Both the position numbers and the translations under genes were made by a program. From positions 32,004-96,003 of the forward strand of contig JAFZXK010000012.1 in the NCBI GenBank assembly GCA_017616785.1: a stretch of 64,000 nucleotides of DNA. Reading direction: 5' to 3'. This document shows positions 1 through 64,000 of this stretch, in pieces. The first letter of the stretch is position 1, and each line of letters starts with the position of its first letter. This DNA comes from Alphaproteobacteria bacterium (GTDB taxonomy: Bacteria; Pseudomonadota; Alphaproteobacteria; Rs-D84). The notes beneath the pieces are model-generated. The model made no database searches. It had not been told where the DNA came from and saw only the letters and a list, made by a program, of their open reading frames with translations.

Positions 1-5
1 ATCAA

Positions 6-341
6 TTGGGCGCGTGGTATGTTCTGCAAATGCTGATGCGGCGGCCGGAAATTTCGGGCTTTGTGTTGGTGTCGCCTGATACGGCAATGTCGGACTTTGC
101 GTTTTTGTCACCGCGGCCGAATCGTGGATTGCTGCTTCAGGGTGCCGAAGAATCGGACGATGCAAAGCATTTTTCGGAACACCTTACCCAGGTACTAAAA
201 AAACAGGCGCAAATAAGTTTGGAAACAATTCGTATAAAAAATGCAAATCAAACATATGCCGCGCCCGCGGATTTGCGACAATTATATAATGACCTAAAGG
301 CGTATGTTGGTCGTGAAAATGCGGATACCAAGTTATTGTAA
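6..341 (+). CDS. C-terminal fragment of an alpha/beta-fold hydrolase-like protein (5' end outside window)
   Basis: ORF open to the window start, in frame from position 3. Hydrophobic core followed by a charged C-terminus is typical of an alpha/beta hydrolase C-terminal region. It does not match RuvA, which usually precedes ruvB. Ends 11 nt before the ruvB start. Confidence 0.45.
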
Positions 342-352
342 CGGATTATGCG

Positions 353-1348
353 ATGGAAAATGCAATAAATGACCGTTTTATGAATCCAAATGTTCCCGAC
401 GAAATGGCCGGGTCAATTCGGCCAAAGGTCTTGGCCGATTTTATTGGCCATGAATCGTTAAAGCAAAATTTATCCGTCTTTATATCGGGGGCGCGGGCGC
501 GCGGCGAACCAATGGACCATGTGTTACTTTATGGGCCGCCGGGACTCGGTAAAACCACCCTTGCCCACATTGTGGCAAATGAACTTTCCGCGAATTTTCG
601 GGCGACATCGGCGCCAATGCTAACCAAACAGGGGGATTTGGCGGCGATACTTACCGCACTGGAACCGATGGATGTGTTGTTTATTGATGAAATTCATCGC
701 CTGCCCACGGCGATAGAGGAAGTTTTGTATTCCGCAATGGAAGATTTTAAACTTGATATCATGCTTGGCGAAGGGCCGTCTGCGAAGAGTGTTCGTATTG
801 ACCTGCCCCCGTTCACTTTGGTTGGGGCAACAACGCGGACGGGGTTACTGTCTAATCCGTTGCGCGATAGGTTTGGAATTGATTTGCGACTTAGTTTTTA
901 TTCACCGAACGATTTGGCAAAAATTATTCGGCGCAGTGCCGGGATACTTGGCACGGAAATTGATGAAGGGGGGGCGTTGTTACTTGCCAAAAGTTCACGC
1001 GGAACACCGCGTATCGCCAACCGTTTGTTAAAGCGTGCACGTGATTTTGCCGCGGCAACTGGGAACAGTGTTATTACGGAATCTGTGGTTCGGACGACAC
1101 TCGAACAACTTCATATTGATTCTGATGGGCTGGACCAGGTTGACCGCGAATACATCAATGCAATTATAATGCACTATGCGGGCGGCCCGGTTGGAATTGA
1201 TAACTTGGCGGCGGCACTGTCGGAGCCGGCGGATACTATCGAAGATGTTATTGAACCGTATTTAATGCAACTGGGGCTGATTCAACGCACCCCGCGTGGA
1301 CGCATTGTGACCGATGCGGGTTATAAACATATGGGGTTAGAGAAATAA
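353..1348 (+). CDS. ruvB: Holliday junction branch migration DNA helicase RuvB
   Basis: 331 aa. Walker A motif [13 protein letters not shown], an AAA+ core, and RuvB-specific segments (GHESLKQNL..., ...[17 protein letters not shown]). Confidence 0.95.
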
Positions 1349-1350
1349 TT

Positions 1351-1731
1351 ATGAAGGTTCATAAATTCAAATTTTCGGTGGCGTATGCGGATACTGATGC
1401 GGGCGGCATTATGTATCATGGGCGGTATATCGAAATTGCGGAACGCGCGCGTATGAATTGGCTTGGGAAAAATGCACGGCCAGTTGCGACGGATGTTGGG
1501 TTGGTTATTCGTGATTTGCAAGTTAGGTATCTGCGGCCATTATTCTTGGCGGATGAATTTGTTGTGAAAACGGTTGTAACCAGTATTCGGGCGGCGTCGG
1601 TTGCGGTTGAACAAAAGTTCGTGAAAAATGGTGAAATTTGTGCTATACTTACCGGGACGGCGGCATATTTGGATGCAAATGGCCGCCCGGCGTGTATGCC
1701 GGATGTGTTAGTGTGTGCGTTAAAACAATAG
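1351..1731 (+). CDS. ybgC: Tol-Pal-associated acyl-CoA thioesterase YbgC (4HBT fold)
   Basis: 126 aa. N-terminal motif VAYADTDAGGIMYHGRYIEIAE matches the YbgC/4HBT hotdog family. It sits immediately upstream of tolQRA, as in the canonical ruvB-ybgC-tolQRA arrangement. Confidence 0.8.
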   Translation: MKVHKFKFSVAYADTDAGGIMYHGRYIEIAERARMNWLGKNARPVATDVGLVIRDLQVRYLRPLFLADEFVVKTVVTSIRAASVAVEQKFVKNGEICAILTGTAAYLDANGRPACMPDVLVCALKQ

Positions 1732-1750
1732 TAAAAACAAGGGGAAAAAT

Positions 1751-2203
1751 ATGAATTCGTTTTCGTTATGGAAATTATTTACAACCGATGTCATAACGGC
1801 GGTTGCGTCGGTGGTGCTGGTGGTGTTTAGTGTGTTGTCTTGGGCGGTGATTGTTGAAAAAATACGACTTTTCCGCGCCGTGCGTCATAAAAAGCCGACG
1901 GGAAATCCCGATGTAGCGATTCGTCCGTTTGATAAAAACCTTTGGTTTTTGGCGATGGTTGCGTATATTTCGCCGTTTATCGGACTCTTTGGAACGGTTT
2001 GGGGGGTTATGGATTCATTTTCTTCGATTGGTGCAAATCAATCGGTAAGTATTGGTGTGATTGCGCCGGGACTTGCCATTGCGTTGGGAACGACGGCGTT
2101 GGGACTTATTGTTGCGATTCCGGCGGCAATCGCGCATCAGGTTTTTTCAAAGCGCGCCGATGATTTATATGACGCGATAGGGGGACACGAAGATGTCGCG
2201 TAA
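1751..2203 (+). CDS. tolQ: MotA/TolQ/ExbB proton-channel protein (short TolQ)
   Basis: 150 aa with three predicted TM segments. TolQ signature GLFGTVWGVMDSF. The start codon is preceded by the RBS 'aaggggaaaaat'. Followed by tolR with a small overlap. Confidence 0.75.
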   Translation: MNSFSLWKLFTTDVITAVASVVLVVFSVLSWAVIVEKIRLFRAVRHKKPTGNPDVAIRPFDKNLWFLAMVAYISPFIGLFGTVWGVMDSFSSIGANQSVSIGVIAPGLAIALGTTALGLIVAIPAAIAHQVFSKRADDLYDAIGGHEDVA

Positions 2204-2594
2204 AAGACGTTGGATTTCGGATGCAACCATTACTTTGACACCAATGATTGATGTTATGACGGTGTTGCTTGCGGTGTTTATGGTGACGACACCGATGATG
2301 ACAAATGGAATCGATTTGGAATTGCCAAACGCCGGAACAACGGTTTTGACCGGGACCGACCACGCGATGCAGGTTAGTGTCGATTCGGCTGGTCGATATT
2401 ATTTGGGAACTGTGGAATTACCGGCTGATGAGGTTGTGACCCGTGCGGTCGCAATGCGGGGTGAAAATCCCAACTTGACCATTGTTATAAATGGGGATAC
2501 GCATGCGGACTATGGCGCGGTGATGAATGTTATGGGAAAATTAAAGACCGCGGGTTTTCAAAAAATTGGGCTCAGAACGAAACTGGAAAAATAA
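2193..2594 (+). CDS. tolR: ExbD/TolR biopolymer transport protein
   Basis: 133 aa. Motif TPMIDVMTVLLAVFMV and a single TM segment followed by a periplasmic domain, typical of TolR/ExbD. Confidence 0.8.
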   Translation: MSRKRRWISDATITLTPMIDVMTVLLAVFMVTTPMMTNGIDLELPNAGTTVLTGTDHAMQVSVDSAGRYYLGTVELPADEVVTRAVAMRGENPNLTIVINGDTHADYGAVMNVMGKLKTAGFQKIGLRTKLEK

Positions 2595-2597
2595 AAT

Positions 2598-3353
2598 ATG
2601 GCGGGATTCAATCATTTTGCATCTGAAAACATTGGGCTTTCGGTCCTTGGGCATTTGGTTGTTTTGTGCGTCTTGGTTTTTATTGCGAGTGTGGTTATTG
2701 GCGAACGCGAAAGGTTTGTTGCACCCGATCGGATTCAGATAATGATGATAGATTTAAGCCAGGTAAAGGTTACCGGGGACGAGTCCGTTTTGTATAATAC
2801 TAATGTTCCGGACAAAGATGAGAAAAAGGAAGAAAAACCCGCGGAACCAAAGCCAAAACCGGAACAAGATGCCGCGGTAAAAACGGAACAAAAGATTGAA
2901 ACGCCGACTGTTATGCCCGAAGAAAAACCGGCGGAAAGGGACGATGCGAACCCAAAGGAAGAAAAGCCCGATGATAAGCCGGCGACGGTTAAAAAGACCG
3001 TAATTCGTGTGAATCGAAACACGACTTCGTTGCATACGGGACTGGCCATTTCGATTATTGATGCGTTGCGGTATAAAATGACGCGTTGTTGGGTGATTGA
3101 TACATCGCGTCCGGATATTTCGGGTATTCGTGCGGTCGCGCATTTAACGATGCGGACAAATGGAACGGTTGCGAATGTATGGTTCGAAGGTGCGTCAAGG
3201 GCGGAATCTGATCCGGCGTTTGCATATGTGCTGGATACAATCCGTGCGGCAATAAATGCGTGCCAACCCCTGGACATGTTGCCGCGTGAAGAATATAAAA
3301 CATGGCGTGAGATTCAACTGACATTCTATCCGGCGCAGGGAACGGTGATGTAG
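2598..3353 (+). CDS. tolA: TolA-like protein (N-terminal TM anchor, Lys/Glu/Pro-rich linker, C-terminal domain)
   Basis: 251 aa. TM helix, then a KEEKPAEPKPKPEQD low-complexity spacer, then a globular C-terminus. Positioned after tolQ-tolR. Confidence 0.6.
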   Translation: MAGFNHFASENIGLSVLGHLVVLCVLVFIASVVIGERERFVAPDRIQIMMIDLSQVKVTGDESVLYNTNVPDKDEKKEEKPAEPKPKPEQDAAVKTEQKIETPTVMPEEKPAERDDANPKEEKPDDKPATVKKTVIRVNRNTTSLHTGLAISIIDALRYKMTRCWVIDTSRPDISGIRAVAHLTMRTNGTVANVWFEGASRAESDPAFAYVLDTIRAAINACQPLDMLPREEYKTWREIQLTFYPAQGTVM

Positions 3354-3375
3354 TGGTTAGTGTTAGTGTTAGTAC

Positions 3376-3400
3376 GCGGGGCAAAAGCCCCGCGTTTGTT
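3376..3400. terminator. bidirectional rho-independent terminator (GCGGGGC-AAAA-GCCCCGC plus T tract)
   Basis: Perfect 7-bp GC stem with a 4-nt loop, flanked by T tracts. Lies between convergent tolA (+) and the exported-protein gene (-). Directly preceded by a GTTAGTG heptamer run (3354-3375). Confidence 0.7.
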
Positions 3401-3426
3401 TGAATATTAAACTTTGGGCGTGAAAC

Positions 3427-4146
3427 CTATCTGCCCTTATACAAGTTTTGACGGCGCCGATTATATTTTGCGGTATCAAATTGCTGCATCTGTTTTGTGT
3501 AAAGTGCGGGACGAACGCTGTCCATGCGTGATTTATATTCATGCTGTGTATTTGTATCGCCAGATTTATAATTAAAATCACCCCGCATAATACGATAGCC
3601 TTTGCTGGTGTACCAAACGCTGTCTTCCAATGACATGCCATATGGTTCATAACCGTTATGTGGTAAATGCGCACCAGTGTATTTGTTCACATATATTATT
3701 GCGTTACCCGCATTTACTGTTTTGCCGTATTGTTCCAATATGTCCCAGTATTTGCCAATTGTATCACGTGCGCGATGAAAATCATAGGGTGTATAGTAGG
3801 TGCAAGTTATGACGTTTGATTGAAAAGAATTTGTATCCGGCATCAATGTAATCCGATCAATATTATGGCGATTGGCATAGTATTCAATTGTGTCCGGATT
3901 TATAAAATCATTGTAGCCAATCCAATTATACCAGTTCCATGTAATGGTTGCCTTTTGGTCCGCCGTCAACATTGTGGCCGGTTCGCCCGGGTCCATTGGA
4001 ACCAAAAGGCTTGAATCGTTTGGTGCCATTGATGGTGTTTGTTTTGATGTGGCGACATCGGGGATTGGTTCCTTGGTACATGCGTTGTTGGCAATGGCCA
4101 TTAACGCCGCAAGGTAAAATATATAGTTTACTTTTTGTTTTTTCAT
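3427..4146 (-). CDS. exported hypothetical protein (signal peptide, possible lipoprotein), Tyr/Trp/Asn-rich
   Basis: 239 aa. N-terminal hydrophobic signal sequence ending ...AIANNAC (weak lipobox). RBS 'aaaggaaagaaac' before the ATG. A consensus promoter lies upstream. Confidence 0.6.
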   Translation of the reverse strand: MKKQKVNYIFYLAALMAIANNACTKEPIPDVATSKQTPSMAPNDSSLLVPMDPGEPATMLTADQKATITWNWYNWIGYNDFINPDTIEYYANRHNIDRITLMPDTNSFQSNVITCTYYTPYDFHRARDTIGKYWDILEQYGKTVNAGNAIIYVNKYTGAHLPHNGYEPYGMSLEDSVWYTSKGYRIMRGDFNYKSGDTNTQHEYKSRMDSVRPALYTKQMQQFDTAKYNRRRQNLYKGR

Positions 4147-4172
4147 GTTTCTTTCCTTTGTACGTCCCCTTA

Positions 4173-4201
4173 ATTATAACGAAAAATTTACGTGTTGTCA
4201 A
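4173..4201 (-). promoter_or_regulatory. consensus sigma70 promoter (TTGACA-N17-TATAAT) for the exported-protein gene
   Basis: Minus-strand reading gives cTTGACAacacgtaaatttttcgtTATAATtaagggg, about 30 nt upstream of the RBS and ATG at 4146. Confidence 0.6.
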
Positions 4202-4227
4202 GATGTTGATTTTGTCATAGGGAGGGG

Positions 4228-4429
4228 CCACTACCCCGCGGCATGTTATGCCGCACCCCTTCGCCCGGCGAAGGGGATCGATCCCCTTTCCCGCGGAAAG
4301 GGGCGGCGCCGAACGGCGACGGGGTATGGGTCCGTCTACGCTTTGCTCCGCCGAGACTAAGTCCATTGGCGCTTTGCGCCACCACTACCCCACCGCGTCC
4401 CGCGGTCCCCCCCTTCGCCCGCGAAGGGG
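4228..4429. repeat. cluster of five GC-rich stem-loops (CCCCTTCGCC...GGCGAAGGGG family) downstream of rnpB
   Basis: Hairpins at 4238-4254, 4256-4276, 4283-4303, 4368-4380 and 4407-4429. Direct repeat CCACTACCCC at 4228 and 4382. GC content far above the local average. Confidence 0.6.
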
Positions 4430-4457
4430 AATAAAAAATCGTCCCCGGACGGGGACG
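4430..4457 (-). terminator. intrinsic terminator of rnpB (CGUCCCCG-GAC-GGGGACG plus U8)
   Basis: Hairpin at 4440-4457 and an A tract at 4431-4438 on the plus strand, which is a U tract on the minus-strand transcript. Confidence 0.7.
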
Positions 4458-4461
4458 GATT

Positions 4462-4798
4462 GCCGTGATAGCCGAATGATAAGCCGGATTCTGTTCCGCC
4501 CATATTCAGTGTTGTTCCGGCGCGTTCAACACCAAACAAATGGGTGGCAGGCATAATTAATCTGTGCAATGTGTTACCACAAAGCATCAAGCCCTCTACC
4601 CGTTTCCGATTTGGGACGATCATTGGAAACCTATTTGAAGTTGCTGCACACAGAGATTGCCCGTTTCACCCGGGTTAAACCCGTATCGTCACTGTTGCTC
4701 TAATCGTCAGATTGCTCTGCCCGGTGATTGGCCGGTGTGTTGTCCCAATGCAGTCCGGACTTTCCTCCGCCACGGAAAAAGTTGCGACGGCTATGCCT
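4462..4798 (-). ncRNA. rnpB: RNase P RNA, bacterial type A
   Basis: Minus-strand sequence contains GGAGGAAAGUCCGGACUGCA (CR-I, P4 5' strand). It also has GGGUGAAACGGGC, CAAAUAGG...GGGUAGAGGGCUUGAUGC and ACAGAAUCCGGCUUAUC (CR-V), in the same order as E. coli M1 RNA. 5' AUAGCCG can pair with 3' CGGCUAU (P1). Followed by an intrinsic terminator. End coordinates are approximate (+/- 10 nt). Confidence 0.8.
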
Positions 4799-4816
4799 TT
4801 ATTCAACTATTCGTGA

Positions 4817-4846
4817 TTATAATACGCAAATGAAAAAAAATTGCAA
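4817..4846 (-). promoter_or_regulatory. putative sigma70 promoter for rnpB (TTGCAA-N18-TATAAT)
   Basis: Minus-strand -35 at 4841-4846 and -10 at 4817-4822. Predicted +1 is about 10 nt upstream of the mature RNase P RNA 5' end. The AT-rich divergent region is shared with the giant gene promoter. Confidence 0.45.
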
Positions 4847-4946
4847 ATACTTTTTATAAAAAAACATAAAAAAAAATTTTTTTTGGTTGCGGTTGGTTAT
4901 CTAATTTTCTACACTGGGGTCATAGGAATGGAAGGAAAGGGATTGA

Positions 4947-7900
4947 ATGTCACGTTTTCTGCGGTTTTTTAGGGTTTTTGTCGTTGCAGTTATATGCGGT
5001 TTTGGCGCACTTTCGGCGAATGCATTGGTTACATTGAATGATGGTGGTGCAATATATGCCGGTGCGCCACATAGTATCGAAAGATTGAATTCCAATACAC
5101 AATTGATGGCTTTTCCATATAGACCTGGGTACGGGTTTGCCGGGTATTATACTGCACAGGATTGTGCCAGTAATGCCCAGCAGATATTGACACACGAAGG
5201 TACATGGACTGGAACGCAGTATGATGGCACAATTTATGCATGTTGGGTGCCGTTGGTTCCTGGTGGAATTAATAATCCTTTTGGACATACAAAATTATTT
5301 GTTTTGGATAAAAACGGTGGTGATACGGTTGGTAATATGTGGCCAAATCTGGACCAGCCAATTGAGTTTGATACGACTGATTATAATTTTGGTGGAACCG
5401 GGCGTAGTATAAGGTTTGAAAATCGTGGTGATTGGGTATATTTGCAGTGTTATATTTATAGGGATGGTATATGTGATGATTTGCAGTGGCGTATGCCCAG
5501 GGATGCGGCGGGGAATCAGGCAATATTTAGTCCTACAAAACTTTTTTGGACCATTCAGGGCGTACAGGAACTTCCGACGCGTTCGGGGTATGCGTTTGGG
5601 GGAATGTACAGTACCAGCGGTACAACTGGTGGAACGCAATATTGTAATGCGAATGGTAATACCACGGATATAAATTCGTTGTGGAATAACAGTTTGCCGG
5701 CATTCAACACTATTTATGCCCGGTGGAATGCGATGACGGTGTATTTGAATGGCACTGGTGTTTCGCCAAATCCTGTTTATTTTTATGGTGGAAATTGGTA
5801 TTCGGATAGTGGTGCCACGCAACCTATAACCGCGTTAACAAGTTTGCCGCAAAATGGAAGCTTTGATTTTCTTGGTTATTATACGGCGCCGGATGGTGGT
5901 GGAATACAGATTGTTCGTGAAAATGGAACATTTCTTACCGGGGACGATGTAACGGGGGCAATCACGGATGGAATTCATTTGTATCCATTGTGGCAGAGTG
6001 CACCAACATGGGCGACGTTGACGATAAATGACCGGGATGAAACGACCGGTTCGGTTCCGAAACCTTTGTATTATCCGTTAAGTGGGTGTTCTGTATCCGG
6101 TTTTAGAGCAACACAATCGTGTGATGCGGCCACAGTAAACAATATAACCGTGCCAACGAAAAATGGTTGGGTGTATGGTGGGCATTTTGCGGATGCTGGT
6201 GGAACTGGAAGGGCTTATATAAACCCCGATGGAACCTTTAACCAGTTGAATAACGGGATTTCCGGTGATTTAACCATATATGCAAAATGGACATTTAGTA
6301 TTTCATATTCCACCGGTGGTTCAGCAACGTGTACATATGGAACGACGTGCGCTGCGGCGGCGGCGCCAGAGCCACCGTCTTCTGGACAAGTATTCAACGG
6401 ATGGGCGTGTACGTTAAGTAACGGCGGGGCATGCGCCCAAAGTGTTTACCCCGAGGGTGGAAATTTGGCGAATGCCACGAATAATACTGCTGGGGTGACT
6501 GGCATCACCCTAACCGCGACATGGTCGTCGACGGCACCGACCTATGTTTACAAAAAGGTTACATTGGATCTAAATGGTGGAACGATTGGTCCAGCCCAGG
6601 TTATTAATAAGATTTTTGAAGGTTTTAATGGTAGTGTGTCTTTGGGATTCTTTACTTGTCAATCCGCGTCTTGTAATAGCACCGGGTCGAGTTGTACATG
6701 CGAAGGTGCAACGGCGATTTTGGGTTCGATATTTGATGCTGGAATATCACGGCCGACCAATGGAAACAATGCATTTGGTGGGTATTATACCCATAGTAGT
6801 GGTGGGTATGAAAGAGTCGATAGCGAAGGGTTTATAAAGGGTGAACTTTACAGTGCTGCACCAGTAACCATTTATGCGCATTGGGTCGCACCGCAAGAGG
6901 TTAAATTGGATGCTGGTGCTATGGGTTCGTGGTCAAATTGTAGTGGCAAGGTTTTGGAATATGCGGGGTTGCCGTTGACGCCGATTGGTAATGACTGTAA
7001 ACCAACGGCGGCAAGTGGATATACTTTTAAAGGTTATTTTGATGGAAATACAAAGTATTATGATGGTAACTTAAATCCGGTGCGTGATGCGTGGCCGATG
7101 TCGAATGCCCCAACCGAATTGGTGGCTGGTTATGATGCGGTGCTGTATGCGGTAAATTATTATTGTGGCAATAATCTGGTGCATACGGAGTATGTGGCCA
7201 ATAATGCTCCATATACCATATGGGATGGAAATGGTGGAACCGCATGTGGTGACCCTGTATCCGCATCACCGTCGTCCGCGGGAAGTCGCCTCGCCGGGTG
7301 GCAACAACAGAATACCTCAACCGAATATGGTCTTGGACAGAATGTTTCTCCTTTCGTAATTACGGGGTCTATAAATCTCGTAAGTGTGACACGCAGTATT
7401 TATTATGTAACATTGAATCATAATAATCCAGATAATACCCCATCGCCAGATAGCGTTTATTTCTGGAACGGACATTGGTATACTGGGAACACCGCCGTCG
7501 CCCCCAGTCAGATAACGACTATGAATCCAAAACCTGTAATGGCCGGGTATACATTTAACGGATATTATACCGGAAACAATGGCACAGGAACACAGGTTAT
7601 CGATTCTGAGGGTGATTTTATAGATGTTCCGGTGACTACCATAGGGCAAAACGGTGCACAAATAACCGCCAATTGGACAATGCGGCAGTATGCGGTACAG
7701 TTGATTGCTGGTAACGGCACCTGTGACAGCGGTTGCAGCACATATATGTATTATCAGGCAAATGTCGGATGGACCGCAAATTCAAATGGTTCTACGCCTA
7801 TTACATCTATTAATCCGCCAACACCGCCAACGGGTCAGGTATTTAGTGGGTACTATACCGGTCAGAATGGCACCGGAACGTTGGTTGTGGATGGCAGTAG

Positions 7901-10900
7901 AACCATACAGGTTACCGGAACGGATGCATTGAATTTGCTTGAAGCATTGGGTGGTGGTACTAGTACTACTTTAAAGTTTTATGCAAAGTATGATGATATA
8001 CAAACTGCCCCAACGAACCCAAATGGATATTTTGCGGTGACAACGACGGAGTTAGCGGCAAATACAGAATTTAAGTTTGCGATGTCCGCGGCGGGTGATT
8101 TCTGGGTTGATTGGGATGCGGATAACCAAAATACCAACAGTATAGTACGTATTACGCCTGATAATACCAACCTCACCATGTATTCGCATGTTTATGGAAC
8201 GTCCGGGGCAAAAACAATTAAGATTTGGCGAACAGTGGGAACAAGTGTGTCGTATAATACCGATATTATTGAGCACCTAGATATTTATACTAGTGTGCCG
8301 GCAATATATTTTGGTGAAGCCCTGGGTATTGATGGGGTTGCACCGACATCAAGTCTTGTGGCGGCTATATCTGGTTCACTTGGTGCGGTTTTCCCGACGG
8401 TTAATAGTACGTTATCTGGCACTCCATCATTTTCTCATGCATTTAAGGGTTGTAGTAACTTGAATGGTAATATACCCGAAGATTTGTTTGGCTATATGTC
8501 TGATGGAAATTATGTTGGTGTGACTGGCTCAAGATCATATATGTTTTCAAACACATTTGCTAATACGGGATTAACGAGTATACCGGGAACGTTGTTTGGT
8601 CGTACTACGATAAATGGGACTTATTATGGTGTATCAGGTGCGGCGGAAGATATGTTCGCTGCTACATTTGCAGGGATGCCTATAAATACTGATACGAATC
8701 CGATACCAGAGAATTTGTTTATAGGAATAACGGGAAATGCGAAGGGGTTGTTTGCATCAACCTTCGCTGGGTGTACAAATTTGAAAACAGTTCAGGCCGG
8801 CTTGTTTAGCGGTGTGTCTGGGGCGGCTAATCAGATGTTTAGGGCCACGTTTATGCAGTCTGGCTTGACGTCGTTACCCCCTGGGTTGTTTGGCGGTGTT
8901 TCCGGTGTTGCACAAGCAATGTTTAATCAAACATTTGCTGGGTGTAACCATTTGCAATTGATACCAGATAGTTTGTTTAGTGGTGTAAGTGCTACTGGAA
9001 ATGTGAATGATTCAGCAGCCAGCATGTTTTATGGTACATTTGTGGCTTGTACCGCGTTAACTGCCCTGCCCGCGACATTGTTTGGAACAATAGATGCGCC
9101 AGGGGTTGATAGGACGTTTATGTTTAGTGGTATGTTTGCTAATAATACGGCTTTGGGGGGGTATATTCCGAAAACGTTGTTTGCGAATGTTACTGATAAT
9201 GATGCTACATATTTTATGACGGATATATTTGGTGGTGATACCAACCTCGCCACATCGTGCGGTTCGTATAATTTAACGCAATATACAACTGGGTTTGAAG
9301 ATTATTGGAATGGGCATGTTTCATGTGCGCCGGTGGCAACGTTTAGTTGTGGTATCGGAAGCGGGACCGCCCCGAGTTCGATATTTGTAGAACCGGTGCA
9401 GTCGGGCAGTGTTACGTTTACATTTCCGGCGGTAAGTGGGTGTAGTGCCCCGAATCATTACAATAATACCAACAGACAATGGACGTGCGATGGTTCGGCA
9501 TGTGTTTATGGAACAAATAGTCATGTATACTGGGGGGGGGGCGAAACCTATCCTACTAGCAACAATGTATCGTGGGATGGTCAACAAAACGTTGAATTCT
9601 ATATGACATATACGCCGGAGACATATACCATAACATTGAAACGAAATCATGACAGCAATGATGACACGAACGTTGGAACGATTACGGAAACATATGCGAC
9701 TTCGTGGTCTGGGGCGCCGACTATTCCGGCAAGTTGGTCCGATGGAACATATACGTATAATTTTGATGGTTATTTTACAACGCGTGATAATACCGGGGCA
9801 CGTATGACCGATTTGAACGGAAATTTTGTTGGTGAGGCGGCGACGTTTATGGTTGGGGCAAGTGGAAATTGGTATGCGCATTGGACGACTATGACGGGGC
9901 CATTTACCGCAACATTTAAGTGTGACGAAGATTCCAATACGACGATTCATACAATATCAAATATTTATATTGATCCGACGAATCATCCGAATGCCGATGT
10001 TATCACTATGCCTGCACTTAGCGTTGGGGCTTCTTGTACCAAAACTGGGTACGAGTTTGCCCGGTGGAAAGTCCTTGGTACCAATGATGTGGTCAACCCG
10101 AATGCTACGTATACCTGGACATTATATGGGGGTTCAGATGTTATCCCCGATTGGCAACCGGTTCAGACCACAATTACACTTAGCCCCAATGGCGGAACGG
10201 GTGGACCGGCGGCAGTGTATACACGGTATGCCAATGGTGTTTATCGGGATTCAGAGCGCACTGTGCAAATGACAACCGGTAATAATCCGCTTACTTCATT
10301 GCCGATGAAAACCGTGAATATAACCTTTGCGCTGAATGATGGCAATTCTGGTGATGCCACGTTGAATGCAGGCGGACAAAGTTATAGTGGCAATAATTTG
10401 TTAAGTGTTCCTGTGGGGTTGCCGTTCCAAGGTTATTATAATACCGACAACACAAGGATGATAAAAGGTAATGTCAAAGAGAATGGCAGTCAAGAATCAA
10501 ACCCGGGCCATATTACTTCCCAAGGTGATACCGACGGTAAGGAGTATACTACAAATCAAACTTGGACGGCTGTGTGGCAACCCAAAACGGTTTCAAATCA
10601 AGATTTCCAATATCAAAATTACGATTTGGAGAATATGATACCAACATGGGACGGACATGTGTTCTTGGGGTGGTTTACCGCGACCAGTGGTGGTCAGCAG
10701 ATAACGGACGGCAATGGTAATATGAATTGCGAAAATTGTTTCAGTCAGAGTATAAACGGAAACAAAACATGGTATGCACATTGGCAGGTGTGTTCACACA
10801 CACAACCATCGGATCCACATGCGACCATGAACGCAATAGGTGCGATTGGTGGTGCGTGTGCGTATCATATTGTCTGTGATCAAACGCCATATGGATATAC

Positions 10901-13900
10901 GCAATATGGTGGAAACAATACAACGCAGAATTTTGATATTATTGCGACGGTGGGCAGTTATAGCGGTGTGTTGGATAGTGCAAAATGTTTGCCACGGACT
11001 TATAGCATAGATTATCAAAATGTAACCGAACATGGTGGAACTTTGCCGGCGGGGACGATTGATACATATACATATGGGGTTGAGACGGAGGTTAATGCTG
11101 TGCCGACATCACCATCAGAGAATTTTGAATCATGGTGCACGGGCTATGATGAATCAACGGGTGTATATTCGGGCTGTGCCACGACACAGACGATACCTGA
11201 TACGACATATGGTGATAAACCATATTATGCAAAGTGGGCTGGGTGTAAAACGGGATACAGAACCTATAATTATGATGTTCGGGTTACAGCCGATTATGAT
11301 AATCAAAGCCATGAATATCTTGCGGGGGCTTGTGCGCCTGGGAATTATGTGGTTACTTGTAACAAAAATTGTCCGGCGGGTGAAACATGTAATGCGTGTT
11401 TGGAAGATATCTTTTCGCAATATCATTTGGGTCAAAGATATGGTGTTTATTCACAACAGTGGGAAACGCAGGTCGGTGTAGTCGGGGCCTTGGGGGCGGT
11501 TTTGCCACATGGTTCAGGTTCACAATATTTACCATTTGGGGGGGATGAATATGGACAAAGTGGAGATACAAGTTTTGGAATAAGACCTTTATATTCTTAT
11601 AATGGGATTGGTGCAGGAACAGATCCTTTGGACATGCCCGCTAGTAGCATCTTTATGCAAAATGATTATGTTGCTTATATGACTGCTTTGACACAATTGA
11701 ATAACAAAACATTTGGAACAAGTCACTATGACTTTAACGGTTTATGGACAGATGCGACATCAGAAGATAGTCAGTATAGATATTTACCGACGGTAAATGG
11801 AACAACGCCGTGGTCGCAACGAAATGCGGATGGCAAGGCTCTTTCGAAATTCTTTACATCTGATGCGACGGTCTATGCGCATTGGATACCGCATGTTTAT
11901 AGTGTGAAATTGATGCGGAATCACAGCAGCACGGATTATAACCAAAAAGGGACTTTGTATGAAGAATACGGAAATGGTTGGAACAATGCGAATACTGGCA
12001 CATTTGGTACGAATTATCAGTTGCCCAGTGATTTAATTCCGTCATGGACCGGATATACATTTAGTGGGTATTGGACTACACGCGATGATAGTGGAACCCA
12101 GTTAGTCGCAAAAGTGAACAATGCATGGACAGTTACAGCAGATGCAAAGACACTTGTTGATAACAACGCAAAATGGTATGCACATTGGACACCGAAACAG
12201 TTCACGATTACATTGGATAATGCGGATGCTTTGGTTAATGGAACGGCGTCTTTGACATCAATATATGATTCGGGTGCGTATTTAAATGTTGATGGCACGT
12301 TGACGTTGATGGATAAAGATAATGGACCGGCGATTACCCTGCCCGAACATAAATATACTGTTTCGTTTGATTTGAATTATAATGGTGCACCGAATGGGCC
12401 GGCTACTCAGTATCCTGGGTGGACGTTTAATGGATATTTTAGTGCGTCATCAAATGGAACAAAGTATATCGCCGCGGATGGTAAGATTACGCAGAGTGGT
12501 ACAGATAAAGCAAAAATACTTACGGCAAACGCCACATGGAATGCACAATGGACACAGGTTGCAAATTTGACTTTGCCGGACGTTTATAACTCTGGTGCGG
12601 GGTATTTTGGACAACCGGGGTATGTTTTTATCGGATGGTGGACAACGTCGAATGAGAATGCCGGGACAAGTGTTGGTGTCAATGGCGATACATACGATGC
12701 TGCACAAAATCAAACGCTAAATCAAACGCTGTATGCGCAGTGGAGACCGTGTAGTTATACCGGTGCCACAGGTGCCACGAGTGTTTCGGTAGCGACAAGT
12801 GATCTTAATGCATGTGTTTATACGATAACTTGTCCGGCCAACTATACGTGTGAAGGAAATAATTGTGAGATTATTGGTGAACCCGATAGTTATGCGACCG
12901 TTACTTTGCCGGATTGTGTTGGTGCGGGTCATACCATCACATATTATGATAATCCAGCGTATGGGACGAATGTTGAGTTGAATACGCAATCATATACTTA
13001 TAATCCAAATGGGTCTGTGACGTTGAATCCAGATTTGAACAACACTGTTTACGATGATCATCATGCCGCGTCTGTTCAATGGTGTGATATAGATGGTAAT
13101 AATTGCGTGACACAAATTGCACCACAAAATCAGACTGGCGACATAGCACTTTATGCAAAATGGACTTGTGCGACGGGGTATACGTCAACGTATACATTTG
13201 ATGCTCAGGTTGCAGAATATGGCAGCAATAGCGGATTTGTTGAATTTAATGCTGGGATGTGCGCTCCAAAACGTTATCGTATAATATGTGATAAAAATTG
13301 CCCAACGTATACATCAGATGGGCAAACGGTAACAGAAAGTTGCAATGCGTGTTTGGAAGATTTTAGTTTGCTTCAAGCGGGGACTGTTGGGAAATATAGC
13401 TGGGGGTATTTGTATAATTCTAGTTTGTTTGATCCTAATGGGGCGTTGGAATCTTCTCAGGTTCCCGTGCCTGTGTATTCGGTAAATAGCACCCTAGGCG
13501 ATTTTATGCTTTTTACGACAACACCAAAATATGAACATTTATACCTGTGGCCGGTTCCGTTAGATGAAAATGCTAGTTTGCTTGGTGCACTTAATACTGG
13601 AAACTATAAGACGTTTATGATGGCGCTTGCCAACGAACAGTACAACAGTAGTCTCGACTTTGGAGCGCAACATTATACTTTTGATGGTTTATGGACCGCG
13701 GCCAGTGATGGAGAAATTTATATTAATGCCAATGGTTGGGTGGCAGGACCAAACAATACAGATTCAGAAATGCATAGCGAAGTTGCCTCAAAGTCCTTTA
13801 CATCAGATACAGATGTCTATGCGCATTGGGACCCGAAAGTATATGATATTACTTTGGACCCCGATGATGGAACCCCGGGTGGCAGTATGAGTGGTACAGT

Positions 13901-16900
13901 CGTAACCTTGTTGAAACAAAAATGGAATACTGGGTGGAAGGCCGGAACACATGGTGATTTTGTTTCAGCAGGCAGTTTCCAATTGTCTGGGCCCCAATTG
14001 CCGACAAGGGACGGATACATATTTAATGGATATTATACACAACAAAATTGTCAGGGAACCAAGATTGTTAATGCCGATGGAACATTGAACCTTAATGCGA
14101 CCAGTACCGCGGGCGATGTTCAGCATGCAACATATTTTGAAAATGAAAATGGTTCGACATTGTATGCATGTTGGGAATCGTTGAGTTATAATATATCTTA
14201 TGACTGGAACGGTGGCAGTCATGATACGTGTTCTGATAGCGGTAATCCAGCCGTTTGTCCGTCGGTTGCAACGTTTGGTGGAAATGCGTTCCGTGTGCCA
14301 GCTCCAACGCATGAACACGGAACGTTCAAGGGTTGGATAATAACCGGTATGGACGATGGTGTTGCGCATAAATATGGACAAGATTCTTCGGTAACAAATA
14401 CGACCACCAATACGGGTTTGGATTTGTCGCAAACGAATGATGGTCCAAGTATGGTATATTTCAAAGACCTGCGCGGAAGTGCCGGAACCGTTACGTTTAC
14501 GGCAAAATGGGAATGCACCCAAGGATGGGGCAATGCCGATTGTTCGGAACCGGGTGCACATGTTATAACTATTAAGGCGGGTTATGGTGTTAGTAAATTA
14601 AATGGTGGTACCGGGTGGAGTGGTAATGATACAGGTACAATAACCCGGTCGTACAATACTGATGGTGAAGTAACACTTGGGGATATTAATGCGACCTTAA
14701 AAGGTGGTTATACTGGGCGGACATATCGCGTTACGGTTTCTGGTAATGGGCAACTGATAGAAAATAATACGAAATTTAAGGTTGGTTCCGGTGATGCGAC
14801 GATATACATAGATGCCACTGGGATAACTACGCCGGTACCGACAATTAGTGGTGGTGCAACAAAGGTATATAATTACCAAAGCACAACACTTACAGGGACC
14901 GTGAGTAATAGTACAGATTATGATTCCGGAATATCTTTCACATATCGGTTTGGTGTATCGGATACAAGTGATGGGACATATGACTATACGACGTCCGATA
15001 TTAATACGAAAACAATTGCGAAAGATGCATATCTTGATACCAAGTATCACAAGGTTGAAATAACCGCCCATGGTGAAGGTGAACTTGCCAGTTCGGCGGG
15101 CGTTTCGGCAACGCCGGCGGAGGTAAAACTCCAAAATGCGCCAATAAAGTTTAATGTCGGCACCGGGGAAACATTGGTTGGATCTTCGCCGCTTTATGCG
15201 CCGTATAATATAAATGGAAATCTGTATAGTGGTGAATTTAGTCCGGCAACTGATACGCCCGCAACCGTTCCAAGTGCAACAAAGAGTAACTATAATTTTG
15301 CCGGTTGGTGGACGTCGGCGGATGGTGGTAGCATGGTGTACGATGGGGACAGGACCTTGACATCTAACAATGTTTCGGGGTATGTAAATTATGCCAATGG
15401 TGAGACAAAATGGGTTGTTACATCCACAAATGGCAAAGATTTATATCCACACTGGGACGGCAAGATCTATACAATCACTTTGGATAGAAATGGTGCAACC
15501 AATGGAACGGCAACATTCTATGAAAAGTATGATAATGGGTACGCGTTATCAAGTAATCCAACCGATTGGACGACAACTTTATCAATTACCGTGCCGACAA
15601 AGACAGGACACACATTTGGTGGATATTATGCCAATAGTAATTTTAGTGGCGCCCAGGTCATCGGAACGGATGGTGCGTTGCCGACCAATCCTAAATACTT
15701 CACACAGAGTAAGACATTGTATGCCAAATGGACGGCGAATACGTATAACATATCGTATAATACTAACGGGGGAACCGCAGGAACGGATCAGCCGGAAACG
15801 GTGACGTTTGGCACCGTGTTCCATGTGGATAATCCGACGCCGACGGGGCATCAAACTTCCTTTGCCGGGTGGAACGTAACAAATATGCAATCGGGTGTTA
15901 CGCACTATTATGGTACGTCAGATTCGAACGTGGCCGCCCACGGAACGGGAACAAGTTGGGGTTACACAACCATTACACCGGATAGACAGTATTTCAAAAA
16001 TCTGCGTGCGAATGCGGATGCGACGGTGAAGTTTACGGCGGTTTGGAATTGTGAATATCCTTATGAGGCCCCGGCATGTTCAGAACCGGGAGATGTGAAA
16101 GTGACGGTTAATCCGGGCGCGGGTGTTTCGACAGTGGCCGGTGTTGGCGACGGATGGGTAAGCGATGGGTCCGGATCAGTTTATAAATATTTTGATTTTG
16201 GGGAGCAAATAACCTTGTCGACAGTGGTGTCACCGGTATTAAAACTTGGCTATATCGCAACCAGTGGGTATGCGTATACAAAGACGAGTGGTGCTGGAAC
16301 GCTTAATAATGGAGTGTTTACGGTTGGTGATGGCGATGCAGAGATAACTGTTGCCGCAACGGGGGTAAAAACACCAGTCCCGACAATCAGTGGTGGTGTG
16401 ACGCAGATATATAACTATCAAGATGTAACCCTTGTGGGAACCCTTGGGAATAGTACTGATTACGGCAGTGATAGTGGAATATCATTCGCATATCAATATG
16501 GTTATTCAACATCAAGTGATGGCACGTATGGAAATTGGACGACGTCGCCCACCGTTGGCGCAGCCGCTTTCCACGGGACAAGGTATTACAAAGCCAAAAT
16601 AACCGCCAGTGGTGAAGGTGGACTTAGTGCGACAGGAACTTCGAGTAATCCGACAGAGGTGACTTTGACCCAAAGGACGGTAACCTTTAATCCAAATGGT
16701 GGGACGTTGGGCGACAGCAGTGGGCGGTATATAAGGTATAATAGCCCAGATTTGTACACAACCGCCACCAGTGATACGCCAATTGCGGCGCCAACCGTTA
16801 CGCGGAATTATTACACATTTGATGGTTGGTGGACAACATCAAGTGGTGATGGAAGTCAAATATATGACGCAAATGGTAATTTAACAACGACAACGATTGC

Positions 16901-19900
16901 CGGGTGGACCGGTGAATATGGATGGGCCGCGACCCAGGATAGGACGCTTTATGCGCGTTGGAATGGAAATGTGTATAAATTGAATCTGAATAAGAATGGT
17001 GGAACAACAAATGGTTCGGCCGTCACTGTTTTGAATGAAAAGTATGGAACCGGGTGGCGTATTGGGACCAGTGGGAATTTTAGTTCAAGTGTATCGTTGT
17101 CTGGTGATCAATTACCGACAATGCCGGGTCACACATTTGCGGGGTATTATGATGAGGCAACAAACGGAAATCCAAAGGGAACCTTTGAAAATGGAAGTTG
17201 GACAACGCCTGGGGCGACCACAATTACCGCGGAAACGACATGGTATGCGCATTGGACACCGAATACATATACCGTGACATATGATTGCGGTATTGGTAAT
17301 GGTGCCGGTTCAACGGATACGGCGACGTATAATCCAAATAATGATCCAAACGGAAGTTATACAACGAAAACCTTGGCACAGGCGAATTGTGAAACATCAT
17401 TGATGGGGCATTATTTCAATGGTTGGAATGTAACGCCGGGACATAGTGCAAGCGATACGTGGGGGGCTGGTGTTTGGCGCGCATGGGATTATACTGAAAA
17501 TCAAACTCTTACGGCGCGGTGGGTGGCCAAGGAATATCATATAACATTTGATAACAATGGGGCCACTACGCCGGGAACGAGTCAGGTATGGGAACATTAT
17601 GGCACAACTGGAGGATTCTGGCATGATGCGGCCCAAAACCATGTGACAACGATAACTTTGCCACAGAAAACCGGGCACACATTTAATGGTTATGCGTTAA
17701 ATGGGGTAACTTATATAGATACTAACAATAACCTGCCCGAACCGACACTGACCTTTGGTGATACATCGAACAATGCGACGGTTGATATAACCCTTACCGC
17801 ACAATGGACACCGATTACATATAACATATACTATGATGAAAACGGTGGTTCGCGGACATTACCGGCGGGATACACACCACGTGAATTCATTGAATCGAAT
17901 GGTACACAGTATATTGACACAGGGATAAAGGGAAATATGGGGTATACGTATGAACTTGAATTTCAGCAAACAGATACTGGTAACTATCGGAATTGGGGTG
18001 TATTTAATCAGTCTGGATATAGTGGACAAAATATGAGTTTAACATATGTTAATGGTTGGGCTGTAAGATGGGAAGCAAGGGCCGGTCAACGATCTTATGT
18101 TGATTTGGGAACAAAAAATACCGATCGACATGTATTACGCGTAGTGGATGGTGAGGTTTACTTTGATGGTGTGGATAAAGGTAAAAGTGCTGGACATGAT
18201 TCTTCGTTTGAATTTAATTACAACCTGTTCTTAGGTACCATTAATCCAGGTGGAACCACCCCGAGTTCAAATGCGAAATCAAGGTATTATTCCTATAGGG
18301 TTTGGAATGCGAGTGGCGAATTAATTCAAAATTTAATTCCGGTGTCACATGTTGAAAACGGTGTAACGGTTGTTGGAATGTATGATACGGTGTCTGGGCA
18401 ATTCTTTACCAGTGTGCCGTCTGGGACAAATTTTGCCGCCGGACCGGCTGTGGATATAAGTACAACATTGTATCCGAACAATTATACTTACGGTGTTGGG
18501 GCGAAGATTTACGCTGTTCCGATGCGCGAACATAGTGTGTTTCAGGGTTGGTGTCGGACGGAAAATCCGTTTACCGGTTGTGCGATGCCGTATGAAATAA
18601 CGACAACGGATTTGGGTGATAAAACATTGTACGCAAAGTGGCGTTGTGAAACGGGGTATAGTGACACCGGCAGTGCCTGTGTTGCGAATACGATTATATT
18701 GAATTGGAATGAAAATAATGGAAATTACCAAGAATTGCCAAATGATCAGTGCACTTATGGTGGTGATTTGACATTGCCTGGTGGTGCACCAGTGAACAGT
18801 AATGCATTGGTGTTTAATGGATGGAAGTTGGTGAATAATGATTATGTCGACGGTGGGGATACCGTTACAAATGGATGCGTTGAAACATATACTGGTGTTA
18901 CCAGTGGAACAAGTACCGGTATAATGGCACAGTGGTGCAATGCATGTAATACAACCCATGCTACATGCACGTTGGATGCAACGACTGTGCCAGGAACATG
19001 TTCATATACGACCGCGTGCGAAAGTGGGTATCACCTTAGTCCGGATTCGGCACTAAATGTTTACAATACTGTTTGTATTCCGTACACAATAACATATGAT
19101 GCAAATGGTCATGGGAATGGTGCGGTGGATGATAATGTCCGTTATAATCAAACGTTTACGACAAATGATGCAAAAGATACGGATGAATTCTTGTGGGCGA
19201 ATCATATTGTGACCACATGGACACGTGTTTCGGGTGGAAACTTCCCAAATGTTGGTGCGGAATATCCATACAATGTTCAAAGTGATACGACACTGCGTGC
19301 AAATTGGGGTGAGTGCAATTGTACACCAGGAACAAATGCGACCGCGTGTTCAACGACATCATCAAATAATGAGTGCCAGGTAAATGTAATTACGTGTGCC
19401 ACCGGATATACCGGAACATCGTGGAGTTGCGATGGTACAGATTGCACGGCTAGTTGCAGCGATAGTCACAATCATACAATTAGTTTACAACACGCACTTA
19501 GTGGTGTGACTGGTGGAACGAACACGATTTATTCGATAGATAGTGGAGCAAGTTCTGGGGCGGGTGTTTACCTTGATAACACTCATCAACAGTTGATGGC
19601 GGTTAGTGGTGCGAATTCTAATCCTGTTACATTGCCCGATTCGTTTGCGTATACGGTGACGTATGATGTATCGGGTGGCACATTGGAAACCGGTGCGGCA
19701 AATTCGGCCCAAGCGGTTGCCACATTTAATGGATACTATGATTCTGCAAATGGAGAGGGTTTATACATTTCAGGTGATACCGGTAATATAACTAGTGAAG
19801 GTATTGCGGCTGGAACGAGCACAAATTCCGACGCGACTTGGTGGGGACAATGGACGATTGCGTCGATTACTTTGCCAATCGCGTATCGTCCGGGATATGT

Positions 19901-22900
19901 TTTTGCGGGATGGTTTGTTGCTAATGGGGCGACACCCGTGGGAAATAATGAAGGTCAGTTTACACCGGGTAATAATGTGACGTTGTATGCGCATTGGACC
20001 GAATGTGCCGCGGGGAACTATTGCCCGGGAATGGAAACTGTAGATGGTGAAACGCTGTATAATACGGTGTATTCTTGCAGTCAGGCAACAAACGGAAAAT
20101 ACGAAAATAGTGTGGCCGGCAGCGACGATATCAGTGATTGTTATTTGGTATTAGAAGCCGGTAAATGGGTTGAAACGGTGGGGGCTGGTAAAGTTGCGTG
20201 TACCGAAGGTTATTATTGTAATGATAATGCGACACAGGTTTATTATTCTGACCCAGGGGATAATCGTCGGACCACAGGTATAAGGAATGCCTGTCCAACA
20301 GGTTTTGCGAATACGGTTGGAACGGGTAACACATCAATAAATCAGTGCTATAAAAATGTAACATTGAACAAGCGTGGCGGTAGTGGCAATCTTGGTGGGG
20401 CAAGTGGTACGAATAATGGTTCACGGTTGTGTTATTATGATATAGATTGTACATTACCGGATGCGTCGGTGTTGGTGTTGACCGGGCATACTTTCCACGG
20501 TGGTTGGACCGACCAGGCCGACACAGATTGTGATAGTACTACGCGCGTGTTTAATATGCCGAACGATTATCCTGATACTGATACTTTTTATGCTTGCCGG
20601 ACAACAAATGCTTATACGGTTACATTAAAGGACGGAATTGACACAAATACAACATACGGAACTGTGAGTAATGTTACCTATGGACAGCCGATGCCGACGG
20701 TTGCGGTACCAGAGCATTCTGCACAGCATACCACATATACCTTTACGGGATATTACGATAACCCACAGACATCGAATTCGGGCGTGAAGTATTATAATGC
20801 GGATGGAACAAGCGCAAAAGATTGGGATGTTGCCCAGAATGCCAGTTTATATGCATGGTGGGATGTTGGATGCGATGCGGGATATTATTTGCCGGCGAAC
20901 AGTTTTGTATGTACCGCGTTGTGCCCGGCGGGAAAATATTGTGCGGGAAATATGACTTTTTCAGCGGTGCTTTTGCCGTGGGATGCCGACCAAGGAATAT
21001 CTGGGGTCGTGGCGGCCGGGTATTACAGCACCGGCGGCGGAACAATTGCGACACCGACCGCCGCGGGTAATGGATGTGTGACCGGAAACACATGTGGCAT
21101 TGTTAGCGGTGGGTACTACAGCACCGGTGGCGGAACGGCCGCGGCGCCGACGGAGACGGGTAATGGATGCCTTAGTGGATATACTTGCGGTATATTGTCC
21201 GCGGATTATTTCAGCAATGGTGGTGGAACGGTTCCAAACCCAAGTGGTACACAAAACGCTGGGTGTGTCAGTGGACAAACTTGCGGAACCTGCCCTGTGA
21301 ATTATCGGGCGGCGACTGATACAACCGGTAAAACCGTTATTACGCAATGTGTGGCTGCATGTATTGCGGGTCAACGCGTTGTGAACGCCGCAGACCCAGA
21401 CGTCAATAGTCCGTATGCCGCAGGTTGCACGACGCCGTCTGGAAATTTGTGGTGGAGTGATGCACACAATGTAAATTATGGGTCAGCGTCCCCGGCTGTT
21501 AGTGTTGCAACGGATACGGGGGTTCACACATGTGCGACGAACTATGCGACAGTAGCACCTTCTAATGATCCTAATGATCATAATGAGCAATCTGATTGCA
21601 AACGAAATGTATGGTTGAACAAAAATGGTGGAACAACGATAGATGGAGCAACATGGCCCGAAGGGGTGACGGATAATGGGGACACCCAGTTAAAACGTAC
21701 ATGCCAAGAAGGCGTGTCTTGTGCATTTGGTAATCCGGCGCTGTTGCTGGAAAAACCGGGGTGGACATTCCAAAATGCGTGGGGAACTAATGCTAGTTGT
21801 ACGGGTACAACGTATGAGTCACCCGTTGCGTCGCCATTAACCAGTGCAAAGTATTACGCGTGCAAGAATCAAATCGATTACACATTGACCTATGCGTGCG
21901 GGACGGGCACAGGAACGGCGCCGGTACACACGACACCAAATCCAATACATTATGGTAATACGGTTACGGTTGCTGCGGTTGGTGATTGTGCCAAAACGGG
22001 GCATCATTTCACCGGTTGGGCGGTTAGCAATTCCGAAGATGTTGTGCAACCGGGTAATATGACGTGGAATTACGAGGAAAACAAGACCTTTACCGCACAA
22101 TGGGCGCCAGATGTGTATGATATTGATTATGATTGGAATGGCGGAAACGCATATTCATCGGCCGTGCCAGCGGAATATAGTCAGGTTGGATATGTAGATA
22201 TGCCCGCTGGTTCGTATTTACTTACAGATATAATACCGACTTATGATGGACATTATGAGTTAGATTTTCAGACAACAACTATGACTGCCAGCCCAACAAC
22301 ATATTTGGGGGCGAGAACTAGTTCAAGCACAAACGGTTTGCGTTTGGCACATATATCATCTGGTGTGTTTAGATTTTATGGTTTTGGGAGTTATGTTGAT
22401 TCAACTGTAAATTGCCAAAATAATACAAGATATAAATTTGTTTGGGATAACAAAGATTGCACTTTAACAACTGGCGACACAACGATAATATCAAAAACAT
22501 TTACAACTTCTGGCAGCAATACAACCCCTTTGAGTATAAACGCCTGGAATACAGAGGGGGCTATTAACGGGAACAACGAAGGCATCCGTGTCTATTCGTT
22601 CAAAGCGTGGAACAATCAGGGTACATTGATTGCGAACTATGTTCCTGTTAAGGACAGCAATGATGAAGCCGGATTCTATGATACGGTATCTGGGGAATTC
22701 AAAGGTGCGACAGCCGGGACCTTGAGTGCTACCGATGAATATCCGATGGAATATACATATGGTGTTGGGGCGACGGTTTATGGTGTGCCGGTGCGCGCAA
22801 ACAGTGTGTTCGAAGGTTGGTGCCGAACGGAATCGGCCGGAAATACATTTGACGATTGTGCAATGCCGCATGAAATCACCACAACCGACATCGAAGATAA

Positions 22901-25900
22901 ATTGTTACATGCAAAATGGTCTTGCGATGCGGGGTATCATTTAAGTGATGATGGACAAAGTTGCGTTGGAAATGAAATAACCATTCAATACAATAAAAAT
23001 GGTCATGGAACTGAATTGACGCCGCAAAGTCAGACATGTATTTATGGTTCACAATCGGATCCACTTGCAAATGGTCTTACACAGCAAGGTTGGTGGTTTA
23101 TGGGATGGAATGTTCCGAATGTTGATACATTTGATGCGGGTGAAACAATTCCGTGTGATGTGGATCATTTGGGTGTGACCACTGGAACGGTTACCTTGAA
23201 CGCGAATTGGGAACCATGGTGCAACAAGATTACCTTGGATAAAAACAACGATAATGCATCGTATGGTATAAGGTATTTGTATGCCAAGACCAGAGAGGCC
23301 GGCGATACCCATGATAGTACGTGGTACAAGAATGATACTTGCACGGTGGAATATACATCCGCAGATTATGAAAGTGTAAAACCATCGCGCACCGGATTGG
23401 GTTTCCGCGGGTTTTATCAGAGTTCCAGTGATGCGGCGGATATAAATGCGACACAAACGAACGGTGCAGCGCAACTTATTTCACATACTGGGGCGCCGAC
23501 TACAACGGGACGGATTTTCGTAAATGGTTTAACGGGTGATGTAACGATATATGCCGGTTGGGCCCAGGATTGTGCAAATTCGATTTCAAACGGAACATGT
23601 TCGCGAACTCTTGGGGCAAATACAAGTTATGCCACCACATGCGCCACCGGTTATCATTATGGCACGGCGCCAGATGGTGTGACCTATAATCCGGCAACAC
23701 AAAATAACACCAGTGAATCGACATATAATCCAATATGTGTTGCGGATACGATAAACATTGTTTTGGATAAAAATGGCGGAACGGGAACATGTGGCGGTGC
23801 GGGTGGAACAACGTCTGGAACAATGACATGCTATTATGATGGAACATGTAATACGCCAATTTGGAATTCATGTAGTATTAGCAATGGCGCACGGATATTT
23901 ACGGGTTGGAACACCGAATCGGATGGAACCGGAACACCGTATGGCAGTGCCGAGATTGGTGTTGGTATTGATACAACCGATCCCACAATTTTGGCAAACG
24001 GATTAACGCTTTATGCGCAATGGGCGGATGTTACATGCAATGTTTCGCATGGAACCGCGACGGCGAGTGCGACCGCAACGAATACCCCAACATGTTGGGT
24101 TGATTCTGATTCGTGCGATAATGGTTATTCGCTTAGTGCAAATCCGCCATATTATGGAACACAGCATACAACCACGGTAAATACCGGCCAATGCAATGAG
24201 GCGACATATGATATAAATTATGAATGGAATGGCGGAAATGAATATTCGTCGGTCGTGCCACCTGAATATACGCAGTTGGATTATTTAACTTTTTCTGGCG
24301 ATCAATATATTGATACCGGTGTGATTTTAACTAATTCACAAAACATTGAAAATGTCATTGAAATGCAGGCAGATTCGGCGAGTGGTTTCCAAACATGGAC
24401 AGGTTTTATGAAAACTTCGGAGATGACTCCTAGGTATGGAATAAACTTTTATGGTAATAAGTGGATGATTGGTATAAACGCAACTTCGTCAAATGGAGTT
24501 ACGGCAGATTCTGGCCGACATATTGTAAAATTTGTAACAACAAATAATGCACAGATACTTTACGATACAGATGGTACAACGGAACTAGCCAGGTCAAGTT
24601 TAGATGCAAATGCGTTGTCTAGTAATGTTTTGCCATTATATATTGGAGCGCGTAATAACAGTGGAACTCCAGTTAATTTCGTGAATGGAAATATAGGTCG
24701 TACGTATTTGAAACAAAATGGTGTAATGCTTTATAATCTTATTCCGGCGCGTCATAATAGTGATGGGGTACTTGGTATGTATGACACGGTAACGGGAACA
24801 TTCTTTATAAATGAGGGTATCGGTAATTTTGGTGCGGGTAATGTTGTTACCAATGCATATCCGACAGAATACACATACGGTATCGGTGCGACGGTTTATG
24901 GTGTGCCGGTGCGTGCGAACAGTGTGTTTGATGCATGGTGTCGGAATGCGGCGTTAACCGAAAATTGCACAATGCCGCATGAAATAACCACAACTGATTA
25001 CGGGGACAAAGATTTATATGCAAAATGGTCTTGTGTGGATGGGTATCAATTGAATGCGAACAATCAATGTGTTGGAAATGATATAACTATTACATATCAA
25101 AAGGGAACCCATGGTGTTGGAAATCCGCCACAGCCGGTAACAAAGCACTATAATGATCGATTGGAACTTGAAGACGCGATGAGTGGCGAATATGGTTGGA
25201 CGTTTGTCGGTTGGCAGATAAATGGTGTTACATATAACGGGGGTGATCGTATAACACTTGATTTTGACACCCTTGGCATGTACAGCGGTAATATAAATGC
25301 CATCGCCCAGTGGGAGGCGGATGTGTATACTGTGCATTATAATTGCAATACCACATGGCCAGATGTGCGTGTGCCGGCGGATGGGTATCCGACAACGGGT
25401 GTACAGTTCTGGGCTGCATCGGCAAGTTCGTGTGTGAATCCGGGCTATCATTTCGTTGGTTGGTTGCCTGAATCCGATTGGCTATCTACAATATGGGTTA
25501 ATGGAACAGAGTGGAATTTGATAAACAGAAATGATCCAACCGATACAGATGTAATCTTTACCGCCCAGTGGGAACGTGACGATCCGGCGTTTACTGTAAT
25601 GGTTACGGTGCCCGCCGGTACAACATTTAGTTTTGATACTTTTGCGTCCGGGCAATTCTGGGTCGATTGGAATTATGTGGCAAATCCGGGGGTAAGTGTT
25701 GATGAATTTGAAACGGCGACGGTCGTCGCACATACTTGGTCGCATGAGTATACGACCGCTGGAACGTATGTCATTGGTATCGGTGGTCGTGCATCGGGGT
25801 ATTTTTCCGGTTCAGGTACGGCCAATCAAAGAAAAGCGGCAATAAGTTTCTTTAATGGAACACTGGATGGGACGGGTGTTGATGCCCAAATCGCATTGGA

Positions 25901-27659
25901 TGATAATGAACAGCCACTGAATGGTTCCGAACAATATATTGTTTCGGCCAAGGGTTCGTTGGGGTCGATATTCCCAACAATAGCGGCGGGAACATACCAT
26001 GGACAACCGCGATTCTATCGCACATTCAAAAACACATTTGCAATGACGCAACGGTTGCAAAACTTGGCGGATTTGTTCGATGGTATTTATGGTGACCCGG
26101 TTCCGTATATGTTTGCCGAATTGTTCGATGGTTCGGCAATAACTGGGACGATACCGGCGGGATTATTCCCGGTTGATGGAACGGTGAAAACGGCATTGTT
26201 CCTGTCCACGTTCCGTGGTTGTGCGGGCCTCTCTGGAACTATACCGGCGGATTTGTTTAAAAATATTGCCGGTGCACCGTTGAATTATATGTTTAGTCGG
26301 ACGTTTAGGGGTTGCACCAACCTTACGGGGATACCGGTGGGATTATTTAGGAACATCAGCGGTGCGCCCGCAGCCAATATGTTTTCGTACACTTTTATGG
26401 GCTGTTCCAATATTACCGGAACATTATCAAAGAATTTGTTTGGAAATATAGATGGGGCACCGGCGGCAAGTATGTTCACTTTCACGTTTAATGCGTGCAC
26501 AAAGTTGCAGGGTGATACATCAAACCCGGAAATTGCGATTCCGGACGGAATGTTTGGAAAACTGCGTGGTGCGGCGGCGAATTATATGTTCCATTACACA
26601 TTTTATAACTGCAGTGAATTAACCGGAAAAATTGGCGGTGCATTGTTTGGTGGGTTAACCGGGGAACCAGCAACCAATATGTTCTATCGGACATTTTCGG
26701 GTTGTTCAAAACTTAGTGGTTCGATTCCGAATAATTTGTTCGGTAATATGACCGGTGCGCCGAAAGGATATATGTTTCGTGAAACGTTTTATGGGTGTTC
26801 GAACCTGACGGGGAATATACCGGATGGTTTGTTTGGAAGACCAAATGGGTCGGCGGCGGACTATATGTTTTATGGAACATTTTATAATTGCGGTGGTTTA
26901 ACCGGCAAAATACCGGACGGTTTGTTTGGCACACCAAGTGGAACGGCGGACTATATGTTTTATGCAACATTTTATAATTGCGGTGGTTTAACCGGTGAAA
27001 TACCAAGTCGTTTATTTGGAACGCCAAGTGGTGCGCCTTCCGTCAGTATGTTCTCTAAGACATTTTATGGGTGCGGTGGTTTAACCGGAACAATCCCAAG
27101 TACTTTGTTTGGAACATTGTCTGATGCGGGGGTCGATAATATGTTTTATCAAACGTTTTATAATTGCGCGAACCTGAATGGATATGTGCCAGATGGGTTG
27201 TTTGGAACCATGACCGCGGGCGGAACGACTTCAATGTACAGGGTTTTTGCCGGTTCGGGATTATTAACCGAATGTCCGTGTGGAACAACGGATGTTAGTC
27301 AAGATAGTCCGTTCTATTCATATTGGCAATCAACAGCGTCGTCCGCCACGCCAAAGAAAGTATCTTGTCGTGTTGATACGACACCTGGGGATTTCTATTG
27401 GTATGGCGGGGAATGTTCGACCATTTGTCCGGTCGCCACGATGGATGAATTGCATGTTGCCAATTTAACGCCCTATCCGGTGTTGGCGCGCAAGGTTTCG
27501 GATGTTGCAATAAATATCAAATATGGCGATACGACATGCTATGTTCCGTTGACGGCGGGTAATGGCGGTGCGAACAGTTTGAATATGAAGTATAATAACA
27601 CCGTTTATCATGCCGACCGACCGGGAACAACGCCGCCCGCCGGATTCGGACAAAGGTAA
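4947..27659 (+). CDS. giant secreted repeat protein (7570 aa): Listeria/Bacteroides-type (Flg_new-like) repeats, BspA/DUF285-like LRR blocks, duplicated modules
   Basis: Uninterrupted 22,713-nt ORF. RBS 'ggaaggaaaggga' precedes the ATG. N-terminal signal peptide (MSRFLRFFRVFVVAVICGFGALSANA). Dozens of ~70-aa repeats carry the G[YH]TF.G[WY]...G......(L)YA[KH]W signature. Two blocks of ~31-aa repeats of form LFG..SGA...MF..TF.GC..LTG.IP. G/T/N/Y-rich composition. No frameshift or internal stop. Confidence 0.9.
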   Translation: MSRFLRFFRVFVVAVICGFGALSANALVTLNDGGAIYAGAPHSIERLNSNTQLMAFPYRPGYGFAGYYTAQDCASNAQQILTHEGTWTGTQYDGTIYACWVPLVPGGINNPFGHTKLFVLDKNGGDTVGNMWPNLDQPIEFDTTDYNFGGTGRSIRFENRGDWVYLQCYIYRDGICDDLQWRMPRDAAGNQAIFSPTKLFWTIQGVQELPTRSGYAFGGMYSTSGTTGGTQYCNANGNTTDINSLWNNSLPAFNTIYARWNAMTVYLNGTGVSPNPVYFYGGNWYSDSGATQPITALTSLPQNGSFDFLGYYTAPDGGGIQIVRENGTFLTGDDVTGAITDGIHLYPLWQSAPTWATLTINDRDETTGSVPKPLYYPLSGCSVSGFRATQSCDAATVNNITVPTKNGWVYGGHFADAGGTGRAYINPDGTFNQLNNGISGDLTIYAKWTFSISYSTGGSATCTYGTTCAAAAAPEPPSSGQVFNGWACTLSNGGACAQSVYPEGGNLANATNNTAGVTGITLTATWSSTAPTYVYKKVTLDLNGGTIGPAQVINKIFEGFNGSVSLGFFTCQSASCNSTGSSCTCEGATAILGSIFDAGISRPTNGNNAFGGYYTHSSGGYERVDSEGFIKGELYSAAPVTIYAHWVAPQEVKLDAGAMGSWSNCSGKVLEYAGLPLTPIGNDCKPTAASGYTFKGYFDGNTKYYDGNLNPVRDAWPMSNAPTELVAGYDAVLYAVNYYCGNNLVHTEYVANNAPYTIWDGNGGTACGDPVSASPSSAGSRLAGWQQQNTSTEYGLGQNVSPFVITGSINLVSVTRSIYYVTLNHNNPDNTPSPDSVYFWNGHWYTGNTAVAPSQITTMNPKPVMAGYTFNGYYTGNNGTGTQVIDSEGDFIDVPVTTIGQNGAQITANWTMRQYAVQLIAGNGTCDSGCSTYMYYQANVGWTANSNGSTPITSINPPTPPTGQVFSGYYTGQNGTGTLVVDGSRTIQVTGTDALNLLEALGGGTSTTLKFYAKYDDIQTAPTNPNGYFAVTTTELAANTEFKFAMSAAGDFWVDWDADNQNTNSIVRITPDNTNLTMYSHVYGTSGAKTIKIWRTVGTSVSYNTDIIEHLDIYTSVPAIYFGEALGIDGVAPTSSLVAAISGSLGAVFPTVNSTLSGTPSFSHAFKGCSNLNGNIPEDLFGYMSDGNYVGVTGSRSYMFSNTFANTGLTSIPGTLFGRTTINGTYYGVSGAAEDMFAATFAGMPINTDTNPIPENLFIGITGNAKGLFASTFAGCTNLKTVQAGLFSGVSGAANQMFRATFMQSGLTSLPPGLFGGVSGVAQAMFNQTFAGCNHLQLIPDSLFSGVSATGNVNDSAASMFYGTFVACTALTALPATLFGTIDAPGVDRTFMFSGMFANNTALGGYIPKTLFANVTDNDATYFMTDIFGGDTNLATSCGSYNLTQYTTGFEDYWNGHVSCAPVATFSCGIGSGTAPSSIFVEPVQSGSVTFTFPAVSGCSAPNHYNNTNRQWTCDGSACVYGTNSHVYWGGGETYPTSNNVSWDGQQNVEFYMTYTPETYTITLKRNHDSNDDTNVGTITETYATSWSGAPTIPASWSDGTYTYNFDGYFTTRDNTGARMTDLNGNFVGEAATFMVGASGNWYAHWTTMTGPFTATFKCDEDSNTTIHTISNIYIDPTNHPNADVITMPALSVGASCTKTGYEFARWKVLGTNDVVNPNATYTWTLYGGSDVIPDWQPVQTTITLSPNGGTGGPAAVYTRYANGVYRDSERTVQMTTGNNPLTSLPMKTVNITFALNDGNSGDATLNAGGQSYSGNNLLSVPVGLPFQGYYNTDNTRMIKGNVKENGSQESNPGHITSQGDTDGKEYTTNQTWTAVWQPKTVSNQDFQYQNYDLENMIPTWDGHVFLGWFTATSGGQQITDGNGNMNCENCFSQSINGNKTWYAHWQVCSHTQPSDPHATMNAIGAIGGACAYHIVCDQTPYGYTQYGGNNTTQNFDIIATVGSYSGVLDSAKCLPRTYSIDYQNVTEHGGTLPAGTIDTYTYGVETEVNAVPTSPSENFESWCTGYDESTGVYSGCATTQTIPDTTYGDKPYYAKWAGCKTGYRTYNYDVRVTADYDNQSHEYLAGACAPGNYVVTCNKNCPAGETCNACLEDIFSQYHLGQRYGVYSQQWETQVGVVGALGAVLPHGSGSQYLPFGGDEYGQSGDTSFGIRPLYSYNGIGAGTDPLDMPASSIFMQNDYVAYMTALTQLNNKTFGTSHYDFNGLWTDATSEDSQYRYLPTVNGTTPWSQRNADGKALSKFFTSDATVYAHWIPHVYSVKLMRNHSSTDYNQKGTLYEEYGNGWNNANTGTFGTNYQLPSDLIPSWTGYTFSGYWTTRDDSGTQLVAKVNNAWTVTADAKTLVDNNAKWYAHWTPKQFTITLDNADALVNGTASLTSIYDSGAYLNVDGTLTLMDKDNGPAITLPEHKYTVSFDLNYNGAPNGPATQYPGWTFNGYFSASSNGTKYIAADGKITQSGTDKAKILTANATWNAQWTQVANLTLPDVYNSGAGYFGQPGYVFIGWWTTSNENAGTSVGVNGDTYDAAQNQTLNQTLYAQWRPCSYTGATGATSVSVATSDLNACVYTITCPANYTCEGNNCEIIGEPDSYATVTLPDCVGAGHTITYYDNPAYGTNVELNTQSYTYNPNGSVTLNPDLNNTVYDDHHAASVQWCDIDGNNCVTQIAPQNQTGDIALYAKWTCATGYTSTYTFDAQVAEYGSNSGFVEFNAGMCAPKRYRIICDKNCPTYTSDGQTVTESCNACLEDFSLLQAGTVGKYSWGYLYNSSLFDPNGALESSQVPVPVYSVNSTLGDFMLFTTTPKYEHLYLWPVPLDENASLLGALNTGNYKTFMMALANEQYNSSLDFGAQHYTFDGLWTAASDGEIYINANGWVAGPNNTDSEMHSEVASKSFTSDTDVYAHWDPKVYDITLDPDDGTPGGSMSGTVVTLLKQKWNTGWKAGTHGDFVSAGSFQLSGPQLPTRDGYIFNGYYTQQNCQGTKIVNADGTLNLNATSTAGDVQHATYFENENGSTLYACWESLSYNISYDWNGGSHDTCSDSGNPAVCPSVATFGGNAFRVPAPTHEHGTFKGWIITGMDDGVAHKYGQDSSVTNTTTNTGLDLSQTNDGPSMVYFKDLRGSAGTVTFTAKWECTQGWGNADCSEPGAHVITIKAGYGVSKLNGGTGWSGNDTGTITRSYNTDGEVTLGDINATLKGGYTGRTYRVTVSGNGQLIENNTKFKVGSGDATIYIDATGITTPVPTISGGATKVYNYQSTTLTGTVSNSTDYDSGISFTYRFGVSDTSDGTYDYTTSDINTKTIAKDAYLDTKYHKVEITAHGEGELASSAGVSATPAEVKLQNAPIKFNVGTGETLVGSSPLYAPYNINGNLYSGEFSPATDTPATVPSATKSNYNFAGWWTSADGGSMVYDGDRTLTSNNVSGYVNYANGETKWVVTSTNGKDLYPHWDGKIYTITLDRNGATNGTATFYEKYDNGYALSSNPTDWTTTLSITVPTKTGHTFGGYYANSNFSGAQVIGTDGALPTNPKYFTQSKTLYAKWTANTYNISYNTNGGTAGTDQPETVTFGTVFHVDNPTPTGHQTSFAGWNVTNMQSGVTHYYGTSDSNVAAHGTGTSWGYTTITPDRQYFKNLRANADATVKFTAVWNCEYPYEAPACSEPGDVKVTVNPGAGVSTVAGVGDGWVSDGSGSVYKYFDFGEQITLSTVVSPVLKLGYIATSGYAYTKTSGAGTLNNGVFTVGDGDAEITVAATGVKTPVPTISGGVTQIYNYQDVTLVGTLGNSTDYGSDSGISFAYQYGYSTSSDGTYGNWTTSPTVGAAAFHGTRYYKAKITASGEGGLSATGTSSNPTEVTLTQRTVTFNPNGGTLGDSSGRYIRYNSPDLYTTATSDTPIAAPTVTRNYYTFDGWWTTSSGDGSQIYDANGNLTTTTIAGWTGEYGWAATQDRTLYARWNGNVYKLNLNKNGGTTNGSAVTVLNEKYGTGWRIGTSGNFSSSVSLSGDQLPTMPGHTFAGYYDEATNGNPKGTFENGSWTTPGATTITAETTWYAHWTPNTYTVTYDCGIGNGAGSTDTATYNPNNDPNGSYTTKTLAQANCETSLMGHYFNGWNVTPGHSASDTWGAGVWRAWDYTENQTLTARWVAKEYHITFDNNGATTPGTSQVWEHYGTTGGFWHDAAQNHVTTITLPQKTGHTFNGYALNGVTYIDTNNNLPEPTLTFGDTSNNATVDITLTAQWTPITYNIYYDENGGSRTLPAGYTPREFIESNGTQYIDTGIKGNMGYTYELEFQQTDTGNYRNWGVFNQSGYSGQNMSLTYVNGWAVRWEARAGQRSYVDLGTKNTDRHVLRVVDGEVYFDGVDKGKSAGHDSSFEFNYNLFLGTINPGGTTPSSNAKSRYYSYRVWNASGELIQNLIPVSHVENGVTVVGMYDTVSGQFFTSVPSGTNFAAGPAVDISTTLYPNNYTYGVGAKIYAVPMREHSVFQGWCRTENPFTGCAMPYEITTTDLGDKTLYAKWRCETGYSDTGSACVANTIILNWNENNGNYQELPNDQCTYGGDLTLPGGAPVNSNALVFNGWKLVNNDYVDGGDTVTNGCVETYTGVTSGTSTGIMAQWCNACNTTHATCTLDATTVPGTCSYTTACESGYHLSPDSALNVYNTVCIPYTITYDANGHGNGAVDDNVRYNQTFTTNDAKDTDEFLWANHIVTTWTRVSGGNFPNVGAEYPYNVQSDTTLRANWGECNCTPGTNATACSTTSSNNECQVNVITCATGYTGTSWSCDGTDCTASCSDSHNHTISLQHALSGVTGGTNTIYSIDSGASSGAGVYLDNTHQQLMAVSGANSNPVTLPDSFAYTVTYDVSGGTLETGAANSAQAVATFNGYYDSANGEGLYISGDTGNITSEGIAAGTSTNSDATWWGQWTIASITLPIAYRPGYVFAGWFVANGATPVGNNEGQFTPGNNVTLYAHWTECAAGNYCPGMETVDGETLYNTVYSCSQATNGKYENSVAGSDDISDCYLVLEAGKWVETVGAGKVACTEGYYCNDNATQVYYSDPGDNRRTTGIRNACPTGFANTVGTGNTSINQCYKNVTLNKRGGSGNLGGASGTNNGSRLCYYDIDCTLPDASVLVLTGHTFHGGWTDQADTDCDSTTRVFNMPNDYPDTDTFYACRTTNAYTVTLKDGIDTNTTYGTVSNVTYGQPMPTVAVPEHSAQHTTYTFTGYYDNPQTSNSGVKYYNADGTSAKDWDVAQNASLYAWWDVGCDAGYYLPANSFVCTALCPAGKYCAGNMTFSAVLLPWDADQGISGVVAAGYYSTGGGTIATPTAAGNGCVTGNTCGIVSGGYYSTGGGTAAAPTETGNGCLSGYTCGILSADYFSNGGGTVPNPSGTQNAGCVSGQTCGTCPVNYRAATDTTGKTVITQCVAACIAGQRVVNAADPDVNSPYAAGCTTPSGNLWWSDAHNVNYGSASPAVSVATDTGVHTCATNYATVAPSNDPNDHNEQSDCKRNVWLNKNGGTTIDGATWPEGVTDNGDTQLKRTCQEGVSCAFGNPALLLEKPGWTFQNAWGTNASCTGTTYESPVASPLTSAKYYACKNQIDYTLTYACGTGTGTAPVHTTPNPIHYGNTVTVAAVGDCAKTGHHFTGWAVSNSEDVVQPGNMTWNYEENKTFTAQWAPDVYDIDYDWNGGNAYSSAVPAEYSQVGYVDMPAGSYLLTDIIPTYDGHYELDFQTTTMTASPTTYLGARTSSSTNGLRLAHISSGVFRFYGFGSYVDSTVNCQNNTRYKFVWDNKDCTLTTGDTTIISKTFTTSGSNTTPLSINAWNTEGAINGNNEGIRVYSFKAWNNQGTLIANYVPVKDSNDEAGFYDTVSGEFKGATAGTLSATDEYPMEYTYGVGATVYGVPVRANSVFEGWCRTESAGNTFDDCAMPHEITTTDIEDKLLHAKWSCDAGYHLSDDGQSCVGNEITIQYNKNGHGTELTPQSQTCIYGSQSDPLANGLTQQGWWFMGWNVPNVDTFDAGETIPCDVDHLGVTTGTVTLNANWEPWCNKITLDKNNDNASYGIRYLYAKTREAGDTHDSTWYKNDTCTVEYTSADYESVKPSRTGLGFRGFYQSSSDAADINATQTNGAAQLISHTGAPTTTGRIFVNGLTGDVTIYAGWAQDCANSISNGTCSRTLGANTSYATTCATGYHYGTAPDGVTYNPATQNNTSESTYNPICVADTINIVLDKNGGTGTCGGAGGTTSGTMTCYYDGTCNTPIWNSCSISNGARIFTGWNTESDGTGTPYGSAEIGVGIDTTDPTILANGLTLYAQWADVTCNVSHGTATASATATNTPTCWVDSDSCDNGYSLSANPPYYGTQHTTTVNTGQCNEATYDINYEWNGGNEYSSVVPPEYTQLDYLTFSGDQYIDTGVILTNSQNIENVIEMQADSASGFQTWTGFMKTSEMTPRYGINFYGNKWMIGINATSSNGVTADSGRHIVKFVTTNNAQILYDTDGTTELARSSLDANALSSNVLPLYIGARNNSGTPVNFVNGNIGRTYLKQNGVMLYNLIPARHNSDGVLGMYDTVTGTFFINEGIGNFGAGNVVTNAYPTEYTYGIGATVYGVPVRANSVFDAWCRNAALTENCTMPHEITTTDYGDKDLYAKWSCVDGYQLNANNQCVGNDITITYQKGTHGVGNPPQPVTKHYNDRLELEDAMSGEYGWTFVGWQINGVTYNGGDRITLDFDTLGMYSGNINAIAQWEADVYTVHYNCNTTWPDVRVPADGYPTTGVQFWAASASSCVNPGYHFVGWLPESDWLSTIWVNGTEWNLINRNDPTDTDVIFTAQWERDDPAFTVMVTVPAGTTFSFDTFASGQFWVDWNYVANPGVSVDEFETATVVAHTWSHEYTTAGTYVIGIGGRASGYFSGSGTANQRKAAISFFNGTLDGTGVDAQIALDDNEQPLNGSEQYIVSAKGSLGSIFPTIAAGTYHGQPRFYRTFKNTFAMTQRLQNLADLFDGIYGDPVPYMFAELFDGSAITGTIPAGLFPVDGTVKTALFLSTFRGCAGLSGTIPADLFKNIAGAPLNYMFSRTFRGCTNLTGIPVGLFRNISGAPAANMFSYTFMGCSNITGTLSKNLFGNIDGAPAASMFTFTFNACTKLQGDTSNPEIAIPDGMFGKLRGAAANYMFHYTFYNCSELTGKIGGALFGGLTGEPATNMFYRTFSGCSKLSGSIPNNLFGNMTGAPKGYMFRETFYGCSNLTGNIPDGLFGRPNGSAADYMFYGTFYNCGGLTGKIPDGLFGTPSGTADYMFYATFYNCGGLTGEIPSRLFGTPSGAPSVSMFSKTFYGCGGLTGTIPSTLFGTLSDAGVDNMFYQTFYNCANLNGYVPDGLFGTMTAGGTTSMYRVFAGSGLLTECPCGTTDVSQDSPFYSYWQSTASSATPKKVSCRVDTTPGDFYWYGGECSTICPVATMDELHVANLTPYPVLARKVSDVAINIKYGDTTCYVPLTAGNGGANSLNMKYNNTVYHADRPGTTPPAGFGQR
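8370..9290 (+). repeat. intragenic block 1 of ~31-aa BspA/DUF285-like leucine-rich repeats (preceded by an FWVDW module)
   Basis: About 9 tandem units such as GLFASTFAGCTNLKTVQAGLFSGVSGAANQMFRATF. Same architecture as block 2. Confidence 0.6.
25960..27280 (+). repeat. intragenic block 2 of ~31-aa BspA/DUF285-like leucine-rich repeats
   Basis: About 14 units of form MF..TF[YR]GC..LTG.IP..LFG...G[AS]. Also preceded by an FWVDW-containing module. Confidence 0.6.
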
Positions 27660-27685
27660 AAGAGTTTCACAACACAACAAACGTG

Positions 27686-27710
27686 AAAACCGGGCATTCG
27701 CCCGGTTTTT
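27686..27710 (+). terminator. intrinsic terminator of the giant gene (AAAACCGGGCATTCGCCCGGTTTTT)
   Basis: GC stem plus T tract 27 nt after the stop, followed by a GTGTTAGTGGGG heptamer motif. Confidence 0.65.
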
Positions 27711-27909
27711 GTGTTAGTGGGGACACTTTTTTCGTCATCCCGCGCGCCGACGCGGGATCTTGTTGTTTTCGTTGAAGTCCAGCAAGATACCGCTTTGCAG
27801 CGGTATGACGGGAAAAACGACAAGGCCCGGTTTTTTGTGTTAGTGTTAGTGTTAGTGGGGCGACACCCCCGGCGGTTCCGCCGGACCCTTCTAGGCAGAG
27901 GGGAACTTG

Positions 27910-27958
27910 CACTAACCACCCGTCGCGGCACGCCGCGCCGCGGTCGTGACGGACTTAC
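27910..27958 (-). repeat. 49-bp dispersed GC-rich repeat element, copy 1 (inverse orientation of copy at 53752-53800)
   Basis: 48 of 49 identity with the reverse complement of 53752-53800 (GTAAGTCCGTCACGACCGCGGCGCGGCGTGCCGCGACAGGTGGTTAGTG). Confidence 0.8.
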
Positions 27959-28014
27959 ACTATACATCATACCCCGTCTGCTGCGCATCCACCCCTTTCC
28001 ATGGGAAAAGGGGA

Positions 28015-28227
28015 TTATTTTGTTCCCATTGTTTTGGCGGATTTAAGTGCGGCGCGTAACGATTCGCGTGCAATCTCTTTTATGCGGCCCGAAAAAGTGC
28101 GCATATTCATCGAATCTGCAAAGTTTTTGGTAAATATGTTCGCAATATATTCGACCTGCGCCGGCGAAATCATAAAAATATCACTGGATATGTCATTGAT
28201 ATCAAGTTGTTTTATCGGTGTTTTCAT
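28015..28227 (-). CDS. small hypothetical protein (70 aa), convergent with the giant gene
   Basis: RBS-like 'gaaaagag' before the ATG. Its 3' flank carries the same hairpin plus 49-bp element plus GTTAGTG arrangement seen after gpmI, which argues it is a real transcription unit. No family recognised. Confidence 0.4.
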   Translation of the reverse strand: MKTPIKQLDINDISSDIFMISPAQVEYIANIFTKNFADSMNMRTFSGRIKEIARESLRAALKSAKTMGTK

Positions 28228-28352
28228 CTCTTTTCTTGCTCTTTTTTGTCTTTTGTTCTTGTTTATTGCTTTTATTGCATTATATCATAAAGTATCTTGA
28301 CCGCAAGGTGTAAAATTTGCTATACAATTGAAAAATAAGACAAGGAAAAACG

Positions 28353-30962
28353 ATGGCTATGAATATTATTCAAAAAATATTGGGGTCGGCAAACGATCGG
28401 TTGGTGAAATCTTATGACAAAACGGTGTCGCTGATTAACGATTTGGAACCGAAATACCACGAAATGTCCGATGATGCGTTGCGTGCACAAACTGATGTGT
28501 TACGCGCGCGGCTACGGGGTGGCGAAAAAGAAAAAAATATACTGCCCGATGCATTCGCCTTGGTGCGCGAAGCCGCGAAGCGGTCAATTGGCCTGCGTCA
28601 TTTTGATGTGCAACTGATTGGCGGTATGGTTTTGAATAATGGGCAAATCGCCGAAATGAAAACCGGCGAAGGTAAAACACTCGTTGCGACATTGGCACTG
28701 TATCTTAAGGCGTTACATGGTCGCGGTGCGCATTTGATTACTGTGAACGATTATTTGGCGTCGCGCGATGCGAAATGGATGGGGCGTGTGTATGAATTCT
28801 TGGGGTTATCTGTCGGAATTATTCAGCATGATATGACCGACGAAGAACGGCGCGCGGCGTATGCGTGTGATATTACGTATGTTACGAATTCTGAATTGGG
28901 GTTTGATTACCTGCGTGATAATATGAAGTTTTCAAAAAGCCAACAGGTGTTGCGGCCTTTGTTCTTTGGTATCGTTGACGAAGTTGATAGTATTTTGATT
29001 GACGAAGCGCGCACACCGCTTATTATTTCGGGGCCGTCCGAAGATATAAGTGAACTTTACAATCGGGTCGATGCGGTGGTTGCAAAACTGTCGCCCGATG
29101 ATTACAAAAAGGACGAAAAGGACCGGCATGTTACATTGACCGAAGGCGGTGTGGATTCGGTGACGCGGTTGCTTGCGGATGCGGGACTTTTGGTCGGCGA
29201 CAACCTTTATGCGCCGGAAAATGCCGCGGTTGTGATGCATGTGCAACAATCGTTACTTGCGCATCATTTGTTCCAGAAAAATGTGAACTATGTCGTTCGA
29301 AATGGCGAGGTTTTAATCGTCGATGAATTTACTGGGCGCGTTATGACGGGGCGGCGGTTTGGACGCGGCCTGCACCAGGCGATAGAGGCCAAGGAACATG
29401 TCGCCGTGCAACCGGAAAACCAAACGGTATCCAGTATTTCGTATCAGAATCTGTTCCGGCTTTATGAAACACTTGCGGGGATGACCGGGACCGCAATGAC
29501 CGAAGCCGCAGAGTTCGAAGAAATCTATAAGTTGCGCGTTGTGTCAATTCCGACCAATCGACCCGTCGCGCGTGTGGACCATCATGACGAAATTTATCGT
29601 AATCGCGAAGAAAAATATAAAGCCATTATCAATCAGATAGATGAATGTGTTAAACGAAAACAACCGGTCTTGGTCGGGACCGTTTCTATCGAAAAATCCG
29701 AAGAGTTGGCGGACATTGTTCGTAAAAGGTTGAATATAAATCCGGCGGTGTTGAATGCAAAACACCATGAATCCGAGGCGAAAATTGTTGCCCAGGCGGG
29801 CGCACCGGGCGCGGTTACAATTGCAACAAATATGGCGGGTCGTGGAACCGATATTAAACTTGGTGGAAACGCCGAAGATTTAATTGCGGACTTGGATAAA
29901 GATGCGCCGGATTATGAACAGAAAAAACAGGAAATTTACAATACGATTGAAAAGAATAAAAAAATCGTTCTTGACGCGGGCGGTCTTTATGTAATTGGAA
30001 CCGAACGTCATGAATCGCGCCGTATTGATAATCAATTGCGTGGGCGCAGTGGGCGTCAAGGTGACCCAGGTGATTCAAAATTCTTTTTGGCGCTGGACGA
30101 CGATTTGATGCGAATTTTTGGTGCAAGTCGTTTAAGTGGAATGTTGACCACACTTGGTCTTAAACCAGGCGAGGCAATTACGCATCCATGGATAACCAAG
30201 GCGTTGGAAAAGGCGCAAAAACGTGTCGAAGCGCGGTATTTCGAAGCACGCAAAGAATTGCTTAAATACGACGATGTTATGAACGAGCAACGCGCCGTTG
30301 TGTATAAACAACGTGATGATTTGATGACATCAAAAGATTTGTCTGGGCTTGCCACGGAAATGATTGGCGATGTGGTTGAAATTATTTGCGAAAATAATAT
30401 ACCCGAAAAAACTTTGCCGGCGGATTGGAATATCAAGGGACTGCACGATGCAATGGTGCGCGTGTTCGCGTTGGATATTACCGATATTGAAAACTGGAAG
30501 ACCGATGAATCAATTACCGAACGCAGAGCATATGATACTTTGTTGCAACTGGCGATGCAGCGGTATCAACAGCAATCTGAAAAGTATGGGCTGGATATGA
30601 TGCAGGCGGCGACACGACAAATGATGCTTGGGGCGTTGGATTCGGTATGGAAACAGCATTTGCAACAAATGGATTACCTGCAGACCGGAATTGGTCTGCG
30701 TGGGTATGCCCAGAAAAATCCACTTTATGAATACAAGCGCGAAGCGCTGGGTTTGTTCAAGAACACAATAAATAACTTTAAGATAATGTCGGTTGCGTAT
30801 ATTTCGCGCATGGAATTGACGCGTGCGGATGTTGATGCCACCGAAAGAGAGCGCACAGAACATGACCAGGCGTTAAATTCGGCCGGCGATGCACGGCGAA
30901 ATGCGCCCTGCCCGTGTGGTTCGGGATTAAAGTATAAGCATTGCTGTGGAAAATTAAACTAA
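28353..30962 (+). CDS. secA: preprotein translocase ATPase SecA
   Basis: 869 aa. N-terminus LVKSYDKTV..., DEAD motor motifs, and the C-terminal zinc-binding tail CPCGSGLKYKHCCG. Confidence 0.97.
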   Translation: MAMNIIQKILGSANDRLVKSYDKTVSLINDLEPKYHEMSDDALRAQTDVLRARLRGGEKEKNILPDAFALVREAAKRSIGLRHFDVQLIGGMVLNNGQIAEMKTGEGKTLVATLALYLKALHGRGAHLITVNDYLASRDAKWMGRVYEFLGLSVGIIQHDMTDEERRAAYACDITYVTNSELGFDYLRDNMKFSKSQQVLRPLFFGIVDEVDSILIDEARTPLIISGPSEDISELYNRVDAVVAKLSPDDYKKDEKDRHVTLTEGGVDSVTRLLADAGLLVGDNLYAPENAAVVMHVQQSLLAHHLFQKNVNYVVRNGEVLIVDEFTGRVMTGRRFGRGLHQAIEAKEHVAVQPENQTVSSISYQNLFRLYETLAGMTGTAMTEAAEFEEIYKLRVVSIPTNRPVARVDHHDEIYRNREEKYKAIINQIDECVKRKQPVLVGTVSIEKSEELADIVRKRLNINPAVLNAKHHESEAKIVAQAGAPGAVTIATNMAGRGTDIKLGGNAEDLIADLDKDAPDYEQKKQEIYNTIEKNKKIVLDAGGLYVIGTERHESRRIDNQLRGRSGRQGDPGDSKFFLALDDDLMRIFGASRLSGMLTTLGLKPGEAITHPWITKALEKAQKRVEARYFEARKELLKYDDVMNEQRAVVYKQRDDLMTSKDLSGLATEMIGDVVEIICENNIPEKTLPADWNIKGLHDAMVRVFALDITDIENWKTDESITERRAYDTLLQLAMQRYQQQSEKYGLDMMQAATRQMMLGALDSVWKQHLQQMDYLQTGIGLRGYAQKNPLYEYKREALGLFKNTINNFKIMSVAYISRMELTRADVDATERERTEHDQALNSAGDARRNAPCPCGSGLKYKHCCGKLN

Positions 30963-30965
30963 TAA

Positions 30966-30990
30966 ATCCCCGATTTCGGGGATTTTTTGT
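30966..30990 (+). terminator. intrinsic terminator after secA (AAATCCCCGATTTCGGGGATTTTTT)
   Basis: 8-bp stem plus T6 immediately after the secA stop codon. Confidence 0.7.
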
Positions 30991-31055
30991 TGGGTAAATT
31001 TTATTAAATTATGTTATGGACGCGGGCGTAATTTTTTTGCTATGGTCTTGTTGTT

Positions 31056-34000
31056 ATGAAGGGCGAATTTATTCATCTTAGAACGCATTCGCGATTATCC
31101 ATTGGCGCCGGCACAATAAAGGTCAAGGAAATTCCAAAGTTGTGCGCCGAAAATGGTATGTTTGCGTGCGCGCTGACCGATACCAATATGATGTCGGGTT
31201 GTGCGGAGTTTTCTGATGTTATGCCGGCGGCAAAAATTCAACCGATAATAGGCGTTGAGATATCGTTGAATCATCACACGGCGGATCCAAAGATTTTGCG
31301 CGAATCATCATTATCCAAGATAGTTTTGCTGGCGCAGAATCATGCGGGGTATTTGAACCTTTGTGAACTTAGTCGTGTGATGTATATGCGCGAAGAAAAC
31401 CATCATTTGGGCCCGTATATAACTTTTGACGAGTTGCGCGCGCATGCCGACGGCGTGATATGTTTGTCTGGGGCGCATTTGGGGCCAATTGGTATGGCAA
31501 TTTTGAACGAACAGCGCGAGCTTGCGCGGGAATATGCGGGACGGTTTGTTAAAATCTTTGGTGACAGGTTTTATATCGAAATTCAACGACACGGGTTGGA
31601 AAATGAAATTAAAACAGAACCGACGTTCCTTGAAATCGCAAGGGATTTGAATATACCAATTGTTGCAACCAATGATGTTTGTTTTGCGAGGTCCACGGAT
31701 TACGAGGCGGCGGATGCGTTGAGTTGCGTGCTGGGACAAACCAAGGTTATTGACCCGGAACGGCCACGAAAGTCATCAGAGCAATATTTTAAGACGGCGT
31801 CGGAAATGTGCGATTTGTTTTCTGATTTGCCAGAGGCGATTGAGAATACTGTTCAAATTGCAAGGCGTTGCGCGTTTTTTGTAAATGTGCATGAAAAACC
31901 GCTTTTGCCACGGTTTGGTGATGATTTTGAATCGGAATGCCAAATGCTGCGTGATATGACAATGAAGGGATTGGCGGAACGGTTAAAGCAACAAGGAATT
32001 ACGGATACAACCGCCTATTTTGATCAGGCGAAATATGAGTTAGATGTTATTATTGGTATGGGGTTCCCGGGGTATTTCCTTATCGTTGCGGATTACATAG
32101 ATTGGTGTCGCAAGCATGATATTTTAACCGGTCCTGGGCGTGGTTCGGGTGCGGGATCTATTGTGGCGTGGGCGATGGGAATTACACATGTGAATCCGTT
32201 GAAATATGGACTGCTGTTCGAAAGGTTTTTGAACCCAGATCGTATTTCGATGCCTGATTTTGATGTGGACTTTGAACCGACGGGTATCGAACAGGTGCTT
32301 GCGTATATTTGTGATAAATATGGGCATGATTCTGTGTGTCGAATAATCACGTTTGGAAGCTTACAGGCGCGTGGTGCAATTCGTGATGTCGGACGCGTTT
32401 ATGGTATACCATATTCGAAGTCGGACCGACTTTCTAAGATGATACCAATGGATGCGAAGACATTAAAAGAAGCCATTGATACATCGCAAGAAATTCAAAA
32501 TGTGTTAGATACAGATTCAGATATGGACAAGGTGGTTTCCATTGCAGAAGAACTTGAAGGTGCATTCAGAAATCTTGGCCAACATGCGTGCGGGGTTGTT
32601 ATTGGGGACCGCCCGACAACAAAAATTGCACCGGTGTATCGCGATCCGGCCAATCCGTTGCCGTCGTGCCAATTTGATGGACATTATTTGGAATCGGCGG
32701 GGTTGATAAAGTTCGATTTTCTTGGGTTGGAAACATTGGTTGTGTTAAAATGTGCGACAAAACTTATTCAAAAAACGCGTCGTATTAATGTGATACTTGA
32801 TGAAATTCCCACAGATGATAAAAAGACATTGGAACTTTGGCAATCAGGTATGACCGAAGGTATATTCCAATTTGATGCGCCGTTTGTTCAGCAAACTTTG
32901 CGTAAAATGCATCCGACAAGTTTTTTGGAAATATCAGCATTAAATGCGTTGAATCGTCCGGGGCCAATTGCCTTTATTCCGCAATTTATTGCGCGTATGC
33001 ATGGCGAAGAAAAAATAGAATATGTTCATCCAAAGGCCGAACCAATATTAAAAGAAACATATGGAATTATCGTGTACCAAGAACAGGTTATGCAGTTGAC
33101 GCGGGCACTCGCTGGATTCACACGTGGTGAATCCGATACCGTGCGCAAGGCGATGGGTAAAAAGAAACTTGAATTATTGGCAAAGTTAGAGGTGAAGTTC
33201 CAAGAAGGATGCAAAAAAGAAGGAACTTTGGACGAAGCAACTGCCAAAGATTTATGGGAAAAGTTCAAAGAGTTTGCAAAGTATGCATTTAATAAATCGC
33301 ACGCAATCGCCTATTCTATTGTTGCAAACCAGTGTGCGTATCTAAAGGCGCATTATACGCCGGAATTTTTGGCGGCATCTATGTCCAGTAATATGAACGA
33401 TACGGATCAATTGTCTTTGTTTGTTGACGACGCAAAGTCCAATTTTGGCATTGATATTGTTCCGCCGGATATAAATAAAAGTGAATCTTTGTTCACGGTT
33501 GTGGATGGCAAGATTGTTTATGCATTGGCCGCGATCAAGGGGGTTGGTGTGGCCGCGACGGATGCGATTATTGCGGAACGCGCCAAGGGGCCGTTCAAGA
33601 ATATAACCGATTTTGCAAAACGCACAGCGCCGATAATAAACAAAAGAATCTTAGAGGCGTTTGCCAAGGTTGGCGTTCTTGATTCCATCAATCCAAATCG
33701 GGCAGAGATATTTATGAATGCGGATGCGATTTTGTCGTATGCGTCAAAGTCCAAAGAGACAGCGAATTCGTTATCTTTGTTTGCGAATACGGTCGAAGAT
33801 GATGTTAGTGAAGATCGACTTGCCAAAAATATGGTTAAAACTGCGCCGTGGTCGTTTGGGCAAAAGTTGGAAAATGAATTGTCGGCACTTGGGTTCTATA
33901 TTTCGGCGCATCCGTTGGACCAATATAGGCATTTAATAGAACGCGAACATTTGGCGACAAGTGCAAAGTTGGCGGAAATGCCCGACCGGGCAAATGTAAA

Positions 34001-34463
34001 GATTGCCGCAAATGTTGCGTCTTATTCGCGTCGTAAAACCAAAGCCGGTAAAGATATGTTGACCATAAATGCATCGGACAGTGGTGGTAATATTGATGCG
34101 ATTGCCTTTGGTGACGCGGTAAACGATTTGGTGCCGGTTGTTGCAACGGAAAATGCGGTTGTTTTGATGGGACGGTTGTCAAACAAGGATGATCGGGTTT
34201 CGGTGTTTGTGGATTCGGTGGTGCCACTTGCGGGATGGGTCGCGCAAATTGCAAAGAAAATCACACTTGATATTCGAAATAAAAATGTGTTGGTTGATGT
34301 TAAAAAGGCGCTGTCGACACTTGCACCCGGGCGGACCAAGGTTGTGTTGAACCTGTATTCTGGGGATAAAAAGACGACGCTTGCCATCAATGGCGGGGTG
34401 GAACTTGGGAAAAATACGGTCGCGGATTTTGCGGGCCTGGGGATAAAGGTGGATATAGAATAA
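31056..34463 (+). CDS. dnaE: DNA polymerase III alpha subunit
   Basis: 1135 aa. N-terminal PHP domain (FIHLRTHSRLSIGAGT...TDTNMMSG), polymerase core, and C-terminal OB region. Confidence 0.95.
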   Translation: MKGEFIHLRTHSRLSIGAGTIKVKEIPKLCAENGMFACALTDTNMMSGCAEFSDVMPAAKIQPIIGVEISLNHHTADPKILRESSLSKIVLLAQNHAGYLNLCELSRVMYMREENHHLGPYITFDELRAHADGVICLSGAHLGPIGMAILNEQRELAREYAGRFVKIFGDRFYIEIQRHGLENEIKTEPTFLEIARDLNIPIVATNDVCFARSTDYEAADALSCVLGQTKVIDPERPRKSSEQYFKTASEMCDLFSDLPEAIENTVQIARRCAFFVNVHEKPLLPRFGDDFESECQMLRDMTMKGLAERLKQQGITDTTAYFDQAKYELDVIIGMGFPGYFLIVADYIDWCRKHDILTGPGRGSGAGSIVAWAMGITHVNPLKYGLLFERFLNPDRISMPDFDVDFEPTGIEQVLAYICDKYGHDSVCRIITFGSLQARGAIRDVGRVYGIPYSKSDRLSKMIPMDAKTLKEAIDTSQEIQNVLDTDSDMDKVVSIAEELEGAFRNLGQHACGVVIGDRPTTKIAPVYRDPANPLPSCQFDGHYLESAGLIKFDFLGLETLVVLKCATKLIQKTRRINVILDEIPTDDKKTLELWQSGMTEGIFQFDAPFVQQTLRKMHPTSFLEISALNALNRPGPIAFIPQFIARMHGEEKIEYVHPKAEPILKETYGIIVYQEQVMQLTRALAGFTRGESDTVRKAMGKKKLELLAKLEVKFQEGCKKEGTLDEATAKDLWEKFKEFAKYAFNKSHAIAYSIVANQCAYLKAHYTPEFLAASMSSNMNDTDQLSLFVDDAKSNFGIDIVPPDINKSESLFTVVDGKIVYALAAIKGVGVAATDAIIAERAKGPFKNITDFAKRTAPIINKRILEAFAKVGVLDSINPNRAEIFMNADAILSYASKSKETANSLSLFANTVEDDVSEDRLAKNMVKTAPWSFGQKLENELSALGFYISAHPLDQYRHLIEREHLATSAKLAEMPDRANVKIAANVASYSRRKTKAGKDMLTINASDSGGNIDAIAFGDAVNDLVPVVATENAVVLMGRLSNKDDRVSVFVDSVVPLAGWVAQIAKKITLDIRNKNVLVDVKKALSTLAPGRTKVVLNLYSGDKKTTLAINGGVELGKNTVADFAGLGIKVDIE

Positions 34464-35308
34464 TGAAACATATTCCGGTGTTGTTGGATGCGGTGATGTG
34501 GGCGGCGGGCGATGTTCGGGACGCGCGTGTGTTGGATGCAACATTTGGTGCCGGTGGGTACAGTCGTGCGTTTTTGAATGCGGGCGCGATTGTTACCGCG
34601 TTTGATAGGGACCCAACGGTTGCGAATGACGCAAAGCAAATTGCCGATGAATTTGGTTCGCGTTTTCGTTTTATTCAGAAAAACTTTTCATCTATGGCCG
34701 AATTGAATGAAAAGTTTGATGTTATTGTTTTTGATTTGGGCATATCTTCGATGCAGATTGATGAACCGTCACGCGGTTTTTCCTTTCGCACGGATGCGCC
34801 ATTGGATATGCGGATGTCAATTGATGGGCCAACGGTGTCCGATATGTTTAATGTTTGGACGGTTGATGATTTAACAAAGATTTTACGCGATTTTGGCGAT
34901 GTTCGGCCCGCGCGTGCAATTGCGGCGGCGATAAAGAATAAAATGCCAAAGACGACATTTGAACTAAAAGATTTAATTCATAATCCGCGCGATATTGCCC
35001 CGGTGTTTCAGGCATTGCGAATTGCGCTAAACGATGAAATGGGTGAAGTTACACGTGCGTTGGCGGTTGTACCAGATTTATTAAATGTTGGTGGGCGATG
35101 CATATGTGTAACTTTTCATTCGGTTGAAGATAGAATTGTAAAGAATACTTTTCGTGAACTTTCGACGGTGGCGGGCGATGTCCGTATGCCGATTATTGAA
35201 AAACCGCGGTTCGAATTGATAAAGCCGCAAACGCCGACGAAAGCCGAATTGGAAAAAAATCCGCGTGCGCGCAGTGCACATATGCGTGGGGTTATAAAAT
35301 TGTGTTGA
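34463..35308 (+). CDS. rsmH: 16S rRNA (cytosine1402-N4)-methyltransferase RsmH (MraW)
   Basis: 281 aa. VLLDAV...LDATFGAGGYSRAFL SAM-binding motif, and the FHS.EDR motif (here FHSVEDRIVK). Start overlaps the dnaE stop by 1 nt. Confidence 0.9.
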   Translation: MKHIPVLLDAVMWAAGDVRDARVLDATFGAGGYSRAFLNAGAIVTAFDRDPTVANDAKQIADEFGSRFRFIQKNFSSMAELNEKFDVIVFDLGISSMQIDEPSRGFSFRTDAPLDMRMSIDGPTVSDMFNVWTVDDLTKILRDFGDVRPARAIAAAIKNKMPKTTFELKDLIHNPRDIAPVFQALRIALNDEMGEVTRALAVVPDLLNVGGRCICVTFHSVEDRIVKNTFRELSTVAGDVRMPIIEKPRFELIKPQTPTKAELEKNPRARSAHMRGVIKLC

Positions 35309-35368
35309 CCCGGGACTTAAGATTTTTGTAGCATGCAGGGAAGGATTATAAAATTTAAGGAAAGGAAA

Positions 35369-35917
35369 ATGAAAAATCGTTTGTATTTGGCGCTTTTTTC
35401 GTGTTTTTGTGCGTTGTGCGTTGTGTCGGCGGCACATGCGGTTTGTCCCGTTTGTACGATTGCCATTGGTGCGGGACTCGAAGGTATGCGTATGCTTGGG
35501 GTCAAAGATGTAATTACCGGCATTTGGGCGGGTGGCCTTACGGTTTCGTTGATTGGGTGGACGGCAAATTATATGCGGCGGCGTAATGTAACCGGATGGT
35601 TTTGGTATGTTTTGAACACCATTGTTTATATTGCGTTATTGGCAAGTGTGTATTTTATCCCCGTTGGTAATCCGGTTGTAAAATGGTGGGAAAATTGTAT
35701 GTGGGGAATGGACCAATTCTTGCTTGGGTCGTTGGTTGGTGCGGTTGTGTTTGTTTTGATGGAGTTATGGTATGCACATATAAAACGGAAAAATGGCGGA
35801 CATGCCCTATTCCCGTTTCAAAAGGTTGTTATGCCATTTGCGGGTTTGGTGTTTATGACATTGGTGTTTTGGCTGATTATAAAGGTTTTACCGACAATGG
35901 GTGTTGTGTTGTGCTAA
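35369..35917 (+). CDS. hypothetical membrane protein (signal peptide, CPVC motif, 4-5 TM segments)
   Basis: ORF begins at 35333, but the best RBS 'aaggaaaggaaaATG' supports a start at 35369. Hydrophobic segments throughout. Confidence 0.6.
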   Translation: MKNRLYLALFSCFCALCVVSAAHAVCPVCTIAIGAGLEGMRMLGVKDVITGIWAGGLTVSLIGWTANYMRRRNVTGWFWYVLNTIVYIALLASVYFIPVGNPVVKWWENCMWGMDQFLLGSLVGAVVFVLMELWYAHIKRKNGGHALFPFQKVVMPFAGLVFMTLVFWLIIKVLPTMGVVLC

Positions 35918-35943
35918 AAGAATTTTAATAAAAGGAAGAAAAG

Positions 35944-36525
35944 ATGAAAGAAAAAAAGATGTCTTTGGAAGAAATGGTGCGAAAAATCGATGATTCCAAA
36001 AAGGTGAATCCGCTTGATTTGTCGTCTGACCAGGATTTGTCTATCGCGTTGATGAACCTTGTGTCGTTGGAAGAACATTTCTTTTTTAGTGGCGCAAAAA
36101 CAAAAAAGTCCGGGTTTTATGATTTGATAAATGTGGTGCGGAATATGCGCAAGGAACTTATGGAAAGAATTGTTGATAAAAACAAACATGATGGGGCCGA
36201 AGTTTGGTGCATATCAAAGCACTTGTTGGCGGCGTCTATGCGTTTGTACGAGGTTGGAACCAAGGCGTTGGGCGTCGGTAACAAGGCGGATGCGCAGAAA
36301 ATGTTTGAAAAGGCGTATGAACTTTATTCGCTTTTTTGGGGATTGAATATGGATATGATTGATTTGGCCGGTGTGAAAAAAATGGAACCGGTTTTGTATG
36401 ATTCTGTTGTTAAAACGGATAAAAAAAGTGACAAGGAAGTAAAGGAAGAAATGGTAAAGTCAAAGTCAACCGTGCAGAAATTGGGCGATTGGGTAAAGAA
36501 GAAAGTAAATTGCTGTATCGAGTAA
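35944..36525 (+). CDS. hypothetical protein (193 aa, Lys/Glu-rich, no signal peptide)
   Basis: Good RBS 'aaaggaagaaaagATG'. No recognisable family. Confidence 0.55.
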   Translation: MKEKKMSLEEMVRKIDDSKKVNPLDLSSDQDLSIALMNLVSLEEHFFFSGAKTKKSGFYDLINVVRNMRKELMERIVDKNKHDGAEVWCISKHLLAASMRLYEVGTKALGVGNKADAQKMFEKAYELYSLFWGLNMDMIDLAGVKKMEPVLYDSVVKTDKKSDKEVKEEMVKSKSTVQKLGDWVKKKVNCCIE

Positions 36526-36532
36526 TTTTGGC

Positions 36533-36561
36533 TTGATTAAAATTTGTGGTTTTTTCTATAA
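36533..36561 (+). promoter_or_regulatory. consensus sigma70 promoter (TTGATT-N17-TATAAT) driving the large secreted-protein operon
   Basis: TTGATT at 36533-38, a 17-nt spacer, TATAAT at 36556-61. Lies ~37 nt upstream of the 36598 start and RBS. Confidence 0.6.
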
Positions 36562-36597
36562 TCACAAATGTATGGGGAGTGAATTTTGCTAAGAAGG

Positions 36598-38874
36598 ATG
36601 GGAATTTTTGCGGTTTCTATGCTTGCGGTCGTGGTGGCTGCGGTGGCTGATACCGCCCAAAATCCACGCGCATTATCTACTCAAGCTGACACAAAATCTG
36701 ATACAAGGGTATTATCAAGAACGGCGACCATGGGTGCGCTAACGCGGCGTGCAATTGGTGAAACGCGCGCGCGTACGGGTGCGACCACGCGTTTGGCGCG
36801 TGCAACCTCATCCGGCGGTACGCGTGTCGTAACCGATTTGGCGCATGTGTCTGTGGCACGTTCGGCAACGGCGCAAAAGTCAAACCCGCGTGGCGGCGCG
36901 CGTAGTGTAACAAATTCGGTTGCGGGGCTTTCACGTGCGGCAACGACGGCGCGTGCAACGGCGGTCTTTAATGACCTTGGCAAGATTGGATCGGGGTATG
37001 CGGCGTGTCGCGAATCGTATGCGACATGTATGGATCAAATGTGCGCCAATGCAAATGATACTTATCGCCGTTGTTTTTGCAGTGACCGATTCACAAAATT
37101 CCGCAGTGTGGAAGAATCTTTGGATGAAGCAATGATTATGTTGCAACAATTCCAAGATAATAATTTAGAGGTTATTGATAAAACCGCCGCTGAAGTGAAC
37201 GCTATGTATTCCGCTAGTATTGGTGAGGCGGCGATAAAAAAGGATACAAGTGCGTCGGCAAAATTGTTGGATAATATAAATAAGTTATTGTCGGGTGGCG
37301 GAACAAGTTCGACCGCATCCAATATGAATAATTCTATTGGAATTTTAGATTTGGATTTTTCGGTTGATTTTGACGATGTTTGGTCTGATGGTGGGTTTTC
37401 GTTGTTTGATACCGGTAATCAGGATTTGTCCACGCTGGAAGGAACGGCGCTCTTTAACGCGGCCCAGCGGCAGTGTACTCGTTTAACACAGAATATGTGT
37501 GAAAATAATGCGGCGTTCACCATGTCGCGCAGTTCGTATAATATATTGATAAGTCAGGATTGCAATACGTATGAAAAGGCGTTGAACAAGAAAAAAGAAA
37601 CCGTGGCCCAGGCGGTGCGGACGGCGGAAAAATACCTGCGTGAGGCAAGATTAGAGGAATACCGTGCGCATAATTCGATGGATGTGAATGAATGTTTGGC
37701 CAAGGTACGTTCGGCAATGTTGTCTGATACGGCGTGTGGTGAAAACTATAAACGGTGTTTGGACCCGACGGGTGCGTATATCGATTCGACCGGCGAGCCG
37801 ATTTATTCGCCGCGCTTGTTCCAATTGGAAAAGACGATAAAGTTACCGGGGGTTACGGATAACAATATAAATACAGATATATTGGGTGCGAATTCCGCGT
37901 ATGAAAAGTTCTTGGATGGGTATCGTGGGTATGTGACCCAACAACTTGATACTTGTCGCAGTATTGCGGATTTCGTTTGGACGGAATTCAAGCGTAATGC
38001 GGTTATCGAAATTGCCCAGGCACAGGCGAACAAGATAGAGGAAGTGAAATCGTCTTGTGTGGATACAATTGCAGAATGTTACGACGCGCAATCGCAATCG
38101 ATTATAAAGTTGGGCAGCAAGAAAACCGCAACTACCGCCGGTGCACTGGGGCGTTATACCGCGCGTGATATGTGCCAGGAAAAAGTTTCTGCGTGCGCGG
38201 CATTGTATAGTCGGGGCACTGGATGTACATTTGATTCAAATGGGTATTTACAAAATAGCACGGCGTGCGGCATGGAATCTTTGATAACCTATGTAAATAC
38301 GGTTGATGATTTGATGGTTGTGGAAAAGTGCAAGGATGCGGTTGATGAGTATTTAACCGAACTTTGCACGCCGGATGACGGAAAATACGAATATCCGTAT
38401 AATTGCAAGGGACTGACGACACAACGAATCAGAGAGTTGATAACTGGTTATGTAGAGTCATATTGCAAAAACCCGACAATGTCGGATAGCGATTGGAGCA
38501 ATAGTCCACTTAAAACACAATTGGATGCATATGCTACTTTGGCGATAGATGATATTCAGGCAGATATCAAGGCAGTGTTGGCCGATATTTGTGAAGATTT
38601 GGATGGGTATTGGTATGATAATTTGCAAGGCGAAACCCTGTTAAAACAATTTTATACCAAGGTTTATGGGGGTAACGAAGATACTACATGGGGATATTGC
38701 TATCAAAATTCGGAACGTATTGCGTGCGAAAATTACAATGTCGGCCATGCGGATGATCCGTTAACCGAATGGTATAATGGGCAATGTACGTTCTTTGATG
38801 CGTGGTATGAAATGAAATGTAAAGAATTGGATGGTTATTACGAAGGTGGCACGTGTTATGTGCCGAACGAGTGA
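36598..38874 (+). CDS. secreted Cys-rich hypothetical protein (ORF 762 aa from TTG 36586; ATG 36598 preferred)
   Basis: RBS 'aagaagg' 3 nt before ATG 36598. Signal peptide MGIFAVSMLAVVVAAVA. An Ala/Arg/Thr-rich disordered region, then a ~600-aa domain with more than 40 Cys. TGA stop codon. Confidence 0.75.
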   Translation: MGIFAVSMLAVVVAAVADTAQNPRALSTQADTKSDTRVLSRTATMGALTRRAIGETRARTGATTRLARATSSGGTRVVTDLAHVSVARSATAQKSNPRGGARSVTNSVAGLSRAATTARATAVFNDLGKIGSGYAACRESYATCMDQMCANANDTYRRCFCSDRFTKFRSVEESLDEAMIMLQQFQDNNLEVIDKTAAEVNAMYSASIGEAAIKKDTSASAKLLDNINKLLSGGGTSSTASNMNNSIGILDLDFSVDFDDVWSDGGFSLFDTGNQDLSTLEGTALFNAAQRQCTRLTQNMCENNAAFTMSRSSYNILISQDCNTYEKALNKKKETVAQAVRTAEKYLREARLEEYRAHNSMDVNECLAKVRSAMLSDTACGENYKRCLDPTGAYIDSTGEPIYSPRLFQLEKTIKLPGVTDNNINTDILGANSAYEKFLDGYRGYVTQQLDTCRSIADFVWTEFKRNAVIEIAQAQANKIEEVKSSCVDTIAECYDAQSQSIIKLGSKKTATTAGALGRYTARDMCQEKVSACAALYSRGTGCTFDSNGYLQNSTACGMESLITYVNTVDDLMVVEKCKDAVDEYLTELCTPDDGKYEYPYNCKGLTTQRIRELITGYVESYCKNPTMSDSDWSNSPLKTQLDAYATLAIDDIQADIKAVLADICEDLDGYWYDNLQGETLLKQFYTKVYGGNEDTTWGYCYQNSERIACENYNVGHADDPLTEWYNGQCTFFDAWYEMKCKELDGYYEGGTCYVPNE

Positions 38875-38902
38875 TAAAACCGGATAAGGAAAGGAAAGAA
38901 AA

Positions 38903-41900
38903 ATGTTCAAAGGTTGGAAATTTTTGACCAGTTTTTGCGTTATGTTCGCAACGCTTTGTGGCGGGGCGTATGGCGCGGCAAGTGTTCGCGGTGGTGCGAC
39001 CGGACGTGCCGGTTCGCTTAGGACGCTTGGTGGCGGGACGAGTGCGACGGTCAAAACAAATGCGAACCAACCTGCCCCGTCGGTTGCGGTGACGGGCGAC
39101 GCGTCTGTGGCCGATTCGCCGCGTATGGTTACGGGAATTAGCACCGGACGGACGAAACTAAATCTTGCCTCGACCACGGGAACATCAGGTGGCCAGAACC
39201 TTAGTGAATTGCGCCAGGCCATAGAACAATTGCGTAATGATTATGATGCGTTGGATGAACGGTATAACACTTTGTTGGGTGATGTATCAAATGTGTCTGA
39301 TACGGCGCAAAATGCGAATTTAACGGCGGAAAGCAATGCAAACACACTTGTCGTTGTGCGTAGTGATTTGAACGATGCACAATCGGATCTTGCGGTTTTA
39401 AAGGCCGCCGGCGGTTTTGACGAAGCGCGTGTTCAACAAACGGTCGAAGGTGTCTTGGATGCCAGGGATTATGCGACACAATCGCAATTGGCGGCGACCG
39501 ATGTTGTGGCGCGTGGCGCGGTGCAATTGAACGATTTGTCGCAAAAATTAGATGCGTTGAATATTGCGGACCGGGATTATGTTGACACTATGGTTGCAAC
39601 TGGTATGAGTGACACCAGGGTCCAAGGTATTGTGAACGATTCGCTTAATAACACCATGGCGAATTACTATACGAAAAAGCAAGTTAATGATGCGATTAAT
39701 ACCGCAAAGGACGGTATGGTTGACAAAGATTATGTTGATTACCAGGTTCAAACCAGTATCGGTGACAAGGCGTCATACACTTATGTTGACCAAAAGGTTG
39801 CAACGGGCATGAACGAGGCCCAAGTCCAAGGTATTATCGGCAATGTGCTTGGTGGTACATTGGAAAATTATTATGATAAGGGGACGGTTGATTCCTTGGT
39901 CGATGCCGCCGTTGTGGACGCAAAAAATGGCATGGTGGACAAGGACTATGTTGATAATCAGGTTCGCGATATGGCGTCCAAAGATTGGGTTAATAATAAA
40001 ATCGCGGATATTGAAATCGGGGTCGATGAGTATGAAATTCGAAACATACTTGCCCAGGGTGACTATAAGACGGGTACACAGGTTGAAGGTATCGTAACAG
40101 ACGCACTTAATGGTGCACTTGGGAATTATTATACCCGGCAACAGGTTAACAAGGCAATTAGTGATGCCAAAGAGGGTATGGTTGGTATGGACCAACTTAA
40201 TTATCAACTTAGCGGTTTGGCACCAAAAAGTTGGGTGACCACCCAAATTGATAGTGCTGTTACAGACCTTGATTTTGGGTTGAACAGGGATGCGGTAAAG
40301 GCTGTGGTTGAAGAGTATGGATATAAAAATGAAAATGATGTCCGGGGTATTATAACTGGTTATGGTTATGTAAAAGAAACCGATATTCCAGACCTGGTTA
40401 ATCAATGGGCACCGGGCGCAGAGATACAATACGCGGACGGGAAGTTATATTTCGTGGATAAAGACGGAAACGATAGGGTCGTTGATATTCGCGGGCTGGA
40501 TGGGCAAGATGGTGCCCAGGTTGAACTTCAAAAGAATGGTGACGTGATTCAGTGGCGTTATGCCAGTGGAAATGACCAATCGTGGCATAACCTTGTTAAT
40601 TTGTCTGACTTGCGGGGGGCGGATGGCAAGTCAGTTGAATTTAGTGTTCAGCCCTATGGTCAGATAAAAGAAGCATTGGGGTATACAAAAGAAGGCGAAT
40701 CGAATTGGCAATTTTTATATAACCTTGACGATATAAATGGCACCGATGGGTGCGGGGTTCGGGCGACCCAGGTACCGGTTGACGGCGGAATATTGGTAAA
40801 ATTGTTACGCGATTGTGCGGGGCAACCGGGTGATGGGGATTTGTTAACGCAATTTACTATTTTGAACGGCGCCGATGGAACGGTGACGGATGAGCAAATT
40901 ATTGACGCGATGATGACCAGTCCGGAATTCATACAATTAATGCAAGTAAAGAACAAAGTTAATGATTCGGAAAAAGGTTTGGATGCCACATATAATTTGG
41001 CGCGTATGACGGCAAATGCGGTTGATGATGATAAAACGGGGCTTGAGGCAACATATGAATTGGCAAGTAACGCATGGGACAAGGTAAAAGATTTGGATAC
41101 AAATGTTACGACCAAGGATTATGTTGACAGTTATGTTAACGGGAAAATTGGTGAGTTAGATTATAACCCGGCAACATATGCAAAATTTGCAAGTGTTGGT
41201 GCTAAGTTGGGCTCTATTGGGAACATGACCGTGAAGGATTATGTTGATGAAAAGGTCCGTGGAATCACGACAGAGATCATGGTTGATAAAGGGACCGACG
41301 GTTTTACATACATCTGTAAAAATGGTAATACATGTGCAAATAAGCCAAATTATTGGGATAATGAATGGGAACGTATTGATGTTGATTTGACTGGTTATCT
41401 TAAACAGGAAACCGCAGATAATTTGTATGCATCTTTTGGAACCGAGGTTGTCGCGCGTGATGCCGCCACCGCCGCGACCAATGCCCAAACCACGGCGAAT
41501 AATGCATGGAATAAAGTGAAAGATTTGGGAGATGGTGTTACGGTTAGTGATTATGTCGATGAAAGAATCGGGACCATGGGATTTGACATGCTAACTGGTG
41601 ATGAATATACTGTTGCGAAAAAAATTGGCCTTGATGATCGCCAATACGGAAGCATGTCGGTAAAAGAGTATGTTGATAAAAAGGTTTCTGATGTTAATAC
41701 GAGTATTCAAATAGGTTCTTATAATAATCAAACATATATTTGCAAGCATAATGATTGCAAAACTCCTGCGGGACCGTATTATCCCGAAGATTGGGCGTTG
41801 ATTTCTGTGGACTTGTCGGGTTATCTTACAAGGAACGATGCAGAACGAGAGTTCGCATCGATTGAAACGGAATCCATAGCGGGTGCGGCACAGAATGCCG

Positions 41901-44443
41901 CGGCGAGTGCGCAAACCACCGCCGCCACCGCGCAGACAACGGCGAATAATGCGTTGGGCAAATTGGGTAATTTAGGAACCAAAACCGTGACCGAATATGT
42001 TGATGAGAAAGTTGGTAGTACTGGTTTGAGTATTCGTGTTGAAACTGGTACCGATGGTTATACGTATATTTGTACCGCAAAAGAATCGGATTGTCGTGAT
42101 GCGCCCTCGTCGTCTTCCTCTTATTGGTCGCGAATAAACTTTAATATACCTGATGAATATCTTACAGCAACAGAGGGTAATGAGTTGTATGCATTGAAAA
42201 CTCAAATTGGTACATTGGGCGGCAGTTTTACAAGTGTCGCGGATAAGATTGGCCTTAACGATTATCAGTATGGTAACACATCGGTAAAAGATTATGTTGA
42301 TAATAAGGTTAGTAATATTAGTACAAGCATCCAGATTGAAACATCAAATGGAACAACGTATATTTGCAAGACGGGTAGTGGTTGTCCAGAGTATGATTTG
42401 ACTAATACGACTTATTGGACACCGGTTGCCGTAAATCTTGGTAATTTGGGTACAAATCCATCAACGGGGCAAACATATACAGTTGCGCAAAAAATAGGTC
42501 TTACTGATTCCGCTAATATAAACAAGACAGTTGTTGGGTATGTTGGTGAAAAAATCGGTGATTTGGGTTCTTATAGCACATATTACGGTCAACAACCGCA
42601 TAGTGTATTAACTTATCTTCAGGCCAATTATGCACCTATAACAAGTATTGGAACTTTGGGTAAAATAAATGCCTCTACGGATGCCAGTAGTGTTGCAGAG
42701 AAACTTGGTCTCGAAATCACCAATGCTAATAACACGGTTGCTGGGTATATCACTGGAAGAATTGGAAGTACGGGAACTGATACTTATGGTCAACCAAAAA
42801 GTGTCGTAGATTTCCTTTCAACCACTTATGCCCCGTTGGCCAAGATTGGTGATTTAGGTGCGGCGTATACTGGTGCGCCAACCTATACTGTTGCGGAAAA
42901 AATTGGCCTTGTTGATAGTAATGTAAATAAGACGGTAAAGGGATATGTTGATGAAAAAATTGGTACTTTGGGTGATAATTATGCCAGTGTTGCAGCGAAA
43001 CTTGGGGAAGAAATCACCAATACTAACAAGACGGTGGCGACATATATTGCTGATGCGGTAAATGCGGCCGGAACCAGTATAGTGGTTAGATCTAGTGCCA
43101 CTGACGGCAATACATATATCTGTACAGGTTCAGATTGTTCGGCAACGGATCCGTATGGCGATAGTAATTGGACGAAACTTAATGTTAATTTAAGTGGTAT
43201 TAATGCCATACTTTCCGGCTTTGGGGGTGAAAACCAACCGGCGACGGTAAAGGGGTATATTAGTGATAAAATCGGTACTTTGGGTAAGGTTATTGTGGAT
43301 GGTGATCCTGTAAATGCCCAAAGTGTCGCTGAAAAAATCGGAACAGAAATTACAAGTGCAAACAAAACGGTAGCTGGATATGTTGATACTGCAATCAATG
43401 GGTTATCAAGCACGTATGCGGCAAAATTTGTTGAAGAGAAGTTTGGGGCGATGAATAGTCAAAGTACCGTCACAGATTATGTTGGATCTGTGTTGGGCGA
43501 TTTGGGTAAAAAAGATAATTCAACGAATGCCGCAAGCGTTGCGGAAAAACTTGGGACGGATATCACAAGTTACGATGGGACAGTGAAGGATTATATTGCG
43601 TATTATGTCAGTGAAAATGCTGCCAGTGGTGGTGTGGTGGTAAAACCTGGGACCGATGGGAATACATATATTTGCACAGGGACAGATTGTTCATCACATG
43701 AAAATGATCCGAATAATGATTCAACCAATTGGACAAAACTTAATGTGGATTTGACTGCGATTAACACCGCAATTACGAATTTGCAGACTGGTAAGGCGGA
43801 CAAAACGGAGATAGGCACGTTGGGAAAAGTAAATAGTTCAACTGATGCCAGCAGTGTTGCGGAAAAACTTGGAACAGAAATAACAAGTGCTGATAATACT
43901 GTCGCGGGTTACATTACAGGAAAAATTGGTGATTTGGGTAAAAAAGATAGTTCAACGAATGCCGCAAGCGTTGCTGCAAAACTTGGGACGGATATCACAA
44001 GTTACGATGGGACAGTGAAGGATTATATTGCGTATTATGTCAGTGAAAACGCGGCCAGTGGTGGGGTACAGGTAAAAACAGTTGGAAATGATACATACAT
44101 ATGCAGTGAAAATTGCGAATCCGATCCACCATGTCAAGAAGGCAGCGAATCCACGTGTGGTTGGCAAAAACTTCAGGTTAATTTGACAGAATACCTTAAG
44201 AGTTCGGTCGCGGCGAGTACTTATGTTGCAAGCGCGGGGCTTAAGTTGGTTCGTGATGGGGCAGATATTAAATTACAGCAGGTTTCTGATGGTACGGTAG
44301 TTAAAGATTATGGTGTGATTGCCGGGGTTCAAGATTTGATGTGTCAGTCATATGAAATGCAGGAAATTCTGGGTACCGATCCTAGGTATATTCCAGGAAA
44401 GGTTACTTATGAAATGGTTTGTGTGACCAATGGTAGTAATTAA
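38903..44443 (+). CDS. giant secreted fibrous repeat protein (1846 aa): coiled-coil N-region, collagen-like GXY segments, ~28 copies of a [VT]K[DGE]Y[VI]D.K[VI]G..G repeat
   Basis: RBS 'aaggaaaggaaagaaaaATG'. Signal peptide. Short collagen-like triplet runs: GLDGQDGAQ with only 3 GXY repeats, RGADGKS with 2. Many periodic 'VKDYVDEKV/ITGKIGDLG' units, each followed by small Cys-containing knobs (TYICK..GC). 28 nt after the previous gene. Confidence 0.85.
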   Translation: MFKGWKFLTSFCVMFATLCGGAYGAASVRGGATGRAGSLRTLGGGTSATVKTNANQPAPSVAVTGDASVADSPRMVTGISTGRTKLNLASTTGTSGGQNLSELRQAIEQLRNDYDALDERYNTLLGDVSNVSDTAQNANLTAESNANTLVVVRSDLNDAQSDLAVLKAAGGFDEARVQQTVEGVLDARDYATQSQLAATDVVARGAVQLNDLSQKLDALNIADRDYVDTMVATGMSDTRVQGIVNDSLNNTMANYYTKKQVNDAINTAKDGMVDKDYVDYQVQTSIGDKASYTYVDQKVATGMNEAQVQGIIGNVLGGTLENYYDKGTVDSLVDAAVVDAKNGMVDKDYVDNQVRDMASKDWVNNKIADIEIGVDEYEIRNILAQGDYKTGTQVEGIVTDALNGALGNYYTRQQVNKAISDAKEGMVGMDQLNYQLSGLAPKSWVTTQIDSAVTDLDFGLNRDAVKAVVEEYGYKNENDVRGIITGYGYVKETDIPDLVNQWAPGAEIQYADGKLYFVDKDGNDRVVDIRGLDGQDGAQVELQKNGDVIQWRYASGNDQSWHNLVNLSDLRGADGKSVEFSVQPYGQIKEALGYTKEGESNWQFLYNLDDINGTDGCGVRATQVPVDGGILVKLLRDCAGQPGDGDLLTQFTILNGADGTVTDEQIIDAMMTSPEFIQLMQVKNKVNDSEKGLDATYNLARMTANAVDDDKTGLEATYELASNAWDKVKDLDTNVTTKDYVDSYVNGKIGELDYNPATYAKFASVGAKLGSIGNMTVKDYVDEKVRGITTEIMVDKGTDGFTYICKNGNTCANKPNYWDNEWERIDVDLTGYLKQETADNLYASFGTEVVARDAATAATNAQTTANNAWNKVKDLGDGVTVSDYVDERIGTMGFDMLTGDEYTVAKKIGLDDRQYGSMSVKEYVDKKVSDVNTSIQIGSYNNQTYICKHNDCKTPAGPYYPEDWALISVDLSGYLTRNDAEREFASIETESIAGAAQNAAASAQTTAATAQTTANNALGKLGNLGTKTVTEYVDEKVGSTGLSIRVETGTDGYTYICTAKESDCRDAPSSSSSYWSRINFNIPDEYLTATEGNELYALKTQIGTLGGSFTSVADKIGLNDYQYGNTSVKDYVDNKVSNISTSIQIETSNGTTYICKTGSGCPEYDLTNTTYWTPVAVNLGNLGTNPSTGQTYTVAQKIGLTDSANINKTVVGYVGEKIGDLGSYSTYYGQQPHSVLTYLQANYAPITSIGTLGKINASTDASSVAEKLGLEITNANNTVAGYITGRIGSTGTDTYGQPKSVVDFLSTTYAPLAKIGDLGAAYTGAPTYTVAEKIGLVDSNVNKTVKGYVDEKIGTLGDNYASVAAKLGEEITNTNKTVATYIADAVNAAGTSIVVRSSATDGNTYICTGSDCSATDPYGDSNWTKLNVNLSGINAILSGFGGENQPATVKGYISDKIGTLGKVIVDGDPVNAQSVAEKIGTEITSANKTVAGYVDTAINGLSSTYAAKFVEEKFGAMNSQSTVTDYVGSVLGDLGKKDNSTNAASVAEKLGTDITSYDGTVKDYIAYYVSENAASGGVVVKPGTDGNTYICTGTDCSSHENDPNNDSTNWTKLNVDLTAINTAITNLQTGKADKTEIGTLGKVNSSTDASSVAEKLGTEITSADNTVAGYITGKIGDLGKKDSSTNAASVAAKLGTDITSYDGTVKDYIAYYVSENAASGGVQVKTVGNDTYICSENCESDPPCQEGSESTCGWQKLQVNLTEYLKSSVAASTYVASAGLKLVRDGADIKLQQVSDGTVVKDYGVIAGVQDLMCQSYEMQEILGTDPRYIPGKVTYEMVCVTNGSN

Positions 44444-44459
44444 TTGAGGGGATGAAAAA

Positions 44460-47400
44460 ATGAGAAAGGATATAACTTTTGGTTTGATTTGTTTTGCCAT
44501 GATGTTTGGTATGGCGGGTGGTGCGCTTGCCGCACTTGGAACGGGTGAAATATCCATGGGAACTTTTTCTATTCCGTTGCCTGCGGACGGCAAGGACGGA
44601 TGTGCGCCTTTGATTCGTTCTATTGATTCATCGGTGGATTCATCGATAGCCGATGGGTGTTACGTAATTCAACAAAAGCAACAAACCCGTAATGGCGATT
44701 CGTGTGAAGGAACCGGCTCATGGGAGAATATCACTACTGTTTGTGATGGTGATGATGGTGCAGGCCTTGGTGAAGAAGATATTGTTGTTGCATATGTGGC
44801 GTATCCTGATTCGACAGAAAGTTATACAATGCCCTATCAACAGGGATATATGACAAAAAGCGTAGGTAATACGGTTTTGAACAAGTCAGAAGATTATTGT
44901 GAAGAGTTTTATGAAGACGGGGTAACAAAAAAGAAATGCACTGCGCAAGGTGATGCGACAAATTGGCTAAACAGTGATGGCACTGGGAATTATCAGACGG
45001 GTGAAACATATGTCTTTGCAACCGATCAATTGAATGATGGTTATCCCCGCAATGAATACACAACACCAAGGTTGTCAGGTGGAAGTTCAGGTTATCCGAC
45101 TGCGCCGGGGGTTACGAACAGAGTTTATAGATATACAAGCGGGCGCGAACGGTTCGAACTTGTTGCAATTGATGCGTGTGATTGGTACGCAAAAAGAACA
45201 GATACGACTGATCGGGTTAGGAAATGCACTGTTGGGGCGCCGACGGGGACGCCGGGACTTGCCAACCCTTATACGGCCGGTGCAACATATTGCTTAGGTG
45301 ATCATCAAAGTAATTGTAGTCAATATACTGTGCTGGTTGGTGCGGTTGATACATGTGCAACTTTATCGTCCAGTGATACTGCGTGGTGGACAACCGTCGA
45401 TCATACCGAATCTGAGTATACTGATCCCAATTATAGTTCTAGTTGTACAACGAATTGTACCGGAACACCGGGATATAAAATTATTAAAGAAGTAATGTGT
45501 GATGGTACTGCGCACGAGACGACCCAAAATGATACTTGTAGCCCGGCACAGAGTACCAGTGTGACCTGTGCGAGTGGTTACATATGGCAAACATGTACAA
45601 AACGGACGGCGGTTGCGGATACTGCACATGGAACTTATTCGGGATGTTTTCCGGATCCGTTTAATGATTTGTACGCCCGAAGAACGGATATCATTCCGGC
45701 AAATTTTGCGGCGGATAGTAACTATTTGTATTATTGTCGGCGTTCGGATTGTGATACGAATGCCGCATGCTGGGTGGACGGTCAGATAAATGTAACGCCG
45801 TTGTGGAATAGTACAAATGGTTGTTGGGGACGTGTGTCTATAAATGGGCTCCAGGGTGATGCGGGACCGGGATGTTCGTTTGTTTACAATGGTACCAAGT
45901 GGCAGGTGTGTTGTTTGCCAGTTGGTGCCAATGGTGTCATAGATACAACACAAAGTTGGAGTTGTAATGATGTTGACGCCAATACTGAAGCGCAATTGAA
46001 CCAATGGTTGTGCAAACCGACATATACCACATTTTATCTGACCCCGAAAGCAGGTGGTGGTTATAATGAAACAGCGACTAGTTCGACCAGACCGAATGAT
46101 ACCGTTGGTATAAGAACAAGGATAACAAATTGTGATGGAACCCAAGGGGCAACGATAGATACATTTGATGGTGAAGATGGGGAGCCAGGGGGTGATTATA
46201 ATCCTTGTGATGGATTAGAGCCGGGGTCGGTTGCGGCACAGACAACCATACAAAGTCAAACATCTGTGTATGTTTCTAATACTTCAAGTAGTAATATATT
46301 CACACCAAAAGTTGGTTATTATCAGACAACCACCAACATGTGCGAAGGTAATCCGCAAATAACATATAAGCAAGATAAATGTATACCTGTGTCACTTGCA
46401 ACCGGGGATTCGCGTACTGTTGGAACTATTACTTGTGCTGCGAATCAGACATTAATGCGTTGTACGCCACAGGCAGGTGCCAGTACAGATCCATACTTTA
46501 TTTGCGAAAATGCCGAGGTCAGCGGGTATCCAGAAAAACAATATGTTGCACCAGCTGGGACCAATGGGGTATTGAATACGGCCGGTTACACGCGTTGGGC
46601 GCATAAATATACTAGTTCTTCATCAATAGTTTATGAGAAAATTGATGATGATACGTGTCGGAATGCGGTAAAGAGAACGCGTAATGCAGCAAATACACAA
46701 ACCACAACAAGGAACGTGTTAAAGTGTACTGTTCAGAACCCTGGGACTAATGGGTATACTGAAGGATCTTCATATTGTTTGTTTATGGCCAGTGGGGAAA
46801 ATTGTGATGATTATATCATAGCAGGCAGCGAAGTCGAAGAATATGAAACCAAGTATATGTCGCCGACCGGCAGCGATGGTGTGCTTACAAAAGAAGGATA
46901 TACGTGTAAACAAAGAAAACTTACGAGAACAGCTGCTGGATCAACGGATCCTGTTGTCGTGGAAGAATCATGTCAGCTGGTTGAAAAGGATACGTGTAAC
47001 AAGGCCGTAAAATACACCCGCACAACTAGCAATCAGGTTGTAAATATGGTAGAAAAAAGTTTATTAAAGTGCGAGGTTCAATATCCTGGTAATAGCTCTT
47101 ACACAGCCGGGACGTATTATTGTTTGAACCTGGGGGGGGGCGAGAATTGTGCTGATTATAATATCGTTGGTGACGTGTCAGAGCAATCACAAGATGAATA
47201 CGTTGCGCCGACCATGTCAGATGGCAAACCTACATCGGTTGGATATCTGCGGACCAGTGTGACAAATACTAGGTTCGCATCGGGTAGTCAAACCTATTAT
47301 ACAAATGAACGCAAGGATCCAGGTCGTAAAGTTTATAAGGGAACAAGTAGCACCATAAAGTATACTGTTCAGGCACCTGGGGCTGGATCTGAACCATTTA

Positions 47401-49184
47401 TAACTGGTGCAGAATATTGCCTTAATATGACAATTGGCGAATGCCAAACGTATAAAGATGATGATCCTTGTGCGTCGGTAGCGACAGCGTCTGATGCGGT
47501 AAAGGCCAAGACAGTGCAAAAGATTTTAGAACGCACTTATTCACCTGCCAATAATAGTCAAGGTTCGATGGTTTCGACATACAAAATGTGTGATGATTCG
47601 ACGCATACGGAATCCACGCCGGATGAATGCAGGGAGGTGCCAACGCCGGCGGGCCAGACCTGTACTAATGGGGTATGGATGCAGTGTACGCGTCAAGCGG
47701 ACGAAGGAACCGGTACCAGTACCGCGCGTGGAACCACGTATGGATATTGTGCTGTATATCCACAATGTGTTGGGAATGAAAGTAGCACATCGATAGTAAA
47801 AAAGACGCAACGTTCGTATACTCCGCCGACCAAAACCGGTAGTAACAGTTATTATGATACGGTCGGTAAAATAACGGATGTTAAGATTGCGTGTGATAAT
47901 AGTTCAACCACGATAGAATCGGTGGATGATGAATGCGATGAAATTCCGAATACCACAAGTATTTGTCCGGCTGACAAGGTCCTTAAACAATGTAAACGTC
48001 AGGGGAAACAGGATAGCGATCTTGCCGGGTCGACATATAATTTGTGTACAGTATATCCGCAATGTGTTGGGAATACGAGTTCCGCTACGATTGTGAAAAA
48101 GACGGAACGTTCATATACTGCACCTGGTGGATCTGGTGGTTCTGGTGATAAAACATACTATACTACGGTTGGTAAGGTTACGGATGTTAAGGTTGCGTGT
48201 AATGGGACCACGATATCTACGGAGGAATCGGCCGAGGATCAATGTGATGAAATTCCGAATACCGCCAGTGTTTGCCCAACTAACAAGGTCCTTAAAACAT
48301 GTACACGCAAGGGTAACCAGGGTACGAGTAATGACACAAAAGCCGGGACGACATACAATCTTTGTACGACCGGGCCTTCTATATATGGTTCAATTGCCGA
48401 TAATGACCCGTGTGGTGGTGATACGACCAGTGATTCGGCAAAGAAAAAGGTCAAGAGCATTCAATATGAATATATAACAAAGGATGCAACCGGAAACACC
48501 GCCAAGGTTGGATACAGTAAAAAAACAACCACGATGTGTAATCAGGCGGGGAACACGGATGAATATATATATGATACTTGTATTCCAGTAGCATCTGCAT
48601 CAGGATGTAATGGGGCAAATGATAAGAATTATAAGTGTTATAACCAAACCAAACTTACGAGTACTAATGCCAGTGAACGTGAATATAACACATGCAATCC
48701 ATCATCGAATGTTTCGTCGGTTGCGCTATCTAATAAAATTGATGGGAAGTTGGATAATGATGTCACGTTTACAACTGGGACTTATGATAACAAAGATTAT
48801 ATTTTGATGAGTGCGACAGGGATAACTAATAAACCCGTGGTGCCGGTTGACACATTAAAACCACAATCCTTATTCGATACTTGGAAGGAAGAACAGAAAA
48901 ACAAGAACTGGACGGCAGCTGAATGTGCGGCGCTTTTTGGAAGCGGGGTGAATTGTAGCACGGGTGCTGGGTTGACTACGGAGATGATGTTTCAAAGTTT
49001 TACGGACTATGGGGTTTGGAAACAGGAACAGGTTGAAGATGGTGAAACCGATGCGGCGGATTTAACAACAACGGTGTACAGGCAAAGTTTATCTTCGTGT
49101 CCGGGTGGAATCACACTTACGCCGAATGGGACAGATGCCAATGGCGGAAATAAATATACGATGACTTGTGCGGATGCGTCATAG
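44460..49184 (+). CDS. giant secreted Cys-rich repeat protein (1574 aa), paralogue of the downstream 829-aa protein
   Basis: 16 nt after the previous stop. Signal peptide. The N-terminal domain (DGCAPLI...CYVIQQKQQTRNGDSCEGTGSWENITTVCDG) is homologous to the N-terminus of the 49218 gene. Tandem ~95-aa units of form ..RSYT.P....YY.TVGK.TDVK.ACD...T....D.CDEIPNT...CP..KVLK.C.R.G. Confidence 0.85.
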   Translation: MRKDITFGLICFAMMFGMAGGALAALGTGEISMGTFSIPLPADGKDGCAPLIRSIDSSVDSSIADGCYVIQQKQQTRNGDSCEGTGSWENITTVCDGDDGAGLGEEDIVVAYVAYPDSTESYTMPYQQGYMTKSVGNTVLNKSEDYCEEFYEDGVTKKKCTAQGDATNWLNSDGTGNYQTGETYVFATDQLNDGYPRNEYTTPRLSGGSSGYPTAPGVTNRVYRYTSGRERFELVAIDACDWYAKRTDTTDRVRKCTVGAPTGTPGLANPYTAGATYCLGDHQSNCSQYTVLVGAVDTCATLSSSDTAWWTTVDHTESEYTDPNYSSSCTTNCTGTPGYKIIKEVMCDGTAHETTQNDTCSPAQSTSVTCASGYIWQTCTKRTAVADTAHGTYSGCFPDPFNDLYARRTDIIPANFAADSNYLYYCRRSDCDTNAACWVDGQINVTPLWNSTNGCWGRVSINGLQGDAGPGCSFVYNGTKWQVCCLPVGANGVIDTTQSWSCNDVDANTEAQLNQWLCKPTYTTFYLTPKAGGGYNETATSSTRPNDTVGIRTRITNCDGTQGATIDTFDGEDGEPGGDYNPCDGLEPGSVAAQTTIQSQTSVYVSNTSSSNIFTPKVGYYQTTTNMCEGNPQITYKQDKCIPVSLATGDSRTVGTITCAANQTLMRCTPQAGASTDPYFICENAEVSGYPEKQYVAPAGTNGVLNTAGYTRWAHKYTSSSSIVYEKIDDDTCRNAVKRTRNAANTQTTTRNVLKCTVQNPGTNGYTEGSSYCLFMASGENCDDYIIAGSEVEEYETKYMSPTGSDGVLTKEGYTCKQRKLTRTAAGSTDPVVVEESCQLVEKDTCNKAVKYTRTTSNQVVNMVEKSLLKCEVQYPGNSSYTAGTYYCLNLGGGENCADYNIVGDVSEQSQDEYVAPTMSDGKPTSVGYLRTSVTNTRFASGSQTYYTNERKDPGRKVYKGTSSTIKYTVQAPGAGSEPFITGAEYCLNMTIGECQTYKDDDPCASVATASDAVKAKTVQKILERTYSPANNSQGSMVSTYKMCDDSTHTESTPDECREVPTPAGQTCTNGVWMQCTRQADEGTGTSTARGTTYGYCAVYPQCVGNESSTSIVKKTQRSYTPPTKTGSNSYYDTVGKITDVKIACDNSSTTIESVDDECDEIPNTTSICPADKVLKQCKRQGKQDSDLAGSTYNLCTVYPQCVGNTSSATIVKKTERSYTAPGGSGGSGDKTYYTTVGKVTDVKVACNGTTISTEESAEDQCDEIPNTASVCPTNKVLKTCTRKGNQGTSNDTKAGTTYNLCTTGPSIYGSIADNDPCGGDTTSDSAKKKVKSIQYEYITKDATGNTAKVGYSKKTTTMCNQAGNTDEYIYDTCIPVASASGCNGANDKNYKCYNQTKLTSTNASEREYNTCNPSSNVSSVALSNKIDGKLDNDVTFTTGTYDNKDYILMSATGITNKPVVPVDTLKPQSLFDTWKEEQKNKNWTAAECAALFGSGVNCSTGAGLTTEMMFQSFTDYGVWKQEQVEDGETDAADLTTTVYRQSLSSCPGGITLTPNGTDANGGNKYTMTCADAS

Positions 49185-49217
49185 TAGATAAATCTAGATC
49201 GATAAAGAGGGTTAAAG

Positions 49218-51707
49218 ATGAGAAAAAATATTTTGATTGTTGCTGTTTTTGGGGCGTGCATGATGAACGGTGTCATGGCTGCGTATACAATCGGTGAATT
49301 TACCGCACCGCGTGGCGCGAACGGAGCAAATGGAACGAATGGTACAAATGGCACAAATGGTGCTGATGCTTGCCCGCCGTTGATTTCGTCAGATACAAAA
49401 GATGCGAACGGTTGTTTTGTTGTTAAACAGAGGGCTCAGGTTCGTAATAATGGAAGCTGTCAGGCCACGGGAAGTTGGACGACCATTGATACGGTGTGTG
49501 ATTGTCGGCCGACGGAGACAAGGACCCGCTGTTACGGGACGGGGGATAATAAGTGCGATGATACCACGCGTACGGGGGTAAAGATTGTTACAACACAATG
49601 TGATGGCACAGGTTCGACAACTTCTTATATTTATGATAATGATTGCGGTATCACGATTGCAAGTGTGGCCGATGTCCACCGAGATAATGATTCTAATGAG
49701 CCGGTTACACATAAAAGGGTTACATTCAAAGATTGCAACAATAATACATTGTCGACGACGGCGGATATTCCGGTTGGTACTGATGGTGCCGCGTGTGAAG
49801 CCGAAGTGGTAACTACGGCCTGTGGACCAGTAGGCACGGCATCGGTACGTTGTGCCGATACAGCAAAACGCGGTATCAAGGTTGAACGCAAGAATTGTTC
49901 TGGTCAAATTGTTGATGCTGATACGCAGTATATATATAATGGCGATAATGGAACATCATTTAACTTTATGGGAACCGTCGCAAGTTGTGGGGCTTTACAG
50001 GTCAAGCCAGGGGTACGAAACGATGCATGGCTGGTTGGAACCAAGGGCGATGGTGACGGAGAAGGCAAACTTTGTATTTATGGTGAGAACGGATGGCCGA
50101 CCAATTGCCCAGATGACTGTGCGGAGTTTACTGGGCCTGCGGGTGCAAACAATTGTACAGCACTTGAAGATTCGAGTACGGCAGTGAAAAACAGTACATT
50201 GGCATATAGCGCGCCAACTAAAACCAATCAATCAGATGCATATTATACGGGGCGTGGAGGAATGCTGCGGACAAATGTTATGTGCAACCCAAATTTGAAT
50301 AATACAATAGAAAAATTGGAAGATACTTGTTTCCAAATAGTAAAGCCAACGAATAGTGCATGTACTGGGGTATATATGGAATGCACTCCTAAGGGAACCT
50401 ATGAAGGAAACACAAATTATTCAAAATATAATCTTTGTGTAACGACGACCGGAACAACGATTGAATCAGCATTAAGTAACAAAGAAGATAATCCGTGTGC
50501 AGGGAATAATTCAAGTTCAACAACAATAGAAAGAACCCAAACAACCGCGTATAGTGTACCGACTGGTAATACTACAACAGTAAGCAGTTATACGTATTAT
50601 ACTAATGCGCCTGGGAAAGTTGTTACAACCAGTGTAAAGTGTGATACTTCGGGGAATACAGTAATAGGAACTACACAAGATAAGTGTGTCGAGATTACAA
50701 AGCCGACGGGTGTCTGTACAAGTAACGATAAAAAGTTTTATCAATGTAAACCACAGGGGAAAATTGGAAGTGATACTAACCTGACGCCTTATTATCTTTG
50801 TGCGTCAGAATTGGAGCCATCATTGTTAGATAAAATTAATACGGCGCAGAATACGGCTGCTGAGGCGGCGAGTGCGGCGGAGACGGCAAATCCGTGTGTG
50901 GGAAGTAATTCAAATTCGGCGACAATAATAAAAAGTACGACAAGCACATCGTATAATCGCGGTACAAAGAGTGATGGTCTTTACCCAAGTATAGGCGGCA
51001 AGACCGTTACCAAAACCGCATGTGACGGGACCACAACTTATGTGACGACAGAGCAAGATTCTTGTGTTGAAATTGCAAAGCCAAGCGGTGTGTGTACACC
51101 AGCATCATCGGCTTATCTGCGTTGTTATAATGCACAAGTGAATTCTGATAACACATATTATGTTTGTCAGGATTTAGGTGATGGGAATAAGGCACTAAAT
51201 AATAAGATTGATGGCAAGGCGGATGCAACCGCGGTAACAGCCAGTGCATTAGCAAACACTTTGGGAAGCACATATTTGAAACCGACTGATAGTATAAGTG
51301 CTAGTAATTTAACGGGAACAATTGATGCCGGGAGATTGCCGAACACTGTTGTAACAACGGGTGATGATGCGACACATGGTTTTAATACGTTAATTGGTAA
51401 CGCCGTTCAGACCGAAGTAGCAACTCAAATTGAGAGTGCGAAACTTGTGAGCGAAAGTGACTTGGCTGATTATGTAAAAACTGATGGCACCAATTTGCCG
51501 AATAGTGTTGTCACGACAACTTCTTTGGGTACCCAAACATTTAATTTTGGTAAAGATAGCAACGATAATGATATTAGTTTAAGTATCAGCGAAATTGTAT
51601 CATTGCTTCATGCAGCAGCCGGGACATGTACACGGAACGCCGAGAGTGGAACAACAACTTGTCAGGGCGGAAGTTTGGGGACAATAACAACTTCGACTAG
51701 ACAATAG
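49218..51707 (+). CDS. secreted Cys-rich repeat protein (829 aa) with a collagen-like (G-x-N)6 tract and a tail-fibre-like C-terminal region
   Basis: RBS 'aaagagggttaaagATG'. Signal peptide. RGANGANGTNGTNGTNGADA encoded by near-perfect 9-nt tandem repeats. N-terminal domain and Cys repeat units shared with the 1574-aa protein. C-terminal ...SASNLTGTIDAGRLPNTVV... segment. Followed by a terminator. Confidence 0.85.
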   Translation: MRKNILIVAVFGACMMNGVMAAYTIGEFTAPRGANGANGTNGTNGTNGADACPPLISSDTKDANGCFVVKQRAQVRNNGSCQATGSWTTIDTVCDCRPTETRTRCYGTGDNKCDDTTRTGVKIVTTQCDGTGSTTSYIYDNDCGITIASVADVHRDNDSNEPVTHKRVTFKDCNNNTLSTTADIPVGTDGAACEAEVVTTACGPVGTASVRCADTAKRGIKVERKNCSGQIVDADTQYIYNGDNGTSFNFMGTVASCGALQVKPGVRNDAWLVGTKGDGDGEGKLCIYGENGWPTNCPDDCAEFTGPAGANNCTALEDSSTAVKNSTLAYSAPTKTNQSDAYYTGRGGMLRTNVMCNPNLNNTIEKLEDTCFQIVKPTNSACTGVYMECTPKGTYEGNTNYSKYNLCVTTTGTTIESALSNKEDNPCAGNNSSSTTIERTQTTAYSVPTGNTTTVSSYTYYTNAPGKVVTTSVKCDTSGNTVIGTTQDKCVEITKPTGVCTSNDKKFYQCKPQGKIGSDTNLTPYYLCASELEPSLLDKINTAQNTAAEAASAAETANPCVGSNSNSATIIKSTTSTSYNRGTKSDGLYPSIGGKTVTKTACDGTTTYVTTEQDSCVEIAKPSGVCTPASSAYLRCYNAQVNSDNTYYVCQDLGDGNKALNNKIDGKADATAVTASALANTLGSTYLKPTDSISASNLTGTIDAGRLPNTVVTTGDDATHGFNTLIGNAVQTEVATQIESAKLVSESDLADYVKTDGTNLPNSVVTTTSLGTQTFNFGKDSNDNDISLSISEIVSLLHAAAGTCTRNAESGTTTCQGGSLGTITTSTRQ

Positions 51708-51713
51708 GTTTAA

Positions 51714-51740
51714 AAAACACCGCCCAAATGGCGGTGGTTG
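51714..51740 (+). terminator. intrinsic terminator ending the secreted-protein operon (CACCGCCCAAATGGCGGTGG)
   Basis: Hairpin closely related to the dnaK terminator (CCGCCCAAATGGGCGGG). Also serves the convergent HTH gene. Confidence 0.6.
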
Positions 51741-51756
51741 TCGTTTGAAAAATATT

Positions 51757-52170
51757 TTATTCGCCTTCGGTTAATGTTTTTAGCAAGTTCATTACGGATT
51801 CGCGTTGTTTGTCACTGGACAATTTCCAATACATGCGAATCAATTCCAAACTTTCCGTGCGAACCAATGGATCGTCCGCGTTTGGTGAATGAACGTGAAT
51901 TGAACGACTGCTTTTTGTTTCGTCCGGCATATTCCCCGGCAACCCAATAAAGAAAAATGAAACCGGCGTTTGCATGGCACGCCCTATTTCAAATAAACGT
52001 GATGCGGATATGCGGTTGTCCGCACTTTCGTATTTCTGAATTTGTTGAAAAGTAACGCCACAGACGTGCGCCAAATCCTTTAATGATAATCCCATCATAG
52101 TCCGGCGCAATTGCATGCGTTTGCCGATATGTTGATCAACCGTTGATGGTATATATGCTTTCCCAGACAT
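51757..52170 (-). CDS. XRE-family helix-turn-helix transcriptional regulator
   Basis: 137 aa. HTH_XRE signature QHIGKRMQLRRTMMGLSLKDLAHVCGVTFQQIQKYESADNRISASRLFEIGRAM. Confidence 0.75.
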   Translation of the reverse strand: MSGKAYIPSTVDQHIGKRMQLRRTMMGLSLKDLAHVCGVTFQQIQKYESADNRISASRLFEIGRAMQTPVSFFFIGLPGNMPDETKSSRSIHVHSPNADDPLVRTESLELIRMYWKLSSDKQRESVMNLLKTLTEGE

Positions 52171-52228
52171 TTTTAGACCCTTTATATATGATATGTATCC
52201 TATCTTTTATACAATGTTTTTTTTTGTT

Positions 52229-52257
52229 TTGCAATCAAAAAAGGCCTGTGATATTAT
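52229..52257 (+). promoter_or_regulatory. sigma70 promoter with extended -10 (TTGCAA-N17-tgaTATTAT) for gpmI
   Basis: Consensus-like hexamers 26 nt upstream of the RBS 'aggagaaaag'. Confidence 0.5.
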
Positions 52258-52282
52258 GTTTTGAACCATAGGAGAAAAGTTT

Positions 52283-53755
52283 ATGAAAAAGACGGTTGTT
52301 TTGTGTATCTTGGACGGTGTCGGTTACAGCGAAGCGCGCGCGCATAATGCGGTGGTGCGTGCCAAGATGCCTTTTTTTAACGGATTGTTGCGGAAATATC
52401 CAAATTCGCTTTTGCGGGCGTCGGGAACGGCGGTTGGGTTGCCGGGAAATTTAATGGGTAATTCCGAAGTTGGACATATCTGTATTGGCGCCGGGCGCGT
52501 GGTTATGCAATATTTGTTGCGGTTTGCACGTGAAGATTGGAATTCGAATAAACCATTGAACAAATTTATCGCCGATGTTCGGCGTGACGGCGGAATTGTG
52601 CACTTTGCAGGTCTGATGTCCGACGGGCGGGTGCATTCGGATGTGCGTGACGAAATGAAAATCGTAAAGTATATTTTGGATGCGGGCCTAAAAGTATGTA
52701 TTCATTTTATGGGCGATGGACGCGATACACCCCCGCGATCGGCACTTAAGTATGTGCGTGTAATAAAGCGGATGCTGGCACCGTATTTCGCCGATGGACG
52801 CGTGTGGTTTGGGACCTTGTCCGGCCGGTACTATACGATGGACCGAAACAATAATATGGATCGAACGGAACTCGCGTTTAATGCGATTGCAAATGCACAT
52901 GGCGGTGCACATGCCGATACAATTGAAGACGCAATAAAAGATTCCTATGCGGCCGGCGTTACAGATGAATTTTTCAAACCGACGATTATAAAGCCAACAC
53001 CAATTTCGGCGCGCGATGGGTTTGTTTTTGGCAATTATCGCAGTGACCGTGCGCGGCAAATCGTTCGTGTAATGTTGCGGACCGGTGCACACATATTGTG
53101 TTTTTCGCAATATGGTGAGGGGTTAAATGAAAAATGCCCTGCACTGCTTTCTGATATTCCGGTTGAAAATACACTTGGTGATGTTGTTGCGGCGGCGGGA
53201 CTGACGCAGTTGCGCATCGCGGAAACCGAAAAGTACAACCATGTGACTTATTTTATGGATGCGGAACGAACAATTGATTTCAATGGCGAAGAAAAAGTGC
53301 TGATTGATTCGCCGGCGGTCGCGACGTTTGATATGAAGCCCGAAATGTCGGCACCGGAAATAACGGCGGCACTTTTACCACGCATTGGAAAGTTTGATGT
53401 TGTTATGATGAACTTTGCCAATGGCGATATGGTCGGGCATACCGGGAACGAGGTCGCAACCGTTAAAGCCATGGAATGTTTAGATAAACAATTGGCGCAG
53501 ATTGTGCCGGCGGTACTGGCGGTCGGTGGGCAAATGCTGATTATCGCGGACCATGGTAATGCGGAAAAAATGTGGGACGATAAAAATAATGTCCCATGGA
53601 CGGCACATACCAATAATAAAGTTCGTGCGATTTTGGTGTCTGAACCACCATATAGAAAAATCAAAAACGGTGGCCTGGCTGATGTTGCACCAACGATTTT
53701 GAAGTTATTAGGCGTGTCGCAGCCGGCGGATATGACGGGGAAGAGTTTAGTGTAA
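52283..53755 (+). CDS. gpmI: 2,3-bisphosphoglycerate-independent phosphoglycerate mutase
   Basis: 490 aa. N-terminal VLCILDGVGYS and NFANGDMVGHTG motifs, which bind the metal and phosphoserine in iPGM. Confidence 0.9.
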   Translation: MKKTVVLCILDGVGYSEARAHNAVVRAKMPFFNGLLRKYPNSLLRASGTAVGLPGNLMGNSEVGHICIGAGRVVMQYLLRFAREDWNSNKPLNKFIADVRRDGGIVHFAGLMSDGRVHSDVRDEMKIVKYILDAGLKVCIHFMGDGRDTPPRSALKYVRVIKRMLAPYFADGRVWFGTLSGRYYTMDRNNNMDRTELAFNAIANAHGGAHADTIEDAIKDSYAAGVTDEFFKPTIIKPTPISARDGFVFGNYRSDRARQIVRVMLRTGAHILCFSQYGEGLNEKCPALLSDIPVENTLGDVVAAAGLTQLRIAETEKYNHVTYFMDAERTIDFNGEEKVLIDSPAVATFDMKPEMSAPEITAALLPRIGKFDVVMMNFANGDMVGHTGNEVATVKAMECLDKQLAQIVPAVLAVGGQMLIIADHGNAEKMWDDKNNVPWTAHTNNKVRAILVSEPPYRKIKNGGLADVAPTILKLLGVSQPADMTGKSLV

Positions 53756-53800
53756 GTCCGTCACGACCGCGGCGCGGCGTGCCGCGACAGGTGGTTAGTG
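53752..53800 (+). repeat. 49-bp dispersed GC-rich repeat element, copy 2 (immediately after the gpmI stop)
   Basis: See copy 1. In both copies the element lies directly downstream of a stop codon in the sense orientation of that gene. Confidence 0.8.
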
Positions 53801-53828
53801 ATAGTGAAAAATCCCGCAAACGTAGGAT

Positions 53829-54278
53829 TTAATCTTTTTTTCGGCGGTTTGCAAAAAATTCTCGCAATAATTCGGCGGATTCGGCGGCGTATTCCGGAAT
53901 TTGGACTATATTTGGGTGCCAAAGGTGTTTGTCGTTGTCGAACACACGTGCGTTTGCGGTAATGCCCCCACCCTTTTCATCCGTCGCTGCGAAATAGATA
54001 TTACGAATACGGGCAAAAGATATTGCGGTTGCGCACATGGCGCATGGTTCCAACGACACATATATGTCGCAATCGTCAAGGAACTTTTGTCCCAATTTCC
54101 TGCATGCGCGGTTTATCGCGACAATTTCCGCATGTAATGTCGGGTTTTGTTTCCGTTGGACCAGGTTTTCGCCGCGCGCAATAATCTTGCCGTCGCGTAC
54201 AATTACCGCGCCGATGGGAACGTCGCCGTTTGCACCCGCGTGACGCGCCAAATTTAAAACTTGCTTCATTATGTTCAT
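53829..54278 (-). CDS. tadA: tRNA-specific adenosine(34) deaminase TadA (ORF extends to 54314; start at 54278 or 54269 likely)
   Basis: CDA zinc motifs HAE...PCAMC. The conserved N-terminus begins near MNIMKQVLNLARHAG...VPIGAVIV. Confidence 0.88.
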   Translation of the reverse strand: MNIMKQVLNLARHAGANGDVPIGAVIVRDGKIIARGENLVQRKQNPTLHAEIVAINRACRKLGQKFLDDCDIYVSLEPCAMCATAISFARIRNIYFAATDEKGGGITANARVFDNDKHLWHPNIVQIPEYAAESAELLREFFANRRKKD

Positions 54279-54296
54279 AATTGTAAAGTTTACAGC

Positions 54297-54851
54297 ATGG
54301 ATTCTAAATTGCAAATTATTTCTGGGACATTACGCGGGCGGAAACTCGCCCTGCCTGGTGGTGCGCGACCAACACAAAATATGGCGCGCGGCGCAATTTT
54401 TAATATATTGGCCGGTGTTTTTAATGCGGACGATAAAATTTCCGTTTGGGATGCGTTTGCGGGTTCGGGGGCGTTGGGAATTGAAACGCTTTCGCGTTAT
54501 CCAAATGCAACGGCGATTTTTACCGATGTTTCGGATGAATCTATTAAAGTGATAAGAAAAAATACCGAAAAAATCGCGGCAAATCGTGTCCGTATTGTCA
54601 CGGCGGATGCGGTTCGGGAAATAAAAAAGTATGGTGCGGGCGTAAATTTGATTTTTGTTGACCCGCCATATGAAAAAGCAAGGGCCGGAATTGAGTTTGT
54701 TGAAAAATTGGCCGACGTTGCCCCGTCCGGAACGGTGGTTGTTCAGGAAATTGAAAAGATTGTCCCATATTCACCCGATATTACAAAATGGGAAATTTTG
54801 CGCGATAAAACATATGGCCGCGCGCGGTTTTTGATTTTACGGCGAGTTTAG
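54297..54851 (+). CDS. rsmD: 16S rRNA (guanine966-N2)-methyltransferase RsmD (ORF from TTG 54261; ATG 54297 preferred)
   Basis: Motifs IISGTLRGRKL, DAFAGSGALGIE and FVDPPYE, typical of RsmD. Divergent from tadA. Confidence 0.85.
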   Translation: MDSKLQIISGTLRGRKLALPGGARPTQNMARGAIFNILAGVFNADDKISVWDAFAGSGALGIETLSRYPNATAIFTDVSDESIKVIRKNTEKIAANRVRIVTADAVREIKKYGAGVNLIFVDPPYEKARAGIEFVEKLADVAPSGTVVVQEIEKIVPYSPDITKWEILRDKTYGRARFLILRRV

Positions 54852-54923
54852 AACAAAGGTATTGACGTTTATACAGATTTGTGTAAACTGACCTTATGAA
54901 TACAGTATCAAAGGAGTTTTGTT

Positions 54924-55805
54924 ATGGATAATGCAAATAATAATGTTCCACCATCGGAAATGATTGTTGATGTGCGCCCCGTGCTGGATCATATTGGCGC
55001 ATGGCGTGGTGCCTGGGTGGTCAGTACCTGTGTTGGACGAAATGGTAGAATAAACAAAAGATGGATTGAACCATTAAGAGATGGTCAAATTAAATGCGGG
55101 TCGTTGGGTGTGTTCAATGGGGATATATTCGAACAACAACAAGATTATTATGATGCAAAATACGATATTGTGACTGTGCAATCAATTAACTACAAAGCCA
55201 TAGGGTTTAATTCAGGAATTGATTTTGTAACTTACAATGTGTATTCTCCGAAAAATGGTTTTGATGGTATTCCTTCACAACGACTGGATGTTGATGTTCT
55301 TGGTGGGTATAGTTGTGACATTGCCTGTGTTGGAAATAATTTGTTATTGGACAAAGATAATAGAATATTGGCTAATTTAACGACAGAAGAAAATATTTAT
55401 GATTTGTGGAACGGACGTAATTTAAAAAAATATAATTTGCGCCTTGATCGTGGTGGTACCAAAAGAAAATATTATACTATTACATACCCACATGAAAGTA
55501 TTGGCATGCCGGCTGTGATGTTGGGACATGGTATAGGAAACGTTAATACAGATTTCGTATTTATTCCAGAATATAACAAGGGTTCAAAATGTGATATTCG
55601 TATTGAAGGTCTTTGGCAACCTATGCCCAGACCAAGCGATATTGTGTTATTAGAAGCGACCGAACAAGAAAACATATTCGTTCTGAAAAGGAACCTGACG
55701 TTGTGTTGTCAAAATCAAGAAATGGATAAAAAATTCGGCTTAGCGGAATATCAAAATAAAATGCGTCGCGTATGGGAAAAAGCTTTGCGAAACGAACACC
55801 AATAA
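54924..55805 (+). CDS. hypothetical protein (293 aa), no recognisable domain or signal peptide
   Basis: RBS 'aaaggag' 7 nt upstream. Clean ORF between rsmD and rplY. Asn/Asp/Gly-rich. Confidence 0.55.
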   Translation: MDNANNNVPPSEMIVDVRPVLDHIGAWRGAWVVSTCVGRNGRINKRWIEPLRDGQIKCGSLGVFNGDIFEQQQDYYDAKYDIVTVQSINYKAIGFNSGIDFVTYNVYSPKNGFDGIPSQRLDVDVLGGYSCDIACVGNNLLLDKDNRILANLTTEENIYDLWNGRNLKKYNLRLDRGGTKRKYYTITYPHESIGMPAVMLGHGIGNVNTDFVFIPEYNKGSKCDIRIEGLWQPMPRPSDIVLLEATEQENIFVLKRNLTLCCQNQEMDKKFGLAEYQNKMRRVWEKALRNEHQ

Positions 55806-55906
55806 AATAACTTGATTTTTCGATAATTTTGTTTCATAATGCGGTCCGCGTGAGCACCCTTGGAGGTTTGCGCAGAAAACAGAAATTGCAAAAAAAGGAT
55901 AAAAAA

Positions 55907-56533
55907 ATGGCAATTGAATTAAAAGCAGAGATTCGCAATGTTGCTGGCAAGGGGGCCGCGCGTGCAATTCGTAATAACAAAAATATCCCCGCCGTTATCT
56001 ATGGTGAAAAGAAAGACCCGGTCGCAATTGAAATTTCCGGTCGTGATTTTGCACCTATTGTCGTGATTCCGGCGTTACGAACAAAACTTTTTCATATTAC
56101 AATCGGTAAAGGCACCGAAGACGCCATGTTGATGGATATTCAATATCATCCGGTTACTGATAAAATCGTTCATGTTGATTTCAAACGCATCGATGTTAAA
56201 AAGCCGGTTTGCGTATCCGTTCCGGTAGAGGTTATAAATGCCGATATTTCCAAAGGTCTTAAACTTGGTGGCGTTTTGAACTTTGCGGTGCGTAAAGTTG
56301 CGCTTGTCGCATTGGTTGATAAGTTGCCGGAGAAAATCGTCCTTGATTTGGCGGATTTGACAATTGGCGACACCGTTCACGGGTCCGATTTGGTTTTGCC
56401 GGATGGCGTGTCATTGGGCCTGCACCAGGCGGAATTGGCATTTGCGACCATCGGTGGTAAGATGCCAGAAGAAGCCGATGCTAAGAAACCAGCGGCGGCA
56501 ACCGCGGCGCCTGCGGCACCAGCAAAGAAATAA
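55907..56533 (+). CDS. rplY: 50S ribosomal protein L25 (general stress protein Ctc form, 208 aa)
   Basis: ORF begins at 55829, but the RBS 'aaaaaggataaaaaaATG' gives a start at 55907. MAIELKAEIRNVAGKGAARAIRNNKNIPAVIYG matches the L25/Ctc N-terminus. Long C-terminal extension with an Ala/Pro-rich tail. Confidence 0.88.
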   Translation: MAIELKAEIRNVAGKGAARAIRNNKNIPAVIYGEKKDPVAIEISGRDFAPIVVIPALRTKLFHITIGKGTEDAMLMDIQYHPVTDKIVHVDFKRIDVKKPVCVSVPVEVINADISKGLKLGGVLNFAVRKVALVALVDKLPEKIVLDLADLTIGDTVHGSDLVLPDGVSLGLHQAELAFATIGGKMPEEADAKKPAAATAAPAAPAKK

Positions 56534-56565
56534 TATAGTGTTAGTGGTTAGTGTAAGTGTTAGTG

Positions 56566-56597
56566 AAACGGCGCGTAATGCGCCGTTTTCATTTTTT
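56566..56597 (+). terminator. intrinsic terminator after rplY (AAACGGCGCG-TAAT-GCGCCGTTT plus T tract), flanked by inverted GTTAGTG/CACTAAC runs
   Basis: 9-bp stem. Left flank has GTTAGTG repeats (56537-56565). Right flank has their reverse complement (56598-56636). Confidence 0.65.
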
Positions 56598-56652
56598 CGC
56601 TAACCACTTCCCACTAACACCAACATATTCCACTAATTTTTATTCCTATGGT

Positions 56653-56680
56653 CTTGAAATGGTAAATCGGCTAACTATAT
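56653..56680 (+). promoter_or_regulatory. putative RpoH (sigma32)-type heat-shock promoter upstream of dnaK (CTTG-N18-CTATAT)
   Basis: Matches the alphaproteobacterial sigma32 consensus CTTG-N17-18-CYTATNT. Located ~35 nt upstream of the dnaK RBS 'aataggagtgaaaaATG'. Confidence 0.5.
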
Positions 56681-56714
56681 TTGTGGCATACAAGAAAAAA
56701 AATAGGAGTGAAAA

Positions 56715-58610
56715 ATGGGAAAAGTATTAGGTATCGATTTGGGAACCACAAATTCGGCCATGGCCTTTATGGACGGAAATGACCCGAAAATTATTGAAAA
56801 CGCCGAAGGTGGTCGGACGACCCCGTCGGTTGTTGCAATTACGAATAATGGCGAACAGTTGGTTGGTATTACCGCCAAGAACCAGGCCGTTACAAATCCG
56901 GAAAATACGATATATGAAATTAAGCGTCTTATGGGTTTGCGCTTTGATAGCCCAGAGGTGCGCGAAATTATGAAGCGTGTGCCGTATAAGATTGTCCCGG
57001 GTGACAATGGTGATGCGTGGGTTGAAATTGATGGCAAAAAATACGCCCCGTCGCAGATTTCGGCGATGATTCTTAGCAAACTTAAAAAAGACGCCGAAAA
57101 TTACCTTGGCGAAGCGGTAACCGATGCGGTTATTACTGTGCCGGCGTATTTCAATGACTCGCAACGTCAGGCAACCAAAGACGCCGGTCGTATTGCAGGC
57201 TTGAACGTTTTGCGTATTGTGAACGAACCGACCGCGGCCGCGTTGGCGTATGGTTTGGATAAAAACAAAGATGGAACGATTGTGGTCTATGACCTTGGTG
57301 GTGGAACGTTCGATGTGTCGGTCTTGGAAATTGTTGACGGCGTGTTCGAAGTGAAATCAACCAATGGTGATACGGCGCTTGGCGGGTCTGATTTTGATGC
57401 GCGCGTGTTGAAATATCTGATTGATGAATTCAAATCGCAAACTGGCATTGATTTGTCGAACGACAAATTGGCGTTGCAGCGGTTAAAGGAAGCCGCCGAA
57501 AAGGCAAAAATTGAACTTTCGTCCAAGATGTCGACCGAAATCAACCTGCCCTTTCTTACGGCGGATGCGTCGGGCCCAAAACATTTCAATATAACACTGA
57601 CACGTGCAAAGTTGGAATCTTTGGTTGATGATTTGATTCAGCGCACAATTGAACCTTGCAAAAAGGCGTTGAAAGACGCGGGTATCGAAAAATCGCAAAT
57701 CAACGAGGTTATCTTGGTTGGTGGTCAAACCCGTATGCCCAAAGTTGTGGAAACGGTCAAGGAATTCTTTGGTCGTGAACCGCACAAGGGTGTGAACCCG
57801 GACGAAGTGGTTGCACTGGGTGCCGCGATTCAAGGGGGCGTGTTAAAGGGCGATGTCAAAGATGTATTACTTTTGGATGTTACGCCATTGTCACTTGGAA
57901 TTGAAACATTGGGCGGTGTGTTCACGCGTCTTATTGACCGCAATACAACGATTCCGACCAAAAAGTCCCAGGTGTTCAGTACCGCCGAAGATAATCAATC
58001 GGCCGTAACTATTCGCGTATTCCAAGGTGAACGCGATATGGCGGCGGATAATAAATTGCTTGGTCAATTTAATTTGGAAGGTATCGCGCCGGCGCCGCGT
58101 GGCATGCCACAAATCGAAGTGTCTTTTGATATCGATGCGAACGGCATTGTTCATGTGTCGGCCAAAGATAAAGGTACCGGCAAAGAACAGGCGATTTCGA
58201 TTAAATCTGATGGTGGATTGTCCGAAGACGAAATTAAACGCATGGTTGACGAAGCCGCCGCAAATGCCGACGCGGACAAGAAAAAACGCGAACTGGCCGA
58301 GGCCAAGAATAATGCGGAGGCCGCAATCAATATGATTGAAAAGTCGTTAAAAGAACATGGTGATAAAATCGGCGCGGATGATAGGGATGCCATTGAAAAA
58401 GCCAAGAAGGAATTGGCGGACGAATTGGCAAAATCCGACGCAACCGCGGAATCTTTGAAACAAAAGACCGAAGGGTTAACCGAAAAAGCTATGAAACTTG
58501 GCGAAGCGGTGTACAAGGCGCAACAAGAAGCGCAAAATGCCGCGGGCGAAAGTTCGGATAATAACCAATCCGACGGTGCGCGCGATGCGGACTTTTCGGA
58601 AAAGAAGTAA
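56715..58610 (+). CDS. dnaK: molecular chaperone DnaK (Hsp70)
   Basis: 631 aa. [17 protein letters not shown] and the full Hsp70 ATPase and substrate-binding domains. Confidence 0.98.
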
Positions 58611-58642
58611 GTGAGTGGTTAGTGTAGGTGGATAGTGTAAGT

Positions 58643-58666
58643 GAACCCGCCCAAATGGGCGGGTTT
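58643..58666 (+). terminator. intrinsic terminator after dnaK (AACCCGCCCAAATGGGCGGGTTTT)
   Basis: Perfect 8-bp stem plus T run. Preceded by a GTGAGTGGTTAGTGTAGGTGGATAGTGTAAGTG heptamer run. Confidence 0.7.
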
Positions 58667-58738
58667 TATGGTATAAAAGTTAGATACGTTCAATTTGCTT
58701 TTTGAATATAATTGAAAAAAATATTACAACACAAAACC

Positions 58739-58958
58739 CGCGGGAATCCGCGGTTTTTTGTGTTTTGGGGTGGTATAAAAAAACCAAGGTTTTTAGTCAA
58801 CCACTTTTTTCAAAAAATCAAAAATTTTTTTCATAGTAAAAACAATAGATTACAAATTTTGCCATTTCCGCCGTGGTGGTGTAAAAAAAACCTTGGTTTT
58901 TTTATACCACCCCAAAACACAAAAAAACCGCAGATTCCCGCGGGTTGTATCACGAAAT
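58739..58958. mobile_element. MITE-like element: ~62-bp near-perfect inverted repeats flanking an ~85-bp AT-rich core
   Basis: Left arm 58739-58805 is the reverse complement of right arm 58890-58958 with 1-2 mismatches (...cccgcgggaatccgcggttttttgtgttttggggtggtataaaaaaaccaaggttttt). No ORF. Each arm contains a CCGCGG-centred hairpin. Confidence 0.55.
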
Positions 58959-59076
58959 TCTTTTTTAAATTATGTCGGGAAAAACAAGCCGGGCGCTTTC
59001 GCGCCCGCTGTCGCGGCTCCGCTTTGCGGAGACGGATAGCCCCCGTCCACCGAAGCCCAACGGGCGAAGGCGGAAC

Positions 59077-59844
59077 TTACACTAACACTGCCCCATACAA
59101 GACCGCAAAAAAGAAACAAACACTGCCGCCGATTACGAACAAATGCCAAATCGCATGCGAAAATTTCATACGGCGCCAAAGATAAAAAATAACCCCAATT
59201 GAATACGACAATCCGCCCGCCAAAATAAACCACAATCCCCGCGCCGGCACATACCGCAACATCGCCGGCAAAATGAACACCAATGTCCACCCCATAATCA
59301 AATAAAGCGCGACAACCCACTTTGGCTGTTGCCGCGGATTACGAATTTTGACTATCGCGCCCCAAATCACAATCGCCCACAAAATGCCAAATACCGTCCA
59401 ACCCAAACCGCCCCGCAAATTCACCAACAAAAACGGCGTGTATGTGCCGGCAATCAACGCATAGATGGCGACACTGTCCCAGACCTCGAAAAAACATTCG
59501 CTTTTGCGACCAATTGTTATGTGGCACATTGTCGAACCGAAATAAAGCGTGAACATTGTCGCGCCAAAAATTGCACACGACACCACCGACCAAACATTTC
59601 CATAAATCGCCGCAAAAACGACCAAAAGTGTCAAACCCGCAATGGCAAGTCCGATACCGATTCCATGTGTCAGAACATTTAATAATTCTTCGCCGCGTGT
59701 TGACCGCCGTTCCCACCGAAAAAGTCCCGTCGCACGCAGGCACCGCAACAACCGCGACGCATGCCGGTCGCCACGAACCTGTTTTAATCGCGTTCTAACA
59801 ACTTTACGATTTTTTGTCATCGGCACCCGCCATTTCAAATTCAC
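59077..59844 (-). CDS. hemolysin-III / PAQR family channel protein
   Basis: 255 aa with 7 TM segments and motif EELLNVLTHGIGIGLAIAGL, typical of the HlyIII family. The start is probably the internal Met at 59820. Confidence 0.8.
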   Translation of the reverse strand: MNLKWRVPMTKNRKVVRTRLKQVRGDRHASRLLRCLRATGLFRWERRSTRGEELLNVLTHGIGIGLAIAGLTLLVVFAAIYGNVWSVVSCAIFGATMFTLYFGSTMCHITIGRKSECFFEVWDSVAIYALIAGTYTPFLLVNLRGGLGWTVFGILWAIVIWGAIVKIRNPRQQPKWVVALYLIMGWTLVFILPAMLRYVPARGLWFILAGGLSYSIGVIFYLWRRMKFSHAIWHLFVIGGSVCFFFAVLYGAVLV

Positions 59845-60511
59845 AAAGTTTTATCGGTTCAATTTTCACATCGGAAAAATCGCCCCGCATATTTTTGATT
59901 TTCGTTATATATTCCGGCTTTCCCATCATATCTTCCAACACAAGACGTTGATTTACAAAATGCGTGCCACCAAATATAACAAAAACGGTATCCCATTTAT
60001 TCAAAGCCACCACAATATTTTGCAACATAAATCTATCCCTCTGTCGCAGCAACCAAATATACTGTTCATGTTGTTGTTCCGTGTGGTCTTTCGGCATTAA
60101 AATATTATGCAAATCGGAATCAACAATCTGGTTGTTTGGAAAACGACTATTTACAACATCCATCATTTGCTCTCTTGATAAATCTATAAAAACAAGCGGA
60201 ATATTCTTTTTCGCCGCGACCCCTGCCGCATGTGTAAGATCACTGTCTTGGTACCCATGCGGAGAAAATTTACGTTCAAACCCAACGTTTTCCATTTCGC
60301 ACAATAAAACATCCGGTTTTATCGGAAAATCATCAGAAAGACACATCTCTGACATATCAAAAGCTATATTTGCTCTGTGGTCATCACACATACAAACCAA
60401 CGTTTTATTTTCCCGATGAAAAATCGCGATACATAAACGATCCCCAGTAATATTTATCAACTCTTTGGAATTTACTGTGCGCAACAAATCAAAATTTGGT
60501 TTAAATTGCAT
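59804..60511 (-). CDS. hypothetical protein, possibly TraB/GumN-family-like (tentative)
   Basis: 235 aa. C-terminal VFVIFGGTHFVNQ resembles the TraB/GumN 'G[AT]xHL' region. Overlaps gltX by 11 nt and the HlyIII gene start. Confidence 0.55.
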   Translation of the reverse strand: MQFKPNFDLLRTVNSKELINITGDRLCIAIFHRENKTLVCMCDDHRANIAFDMSEMCLSDDFPIKPDVLLCEMENVGFERKFSPHGYQDSDLTHAAGVAAKKNIPLVFIDLSREQMMDVVNSRFPNNQIVDSDLHNILMPKDHTEQQHEQYIWLLRQRDRFMLQNIVVALNKWDTVFVIFGGTHFVNQRLVLEDMMGKPEYITKIKNMRGDFSDVKIEPIKLCEFEMAGADDKKS

Positions 60512-61961
60512 TTTTAATCCTTTTAATTACCCTATCCTTGCCCATGACTTGCATTATGGAATAAAGGTCCGGCGTATTTGTGCGACCCGAAAGCGCGACA
60601 CGCAAATCCATCGCAACATCGCCGTTTTTAACACCAAATTTTTCGGCAATCGCGACGATTTTATTCCACCAAATATCTTTGTCATCGGCAATATCAAAGG
60701 TTTCCAAAAACGCCCGCAACACGTCCGCGTTATATTTATATTCGGTATTCGGCACAAACAATTCGTCCCAGAAAAATTCTTCGATTTCAAGTGTCTGTTT
60801 CCAAGTGATAAAATCTTTGCGAATACGTTTCGGATTATCGCGTTCAATGGACAACACCGCGGTCAGATATTCGGTGTCACGAACCTGCATTTTTTGTTTT
60901 TCATCGCCATATTCATTTGCCCAAATGGTAACGGACTTTACCAAATCCGGAACCGTCATCGCGCCGATGTATTCTTTGGCCCACCATTCCAATTTCTTCA
61001 TATCAAACAGCGCACCCGACATTGGAATTTTTTTCGGCCGCATTTCATATTCCCAGAAATTTTTAACCGCACCTTTTAACTTCGCCTCTTCATACCCCGA
61101 CGCCAATATGTTGCCAAGGTATTCCATCACCGATTCCACCGGCCAACCATCAACCAAGAAAAATTCCACATTAGCTTCTGGGTCTTTACGTTTTGACAAC
61201 TTTCTTTGTTTGCCCGTTTCCACATCGATTTTATCAAGTGTCGCCGTATGGATATACATCGGCGGCGTCCATTCCATCATACGAAACAACTGATAGTGCA
61301 TAGGCAGCGACGGCAACCATTCTTCGCCACGCACAACATGCGTTGTCCGCATAAAATGGTCATCGACCAAGTGCGCAAAATGATATGTCGGCAAACCATC
61401 ATTTGATTTTATCAAAACCAAATCTTCATTACTTTCTGGAAACCCAATTGACCCACGCACCGCATCTTTACAGAAAATGCGTTTGCCGGGGTCGCCCGTC
61501 GAATACAGCCGAATCGTCGGCACTTCGCCATTATCCAAATGACGAATAATTTCATCAGGCGTTATATCGCGGTCGCGGGCGAATTCGCCGTATACGCCGG
61601 TTCCAAAGCCCGCCGCCGTTTGTTCGGCACGTATTTTTTCCAAATCATTTGCGGTCAAAAAGCATGGATATGCACGTCCAGTCCGCAATAATTCCGCCGC
61701 AACCGAATGATAAATATCGCGTCGCTGCGATTGATAATATGGGCCATATTTTTCATCGTTATTATATTTCAAACCAAAGTCACTCATCGCCCTTTTAACA
61801 ACATCGACGGCACCGGACACTTCGCGCTTGGTATCCGTATCTTCGATACGCAACATAAACACCCCACCCGATTGCGACGCCAATTTATAATCAATCAACG
61901 CACCATACAAATTTCCAATATGCATAAAGCCCGTCGGACTTGGTGCGAAACGCGTCACCAT
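60501..61961 (-). CDS. gltX: glutamate--tRNA ligase (ORF extends to 62105; canonical start MVTRFAPSPTGFMHIGN at 61961)
   Basis: HIGH motif (FMHIGN), KMSKS variant KLSKRK, and a class I GluRS catalytic domain plus anticodon-binding domain. The 48-codon upstream extension is of uncertain reality. Confidence 0.93.
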   Translation of the reverse strand: MVTRFAPSPTGFMHIGNLYGALIDYKLASQSGGVFMLRIEDTDTKREVSGAVDVVKRAMSDFGLKYNNDEKYGPYYQSQRRDIYHSVAAELLRTGRAYPCFLTANDLEKIRAEQTAAGFGTGVYGEFARDRDITPDEIIRHLDNGEVPTIRLYSTGDPGKRIFCKDAVRGSIGFPESNEDLVLIKSNDGLPTYHFAHLVDDHFMRTTHVVRGEEWLPSLPMHYQLFRMMEWTPPMYIHTATLDKIDVETGKQRKLSKRKDPEANVEFFLVDGWPVESVMEYLGNILASGYEEAKLKGAVKNFWEYEMRPKKIPMSGALFDMKKLEWWAKEYIGAMTVPDLVKSVTIWANEYGDEKQKMQVRDTEYLTAVLSIERDNPKRIRKDFITWKQTLEIEEFFWDELFVPNTEYKYNADVLRAFLETFDIADDKDIWWNKIVAIAEKFGVKNGDVAMDLRVALSGRTNTPDLYSIMQVMGKDRVIKRIKNAI

Positions 61962-62119
61962 CGCGCCATCGGGCAAATTGCGCGGCGGGAATTTTTCCTC
62001 TAATTCCGCCAAAGTATATTTCGGTGCGGCGCCCAAAACGCGTGCGATTAAATCTTCGGTCAAACCTGTCCTCATATCAAATCCTTGTGTTTTCAATATA
62101 TGCATTTTATACTAATAAT

Positions 62120-62752
62120 ATGGAAAAACAAGAAATAAGAACTTTCGGTCGCCGCCATGGCAAAAAATTATCGACCCGCCAAAAATCGCTGGTGCGCAAC
62201 GTGTTACCGGGCATTGCGCCAACCGAATCGGAACAAATCAACATCCTTGAAATCGGATTCGGCGCCGGTGAACACCTGCGTGAACTTGCGGTTGCGAACC
62301 CGGAAAAAACTATTTTGGGCGCCGAACCATTTGTGAATGGTGTTGCGTCTTTACTTTCCGCAATTACAAATGAAAGCAATCAAATTTTACCAGAATTCCG
62401 CCGTATACGCGTTTTTCCGGACGATGTTCGTTTGATATTAAACGCGCGCGAATTTAACTTTGCCGAAATATGGATTTTGCACCCTGACCCATGGTCCAAG
62501 GCACGACATGAAAAGCGACGATTATTAAACGCGGATTTCCTTGACCTGTTATCAAAACATTTGGCGCAAAATGGCAAAATAATTATCGGCACAGACCATT
62601 GGGAATACTATGATTGGATTATGAATCAAATTCCAAACACGAATCTTCGCCAAACCGATTCGGCGCATGATATTGTTAAAACAAGGTATCAAAAAAAGAA
62701 TATGGCGCACACCGCCGAACCAAAATATATTATTCTGACGCACGCGGCATAG
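62120..62752 (+). CDS. trmB: tRNA (guanine46-N7)-methyltransferase TrmB (ORF from 61940; ATG 62120 preferred)
   Basis: N-terminus ...RTFGRRHGKKL, motif LEIGFGAGEHL, and the FPDPWSKARHEKRR motif. Confidence 0.9.
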   Translation: MEKQEIRTFGRRHGKKLSTRQKSLVRNVLPGIAPTESEQINILEIGFGAGEHLRELAVANPEKTILGAEPFVNGVASLLSAITNESNQILPEFRRIRVFPDDVRLILNAREFNFAEIWILHPDPWSKARHEKRRLLNADFLDLLSKHLAQNGKIIIGTDHWEYYDWIMNQIPNTNLRQTDSAHDIVKTRYQKKNMAHTAEPKYIILTHAA

Positions 62753-63428
62753 CATTTACAAACACGCGCATATTTTGAACTAAATCCGGCTTTATCTTTT
62801 GACAAAGGCGTAAAACCTGACTTACACGGAACATATTTTTTCCAAACCACACATGCAAATCGGAATCTAGATTCCAATTATTCAACATATCAAACACCAA
62901 ACCAACAAAGTCCGAATTCGCATCAAACGAATCGCCCTTTGCCGTTATCAAAATTTCATCAGGACGAATTTCACGCAACGCGTCAAAAAACGCATTCCAA
63001 CTTTGTCCGCGCATTTCATCAATATCAATTGCAACCGAAAAATTTTTATCAAAAAACAAATCTTGGCGAACGGGCTTCATCGCATCACAAAATTGCGCGA
63101 TATCAGAAAAATGGACAAAAACCTGGGCCCCAACGGCACCCGATTTGAATGATTCAGTAACAGATTTTGCCAAGCCAGAAATAACATCAATAACATCCGA
63201 ACCCTTGGCAATTGAAAAATCAAAACGATTTACAATTTTTATATTATTCTTTTCCACCCACGGCCAAATTTCACCAGTCGCCACACATGGCACAGATATC
63301 AACGACACACCCGATTCCAACACCACATCCGTCGCCACCGCCAAATCAGACATATCAGTTTTAGAGTCCGGTATCCACCAAGCGCGCATTTCTGTTATAT
63401 CATCAAAAATGTAATTCAAATTCATCAT
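62730..63428 (-). CDS. hypothetical protein (ORF extends to 63524; start at 63428 or 63425 likely)
   Basis: Clean 230-264-aa ORF convergent with trmB (23-nt overlap). The longer start would overlap the divergent downstream gene. No family recognised. Confidence 0.5.
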   Translation of the reverse strand: MMNLNYIFDDITEMRAWWIPDSKTDMSDLAVATDVVLESGVSLISVPCVATGEIWPWVEKNNIKIVNRFDFSIAKGSDVIDVISGLAKSVTESFKSGAVGAQVFVHFSDIAQFCDAMKPVRQDLFFDKNFSVAIDIDEMRGQSWNAFFDALREIRPDEILITAKGDSFDANSDFVGLVFDMLNNWNLDSDLHVWFGKNMFRVSQVLRLCQKIKPDLVQNMRVFVNAMPRASE

Positions 63429-63472
63429 AACACTTTTTACTTTATCACAATTGTGATATAATTTGAATGCTA

Positions 63473-64000
63473 TGAAAAGATTTTTAGATAAATTTTTATT
63501 GGGCATTTTATGGTTACTGTCCATAGCTCTTGTAACAACCCTTTGGATGAATACGAATTATGGCTTTGACATGCTGTCTGCGGCGCATTGGGAATACCTT
63601 GCCACACTTCAGGCACATCGTTCTGAAATCAAGCCGGATTTTTATATTTCACTTATCGGTGCGCTTTTTATCGCGTTGATTGGGCTGTATCTAATCGTCC
63701 GACCGCGAACACGGCATATAAAAATGGAGCAATCATCCGCACCACAAACGAACATTATTATTCAACCGGCACAACCAATTGTTCAAACAACACCAAAAAT
63801 CGAAACACAAAAAACAGAAAAAAAACAAGAACCGGTTTTCACACCGCGTCCGGCACCTGCGATATCATTGACTTCGCGCCCAATGTCCCCAACCGGACTT
63901 CGTCCACCAACCACGGCCCCGGCGGCAACCATACCCACACCACCATTGCAACAGACACCAAAATTTACCCCGCCGAAACCAACCGTTCAAAACACAAATT
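63473..64000 (+). CDS. membrane protein with a Pro/Thr/Gln-rich linker (partial, 3' end outside window)
   Basis: Not in the ORF track because no stop occurs before the window end. ATG at 63473 is preceded by TGTGATATAAT, an extended -10. Two TM helices, then PQTNIIIQPAQPIVQTTPK...PTPPLQQTPKFTPPKP low-complexity region. 176 codons with no stop. Confidence 0.5.

What the first reader, a model, noticed from the sequence alone, without database searches (positions are those of the whole stretch)
44460..51707. Paralogous pair: the 1574-aa and 829-aa proteins share an N-terminal domain and the same ~95-aa Cys repeat unit
N-termini align: DGCAPLIRSIDSSVDSSIADGCYVIQQKQQTRNGDSCEGTGSWENITTVCDG against DACPPLISSDTKDANGCFVVKQRAQVRNNGSCQATGSWTTIDTVCDC. 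The repeats in both follow ..YS/T.P....YYT.VGK.T..K.ACD.....T...D.C.EI......C......C..QGK......Y.LC. Both also carry the L[SN]NKIDGK[LA]D motif before their C-terminal regions. A conserved N-terminal module fused to variable repeat number and a different C-terminus is the pattern of polymorphic surface-antigen or receptor-binding families. These can undergo cassette exchange by recombination.
Basis: seen in the sequence. Interest (0 to 1): 0.6.

Follow-up and report, generated by a model that had tools for sequence, protein, structure and literature searches.

The report
Hypervariable tail-fibre-like secreted fibre proteins
Two neighbouring genes of a tiny-genome gut alphaproteobacterium encode related, secreted, cysteine-rich "beads-on-a-string" proteins built from a previously undescribed ~95-residue domain, and they sit in a fast-evolving, mosaic gene island that most likely makes cell-surface fibres for attaching to a partner or host.

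Summary
ORFs 44460-49184 (1574 aa) and 49218-51707 (829 aa) are paralogues. They share a 4-Cys N-terminal module (27 of 49 aligned residues identical, z≈24 against shuffles), a ~95-aa six-Cys repeat (11 and 3 copies) and the LxNKIDGKxD motif, and they have unrelated C-termini.

The repeat gives a confident all-β AlphaFold model (pLDDT 95) with no Pfam, NCBIfam, PDB or BFVD match. Its profile finds only 43 of 1.84 billion protein representatives.

The organism is an uncultured Rs-D84/Ca. Enterousia relative (<1 Mb, proposed to be partner-dependent). With a third giant secreted protein (1846 aa), the pair forms a 12.9-kb island between a conserved 762-aa gene and an HTH gene. More distant relatives lack the island.

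Against the closest genome, flanking proteins are 82-98% identical, but the 1574-aa protein is 41% identical. Identity along both genes is mosaic. Repeat number, the N-terminal module, the C-terminal domain and paralogue number (2-3) all vary.

One module matches phage tail-fibre families in orthologues, but the context is chromosomal and both proteins carry signal peptides.

Best reading: surface fibres with swappable tips, analogous to Bdellovibrio MAT fibres, diversified by recombination between lineages. Intragenomic cassette exchange is not supported.

The parts
44460..49184 (+). Gene for the 1574-aa 'long' family member. Architecture: signal peptide, N4C module, R6C copies, middle region, R6C copies, Cterm1574 domain.
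   Evidence: ORF; RBS GAGGGGA upstream; exact protein on record as hypothetical protein J5714_02860; domain map
49218..51707 (+). Gene for the 829-aa 'short' family member. Architecture: signal peptide, GXY stretch, N4C, M45, M50, M45, GDY module, three R6C copies, linker, Cterm829 domain.
   Evidence: ORF; RBS AGAGGG; J5714_02865; domain map; AlphaFold model pLDDT 72, separate domains
44460..44531 (+). Sec-type signal peptide of the 1574-aa protein (MRK, hydrophobic core, ALA|A)
   Evidence: read from the sequence; no predictor was run
44598..44750 (+). N4C: ~47-aa four-Cys module shared with the 829-aa protein
   Evidence: (z≈24)
45051..45647 (+). Two R6C repeat copies (residues 198-272 and 307-396). 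A weaker copy lies at about residues 95-184.
   Evidence: iterated HMM
45648..46223 (+). Non-repeat Cys-rich middle region of the 1574-aa protein, with two short GXY stretches; conserved in all long-type orthologues
46224..48695 (+). Array of eight R6C repeat copies (589-682, 692-772, 782-888, 897-967, 1004-1097, 1103-1196, 1202-1302, 1323-1412)
   Evidence: AlphaFold model of copy 1103-1196, pLDDT 95.4
47748..48324 (+). Recent tandem duplication of one R6C unit. The two halves are ~80% identical in DNA and both best match the single copy in the closest genome.
   Evidence: (D7-D9)
48726..48755 (+). LSNKIDGKLD motif after the last repeat
48750..49172 (+). Cterm1574: ~140-aa C-terminal domain, also found on short family members in other genomes
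49218..49280 (+). Sec-type signal peptide of the 829-aa protein (VMA|A)
   Evidence: read from the sequence
49314..49361 (+). Collagen-like G-X-Y stretch (GANGANGTNGTNGTNG), partly encoded by an 18-nt tandem DNA repeat; triplet number varies among orthologues
49368..49505 (+). N4C module of the 829-aa protein
   Evidence: pLDDT about 80-87
49500..49946 (+). Small Cys-containing β modules M45, M50, M45, each ending in G-x-D-G
49941..50147 (+). GDY module (G.DGTS..(K/M)GTV..C..L...(G/N)DAY.V...G..(C/Y)IY.G..(W/F)P.CP...F.GP.G). The same module in 7 of 8 orthologues tested matches phage tail-fibre PHROGs.
   Evidence: the window's own copy gave no hit
50154..51167 (+). Three R6C repeat copies (313-407, 427-528, 560-650), with an Ala-rich helix (536-556) before the third
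51195..51224 (+). LNNKIDGKAD motif after the last repeat
51537..51686 (+). Cterm829: small C-terminal β-β-α-β-β domain with two Cys; also found on one long-type protein (P0039)
38903..44443 (+). Third gene of the island: 1846-aa secreted repeat protein, unrelated in sequence to the pair, variable from about residue 900 onward; one segment matches a phage tail PHROG
51718..51736 (.). G+C-rich hairpin between the convergent 829-aa and HTH genes. It is terminator-like on both strands. No terminator-like site lies in the gaps between the island genes.
36586..38874 (+). Left boundary of the island: conserved 762-aa secreted Cys-rich protein. It is a backbone gene, also present in genomes without the island.
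51757..52170 (-). Right boundary of the island: conserved HTH_3 (XRE-type) regulator gene

Best explanation
The 1574-aa and 829-aa proteins are anciently diverged paralogues of a family restricted to a subclade of the uncultured, reduced-genome gut Alphaproteobacteria Rs-D84 / Candidatus Enterousia.

Shown:
- Both carry Sec signal peptides and are chains of small, independently folding, disulfide-type β modules.
- The main module is a new ~95-aa six-Cys domain (R6C), present in 11 and 3 copies.
- Other parts are a 4-Cys module, short collagen-like G-X-Y spacers, and one of two exchangeable C-terminal domains. In the 829-aa protein there is also a module shared with phage tail-fibre proteins.
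- With a third giant secreted protein they form a tightly spaced, probably co-transcribed 12.9-kb island inserted into an otherwise conserved chromosomal backbone.
- The island is hypervariable and mosaic between close relatives.

Inferred:
- After export and disulfide formation the proteins become extracellular fibres.
- The short conserved N-terminal segment ((I/M)GxF..P.G..G plus G-X-Y triplets) holds the fibre at the cell envelope and may nucleate oligomerisation.
- The R6C beads form a shaft whose length is set by copy number.
- The distal C-terminal domain binds a ligand on a partner cell, host surface or mucus.
- Diversity arises from recombination between lineages, occasional duplication or loss of modules and genes, and fast sequence divergence. 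It does not arise from a programmed cassette system inside one genome.

Functionally this would work like the mosaic adhesive trimer (MAT) fibres of Bdellovibrio.
For: Paralogy and module map.

Export: N-terminal signal peptides with AxA sites, about 4.7% Cys, no cytoplasmic-type domains.

New domain:
- AlphaFold pLDDT 95.4 from 73 repeat copies.
- No Foldseek match in PDB (best E 0.69, TM 0.22) or BFVD.
- No Pfam, NCBIfam or PDB-sequence hit.
- Only 43 proteins at E≤1e-3 among 1.84 billion representatives.

Beads-on-a-string: separate confident domains and pTM 0.29.

Organism: a syntenic contig is named Ca. Enterousia sp.. Rs-D84 genomes are <1 Mb, lack respiration and the TCA cycle, and a partner-dependent lifestyle has been proposed for them (PMC12306168).

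Island:
- The same gene order occurs in five related loci.
- The backbone without any fibre gene occurs in L018 and L019.
- Intergenic gaps are 16-33 nt and there is a single terminal hairpin.

Hypervariability and mosaicism:
- Flanking proteins are 82-98% identical, against 41% for the 1574-aa protein.
- DNA identity is continuous at 88-95% outside 41.6-51.7 kb and patchy inside.
- Per-100-aa identity ranges from 1% to 92%, with different best relatives per segment.
- C-terminal domain swaps, presence or absence of the N4C module, 1-4 or 6-12 repeats, and 2-3 paralogues per locus.

Tail-fibre link:
- The GDY module of 7 of 8 orthologues hits phrog_3904, 819 and 8780 at E 1e-4 to 1e-7.
- N-termini of distant family members hit tail-fibre PHROGs at E 1e-9 to 1e-14.
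- A segment of the 1846-aa protein hits phrog_19976 at E 4.5e-6.

Functional analogue: Bdellovibrio MAT fibres have a signal peptide, a conserved N-terminal domain, a fibre shaft and swapped C-terminal tips on the cell surface (PMC10769870).
Against: - No experimental or proteomic evidence places these proteins on the cell surface.
- No outer-membrane translocation or anchoring device (autotransporter barrel, YadA anchor, T1SS signal, lipobox) was found in them.
- Oligomeric state is unknown. The G-X-Y stretches are very short (2-5 triplets) and were modelled with low confidence.
- The window's own GDY segment does not reach any PHROG, so the tail-fibre link for this exact protein is transitive.
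- No ligand or partner is known.
- The rest of the genome could not be searched for further copies.
Confidence: 0.55

Rival explanations
1. Structural envelope or periplasmic proteins (an S-layer-like coat, sheath or matrix) with no specific binding role. Their variability would be a by-product of selection by phages, protist grazers or host immunity on an exposed coat.
For: - Signal peptides, high Thr/Ser/Cys content and repetitive architecture.
- A large share of a small genome is invested in giant secreted proteins, including the 7570-aa ORF.
- Hypervariability is equally expected for phage-receptor or antigen escape.
Against: - Exchangeable, discrete C-terminal domains on shafts of variable length are typical of tip-binding fibres rather than lattice-forming coats.
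- The island is absent from related genomes that keep the backbone, so it is not an essential envelope layer.
Confidence: 0.2
2. A programmed antigenic-variation system: the two genes exchange cassettes with each other or with silent copies by intragenomic gene conversion.
For: - Shared modules in two adjacent genes.
- A mosaic pattern between genomes.
- One recent internal duplication.
Against: - No shared DNA repeats between the genes; the paralogues are only 27-38% identical in protein.
- No silent or partial module copies in any frame of the window.
- Each repeat is a positional orthologue of the same copy in other genomes, so there is no homogenisation within a genome.
- The genome-collection scan returned one locus per genome.
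- No invertible or TR/VR-like repeats were found.
Confidence: 0.07
3. Genes of a prophage, tailocin or gene-transfer-agent remnant, i.e. true virion tail fibres.
For: PHROG tail-fibre hits of the GDY module in orthologues, of the N-termini of distant relatives, and of a segment of the 1846-aa protein. Collagen-like spacers and mosaicism are common in tail fibres.
Against: - All three proteins have N-terminal Sec signal peptides.
- No other virion, integrase or lysis gene lies in the island or its flanks, which are SecA, DnaE, RsmH, iPGM, TadA, L25 and DnaK.
- The position is stable and syntenic across species.
- No relative was found in 2.9 million IMG/VR contigs.
- The R6C domain has no BFVD fold match.
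Confidence: 0.05
4. Polymorphic toxins: a conserved delivery and repeat region carrying a variable C-terminal toxin domain.
For: A variable, exchangeable C-terminal domain on a repetitive scaffold.
Against: - Only two recurrent C-terminal types were seen, both Cys-containing and without any toxin-family hit.
- No small immunity gene follows either gene; the next genes are another fibre gene or the conserved HTH gene.
- There are no pre-toxin, RHS, filamentous haemagglutinin or T6SS/T7SS markers.
Confidence: 0.03

Closest known systems
Bdellovibrio bacteriovorus mosaic adhesive trimer (MAT) fibre proteins (PMC10769870)
   Same: A chromosomally encoded multi-paralogue family in a bacterium that depends on other cells. 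Shared features are a signal peptide, a conserved element right after it, a long modular fibre shaft, diverse and swapped C-terminal tip domains, and a resemblance to phage tail fibres.
   Different: - No detectable sequence relation: no PDB-sequence hit to the solved MAT fragments and no S74 domain.
- The shaft is made of disulfide-type R6C beads rather than an intertwined β-prism or β-helix.
- The conserved N-terminal element is about 15 residues plus G-X-Y triplets, not a ~130-aa domain.
- There are 2-3 clustered genes instead of about 21 dispersed ones.
- Trimer formation and surface location are untested.
Phage tail-fibre / collagen-like minor tail proteins (PHROGs 3904, 819, 8780, 1806, 13286, 19976)
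   Same: They share the GDY module and, in distant family members, an N-terminal module of the 'SAYQIWL…GTE..FL.SL.G' type. They also share short collagen-like spacers, mosaic evolution and C-terminal domain exchange.
   Different: Signal peptides are present, the chromosomal context is stable with no virion genes, and there are no relatives in IMG/VR. The dominant R6C, N4C and both C-terminal domains have no phage counterpart.
Bacterial collagen-like surface proteins (Bacillus BclA, Streptococcus Scl1/Scl2)
   Same: A G-X-Y stretch near the N-terminus (directly after the signal peptide in the Scl proteins) with a globular domain beyond it; triplet number is variable.
   Different: Only about 5 triplets instead of tens, and no Pfam Collagen hit. 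The bulk of the protein is Cys-rich β modules.
Gene-conversion antigenic variation loci (Anaplasma msp2, Borrelia vlsE, Neisseria pilE/pilS)
   Same: Variable exported proteins with conserved ends in a host-associated bacterium; segmental mosaicism.
   Different: No silent cassettes and no recombinogenic repeats were seen, and the repeats are positional orthologues across genomes.

Membership tests
Phage tail-fibre proteins (virion components) | Significant match to a tail-fibre family profile | tested here: inconclusive
   The full proteins and the window's GDY segment give no PHROG hit. The homologous GDY segment of 7 of 8 orthologues hits phrog_3904/819/8780 at E 1e-4 to 1e-7. Only about 70 of 829 residues are concerned.
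Phage tail-fibre proteins (virion components) | Encoded among other virion, lysis or integration genes of a phage or prophage | tested here: not met
   The flanks are SecA, DnaE, RsmH, iPGM, TadA, RsmD, L25 and DnaK, syntenic across species. There are no relatives in IMG/VR.
Phage tail-fibre proteins (virion components) | Cytoplasmic assembly, i.e. no secretion signal | tested here: not met
   Both proteins start with typical Sec signal peptides with AxA sites, conserved in orthologues. This was read from the sequence; no predictor was run.
Bdellovibrio MAT superfamily | Conserved ~130-aa β-rich N-terminal domain immediately after the signal peptide | not testable with these tools
   No MAT N-terminal sequence or profile was available here. 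In the present family the element shared by all members after the signal peptide is only an (I/M)GxF..P.G motif plus G-X-Y triplets.
Bdellovibrio MAT superfamily | Sequence or fold relation to solved MAT fragments; S74 chaperone-protease in the S74 subfamily | tested here: not met
   No PDB-sequence hit at E≤1 for either protein or for the family profiles. No Peptidase_S74 hit in Pfam. Foldseek against PDB gave nothing meaningful.
Bdellovibrio MAT superfamily | Signal peptide, fibre shaft and mosaic, swappable C-terminal tip domains in several paralogues | tested here: met
   This is an architectural resemblance only.
Bdellovibrio MAT superfamily | Intertwined homotrimer located on the cell surface | not testable with these tools
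   Only monomer prediction was available.
Bacterial collagen-like proteins (Pfam Collagen, PF01391) | Long uninterrupted G-X-Y region recognised by the Collagen profile | tested here: not met
   No Pfam hit at E≤0.1. The longest stretch is 5 triplets.
Autotransporter / trimeric autotransporter adhesins | C-terminal β-barrel translocator (Autotransporter or YadA_anchor domain) | tested here: not met
   No such Pfam or NCBIfam hit. The C-terminal domains are small Cys-containing α/β or β domains.
Cassette-based antigenic variation systems (msp2, vlsE, pilE/pilS type) | Silent, partial donor copies sharing high-identity DNA with the expressed gene | tested here: not met
   None in the 64-kb window. 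One locus per genome was found in the genome-collection scan. The rest of this genome was not available.
Diversity-generating retroelement targets | Template/variable repeat pair near the 3' end, and a reverse transcriptase nearby | tested here: not met
   No TR/VR-like direct repeat in 36.5-51.8 kb. The neighbouring genes are housekeeping genes.

The most novel reading that the evidence does not exclude
The island encodes the partner-recognition organelle of an obligately partner-dependent alphaproteobacterium: secreted fibres assembled from exapted phage tail-fibre modules plus a new disulfide-rich β-fold (R6C). Their exchangeable tip domains and shaft length would determine which cell or host surface the bacterium attaches to, making them a bacterial 'receptor-binding protein' system evolving like phage host-range determinants.
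Probability: 0.25. Interest if true: 0.75.

Novelty: new variant of a known kind. Interest (0 to 1): 0.5.

Why it matters
Rs-D84/Enterousia bacteria are widespread in animal and human guts and have genomes under 1 Mb. They are thought to live off partners, but nothing is known about how they make contact (PMC12306168).

This island is a concrete candidate for that interface. It is exported, modular, hypervariable and tail-fibre-like. It would give a handle for finding the partner or ligand, using the tip domains as probes.

It also adds a confidently modelled, apparently new six-Cys β-domain family to protein space. And it offers a second possible example, after Bdellovibrio MAT fibres, of a cell-dependent bacterium using phage-like mosaic fibres.

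If the proteins are simply a variable coat, the finding is of local interest only.

Tried and rejected
Searches that found nothing:
- Pfam, NCBIfam, PHROGs and PDB-sequence searches of the full proteins gave nothing significant.
- Foldseek of the R6C model against PDB and BFVD gave no match.
- Foldseek of the whole 829-aa model against PDB gave only meaningless long β-rich alignments (TM about 0.06).
- Scans of IMG/VR with the family alignment and with the 1574-aa protein found no relatives.
- The JGI metagenome scan found none with the 829-aa protein and three loci with the family alignment; these were not analysed further.
- Literature searches on Enterousia and Rs-D84 found nothing on these proteins.

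Unavailable or failed:
- The genome-collection scan with the repeat alignment failed because no stretch was conserved enough.

Ideas tested and rejected:
- That the modules (R6C, N4C, M45, M50, GDY) are variants of one another: rejected by hhalign, probabilities ≤5%.
- That the 1846-aa, 762-aa or 7570-aa neighbours are further paralogues: rejected.
- That the upstream trio (194 aa, 193 aa, 762 aa) is dedicated fibre machinery: rejected as a necessity, because the trio persists in genomes without any fibre gene.
- Lipoprotein anchoring: the Cys inside the signal peptide is not in a lipobox and is not conserved.
- DGR, invertible-promoter and slipped-strand mechanisms: no supporting repeats, apart from the short GTN-encoding 18-nt repeat.

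Technical note: my 'mid1574' HMM drifted onto other modules and was ignored outside the long-type proteins.

Full report
**Observation**

The window carries two adjacent + strand ORFs at exactly the stated coordinates: 44460-49184 (1574 aa) and 49218-51707 (829 aa). Each sits behind a purine-rich ribosome-binding site.

BLASTP of the two proteins gives E=7e-18 over the repeat region and E=3e-13 over the first ~95 residues. With the signal peptides removed, the N-terminal modules align with 27 identities in 49 aligned pairs. The local score is 146, against 25.6±5.0 (maximum 49) in 2,000 shuffles, z≈24.

An HMM seeded on five obvious repeat copies, then iterated on the family, recovers three copies in the 829-aa protein. 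It recovers ten to eleven in the 1574-aa protein, including degenerate ones, so nearly the whole long protein is built from this unit. The motif L[SN]NKIDGK[LA]D follows the last repeat in both. The C-terminal domains are unrelated.

**Anatomy**

Both proteins begin with Sec-type signal peptides (MRK, hydrophobic core, AxA). They are rich in Thr, Ser, Gly and Cys (4.7-4.8% Cys).

I defined the modules with HMMs:
- N4C: about 47 aa, four Cys.
- R6C: about 95 aa, up to six Cys.
- M45 and M50: small Cys-containing modules, each ending in G-x-D-G.
- GDY: about 70 aa.
- Two alternative C-terminal domains: Cterm1574 (~140 aa) and Cterm829 (~50 aa).
- Short collagen-like G-X-Y stretches, the longest being GANGANGTNGTNGTNG in the 829-aa protein, partly encoded by an 18-nt tandem DNA repeat.

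Profile-profile comparison shows these modules are not variants of one another.

An AlphaFold model of one R6C copy, built on 73 repeat copies, is very confident: pLDDT 95.4, an all-β domain of six strands. Across 254 copies, Cys3 and Cys5 are nearly invariant and Cys2 co-occurs with Cys6. This suggests, as an inference, the pairs C3-C5, C2-C6 and C1-C4.

The full 829-aa model (pLDDT 72, pTM 0.29) is a string of separately confident domains. It has an Ala-rich helix before the third repeat and a β-β-α-β-β C-terminal domain.

**What is known about these parts**

The R6C profile finds only 43 proteins at E≤1e-3 among 1.84 billion cluster representatives. The two proteins find 22 and 18 relatives among 5.8 billion sequences, all unnamed and from metagenomes or MAGs.

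The more distant relatives are also signal-peptide proteins. They mix R6C with N4C, M45 and GDY modules, collagen-like spacers and long Ala/Thr/Ser-rich helical tails. Their N-terminal modules hit phage tail-fibre and tail PHROGs at E 1e-9 to 1e-14.

The GDY module of seven of eight 829-type orthologues hits phrog_3904, 819 and 8780 (tail fibre, tail, minor tail) at E 1e-4 to 1e-7. The window's own copy, which carries an insertion, does not. A segment of the neighbouring 1846-aa protein hits phrog_19976 at E 4.5e-6.

**Organism and locus**

The exact proteins are on record as hypothetical proteins J5714_02860 and J5714_02865 of a 'MAG: Alphaproteobacteria bacterium', found in ruminant gut assemblies. 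A syntenic contig is named Candidatus Enterousia sp.. Enterousia belongs to order Rs-D84, whose genomes are below about 1 Mb and lack the TCA cycle, respiration and parts of glycolysis. They have been proposed to depend on partner organisms (PMC12306168).

The gene order in the window is:
- SecA, DnaE, RsmH;
- a 194-aa membrane protein and a 193-aa protein;
- a 762-aa secreted Cys-rich protein;
- the 1846-aa, 1574-aa and 829-aa proteins;
- then, convergent, an HTH_3 regulator, followed by iPGM, TadA, RsmD, L25 and DnaK.

The same order recurs in five related loci, with two or three family paralogues. A more distant genome keeps the backbone with two R6C proteins. Two still more distant genomes keep the backbone, including the 165-200-aa pair and the 762-aa homologue, with no gene at all between the 762-aa homologue and the HTH gene.

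The three large genes are therefore a 12.9-kb island (about 38875-51756) in a conserved backbone. The 762-aa protein has more than 1,000 full-length homologues. It is a lineage core gene, not dedicated island machinery.

The gaps between the 762-aa gene and the three island genes are 16-33 nt. The only terminator-like hairpin lies after the 829-aa gene. Co-transcription is plausible but inferred.

**Variability**

Against the closest genome (L005), protein identities are:
- flanking proteins, 82-98%: RsmH 91, HTH 97, iPGM 95, TadA 94, RsmD 88, L25 83, DnaK 98;
- the upstream trio: 95, 98 and 89;
- the 1846-aa protein: 71% over its first 1,432 residues only;
- the 1574-aa protein: 41%;
- the 829-aa protein: 82% over about half its length.

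At DNA level, identity is continuous (88-95%) up to position 41628 and from 51756 onward, and patchy in between.

Identity per 100 residues swings between 1% and 92%, and different segments are closest to different relatives:
- Residues 1301-1500 of the long protein are 90-92% identical to P0024 but 44-58% to P0025.
- Residues 901-1000 are 72% identical to P0025 and absent from P0024.
- The N4C end of the short protein is present in P0002 and absent from P0003.

Every R6C copy is most similar to the copy at the same position in some other genome (52-86%), and only ≤43% to other copies in its own genome. The exception is copies 9 and 10 (57% protein, about 80% DNA identity), which are a recent tandem duplication of a unit that is single in L005.

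Architecture varies across the family:
- N4C is present in 8 of 22 short-type proteins.
- There are 1-4 repeats in short types and 6-12 in long types.
- The C-terminal domain is swapped in both directions (short proteins with Cterm1574; one long protein with Cterm829).

**Interpretation**

What is shown is a lineage-restricted, exported, modular, mosaic and fast-evolving paralogous family inside an accessory island, sharing at least one module with phage tail fibres.

What I infer is that these are extracellular fibres:
- The conserved extreme N-terminus ((I/M)GxF..P.G plus G-X-Y) is proximal to the cell and may nucleate oligomerisation.
- The R6C beads form a spacer of adjustable length.
- The exchangeable C-terminal domain is the distal binding tip.

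This is the logic of phage receptor-binding fibres, and of the Bdellovibrio MAT fibres. The latter are signal-peptide proteins with a conserved N-terminal domain, a trimeric shaft and swapped tips on the predator surface (PMC10769870).

Given the proposed partner dependence of Rs-D84 bacteria, a role in attachment to a partner cell or host surface is the most economical function. I put this at about 0.55. The main alternative is a non-specific variable coat (0.2).

Polymorphism, variable repeat number and different C-termini are borne out. Cassette exchange inside the genome is not:
- no recombinogenic DNA identity between the two genes;
- no silent copies in the window;
- positional orthology of the repeats rather than homogenisation;
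- one locus per genome in the collection scan.

The mosaicism points to recombination between lineages at a fixed locus, plus occasional duplication and loss.

A prophage or tailocin origin of the present genes is unlikely. They carry signal peptides, the context is housekeeping and syntenic, and there are no IMG/VR relatives. A polymorphic-toxin reading lacks toxin or immunity signatures.

**Limits**

- There is no localisation, expression or oligomerisation evidence.
- No outer-membrane export or anchoring route was identified.
- The tail-fibre link for the window's own protein is transitive.
- Fold novelty was tested only with Foldseek against PDB and BFVD.
- The rest of the genome was not available.

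**Verdict**

The finding is real and more extensive than described. It fails the membership tests for every named family I considered: phage tail fibres as virion parts, MAT, collagen-like proteins, autotransporters, cassette systems and DGR targets. It does work, by architecture and evolutionary behaviour, like mosaic tail-fibre-like adhesive fibres.

I rate it a new variant of a known kind, with a probably new domain, and of moderate interest (0.5).

Noticed in passing
window 4947-27659 (+): A single 7570-aa ORF (22.7 kb). Its only Pfam hits are Flg_new / Listeria-Bacteroides repeats. With the island genes, giant secreted proteins take up more than half of this 64-kb window in an organism whose relatives have genomes under 1 Mb.
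   Followed up: partly
window 35333-38874 (+): A conserved trio follows RsmH. It consists of a 194-aa membrane protein with a CPVC motif, a 193-aa protein that is 95-98% identical across species and ends in NCCIE, and a 762-aa secreted Cys-rich protein with an Arg/Thr/Ala-rich N-terminal region and more than 1,000 full-length homologues. None has a Pfam or NCBIfam match. The trio persists in genomes that lack the fibre island.
   Followed up: partly
window 38903-44443 (+): The 1846-aa island protein has its own repeat systems: about nine copies of a motif of the 'TVKDYVDEKIG' type, several 'GTDGNTYIC…C' units, and a 150-nt duplication at 43496-43645 / 43928-44077 that is 93% identical. Residues about 535-578 match phage tail family phrog_19976 (E 4.5e-6).
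   Followed up: partly
window 54924-55805 (+): The 293-aa ORF between RsmD and L25 has no family hit. In the related loci L005, L007 and L009 it is absent or replaced by different small ORFs, so this is a second small variable spot in the conserved backbone.
   Followed up: no
window about 58700-59000: GC skew switches sharply from about +0.15 to about -0.25, and the gene orientation flips from + to - at the same place. This could be a replication-related strand switch (a terminus-like convergence) or only the effect of coding strand.
   Followed up: no
L015 1-3419 (contig STEW19-1 scaffold_3): A more distant family member (P0057, 1110 aa, with several tandem N4C-like units by eye) lies in a different context, after ClpP/ClpX. 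It is about 6.6 kb downstream of an 1806-aa protein with a YadA_anchor domain, so some related genomes also carry classical trimeric autotransporter adhesins.
   Followed up: no
L009 13784-15292; L012 9671-11440; L014 6875-8659: Some related loci carry a third, short paralogue (GDY, 1-2 R6C copies, Cterm1574) between the long and short genes. The window lacks it, so paralogue number at this locus varies between 2 and 3.
   Followed up: yes

What the first reader, a model, noticed from the sequence alone, without database searches (positions are those of the whole stretch)
58739..58958. MITE-like inverted-repeat element occupying the position where dnaJ normally follows dnaK
Two ~62-bp arms that are near-perfect reverse complements flank an ~85-bp AT-rich core with no coding potential. 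The arms contain CCGCGG-centred hairpins and the TTTTTGTGTT(TT/AG)GGGG motif also seen in the giant-gene terminator region. In most alphaproteobacteria dnaJ lies directly downstream of dnaK. Here dnaK is followed by its terminator, this element, a GC-rich hairpin cluster, and a convergent hemolysin-III gene. The element could be a non-autonomous transposon, a large regulatory hairpin, or an invertible segment.
Basis: partly seen in the sequence, partly recalled or inferred. Interest (0 to 1): 0.6.

Follow-up and report, generated by a model that had tools for sequence, protein, structure and literature searches.

The report
Hin-type invertible promoter switch, not MITE
The inverted repeat after dnaK is not a small transposon but a tiny flip-switch of the Salmonella Hin / phage Mu Gin kind, which in related gut bacteria turns secreted-protein genes on and off, and this copy has lost its gene through recombination at the switch site.

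Summary
Two arms (58735-58794 / 58887-58946, one mismatch and one indel) flank a 92-bp, 28% GC core. The MITE reading fails: there is no target-site duplication and no second complete copy.

Each arm holds a terminator hairpin plus a 26-bp site, TATAAAAAAACC-AA-GGTTTTT, with CCAAGG on the left and CCTTGG on the right. The site resembles the phage Mu gix sites (10/12 per half-site, 2-bp core).

The same layout recurs in at least 16 loci of five clades of gut Alphaproteobacteria (Ca. Enterousia and relatives): terminator, site, core, site, 5'UTR, secreted-protein gene. The site centres are 107 or 111 bp apart.

Two other assemblies are identical to the window from dnaK up to the right site. They then continue into a 186-aa secreted-protein gene instead of the right arm and hlyIII. 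A third contig, on the hlyIII side, ends exactly at the site.

I infer a split promoter. The core carries the -35 (TTGACT). Only the gene side carries a usable -10 (TACAnT, 18-nt spacer), while terminator arms carry TATACC. The window copy has terminator arms on both sides, so it is a gene-less recombinant, or possibly an assembly chimera.

No recombinase gene was found, and no reads were available to show flipping.

The parts
56715..58610 (+). dnaK (HSP70), the upstream neighbour. Its transcription must be kept out of the switch.
   Evidence: ORF. PF00012 on the identical protein in L001/L002.
58647..58668 (+). dnaK's own intrinsic terminator (CCCGCCCAAATGGGCGGG + TTTT).
   Evidence: Fold of -19.3 kcal/mol, z = -4.8.
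58728..58764 (.). Left terminator module. The CCGCGG-GAAT-CCGCGG hairpin is extended by A/T and CACAA/TTGTG pairs, and a T-run follows on both strands. This is the outer part of the left arm.
   Evidence: Terminator-like on both + and - strands. Fold of -20 kcal/mol, z = -2.7. Terminator hairpins occupy this position in other switches (L010, L011, L012, L036).
58774..58799 (+). Left recombination site: TATAAAAAAACC-AA-GGTTTTTAGTCA, centre AA at 58786-58787. It looks like a hix/gix site.
   Evidence: AAACCAAGGTT is invariant in 15 aligned switches. Compared with Mu gix read from AF083977. Only two such motifs occur in the window.
58795..58886 (.). Invertible core, 92 bp at 28% GC. It contains the conserved blocks AGTCAACCACTTTTTT, TAAAAACAA and TAyAAAT.
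58795..58800 (-). Candidate -35 hexamer TTGACT. It reads leftward in the assembled state, and a T6/A6 tract that resembles an UP element lies upstream of it (58801-58830).
   Evidence: GTTGA(C/T)T is invariant or nearly so in 15 switches. Position-weight test.
58837..58845 (.). Conserved central block TAAAAACAA, function unknown.
   Evidence: Invariant columns T84-A92 of alignment A3.
58881..58906 (+). Right recombination site: GTAAAAAAAACC-TT-GGTTTTTTTATA, centre TT at 58893-58894. The window diverges from L001/L002 after 58901.
58907..58953 (-). Right terminator module, the outer part of the right arm. The hairpin at 58928-58943 with TTTTTTT works as a terminator for transcripts arriving from hlyIII. 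It is identical to the end of contig L003.
58990..59007 (-). The hlyIII gene's own terminator hairpin.
59077..59820 (-). Hemolysin-III family gene, convergent with dnaK.
   Evidence: PF03006. Translation.

Best explanation
The element is a very small invertible promoter switch (inverton) of the Hin/Gin type. I present it in three layers of decreasing certainty.

**What is shown.**
- Two 26-bp sites lie in inverted orientation, CCAAGG on the left and CCTTGG on the right, with centres 107 bp apart. They bracket a conserved AT-rich core.
- The outer part of each arm is a terminator.
- The standard form of the switch is: upstream gene, terminator, site, core, site, 5'UTR, secreted-protein gene. 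It recurs at several loci per genome in gut Alphaproteobacteria of the Rs-D84 / Ca. Enterousia group.
- DNA is exchanged exactly at the site. The window and other assemblies are identical up to the right site and then carry different partners.

**What is inferred.**
- A serine DNA invertase encoded elsewhere cuts at the central AA/TT and flips the core.
- The core carries only the upstream half of a sigma-70 promoter (an UP-like tract plus the -35 TTGACT).
- The gene-side flank carries the -10 (TACAnT). Flipping therefore assembles TTGACT-18 nt-TACAnT and switches the gene on.
- In the other orientation the -35 faces the terminator arm, which has TATACC/TAGACC (no T at -7). The gene is off, and the arm's terminator blocks read-through from the upstream gene.

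**The window copy.** It has a terminator arm on both sides and no gene. It is most likely the product of recombination between the gene-side site of the dnaK switch and the terminator-side site of a second, hlyIII-linked switch. That event would have been a large inversion or a deletion, leaving a parked, target-less switch.
For: 1. **Junction polymorphism.** L001 and L002 are 99.99% identical to the window from upstream of dnaK to 58901. After AAAAAACCTTGGTTTTT they continue with GATACAG..., a ribosome-binding site and a 186-aa signal-peptide protein, in place of the right arm and hlyIII.
2. **The other partner.** L003, from the same sample as L001, is 99.98% identical to the window on the hlyIII side. 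It ends exactly at ...CCAAGGTTTTT, the first base at which the two core orientations would differ.
3. **Recurrence.** A scan of GTDB species genomes for GTATN{1,2}AAAAACCAAGGTTTTT gave 21 loci. Eleven are in four gut alphaproteobacterial MAGs, with 4, 4, 2 and 1 per MAG, and all have the same architecture. Further copies are L025, L031, L033 and L036.
4. **Spacing.** Centre-to-centre spacing is 107 bp in the window species, CAMVAR01 and RUG14636 (also 107 by my count in L036) and 111 bp in one Enterousia MAG, despite divergent core sequence.
5. **Site similarity.** Mu gixL/gixR, read from AF083977, are TTATCCAAAACC-TC-GGTTTACAGGAA. The gene-side half-site here, GTATCAAAAACC, matches 10 of 12, and the 2-bp core is AA/TT in inverted orientation.
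6. **Split promoter.** With each core flipped in silico, all 14 gene-linked switches in alignment A3 gain the same promoter, TTGAC(T)/TTGATT-18-TACA(C/G)T, scoring 8.5-11.2 bits and pointing at the gene. In the assembled state the best gene-directed match scores 3.3-6.9 bits and sits at inconsistent positions. Fixed promoters of orthologous genes in switch-less relatives also use TTGACC-18-TAAAAT.
7. **A flipped example.** L030 carries the flipped arrangement, with the TTGAT end next to the gene. Its distal site has decayed to AAAAACTTGTTTTT, which would lock it.
8. **Regulated genes.** The genes downstream of most switches encode secreted proteins that share the motif TSKxYVDxxxxxKQ (L014 carries a different, Cys-rich secreted protein and the locked L030 a protein without a signal peptide). 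Most database homologues sit on contigs of about 1 kb, meaning assemblies break on both sides of them.
9. **Terminators.** Terminator hairpins in both arms are confirmed.
Against: - No recombinase gene of any family was found in the window or in the other fetched DNA of these bacteria (phmmer with Hin, Gin and XerD, plus Pfam on window ORFs). The enzyme class therefore rests on site similarity alone.
- Every gene-linked copy in the assemblies has the same core orientation, apart from the locked L030. No reads were available to show both orientations at one locus.
- The split promoter comes from a consensus score that I built from remembered base frequencies. The conserved TAAAAACAA and TAyAAAT blocks are not explained by it. 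They could belong to a promoter reading the other way, in which case the assembled state would be ON.
- A separation of 107 bp is very short for a looped serine-invertase synapse, and I found no helically phased A-tracts that might help bending.
- The window arrangement was not seen in the other contigs I could read: L001/L002 on the dnaK side and L003 on the hlyIII side. It could be an assembly chimera across the shared stretch of about 125 nt (site + core + site).
Confidence: 0.72

Rival explanations
1. Assembly chimera. The two arms belong to two different switches, one next to dnaK and one next to hlyIII. The assembler joined them through the nearly identical site-core-site stretch, so no single DNA molecule carries arm-core-arm. 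The nature of the parts would be unchanged. The right junction would then be the flipped state of the hlyIII-linked switch.
For: The window arrangement was not seen in the other contigs I could read with these exact proteins. L001 and L002 carry the gene after dnaK, and L003 stops at the site. The cores of paralogous loci are 93-96% identical. The sequence shared between the two loci would be about 125 nt, which an assembler using k of 127 or less might traverse.
Against: The window core carries the dnaK-type variants (TTTTGCCATTTCCGCC) right up to the junction. The other cores I could read (L025, L031, L032, L033) have GCACTTTT(C/T)GCC there. With k = 141, as used for the ENA contigs, a 141-mer would span both arm-specific sequences and would need real reads to exist. 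Assemblers usually break at such repeats and do not usually join across them, as L003 shows.
Confidence: 0.2
2. The element is an invertible or recombining switch, but it is run by a tyrosine recombinase or another enzyme class and not by a Hin/Gin-type serine invertase.
For: No serine recombinase was found near any copy. Many short promoter switches are run by tyrosine recombinases, for example fimS and the Clostridioides difficile switches (from my own knowledge). The 107-bp segment is shorter than classical Hin/Gin substrates.
Against: The site has the dyad layout of Hin-family sites: 12-bp half-sites around a 2-bp asymmetric core. It also matches Mu gix at 10 of 12 positions per half-site. 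No tyrosine recombinase was found either.
Confidence: 0.15
3. Cassette insertion or excision site. The CCAAGG site is an attachment site at which a gene cassette (the secreted-protein gene and its neighbour) is inserted or deleted. The window is then the empty site.
For: The window and L001 differ by the presence or absence of genes exactly at the site. A module of about 1.3 kb (arm + switch + gene + start of the next gene) is dispersed at several loci at 93-96% identity.
Against: In every copy the two sites are in inverted orientation around a conserved core, which is the geometry for inversion and not for excision. The right arm in the window is a second copy of a terminator module that elsewhere sits upstream of a switch. 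This is what exchange between two switches predicts, and it is not what an empty site predicts.
Confidence: 0.1
4. MITE or other non-autonomous transposon.
For: Near-perfect inverted arms of about 60 nt around a non-coding AT-rich core.
Against: There is no target-site duplication and no further whole copy in the window. Related loci carry one arm only, followed by a gene. The polymorphism boundary lies at the inner site and not at the outer ends. The outer arm is a terminator of the genome's ordinary type.
Confidence: 0.03
5. A single long regulatory hairpin or an oversized bidirectional terminator formed by pairing of the two arms.
For: The arms are complementary over about 60 nt, and both contain terminator hairpins.
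Against: The arm-to-arm pairing is unique to this copy. None of the other 16 or more copies has a second arm. Each arm's own terminator would stop transcripts before a full-length hairpin RNA could be made.
Confidence: 0.03

Closest known systems
Salmonella Hin/hix H-segment and phage Mu Gin/gix G-segment (serine DNA invertases)
   Same: Two 26-bp sites in inverted orientation, each made of 12-bp imperfect half-sites around a 2-bp asymmetric core. The half-site GTATCAAAAACC matches Mu gix TTATCCAAAACC at 10 of 12 positions. In Hin, inversion changes which gene a promoter serves (PMC2427008, PMC11868660).
   Different: The segment is 107 bp between site centres, against about 1 kb for Hin and 3 kb for Gin. 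No invertase gene lies inside or beside it. No Fis-type enhancer is recognisable. There are several switches per genome. Only half a promoter appears to be carried (inferred).
Bacteroides fragilis Mpi-controlled polysaccharide promoter switches
   Same: Many short promoter-bearing segments per genome share one inverted-repeat consensus, are presumably served by a recombinase encoded elsewhere, and control surface molecules of a gut bacterium. The Mpi facts come from my own knowledge and are cited in PMC11602134 and PMC11868660.
   Different: The site consensus is different and the phylum is different. The Bacteroides segments are roughly twice as long and carry a complete promoter (from my own knowledge). 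Here the regulated genes are small secreted proteins and not polysaccharide operons.
E. coli fimS and other invertons catalogued by PhaseFinder and DeepInverton
   Same: A short intergenic segment between inverted repeats, upstream of a surface-structure gene. More than 75% of catalogued invertons are under 300 bases (PMC11602134).
   Different: fimS is run by the tyrosine recombinases FimB/FimE, which are encoded next to it, and it carries the whole promoter. The present family is not described in the papers I could search.
Multi-site inversion systems (shufflons, Mycoplasma vsa, the large inversions between switch sites in B. fragilis)
   Same: Recombination between sites that belong to different units rearranges which flank is joined to which. 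This is how I explain a switch with two terminator arms.
   Different: Here the evidence is a single alternative junction between assemblies. It is not a mapped set of permutations.

Membership tests
MITE / non-autonomous transposon | Terminal inverted repeats | tested here: met
   Arms have one mismatch and one indel over 58735-58794 / 58887-58946.
MITE / non-autonomous transposon | Target-site duplication flanking the repeats | tested here: not met
The flanks are ...AATATTAC and GAAATTCT....
MITE / non-autonomous transposon | Multiple complete copies, with filled and empty sites bounded by the repeat ends | tested here: not met
   No second copy in the window. Related loci have one arm plus a gene. 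The polymorphism boundary is at the inner site.
Hin/Gin-family serine invertase system | Paired 26-bp sites in inverted orientation, with 12-bp half-sites around a 2-bp core | tested here: met
   Sites at 58774-58799 and 58881-58906. The half-site matches Mu gix at 10 of 12 positions.
Hin/Gin-family serine invertase system | Identical asymmetric core dinucleotide at both sites, so that only inversion restores base pairing | tested here: met
   AA at 58786-58787 and TT at 58893-58894. This pair is invariant in 15 switches.
Hin/Gin-family serine invertase system | A serine invertase gene (Resolvase plus HTH) within or next to the invertible segment | tested here: not met
   No hit to Hin or Gin among ORFs of the window and all fetched loci. 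Pfam on window ORFs found no recombinase. Whether one exists elsewhere in the genome could not be tested.
Hin/Gin-family serine invertase system | A cis-acting, Fis-bound recombinational enhancer | not testable with these tools
   Conserved core blocks exist, but nothing identifies them as an enhancer. A-tract phasing was not significant.
Invertible promoter (inverton) | A short segment between inverted repeats, upstream of a gene | tested here: met
   Met in 16 or more related loci. In the window itself the downstream gene is missing.
Invertible promoter (inverton) | A promoter that serves the gene in one orientation only | tested here: inconclusive
   A consensus score predicts TTGACT-18-TACAnT only in the flipped state, in 14 of 14 switches. 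There are no transcript data.
Invertible promoter (inverton) | Both orientations present in a population | tested here: inconclusive
   The evidence is indirect. The right junction in the window joins a terminator arm to the opposite core end from the one seen in all other copies. L003 ends at the point where the orientations diverge. L030 is flipped and locked. No reads were available.
Intrinsic terminator (outer part of each arm) | A GC-rich hairpin followed by a T-run | tested here: met

The most novel reading that the evidence does not exclude
Reduced-genome gut Alphaproteobacteria (Rs-D84 / Ca. Enterousia group) use a family of 107-bp Hin-type switches that flip only half a promoter. The UP element and -35 move between a live -10 in front of a secreted fibre-like protein gene and a dead -10 in front of a terminator. 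The switches sit at several loci and are served by one invertase encoded elsewhere. They can also recombine with one another and rearrange the chromosome, and the window would capture one such inter-switch product. These would be among the shortest invertase substrates known, and a promoter architecture that I could not find described.
Probability: 0.4. Interest if true: 0.7.

Novelty: new variant of a known kind. Interest (0 to 1): 0.6.

Why it matters
Invertible promoters are a known route to phase variation, but these bacteria are uncultured, have genomes under 1 Mb (PMC12306168) and have almost no described regulation.

A conserved multi-locus switch in front of a secreted-protein family would indicate stochastic surface variation in them. 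It would also give a concrete handle, the site consensus, for measuring that variation in any gut metagenome.

Two features would test current ideas about how serine invertases synapse and how little DNA a switch needs. One is the 107-bp size. The other is the apparent splitting of the promoter across the crossover site.

In practical terms, the sites explain why assemblies of these genomes break here and why most members of the regulated gene family sit on contigs of about 1 kb.

Tried and rejected
- **Target-site duplication.** None found.
- **Further arm copies in the window.** None found.
- **Rfam and tRNA scans of the window.** They found only RNase P at 4464-4810 and nothing at the element.
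- **Recombinase search.** Pfam on 20 window ORFs found no recombinase.
- **Helical phasing of A/T tracts, as an aid to looping 107 bp.** It was no better than shuffled sequence, so I dropped the idea.
- **Identity of the regulated protein.** Pfam and PHROGs gave nothing for the 186-aa protein, and only a weak phage tail-protein hit (E = 2.5e-5) for the C-terminus of the neighbouring 319-aa protein. AlphaFold on a 37-sequence alignment gave pLDDT 44, so I ran no fold search.
- **Metagenome scan for the flipped gene-side junction.** One hit only, L030.
- **Physical linkage of L031 to the window through the ruv genes.** The two do not overlap.
- **Literature.** Searches for this switch, for Enterousia phase variation and for split-promoter inversion found nothing specific. 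PMC193581 is not held.

Full report
**1. The observation**

The repeat finder reports arms 58754-58804 / 58876-58926, 51 nt and 92% complementary. My alignment extends them outward through the CCGCGG hairpins. Between 58735-58794 and 58887-58946 there is one mismatch and one 1-nt indel. The stretch between the arms is 92 bp at 28% GC.

A 34-nt arm probe matches only these two places in the window, with 0.00 expected. The inner motif AAACCWWGGTTT occurs only at 58781 and 58888, with 0.03 expected. There is no target-site duplication.

**2. Anatomy of an arm**

Each arm has two parts.

- The outer part is a terminator: a CCGCGG-GAAT-CCGCGG hairpin followed by a T-run. The scan calls it on both strands in the left arm and on the minus strand in the right arm. 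Its tail, TTTTTGTGTT, is the same as at the terminators after the giant gene. It is therefore an ordinary terminator of this genome.
- The inner part is a dyad site. The left one reads TATAAAAAAACC-AA-GGTTTTTAGTCA and the right one GTAAAAAAAACC-TT-GGTTTTTTTATA.

dnaK and the HlyIII-family gene each also have their own terminator (58647-58668 and 58990-59007).

**3. The key result: the same DNA with a different partner**

I looked up contigs that encode exactly the window's DnaK. This returned L001 (55 kb, sample ERZ27256916) and L002 (sample ERZ27256899). Both are 99.99% identical to the window up to 58901, which covers dnaK, the left arm, the core and the right site up to AAAAAACCTTGGTTTTT. 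After that point they are unrelated to the window. They continue with GATACAG..., a ribosome-binding site and a gene for a 186-aa protein with a signal peptide.

I then looked up the HlyIII protein. This returned L003, from the same sample as L001. It is 99.98% identical to the window on that side and ends exactly at ...GGTGGTATAAAAAAACCAAGGTTTTT. That is the first base at which the two possible orientations of the core would differ.

The window is therefore L001 to the left of the crossover plus L003 to the right of it. The two partners share only about 16 nt at the join. A transposon would show its polymorphism at the outer ends of the repeat. Here the boundary lies at the inner site.

**4. 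A family of such units**

I scanned one genome per GTDB species for GTATN{1,2}AAAAACCAAGGTTTTT. The scan gave 21 loci. Eleven are in four gut alphaproteobacterial MAGs:

| MAG | Loci |
|---|---|
| Ca. Enterousia sp. JAZLAT01 | 4 |
| CAMVAR01 | 4 |
| RUG14636 | 2 |
| a red-deer MAG | 1 |

All eleven have the same layout: terminator hairpin, site with CCAAGG, AT-rich core, site with CCTTGG, short 5'UTR, and a gene for a secreted protein. Further copies turned up in L025, L031, L033 and L036.

The centre-to-centre distance is 107 bp in the window species, CAMVAR01 and RUG14636 (also 107 by my count in L036) and 111 bp in the Enterousia MAG, although the core sequences differ.

Alignment A3 of 15 copies shows these invariant blocks:

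- AAACCAAGGTT
- A-TCAAC followed by TTTTT
- TAAAA-CAA
- AAAAACCTTGGTTTTT followed by (G/T)ATACA

Most downstream proteins share an N-terminal motif, TSKxYVDxxxxxKQ (L014 and the locked L030 do not). They have no Pfam family. Of 73 database homologues, most sit on contigs of about 1 kb, which means assemblies break on both sides of them.

Some relatives have the orthologous gene behind a fixed promoter and have no switch. One example reads TTGACC-18-TAAAAT directly after dnaK. So dnaJ is not expected after dnaK in this lineage. No dnaJ lies in the window.

**5. What kind of site this is**

I read the phage Mu gix sites from AF083977. They are TTATCCAAAACC-TC-GGTTTACAGGAA and its inverted partner. 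The gene-side half-site here, GTATCAAAAACC, matches at 10 of 12 positions. The layout is that of the Hin/Gin family: 12-bp half-sites around a 2-bp asymmetric core, AA on one side and TT on the other. Hin is a serine invertase acting on 26-bp hix sites (PMC2427008, PMC11868660).

I therefore assign the sites to a serine DNA invertase. This assignment is an inference, because no recombinase gene was found in the window or in any fetched locus.

**6. How the switch probably works (inferred)**

The best-conserved core block contains a -35 hexamer, TTGACT (TTGATT in one clade). It is preceded by a T6/A6 tract that resembles an UP element. It lies at a fixed distance from the site and, in every assembled copy, points toward the terminator arm.

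I scored sigma-70-type promoters in both the assembled and the in-silico flipped states:

| State | Best gene-directed promoter | Score |
|---|---|---|
| Flipped (14 of 14 gene-linked copies) | TTGAC(T)/TTGATT, 18 nt, TACA(C/G)T, always at the same position | 8.5-11.2 bits |
| Assembled | Varies from copy to copy, at inconsistent positions | 3.3-6.9 bits |

At the corresponding place the terminator arms carry TATACC, TAGACC, TGTACC or TACGCC. None of these has the T at -7.

My reading is that the flipping segment carries the upstream half of the promoter and the gene flank carries the -10. The terminator arm has two roles: it insulates the gene from the upstream operon, and it receives the -35 in the OFF state.

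If several paralogous loci are each ON in only a minority of cells, the consensus assembly would show OFF at every locus. That is what is observed.

One metagenomic contig, L030, has the flipped arrangement in front of a different gene. Its distal site has decayed to AAAAACTTGTTTTT, so it appears to be locked ON.

The scoring matrix was built from base frequencies that I remembered. The blocks TAAAAACAA and TAyAAAT remain unexplained. This step carries less confidence than the rest.

**7. The window copy**

The window copy has a terminator arm on both sides and TATACC at both -10 positions, so neither orientation can drive a gene.

The simplest origin is exchange between the gene-side site of the dnaK switch and the terminator-side site of a switch next to hlyIII. 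That exchange would have been a large inversion or a deletion. It would also explain why the right junction joins a terminator arm to the opposite core end from the one seen in all other copies.

The alternative is an assembly chimera that joins the dnaK locus to a flipped hlyIII-linked switch through the shared stretch of about 125 nt. Two points weigh against it:

- The window core has the dnaK-type variants right up to the junction, while the other cores I could read (L025, L031, L032, L033) differ at those positions.
- A k = 141 assembly would need reads that span both arm-specific sequences.

I cannot exclude the chimera, and I give it about 0.2. Under either reading the junction is evidence that DNA is exchanged at the site.

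**8. Comparison with known systems, and novelty**

In site architecture the element works like a Hin/Gin inversion system. In genome organisation it works like the Mpi-controlled promoter switches of Bacteroides fragilis, with many short switches and a recombinase encoded elsewhere.

It differs from both in four ways:

- its size (107 bp between site centres);
- the absence of an adjacent invertase gene;
- the absence of a recognisable enhancer;
- the apparent splitting of the promoter across the crossover site.

Invertons are widespread and catalogued (PMC11602134, PMC11868660). I found nothing on this family or on phase variation in Ca. Enterousia / Rs-D84, a group with genomes under 1 Mb (PMC12306168).

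I rate it a new variant of a known kind, with interest 0.6.

**9. Limits**

- There are no reads, so flipping at a single locus is not shown.
- There is no recombinase.
- The regulated protein family could not be identified.
- It is not proven that L025 and L031 belong to the same genome as L001. The counts within single MAGs do show several switches per genome.

Noticed in passing
window 27910-27978 (+) and 53734-53800 (-); also L030 1975-2100: A dispersed GC-rich hairpin element of about 70 nt, CACTAACCACCyGTCGCGGCACGCCGCGCCGCGGTCGTGACGGACTTACACTA. It occurs twice in the window in opposite orientation at 93% identity, and again in a contig from another species. It looks like a REP-type intergenic repeat. 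The 'GC-rich hairpin cluster' at 58990-59086 beside the element is of a similar type.
   Followed up: partly
window 58611-58645, 56540-56565, 3356-3368, 27713-27857, 59075-59090: The motif GTTAGTG and close variants pile up immediately after stop codons (dnaK, L25, the giant gene, hlyIII). There are 17 copies on the + strand and 3 on the - strand, following gene orientation. The same motif appears in relatives (L006, L030). The motif contains stop codons, and its function is unknown.
   Followed up: partly
window 4947-27659 (+): A single ORF of 7,570 aa (22.7 kb), about a third of the window, in what is probably a genome of about 1 Mb. It is followed by two terminators with GTGTTAGTG tails.
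   Followed up: no
L026 2447-2815 (same in L027-L029): In a related species without the switch, the orthologous secreted-protein gene follows dnaK behind a fixed TTGACC-18-TAAAAT promoter. It has a GC-rich leader of about 290 nt that is identical in four independent assemblies and may be a structured RNA.
   Followed up: no
L025 219-1763 and L031 8866-10505: The switch-controlled 186-aa gene is followed by a second secreted protein of 319-351 aa. Its N-terminal region of about 170 aa is conserved between loci, and its C-terminus is completely different. One C-terminus weakly matches a phage tail protein (phrog_18629, E = 2.5e-5). This is a pattern typical of variable receptor-binding proteins.
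   Followed up: partly
window 58600-59100: GC skew on the + strand changes sign exactly at the element, positive up to about 58800 and negative beyond. This fits convergent gene orientation, a replication terminus, or a recent inversion breakpoint.
   Followed up: no
window 4464-4810 (-): Bacterial RNase P RNA, class A (175.7 bits). It is the only Rfam family in the window, and ARAGORN found no tRNA genes in 64 kb.
   Followed up: no
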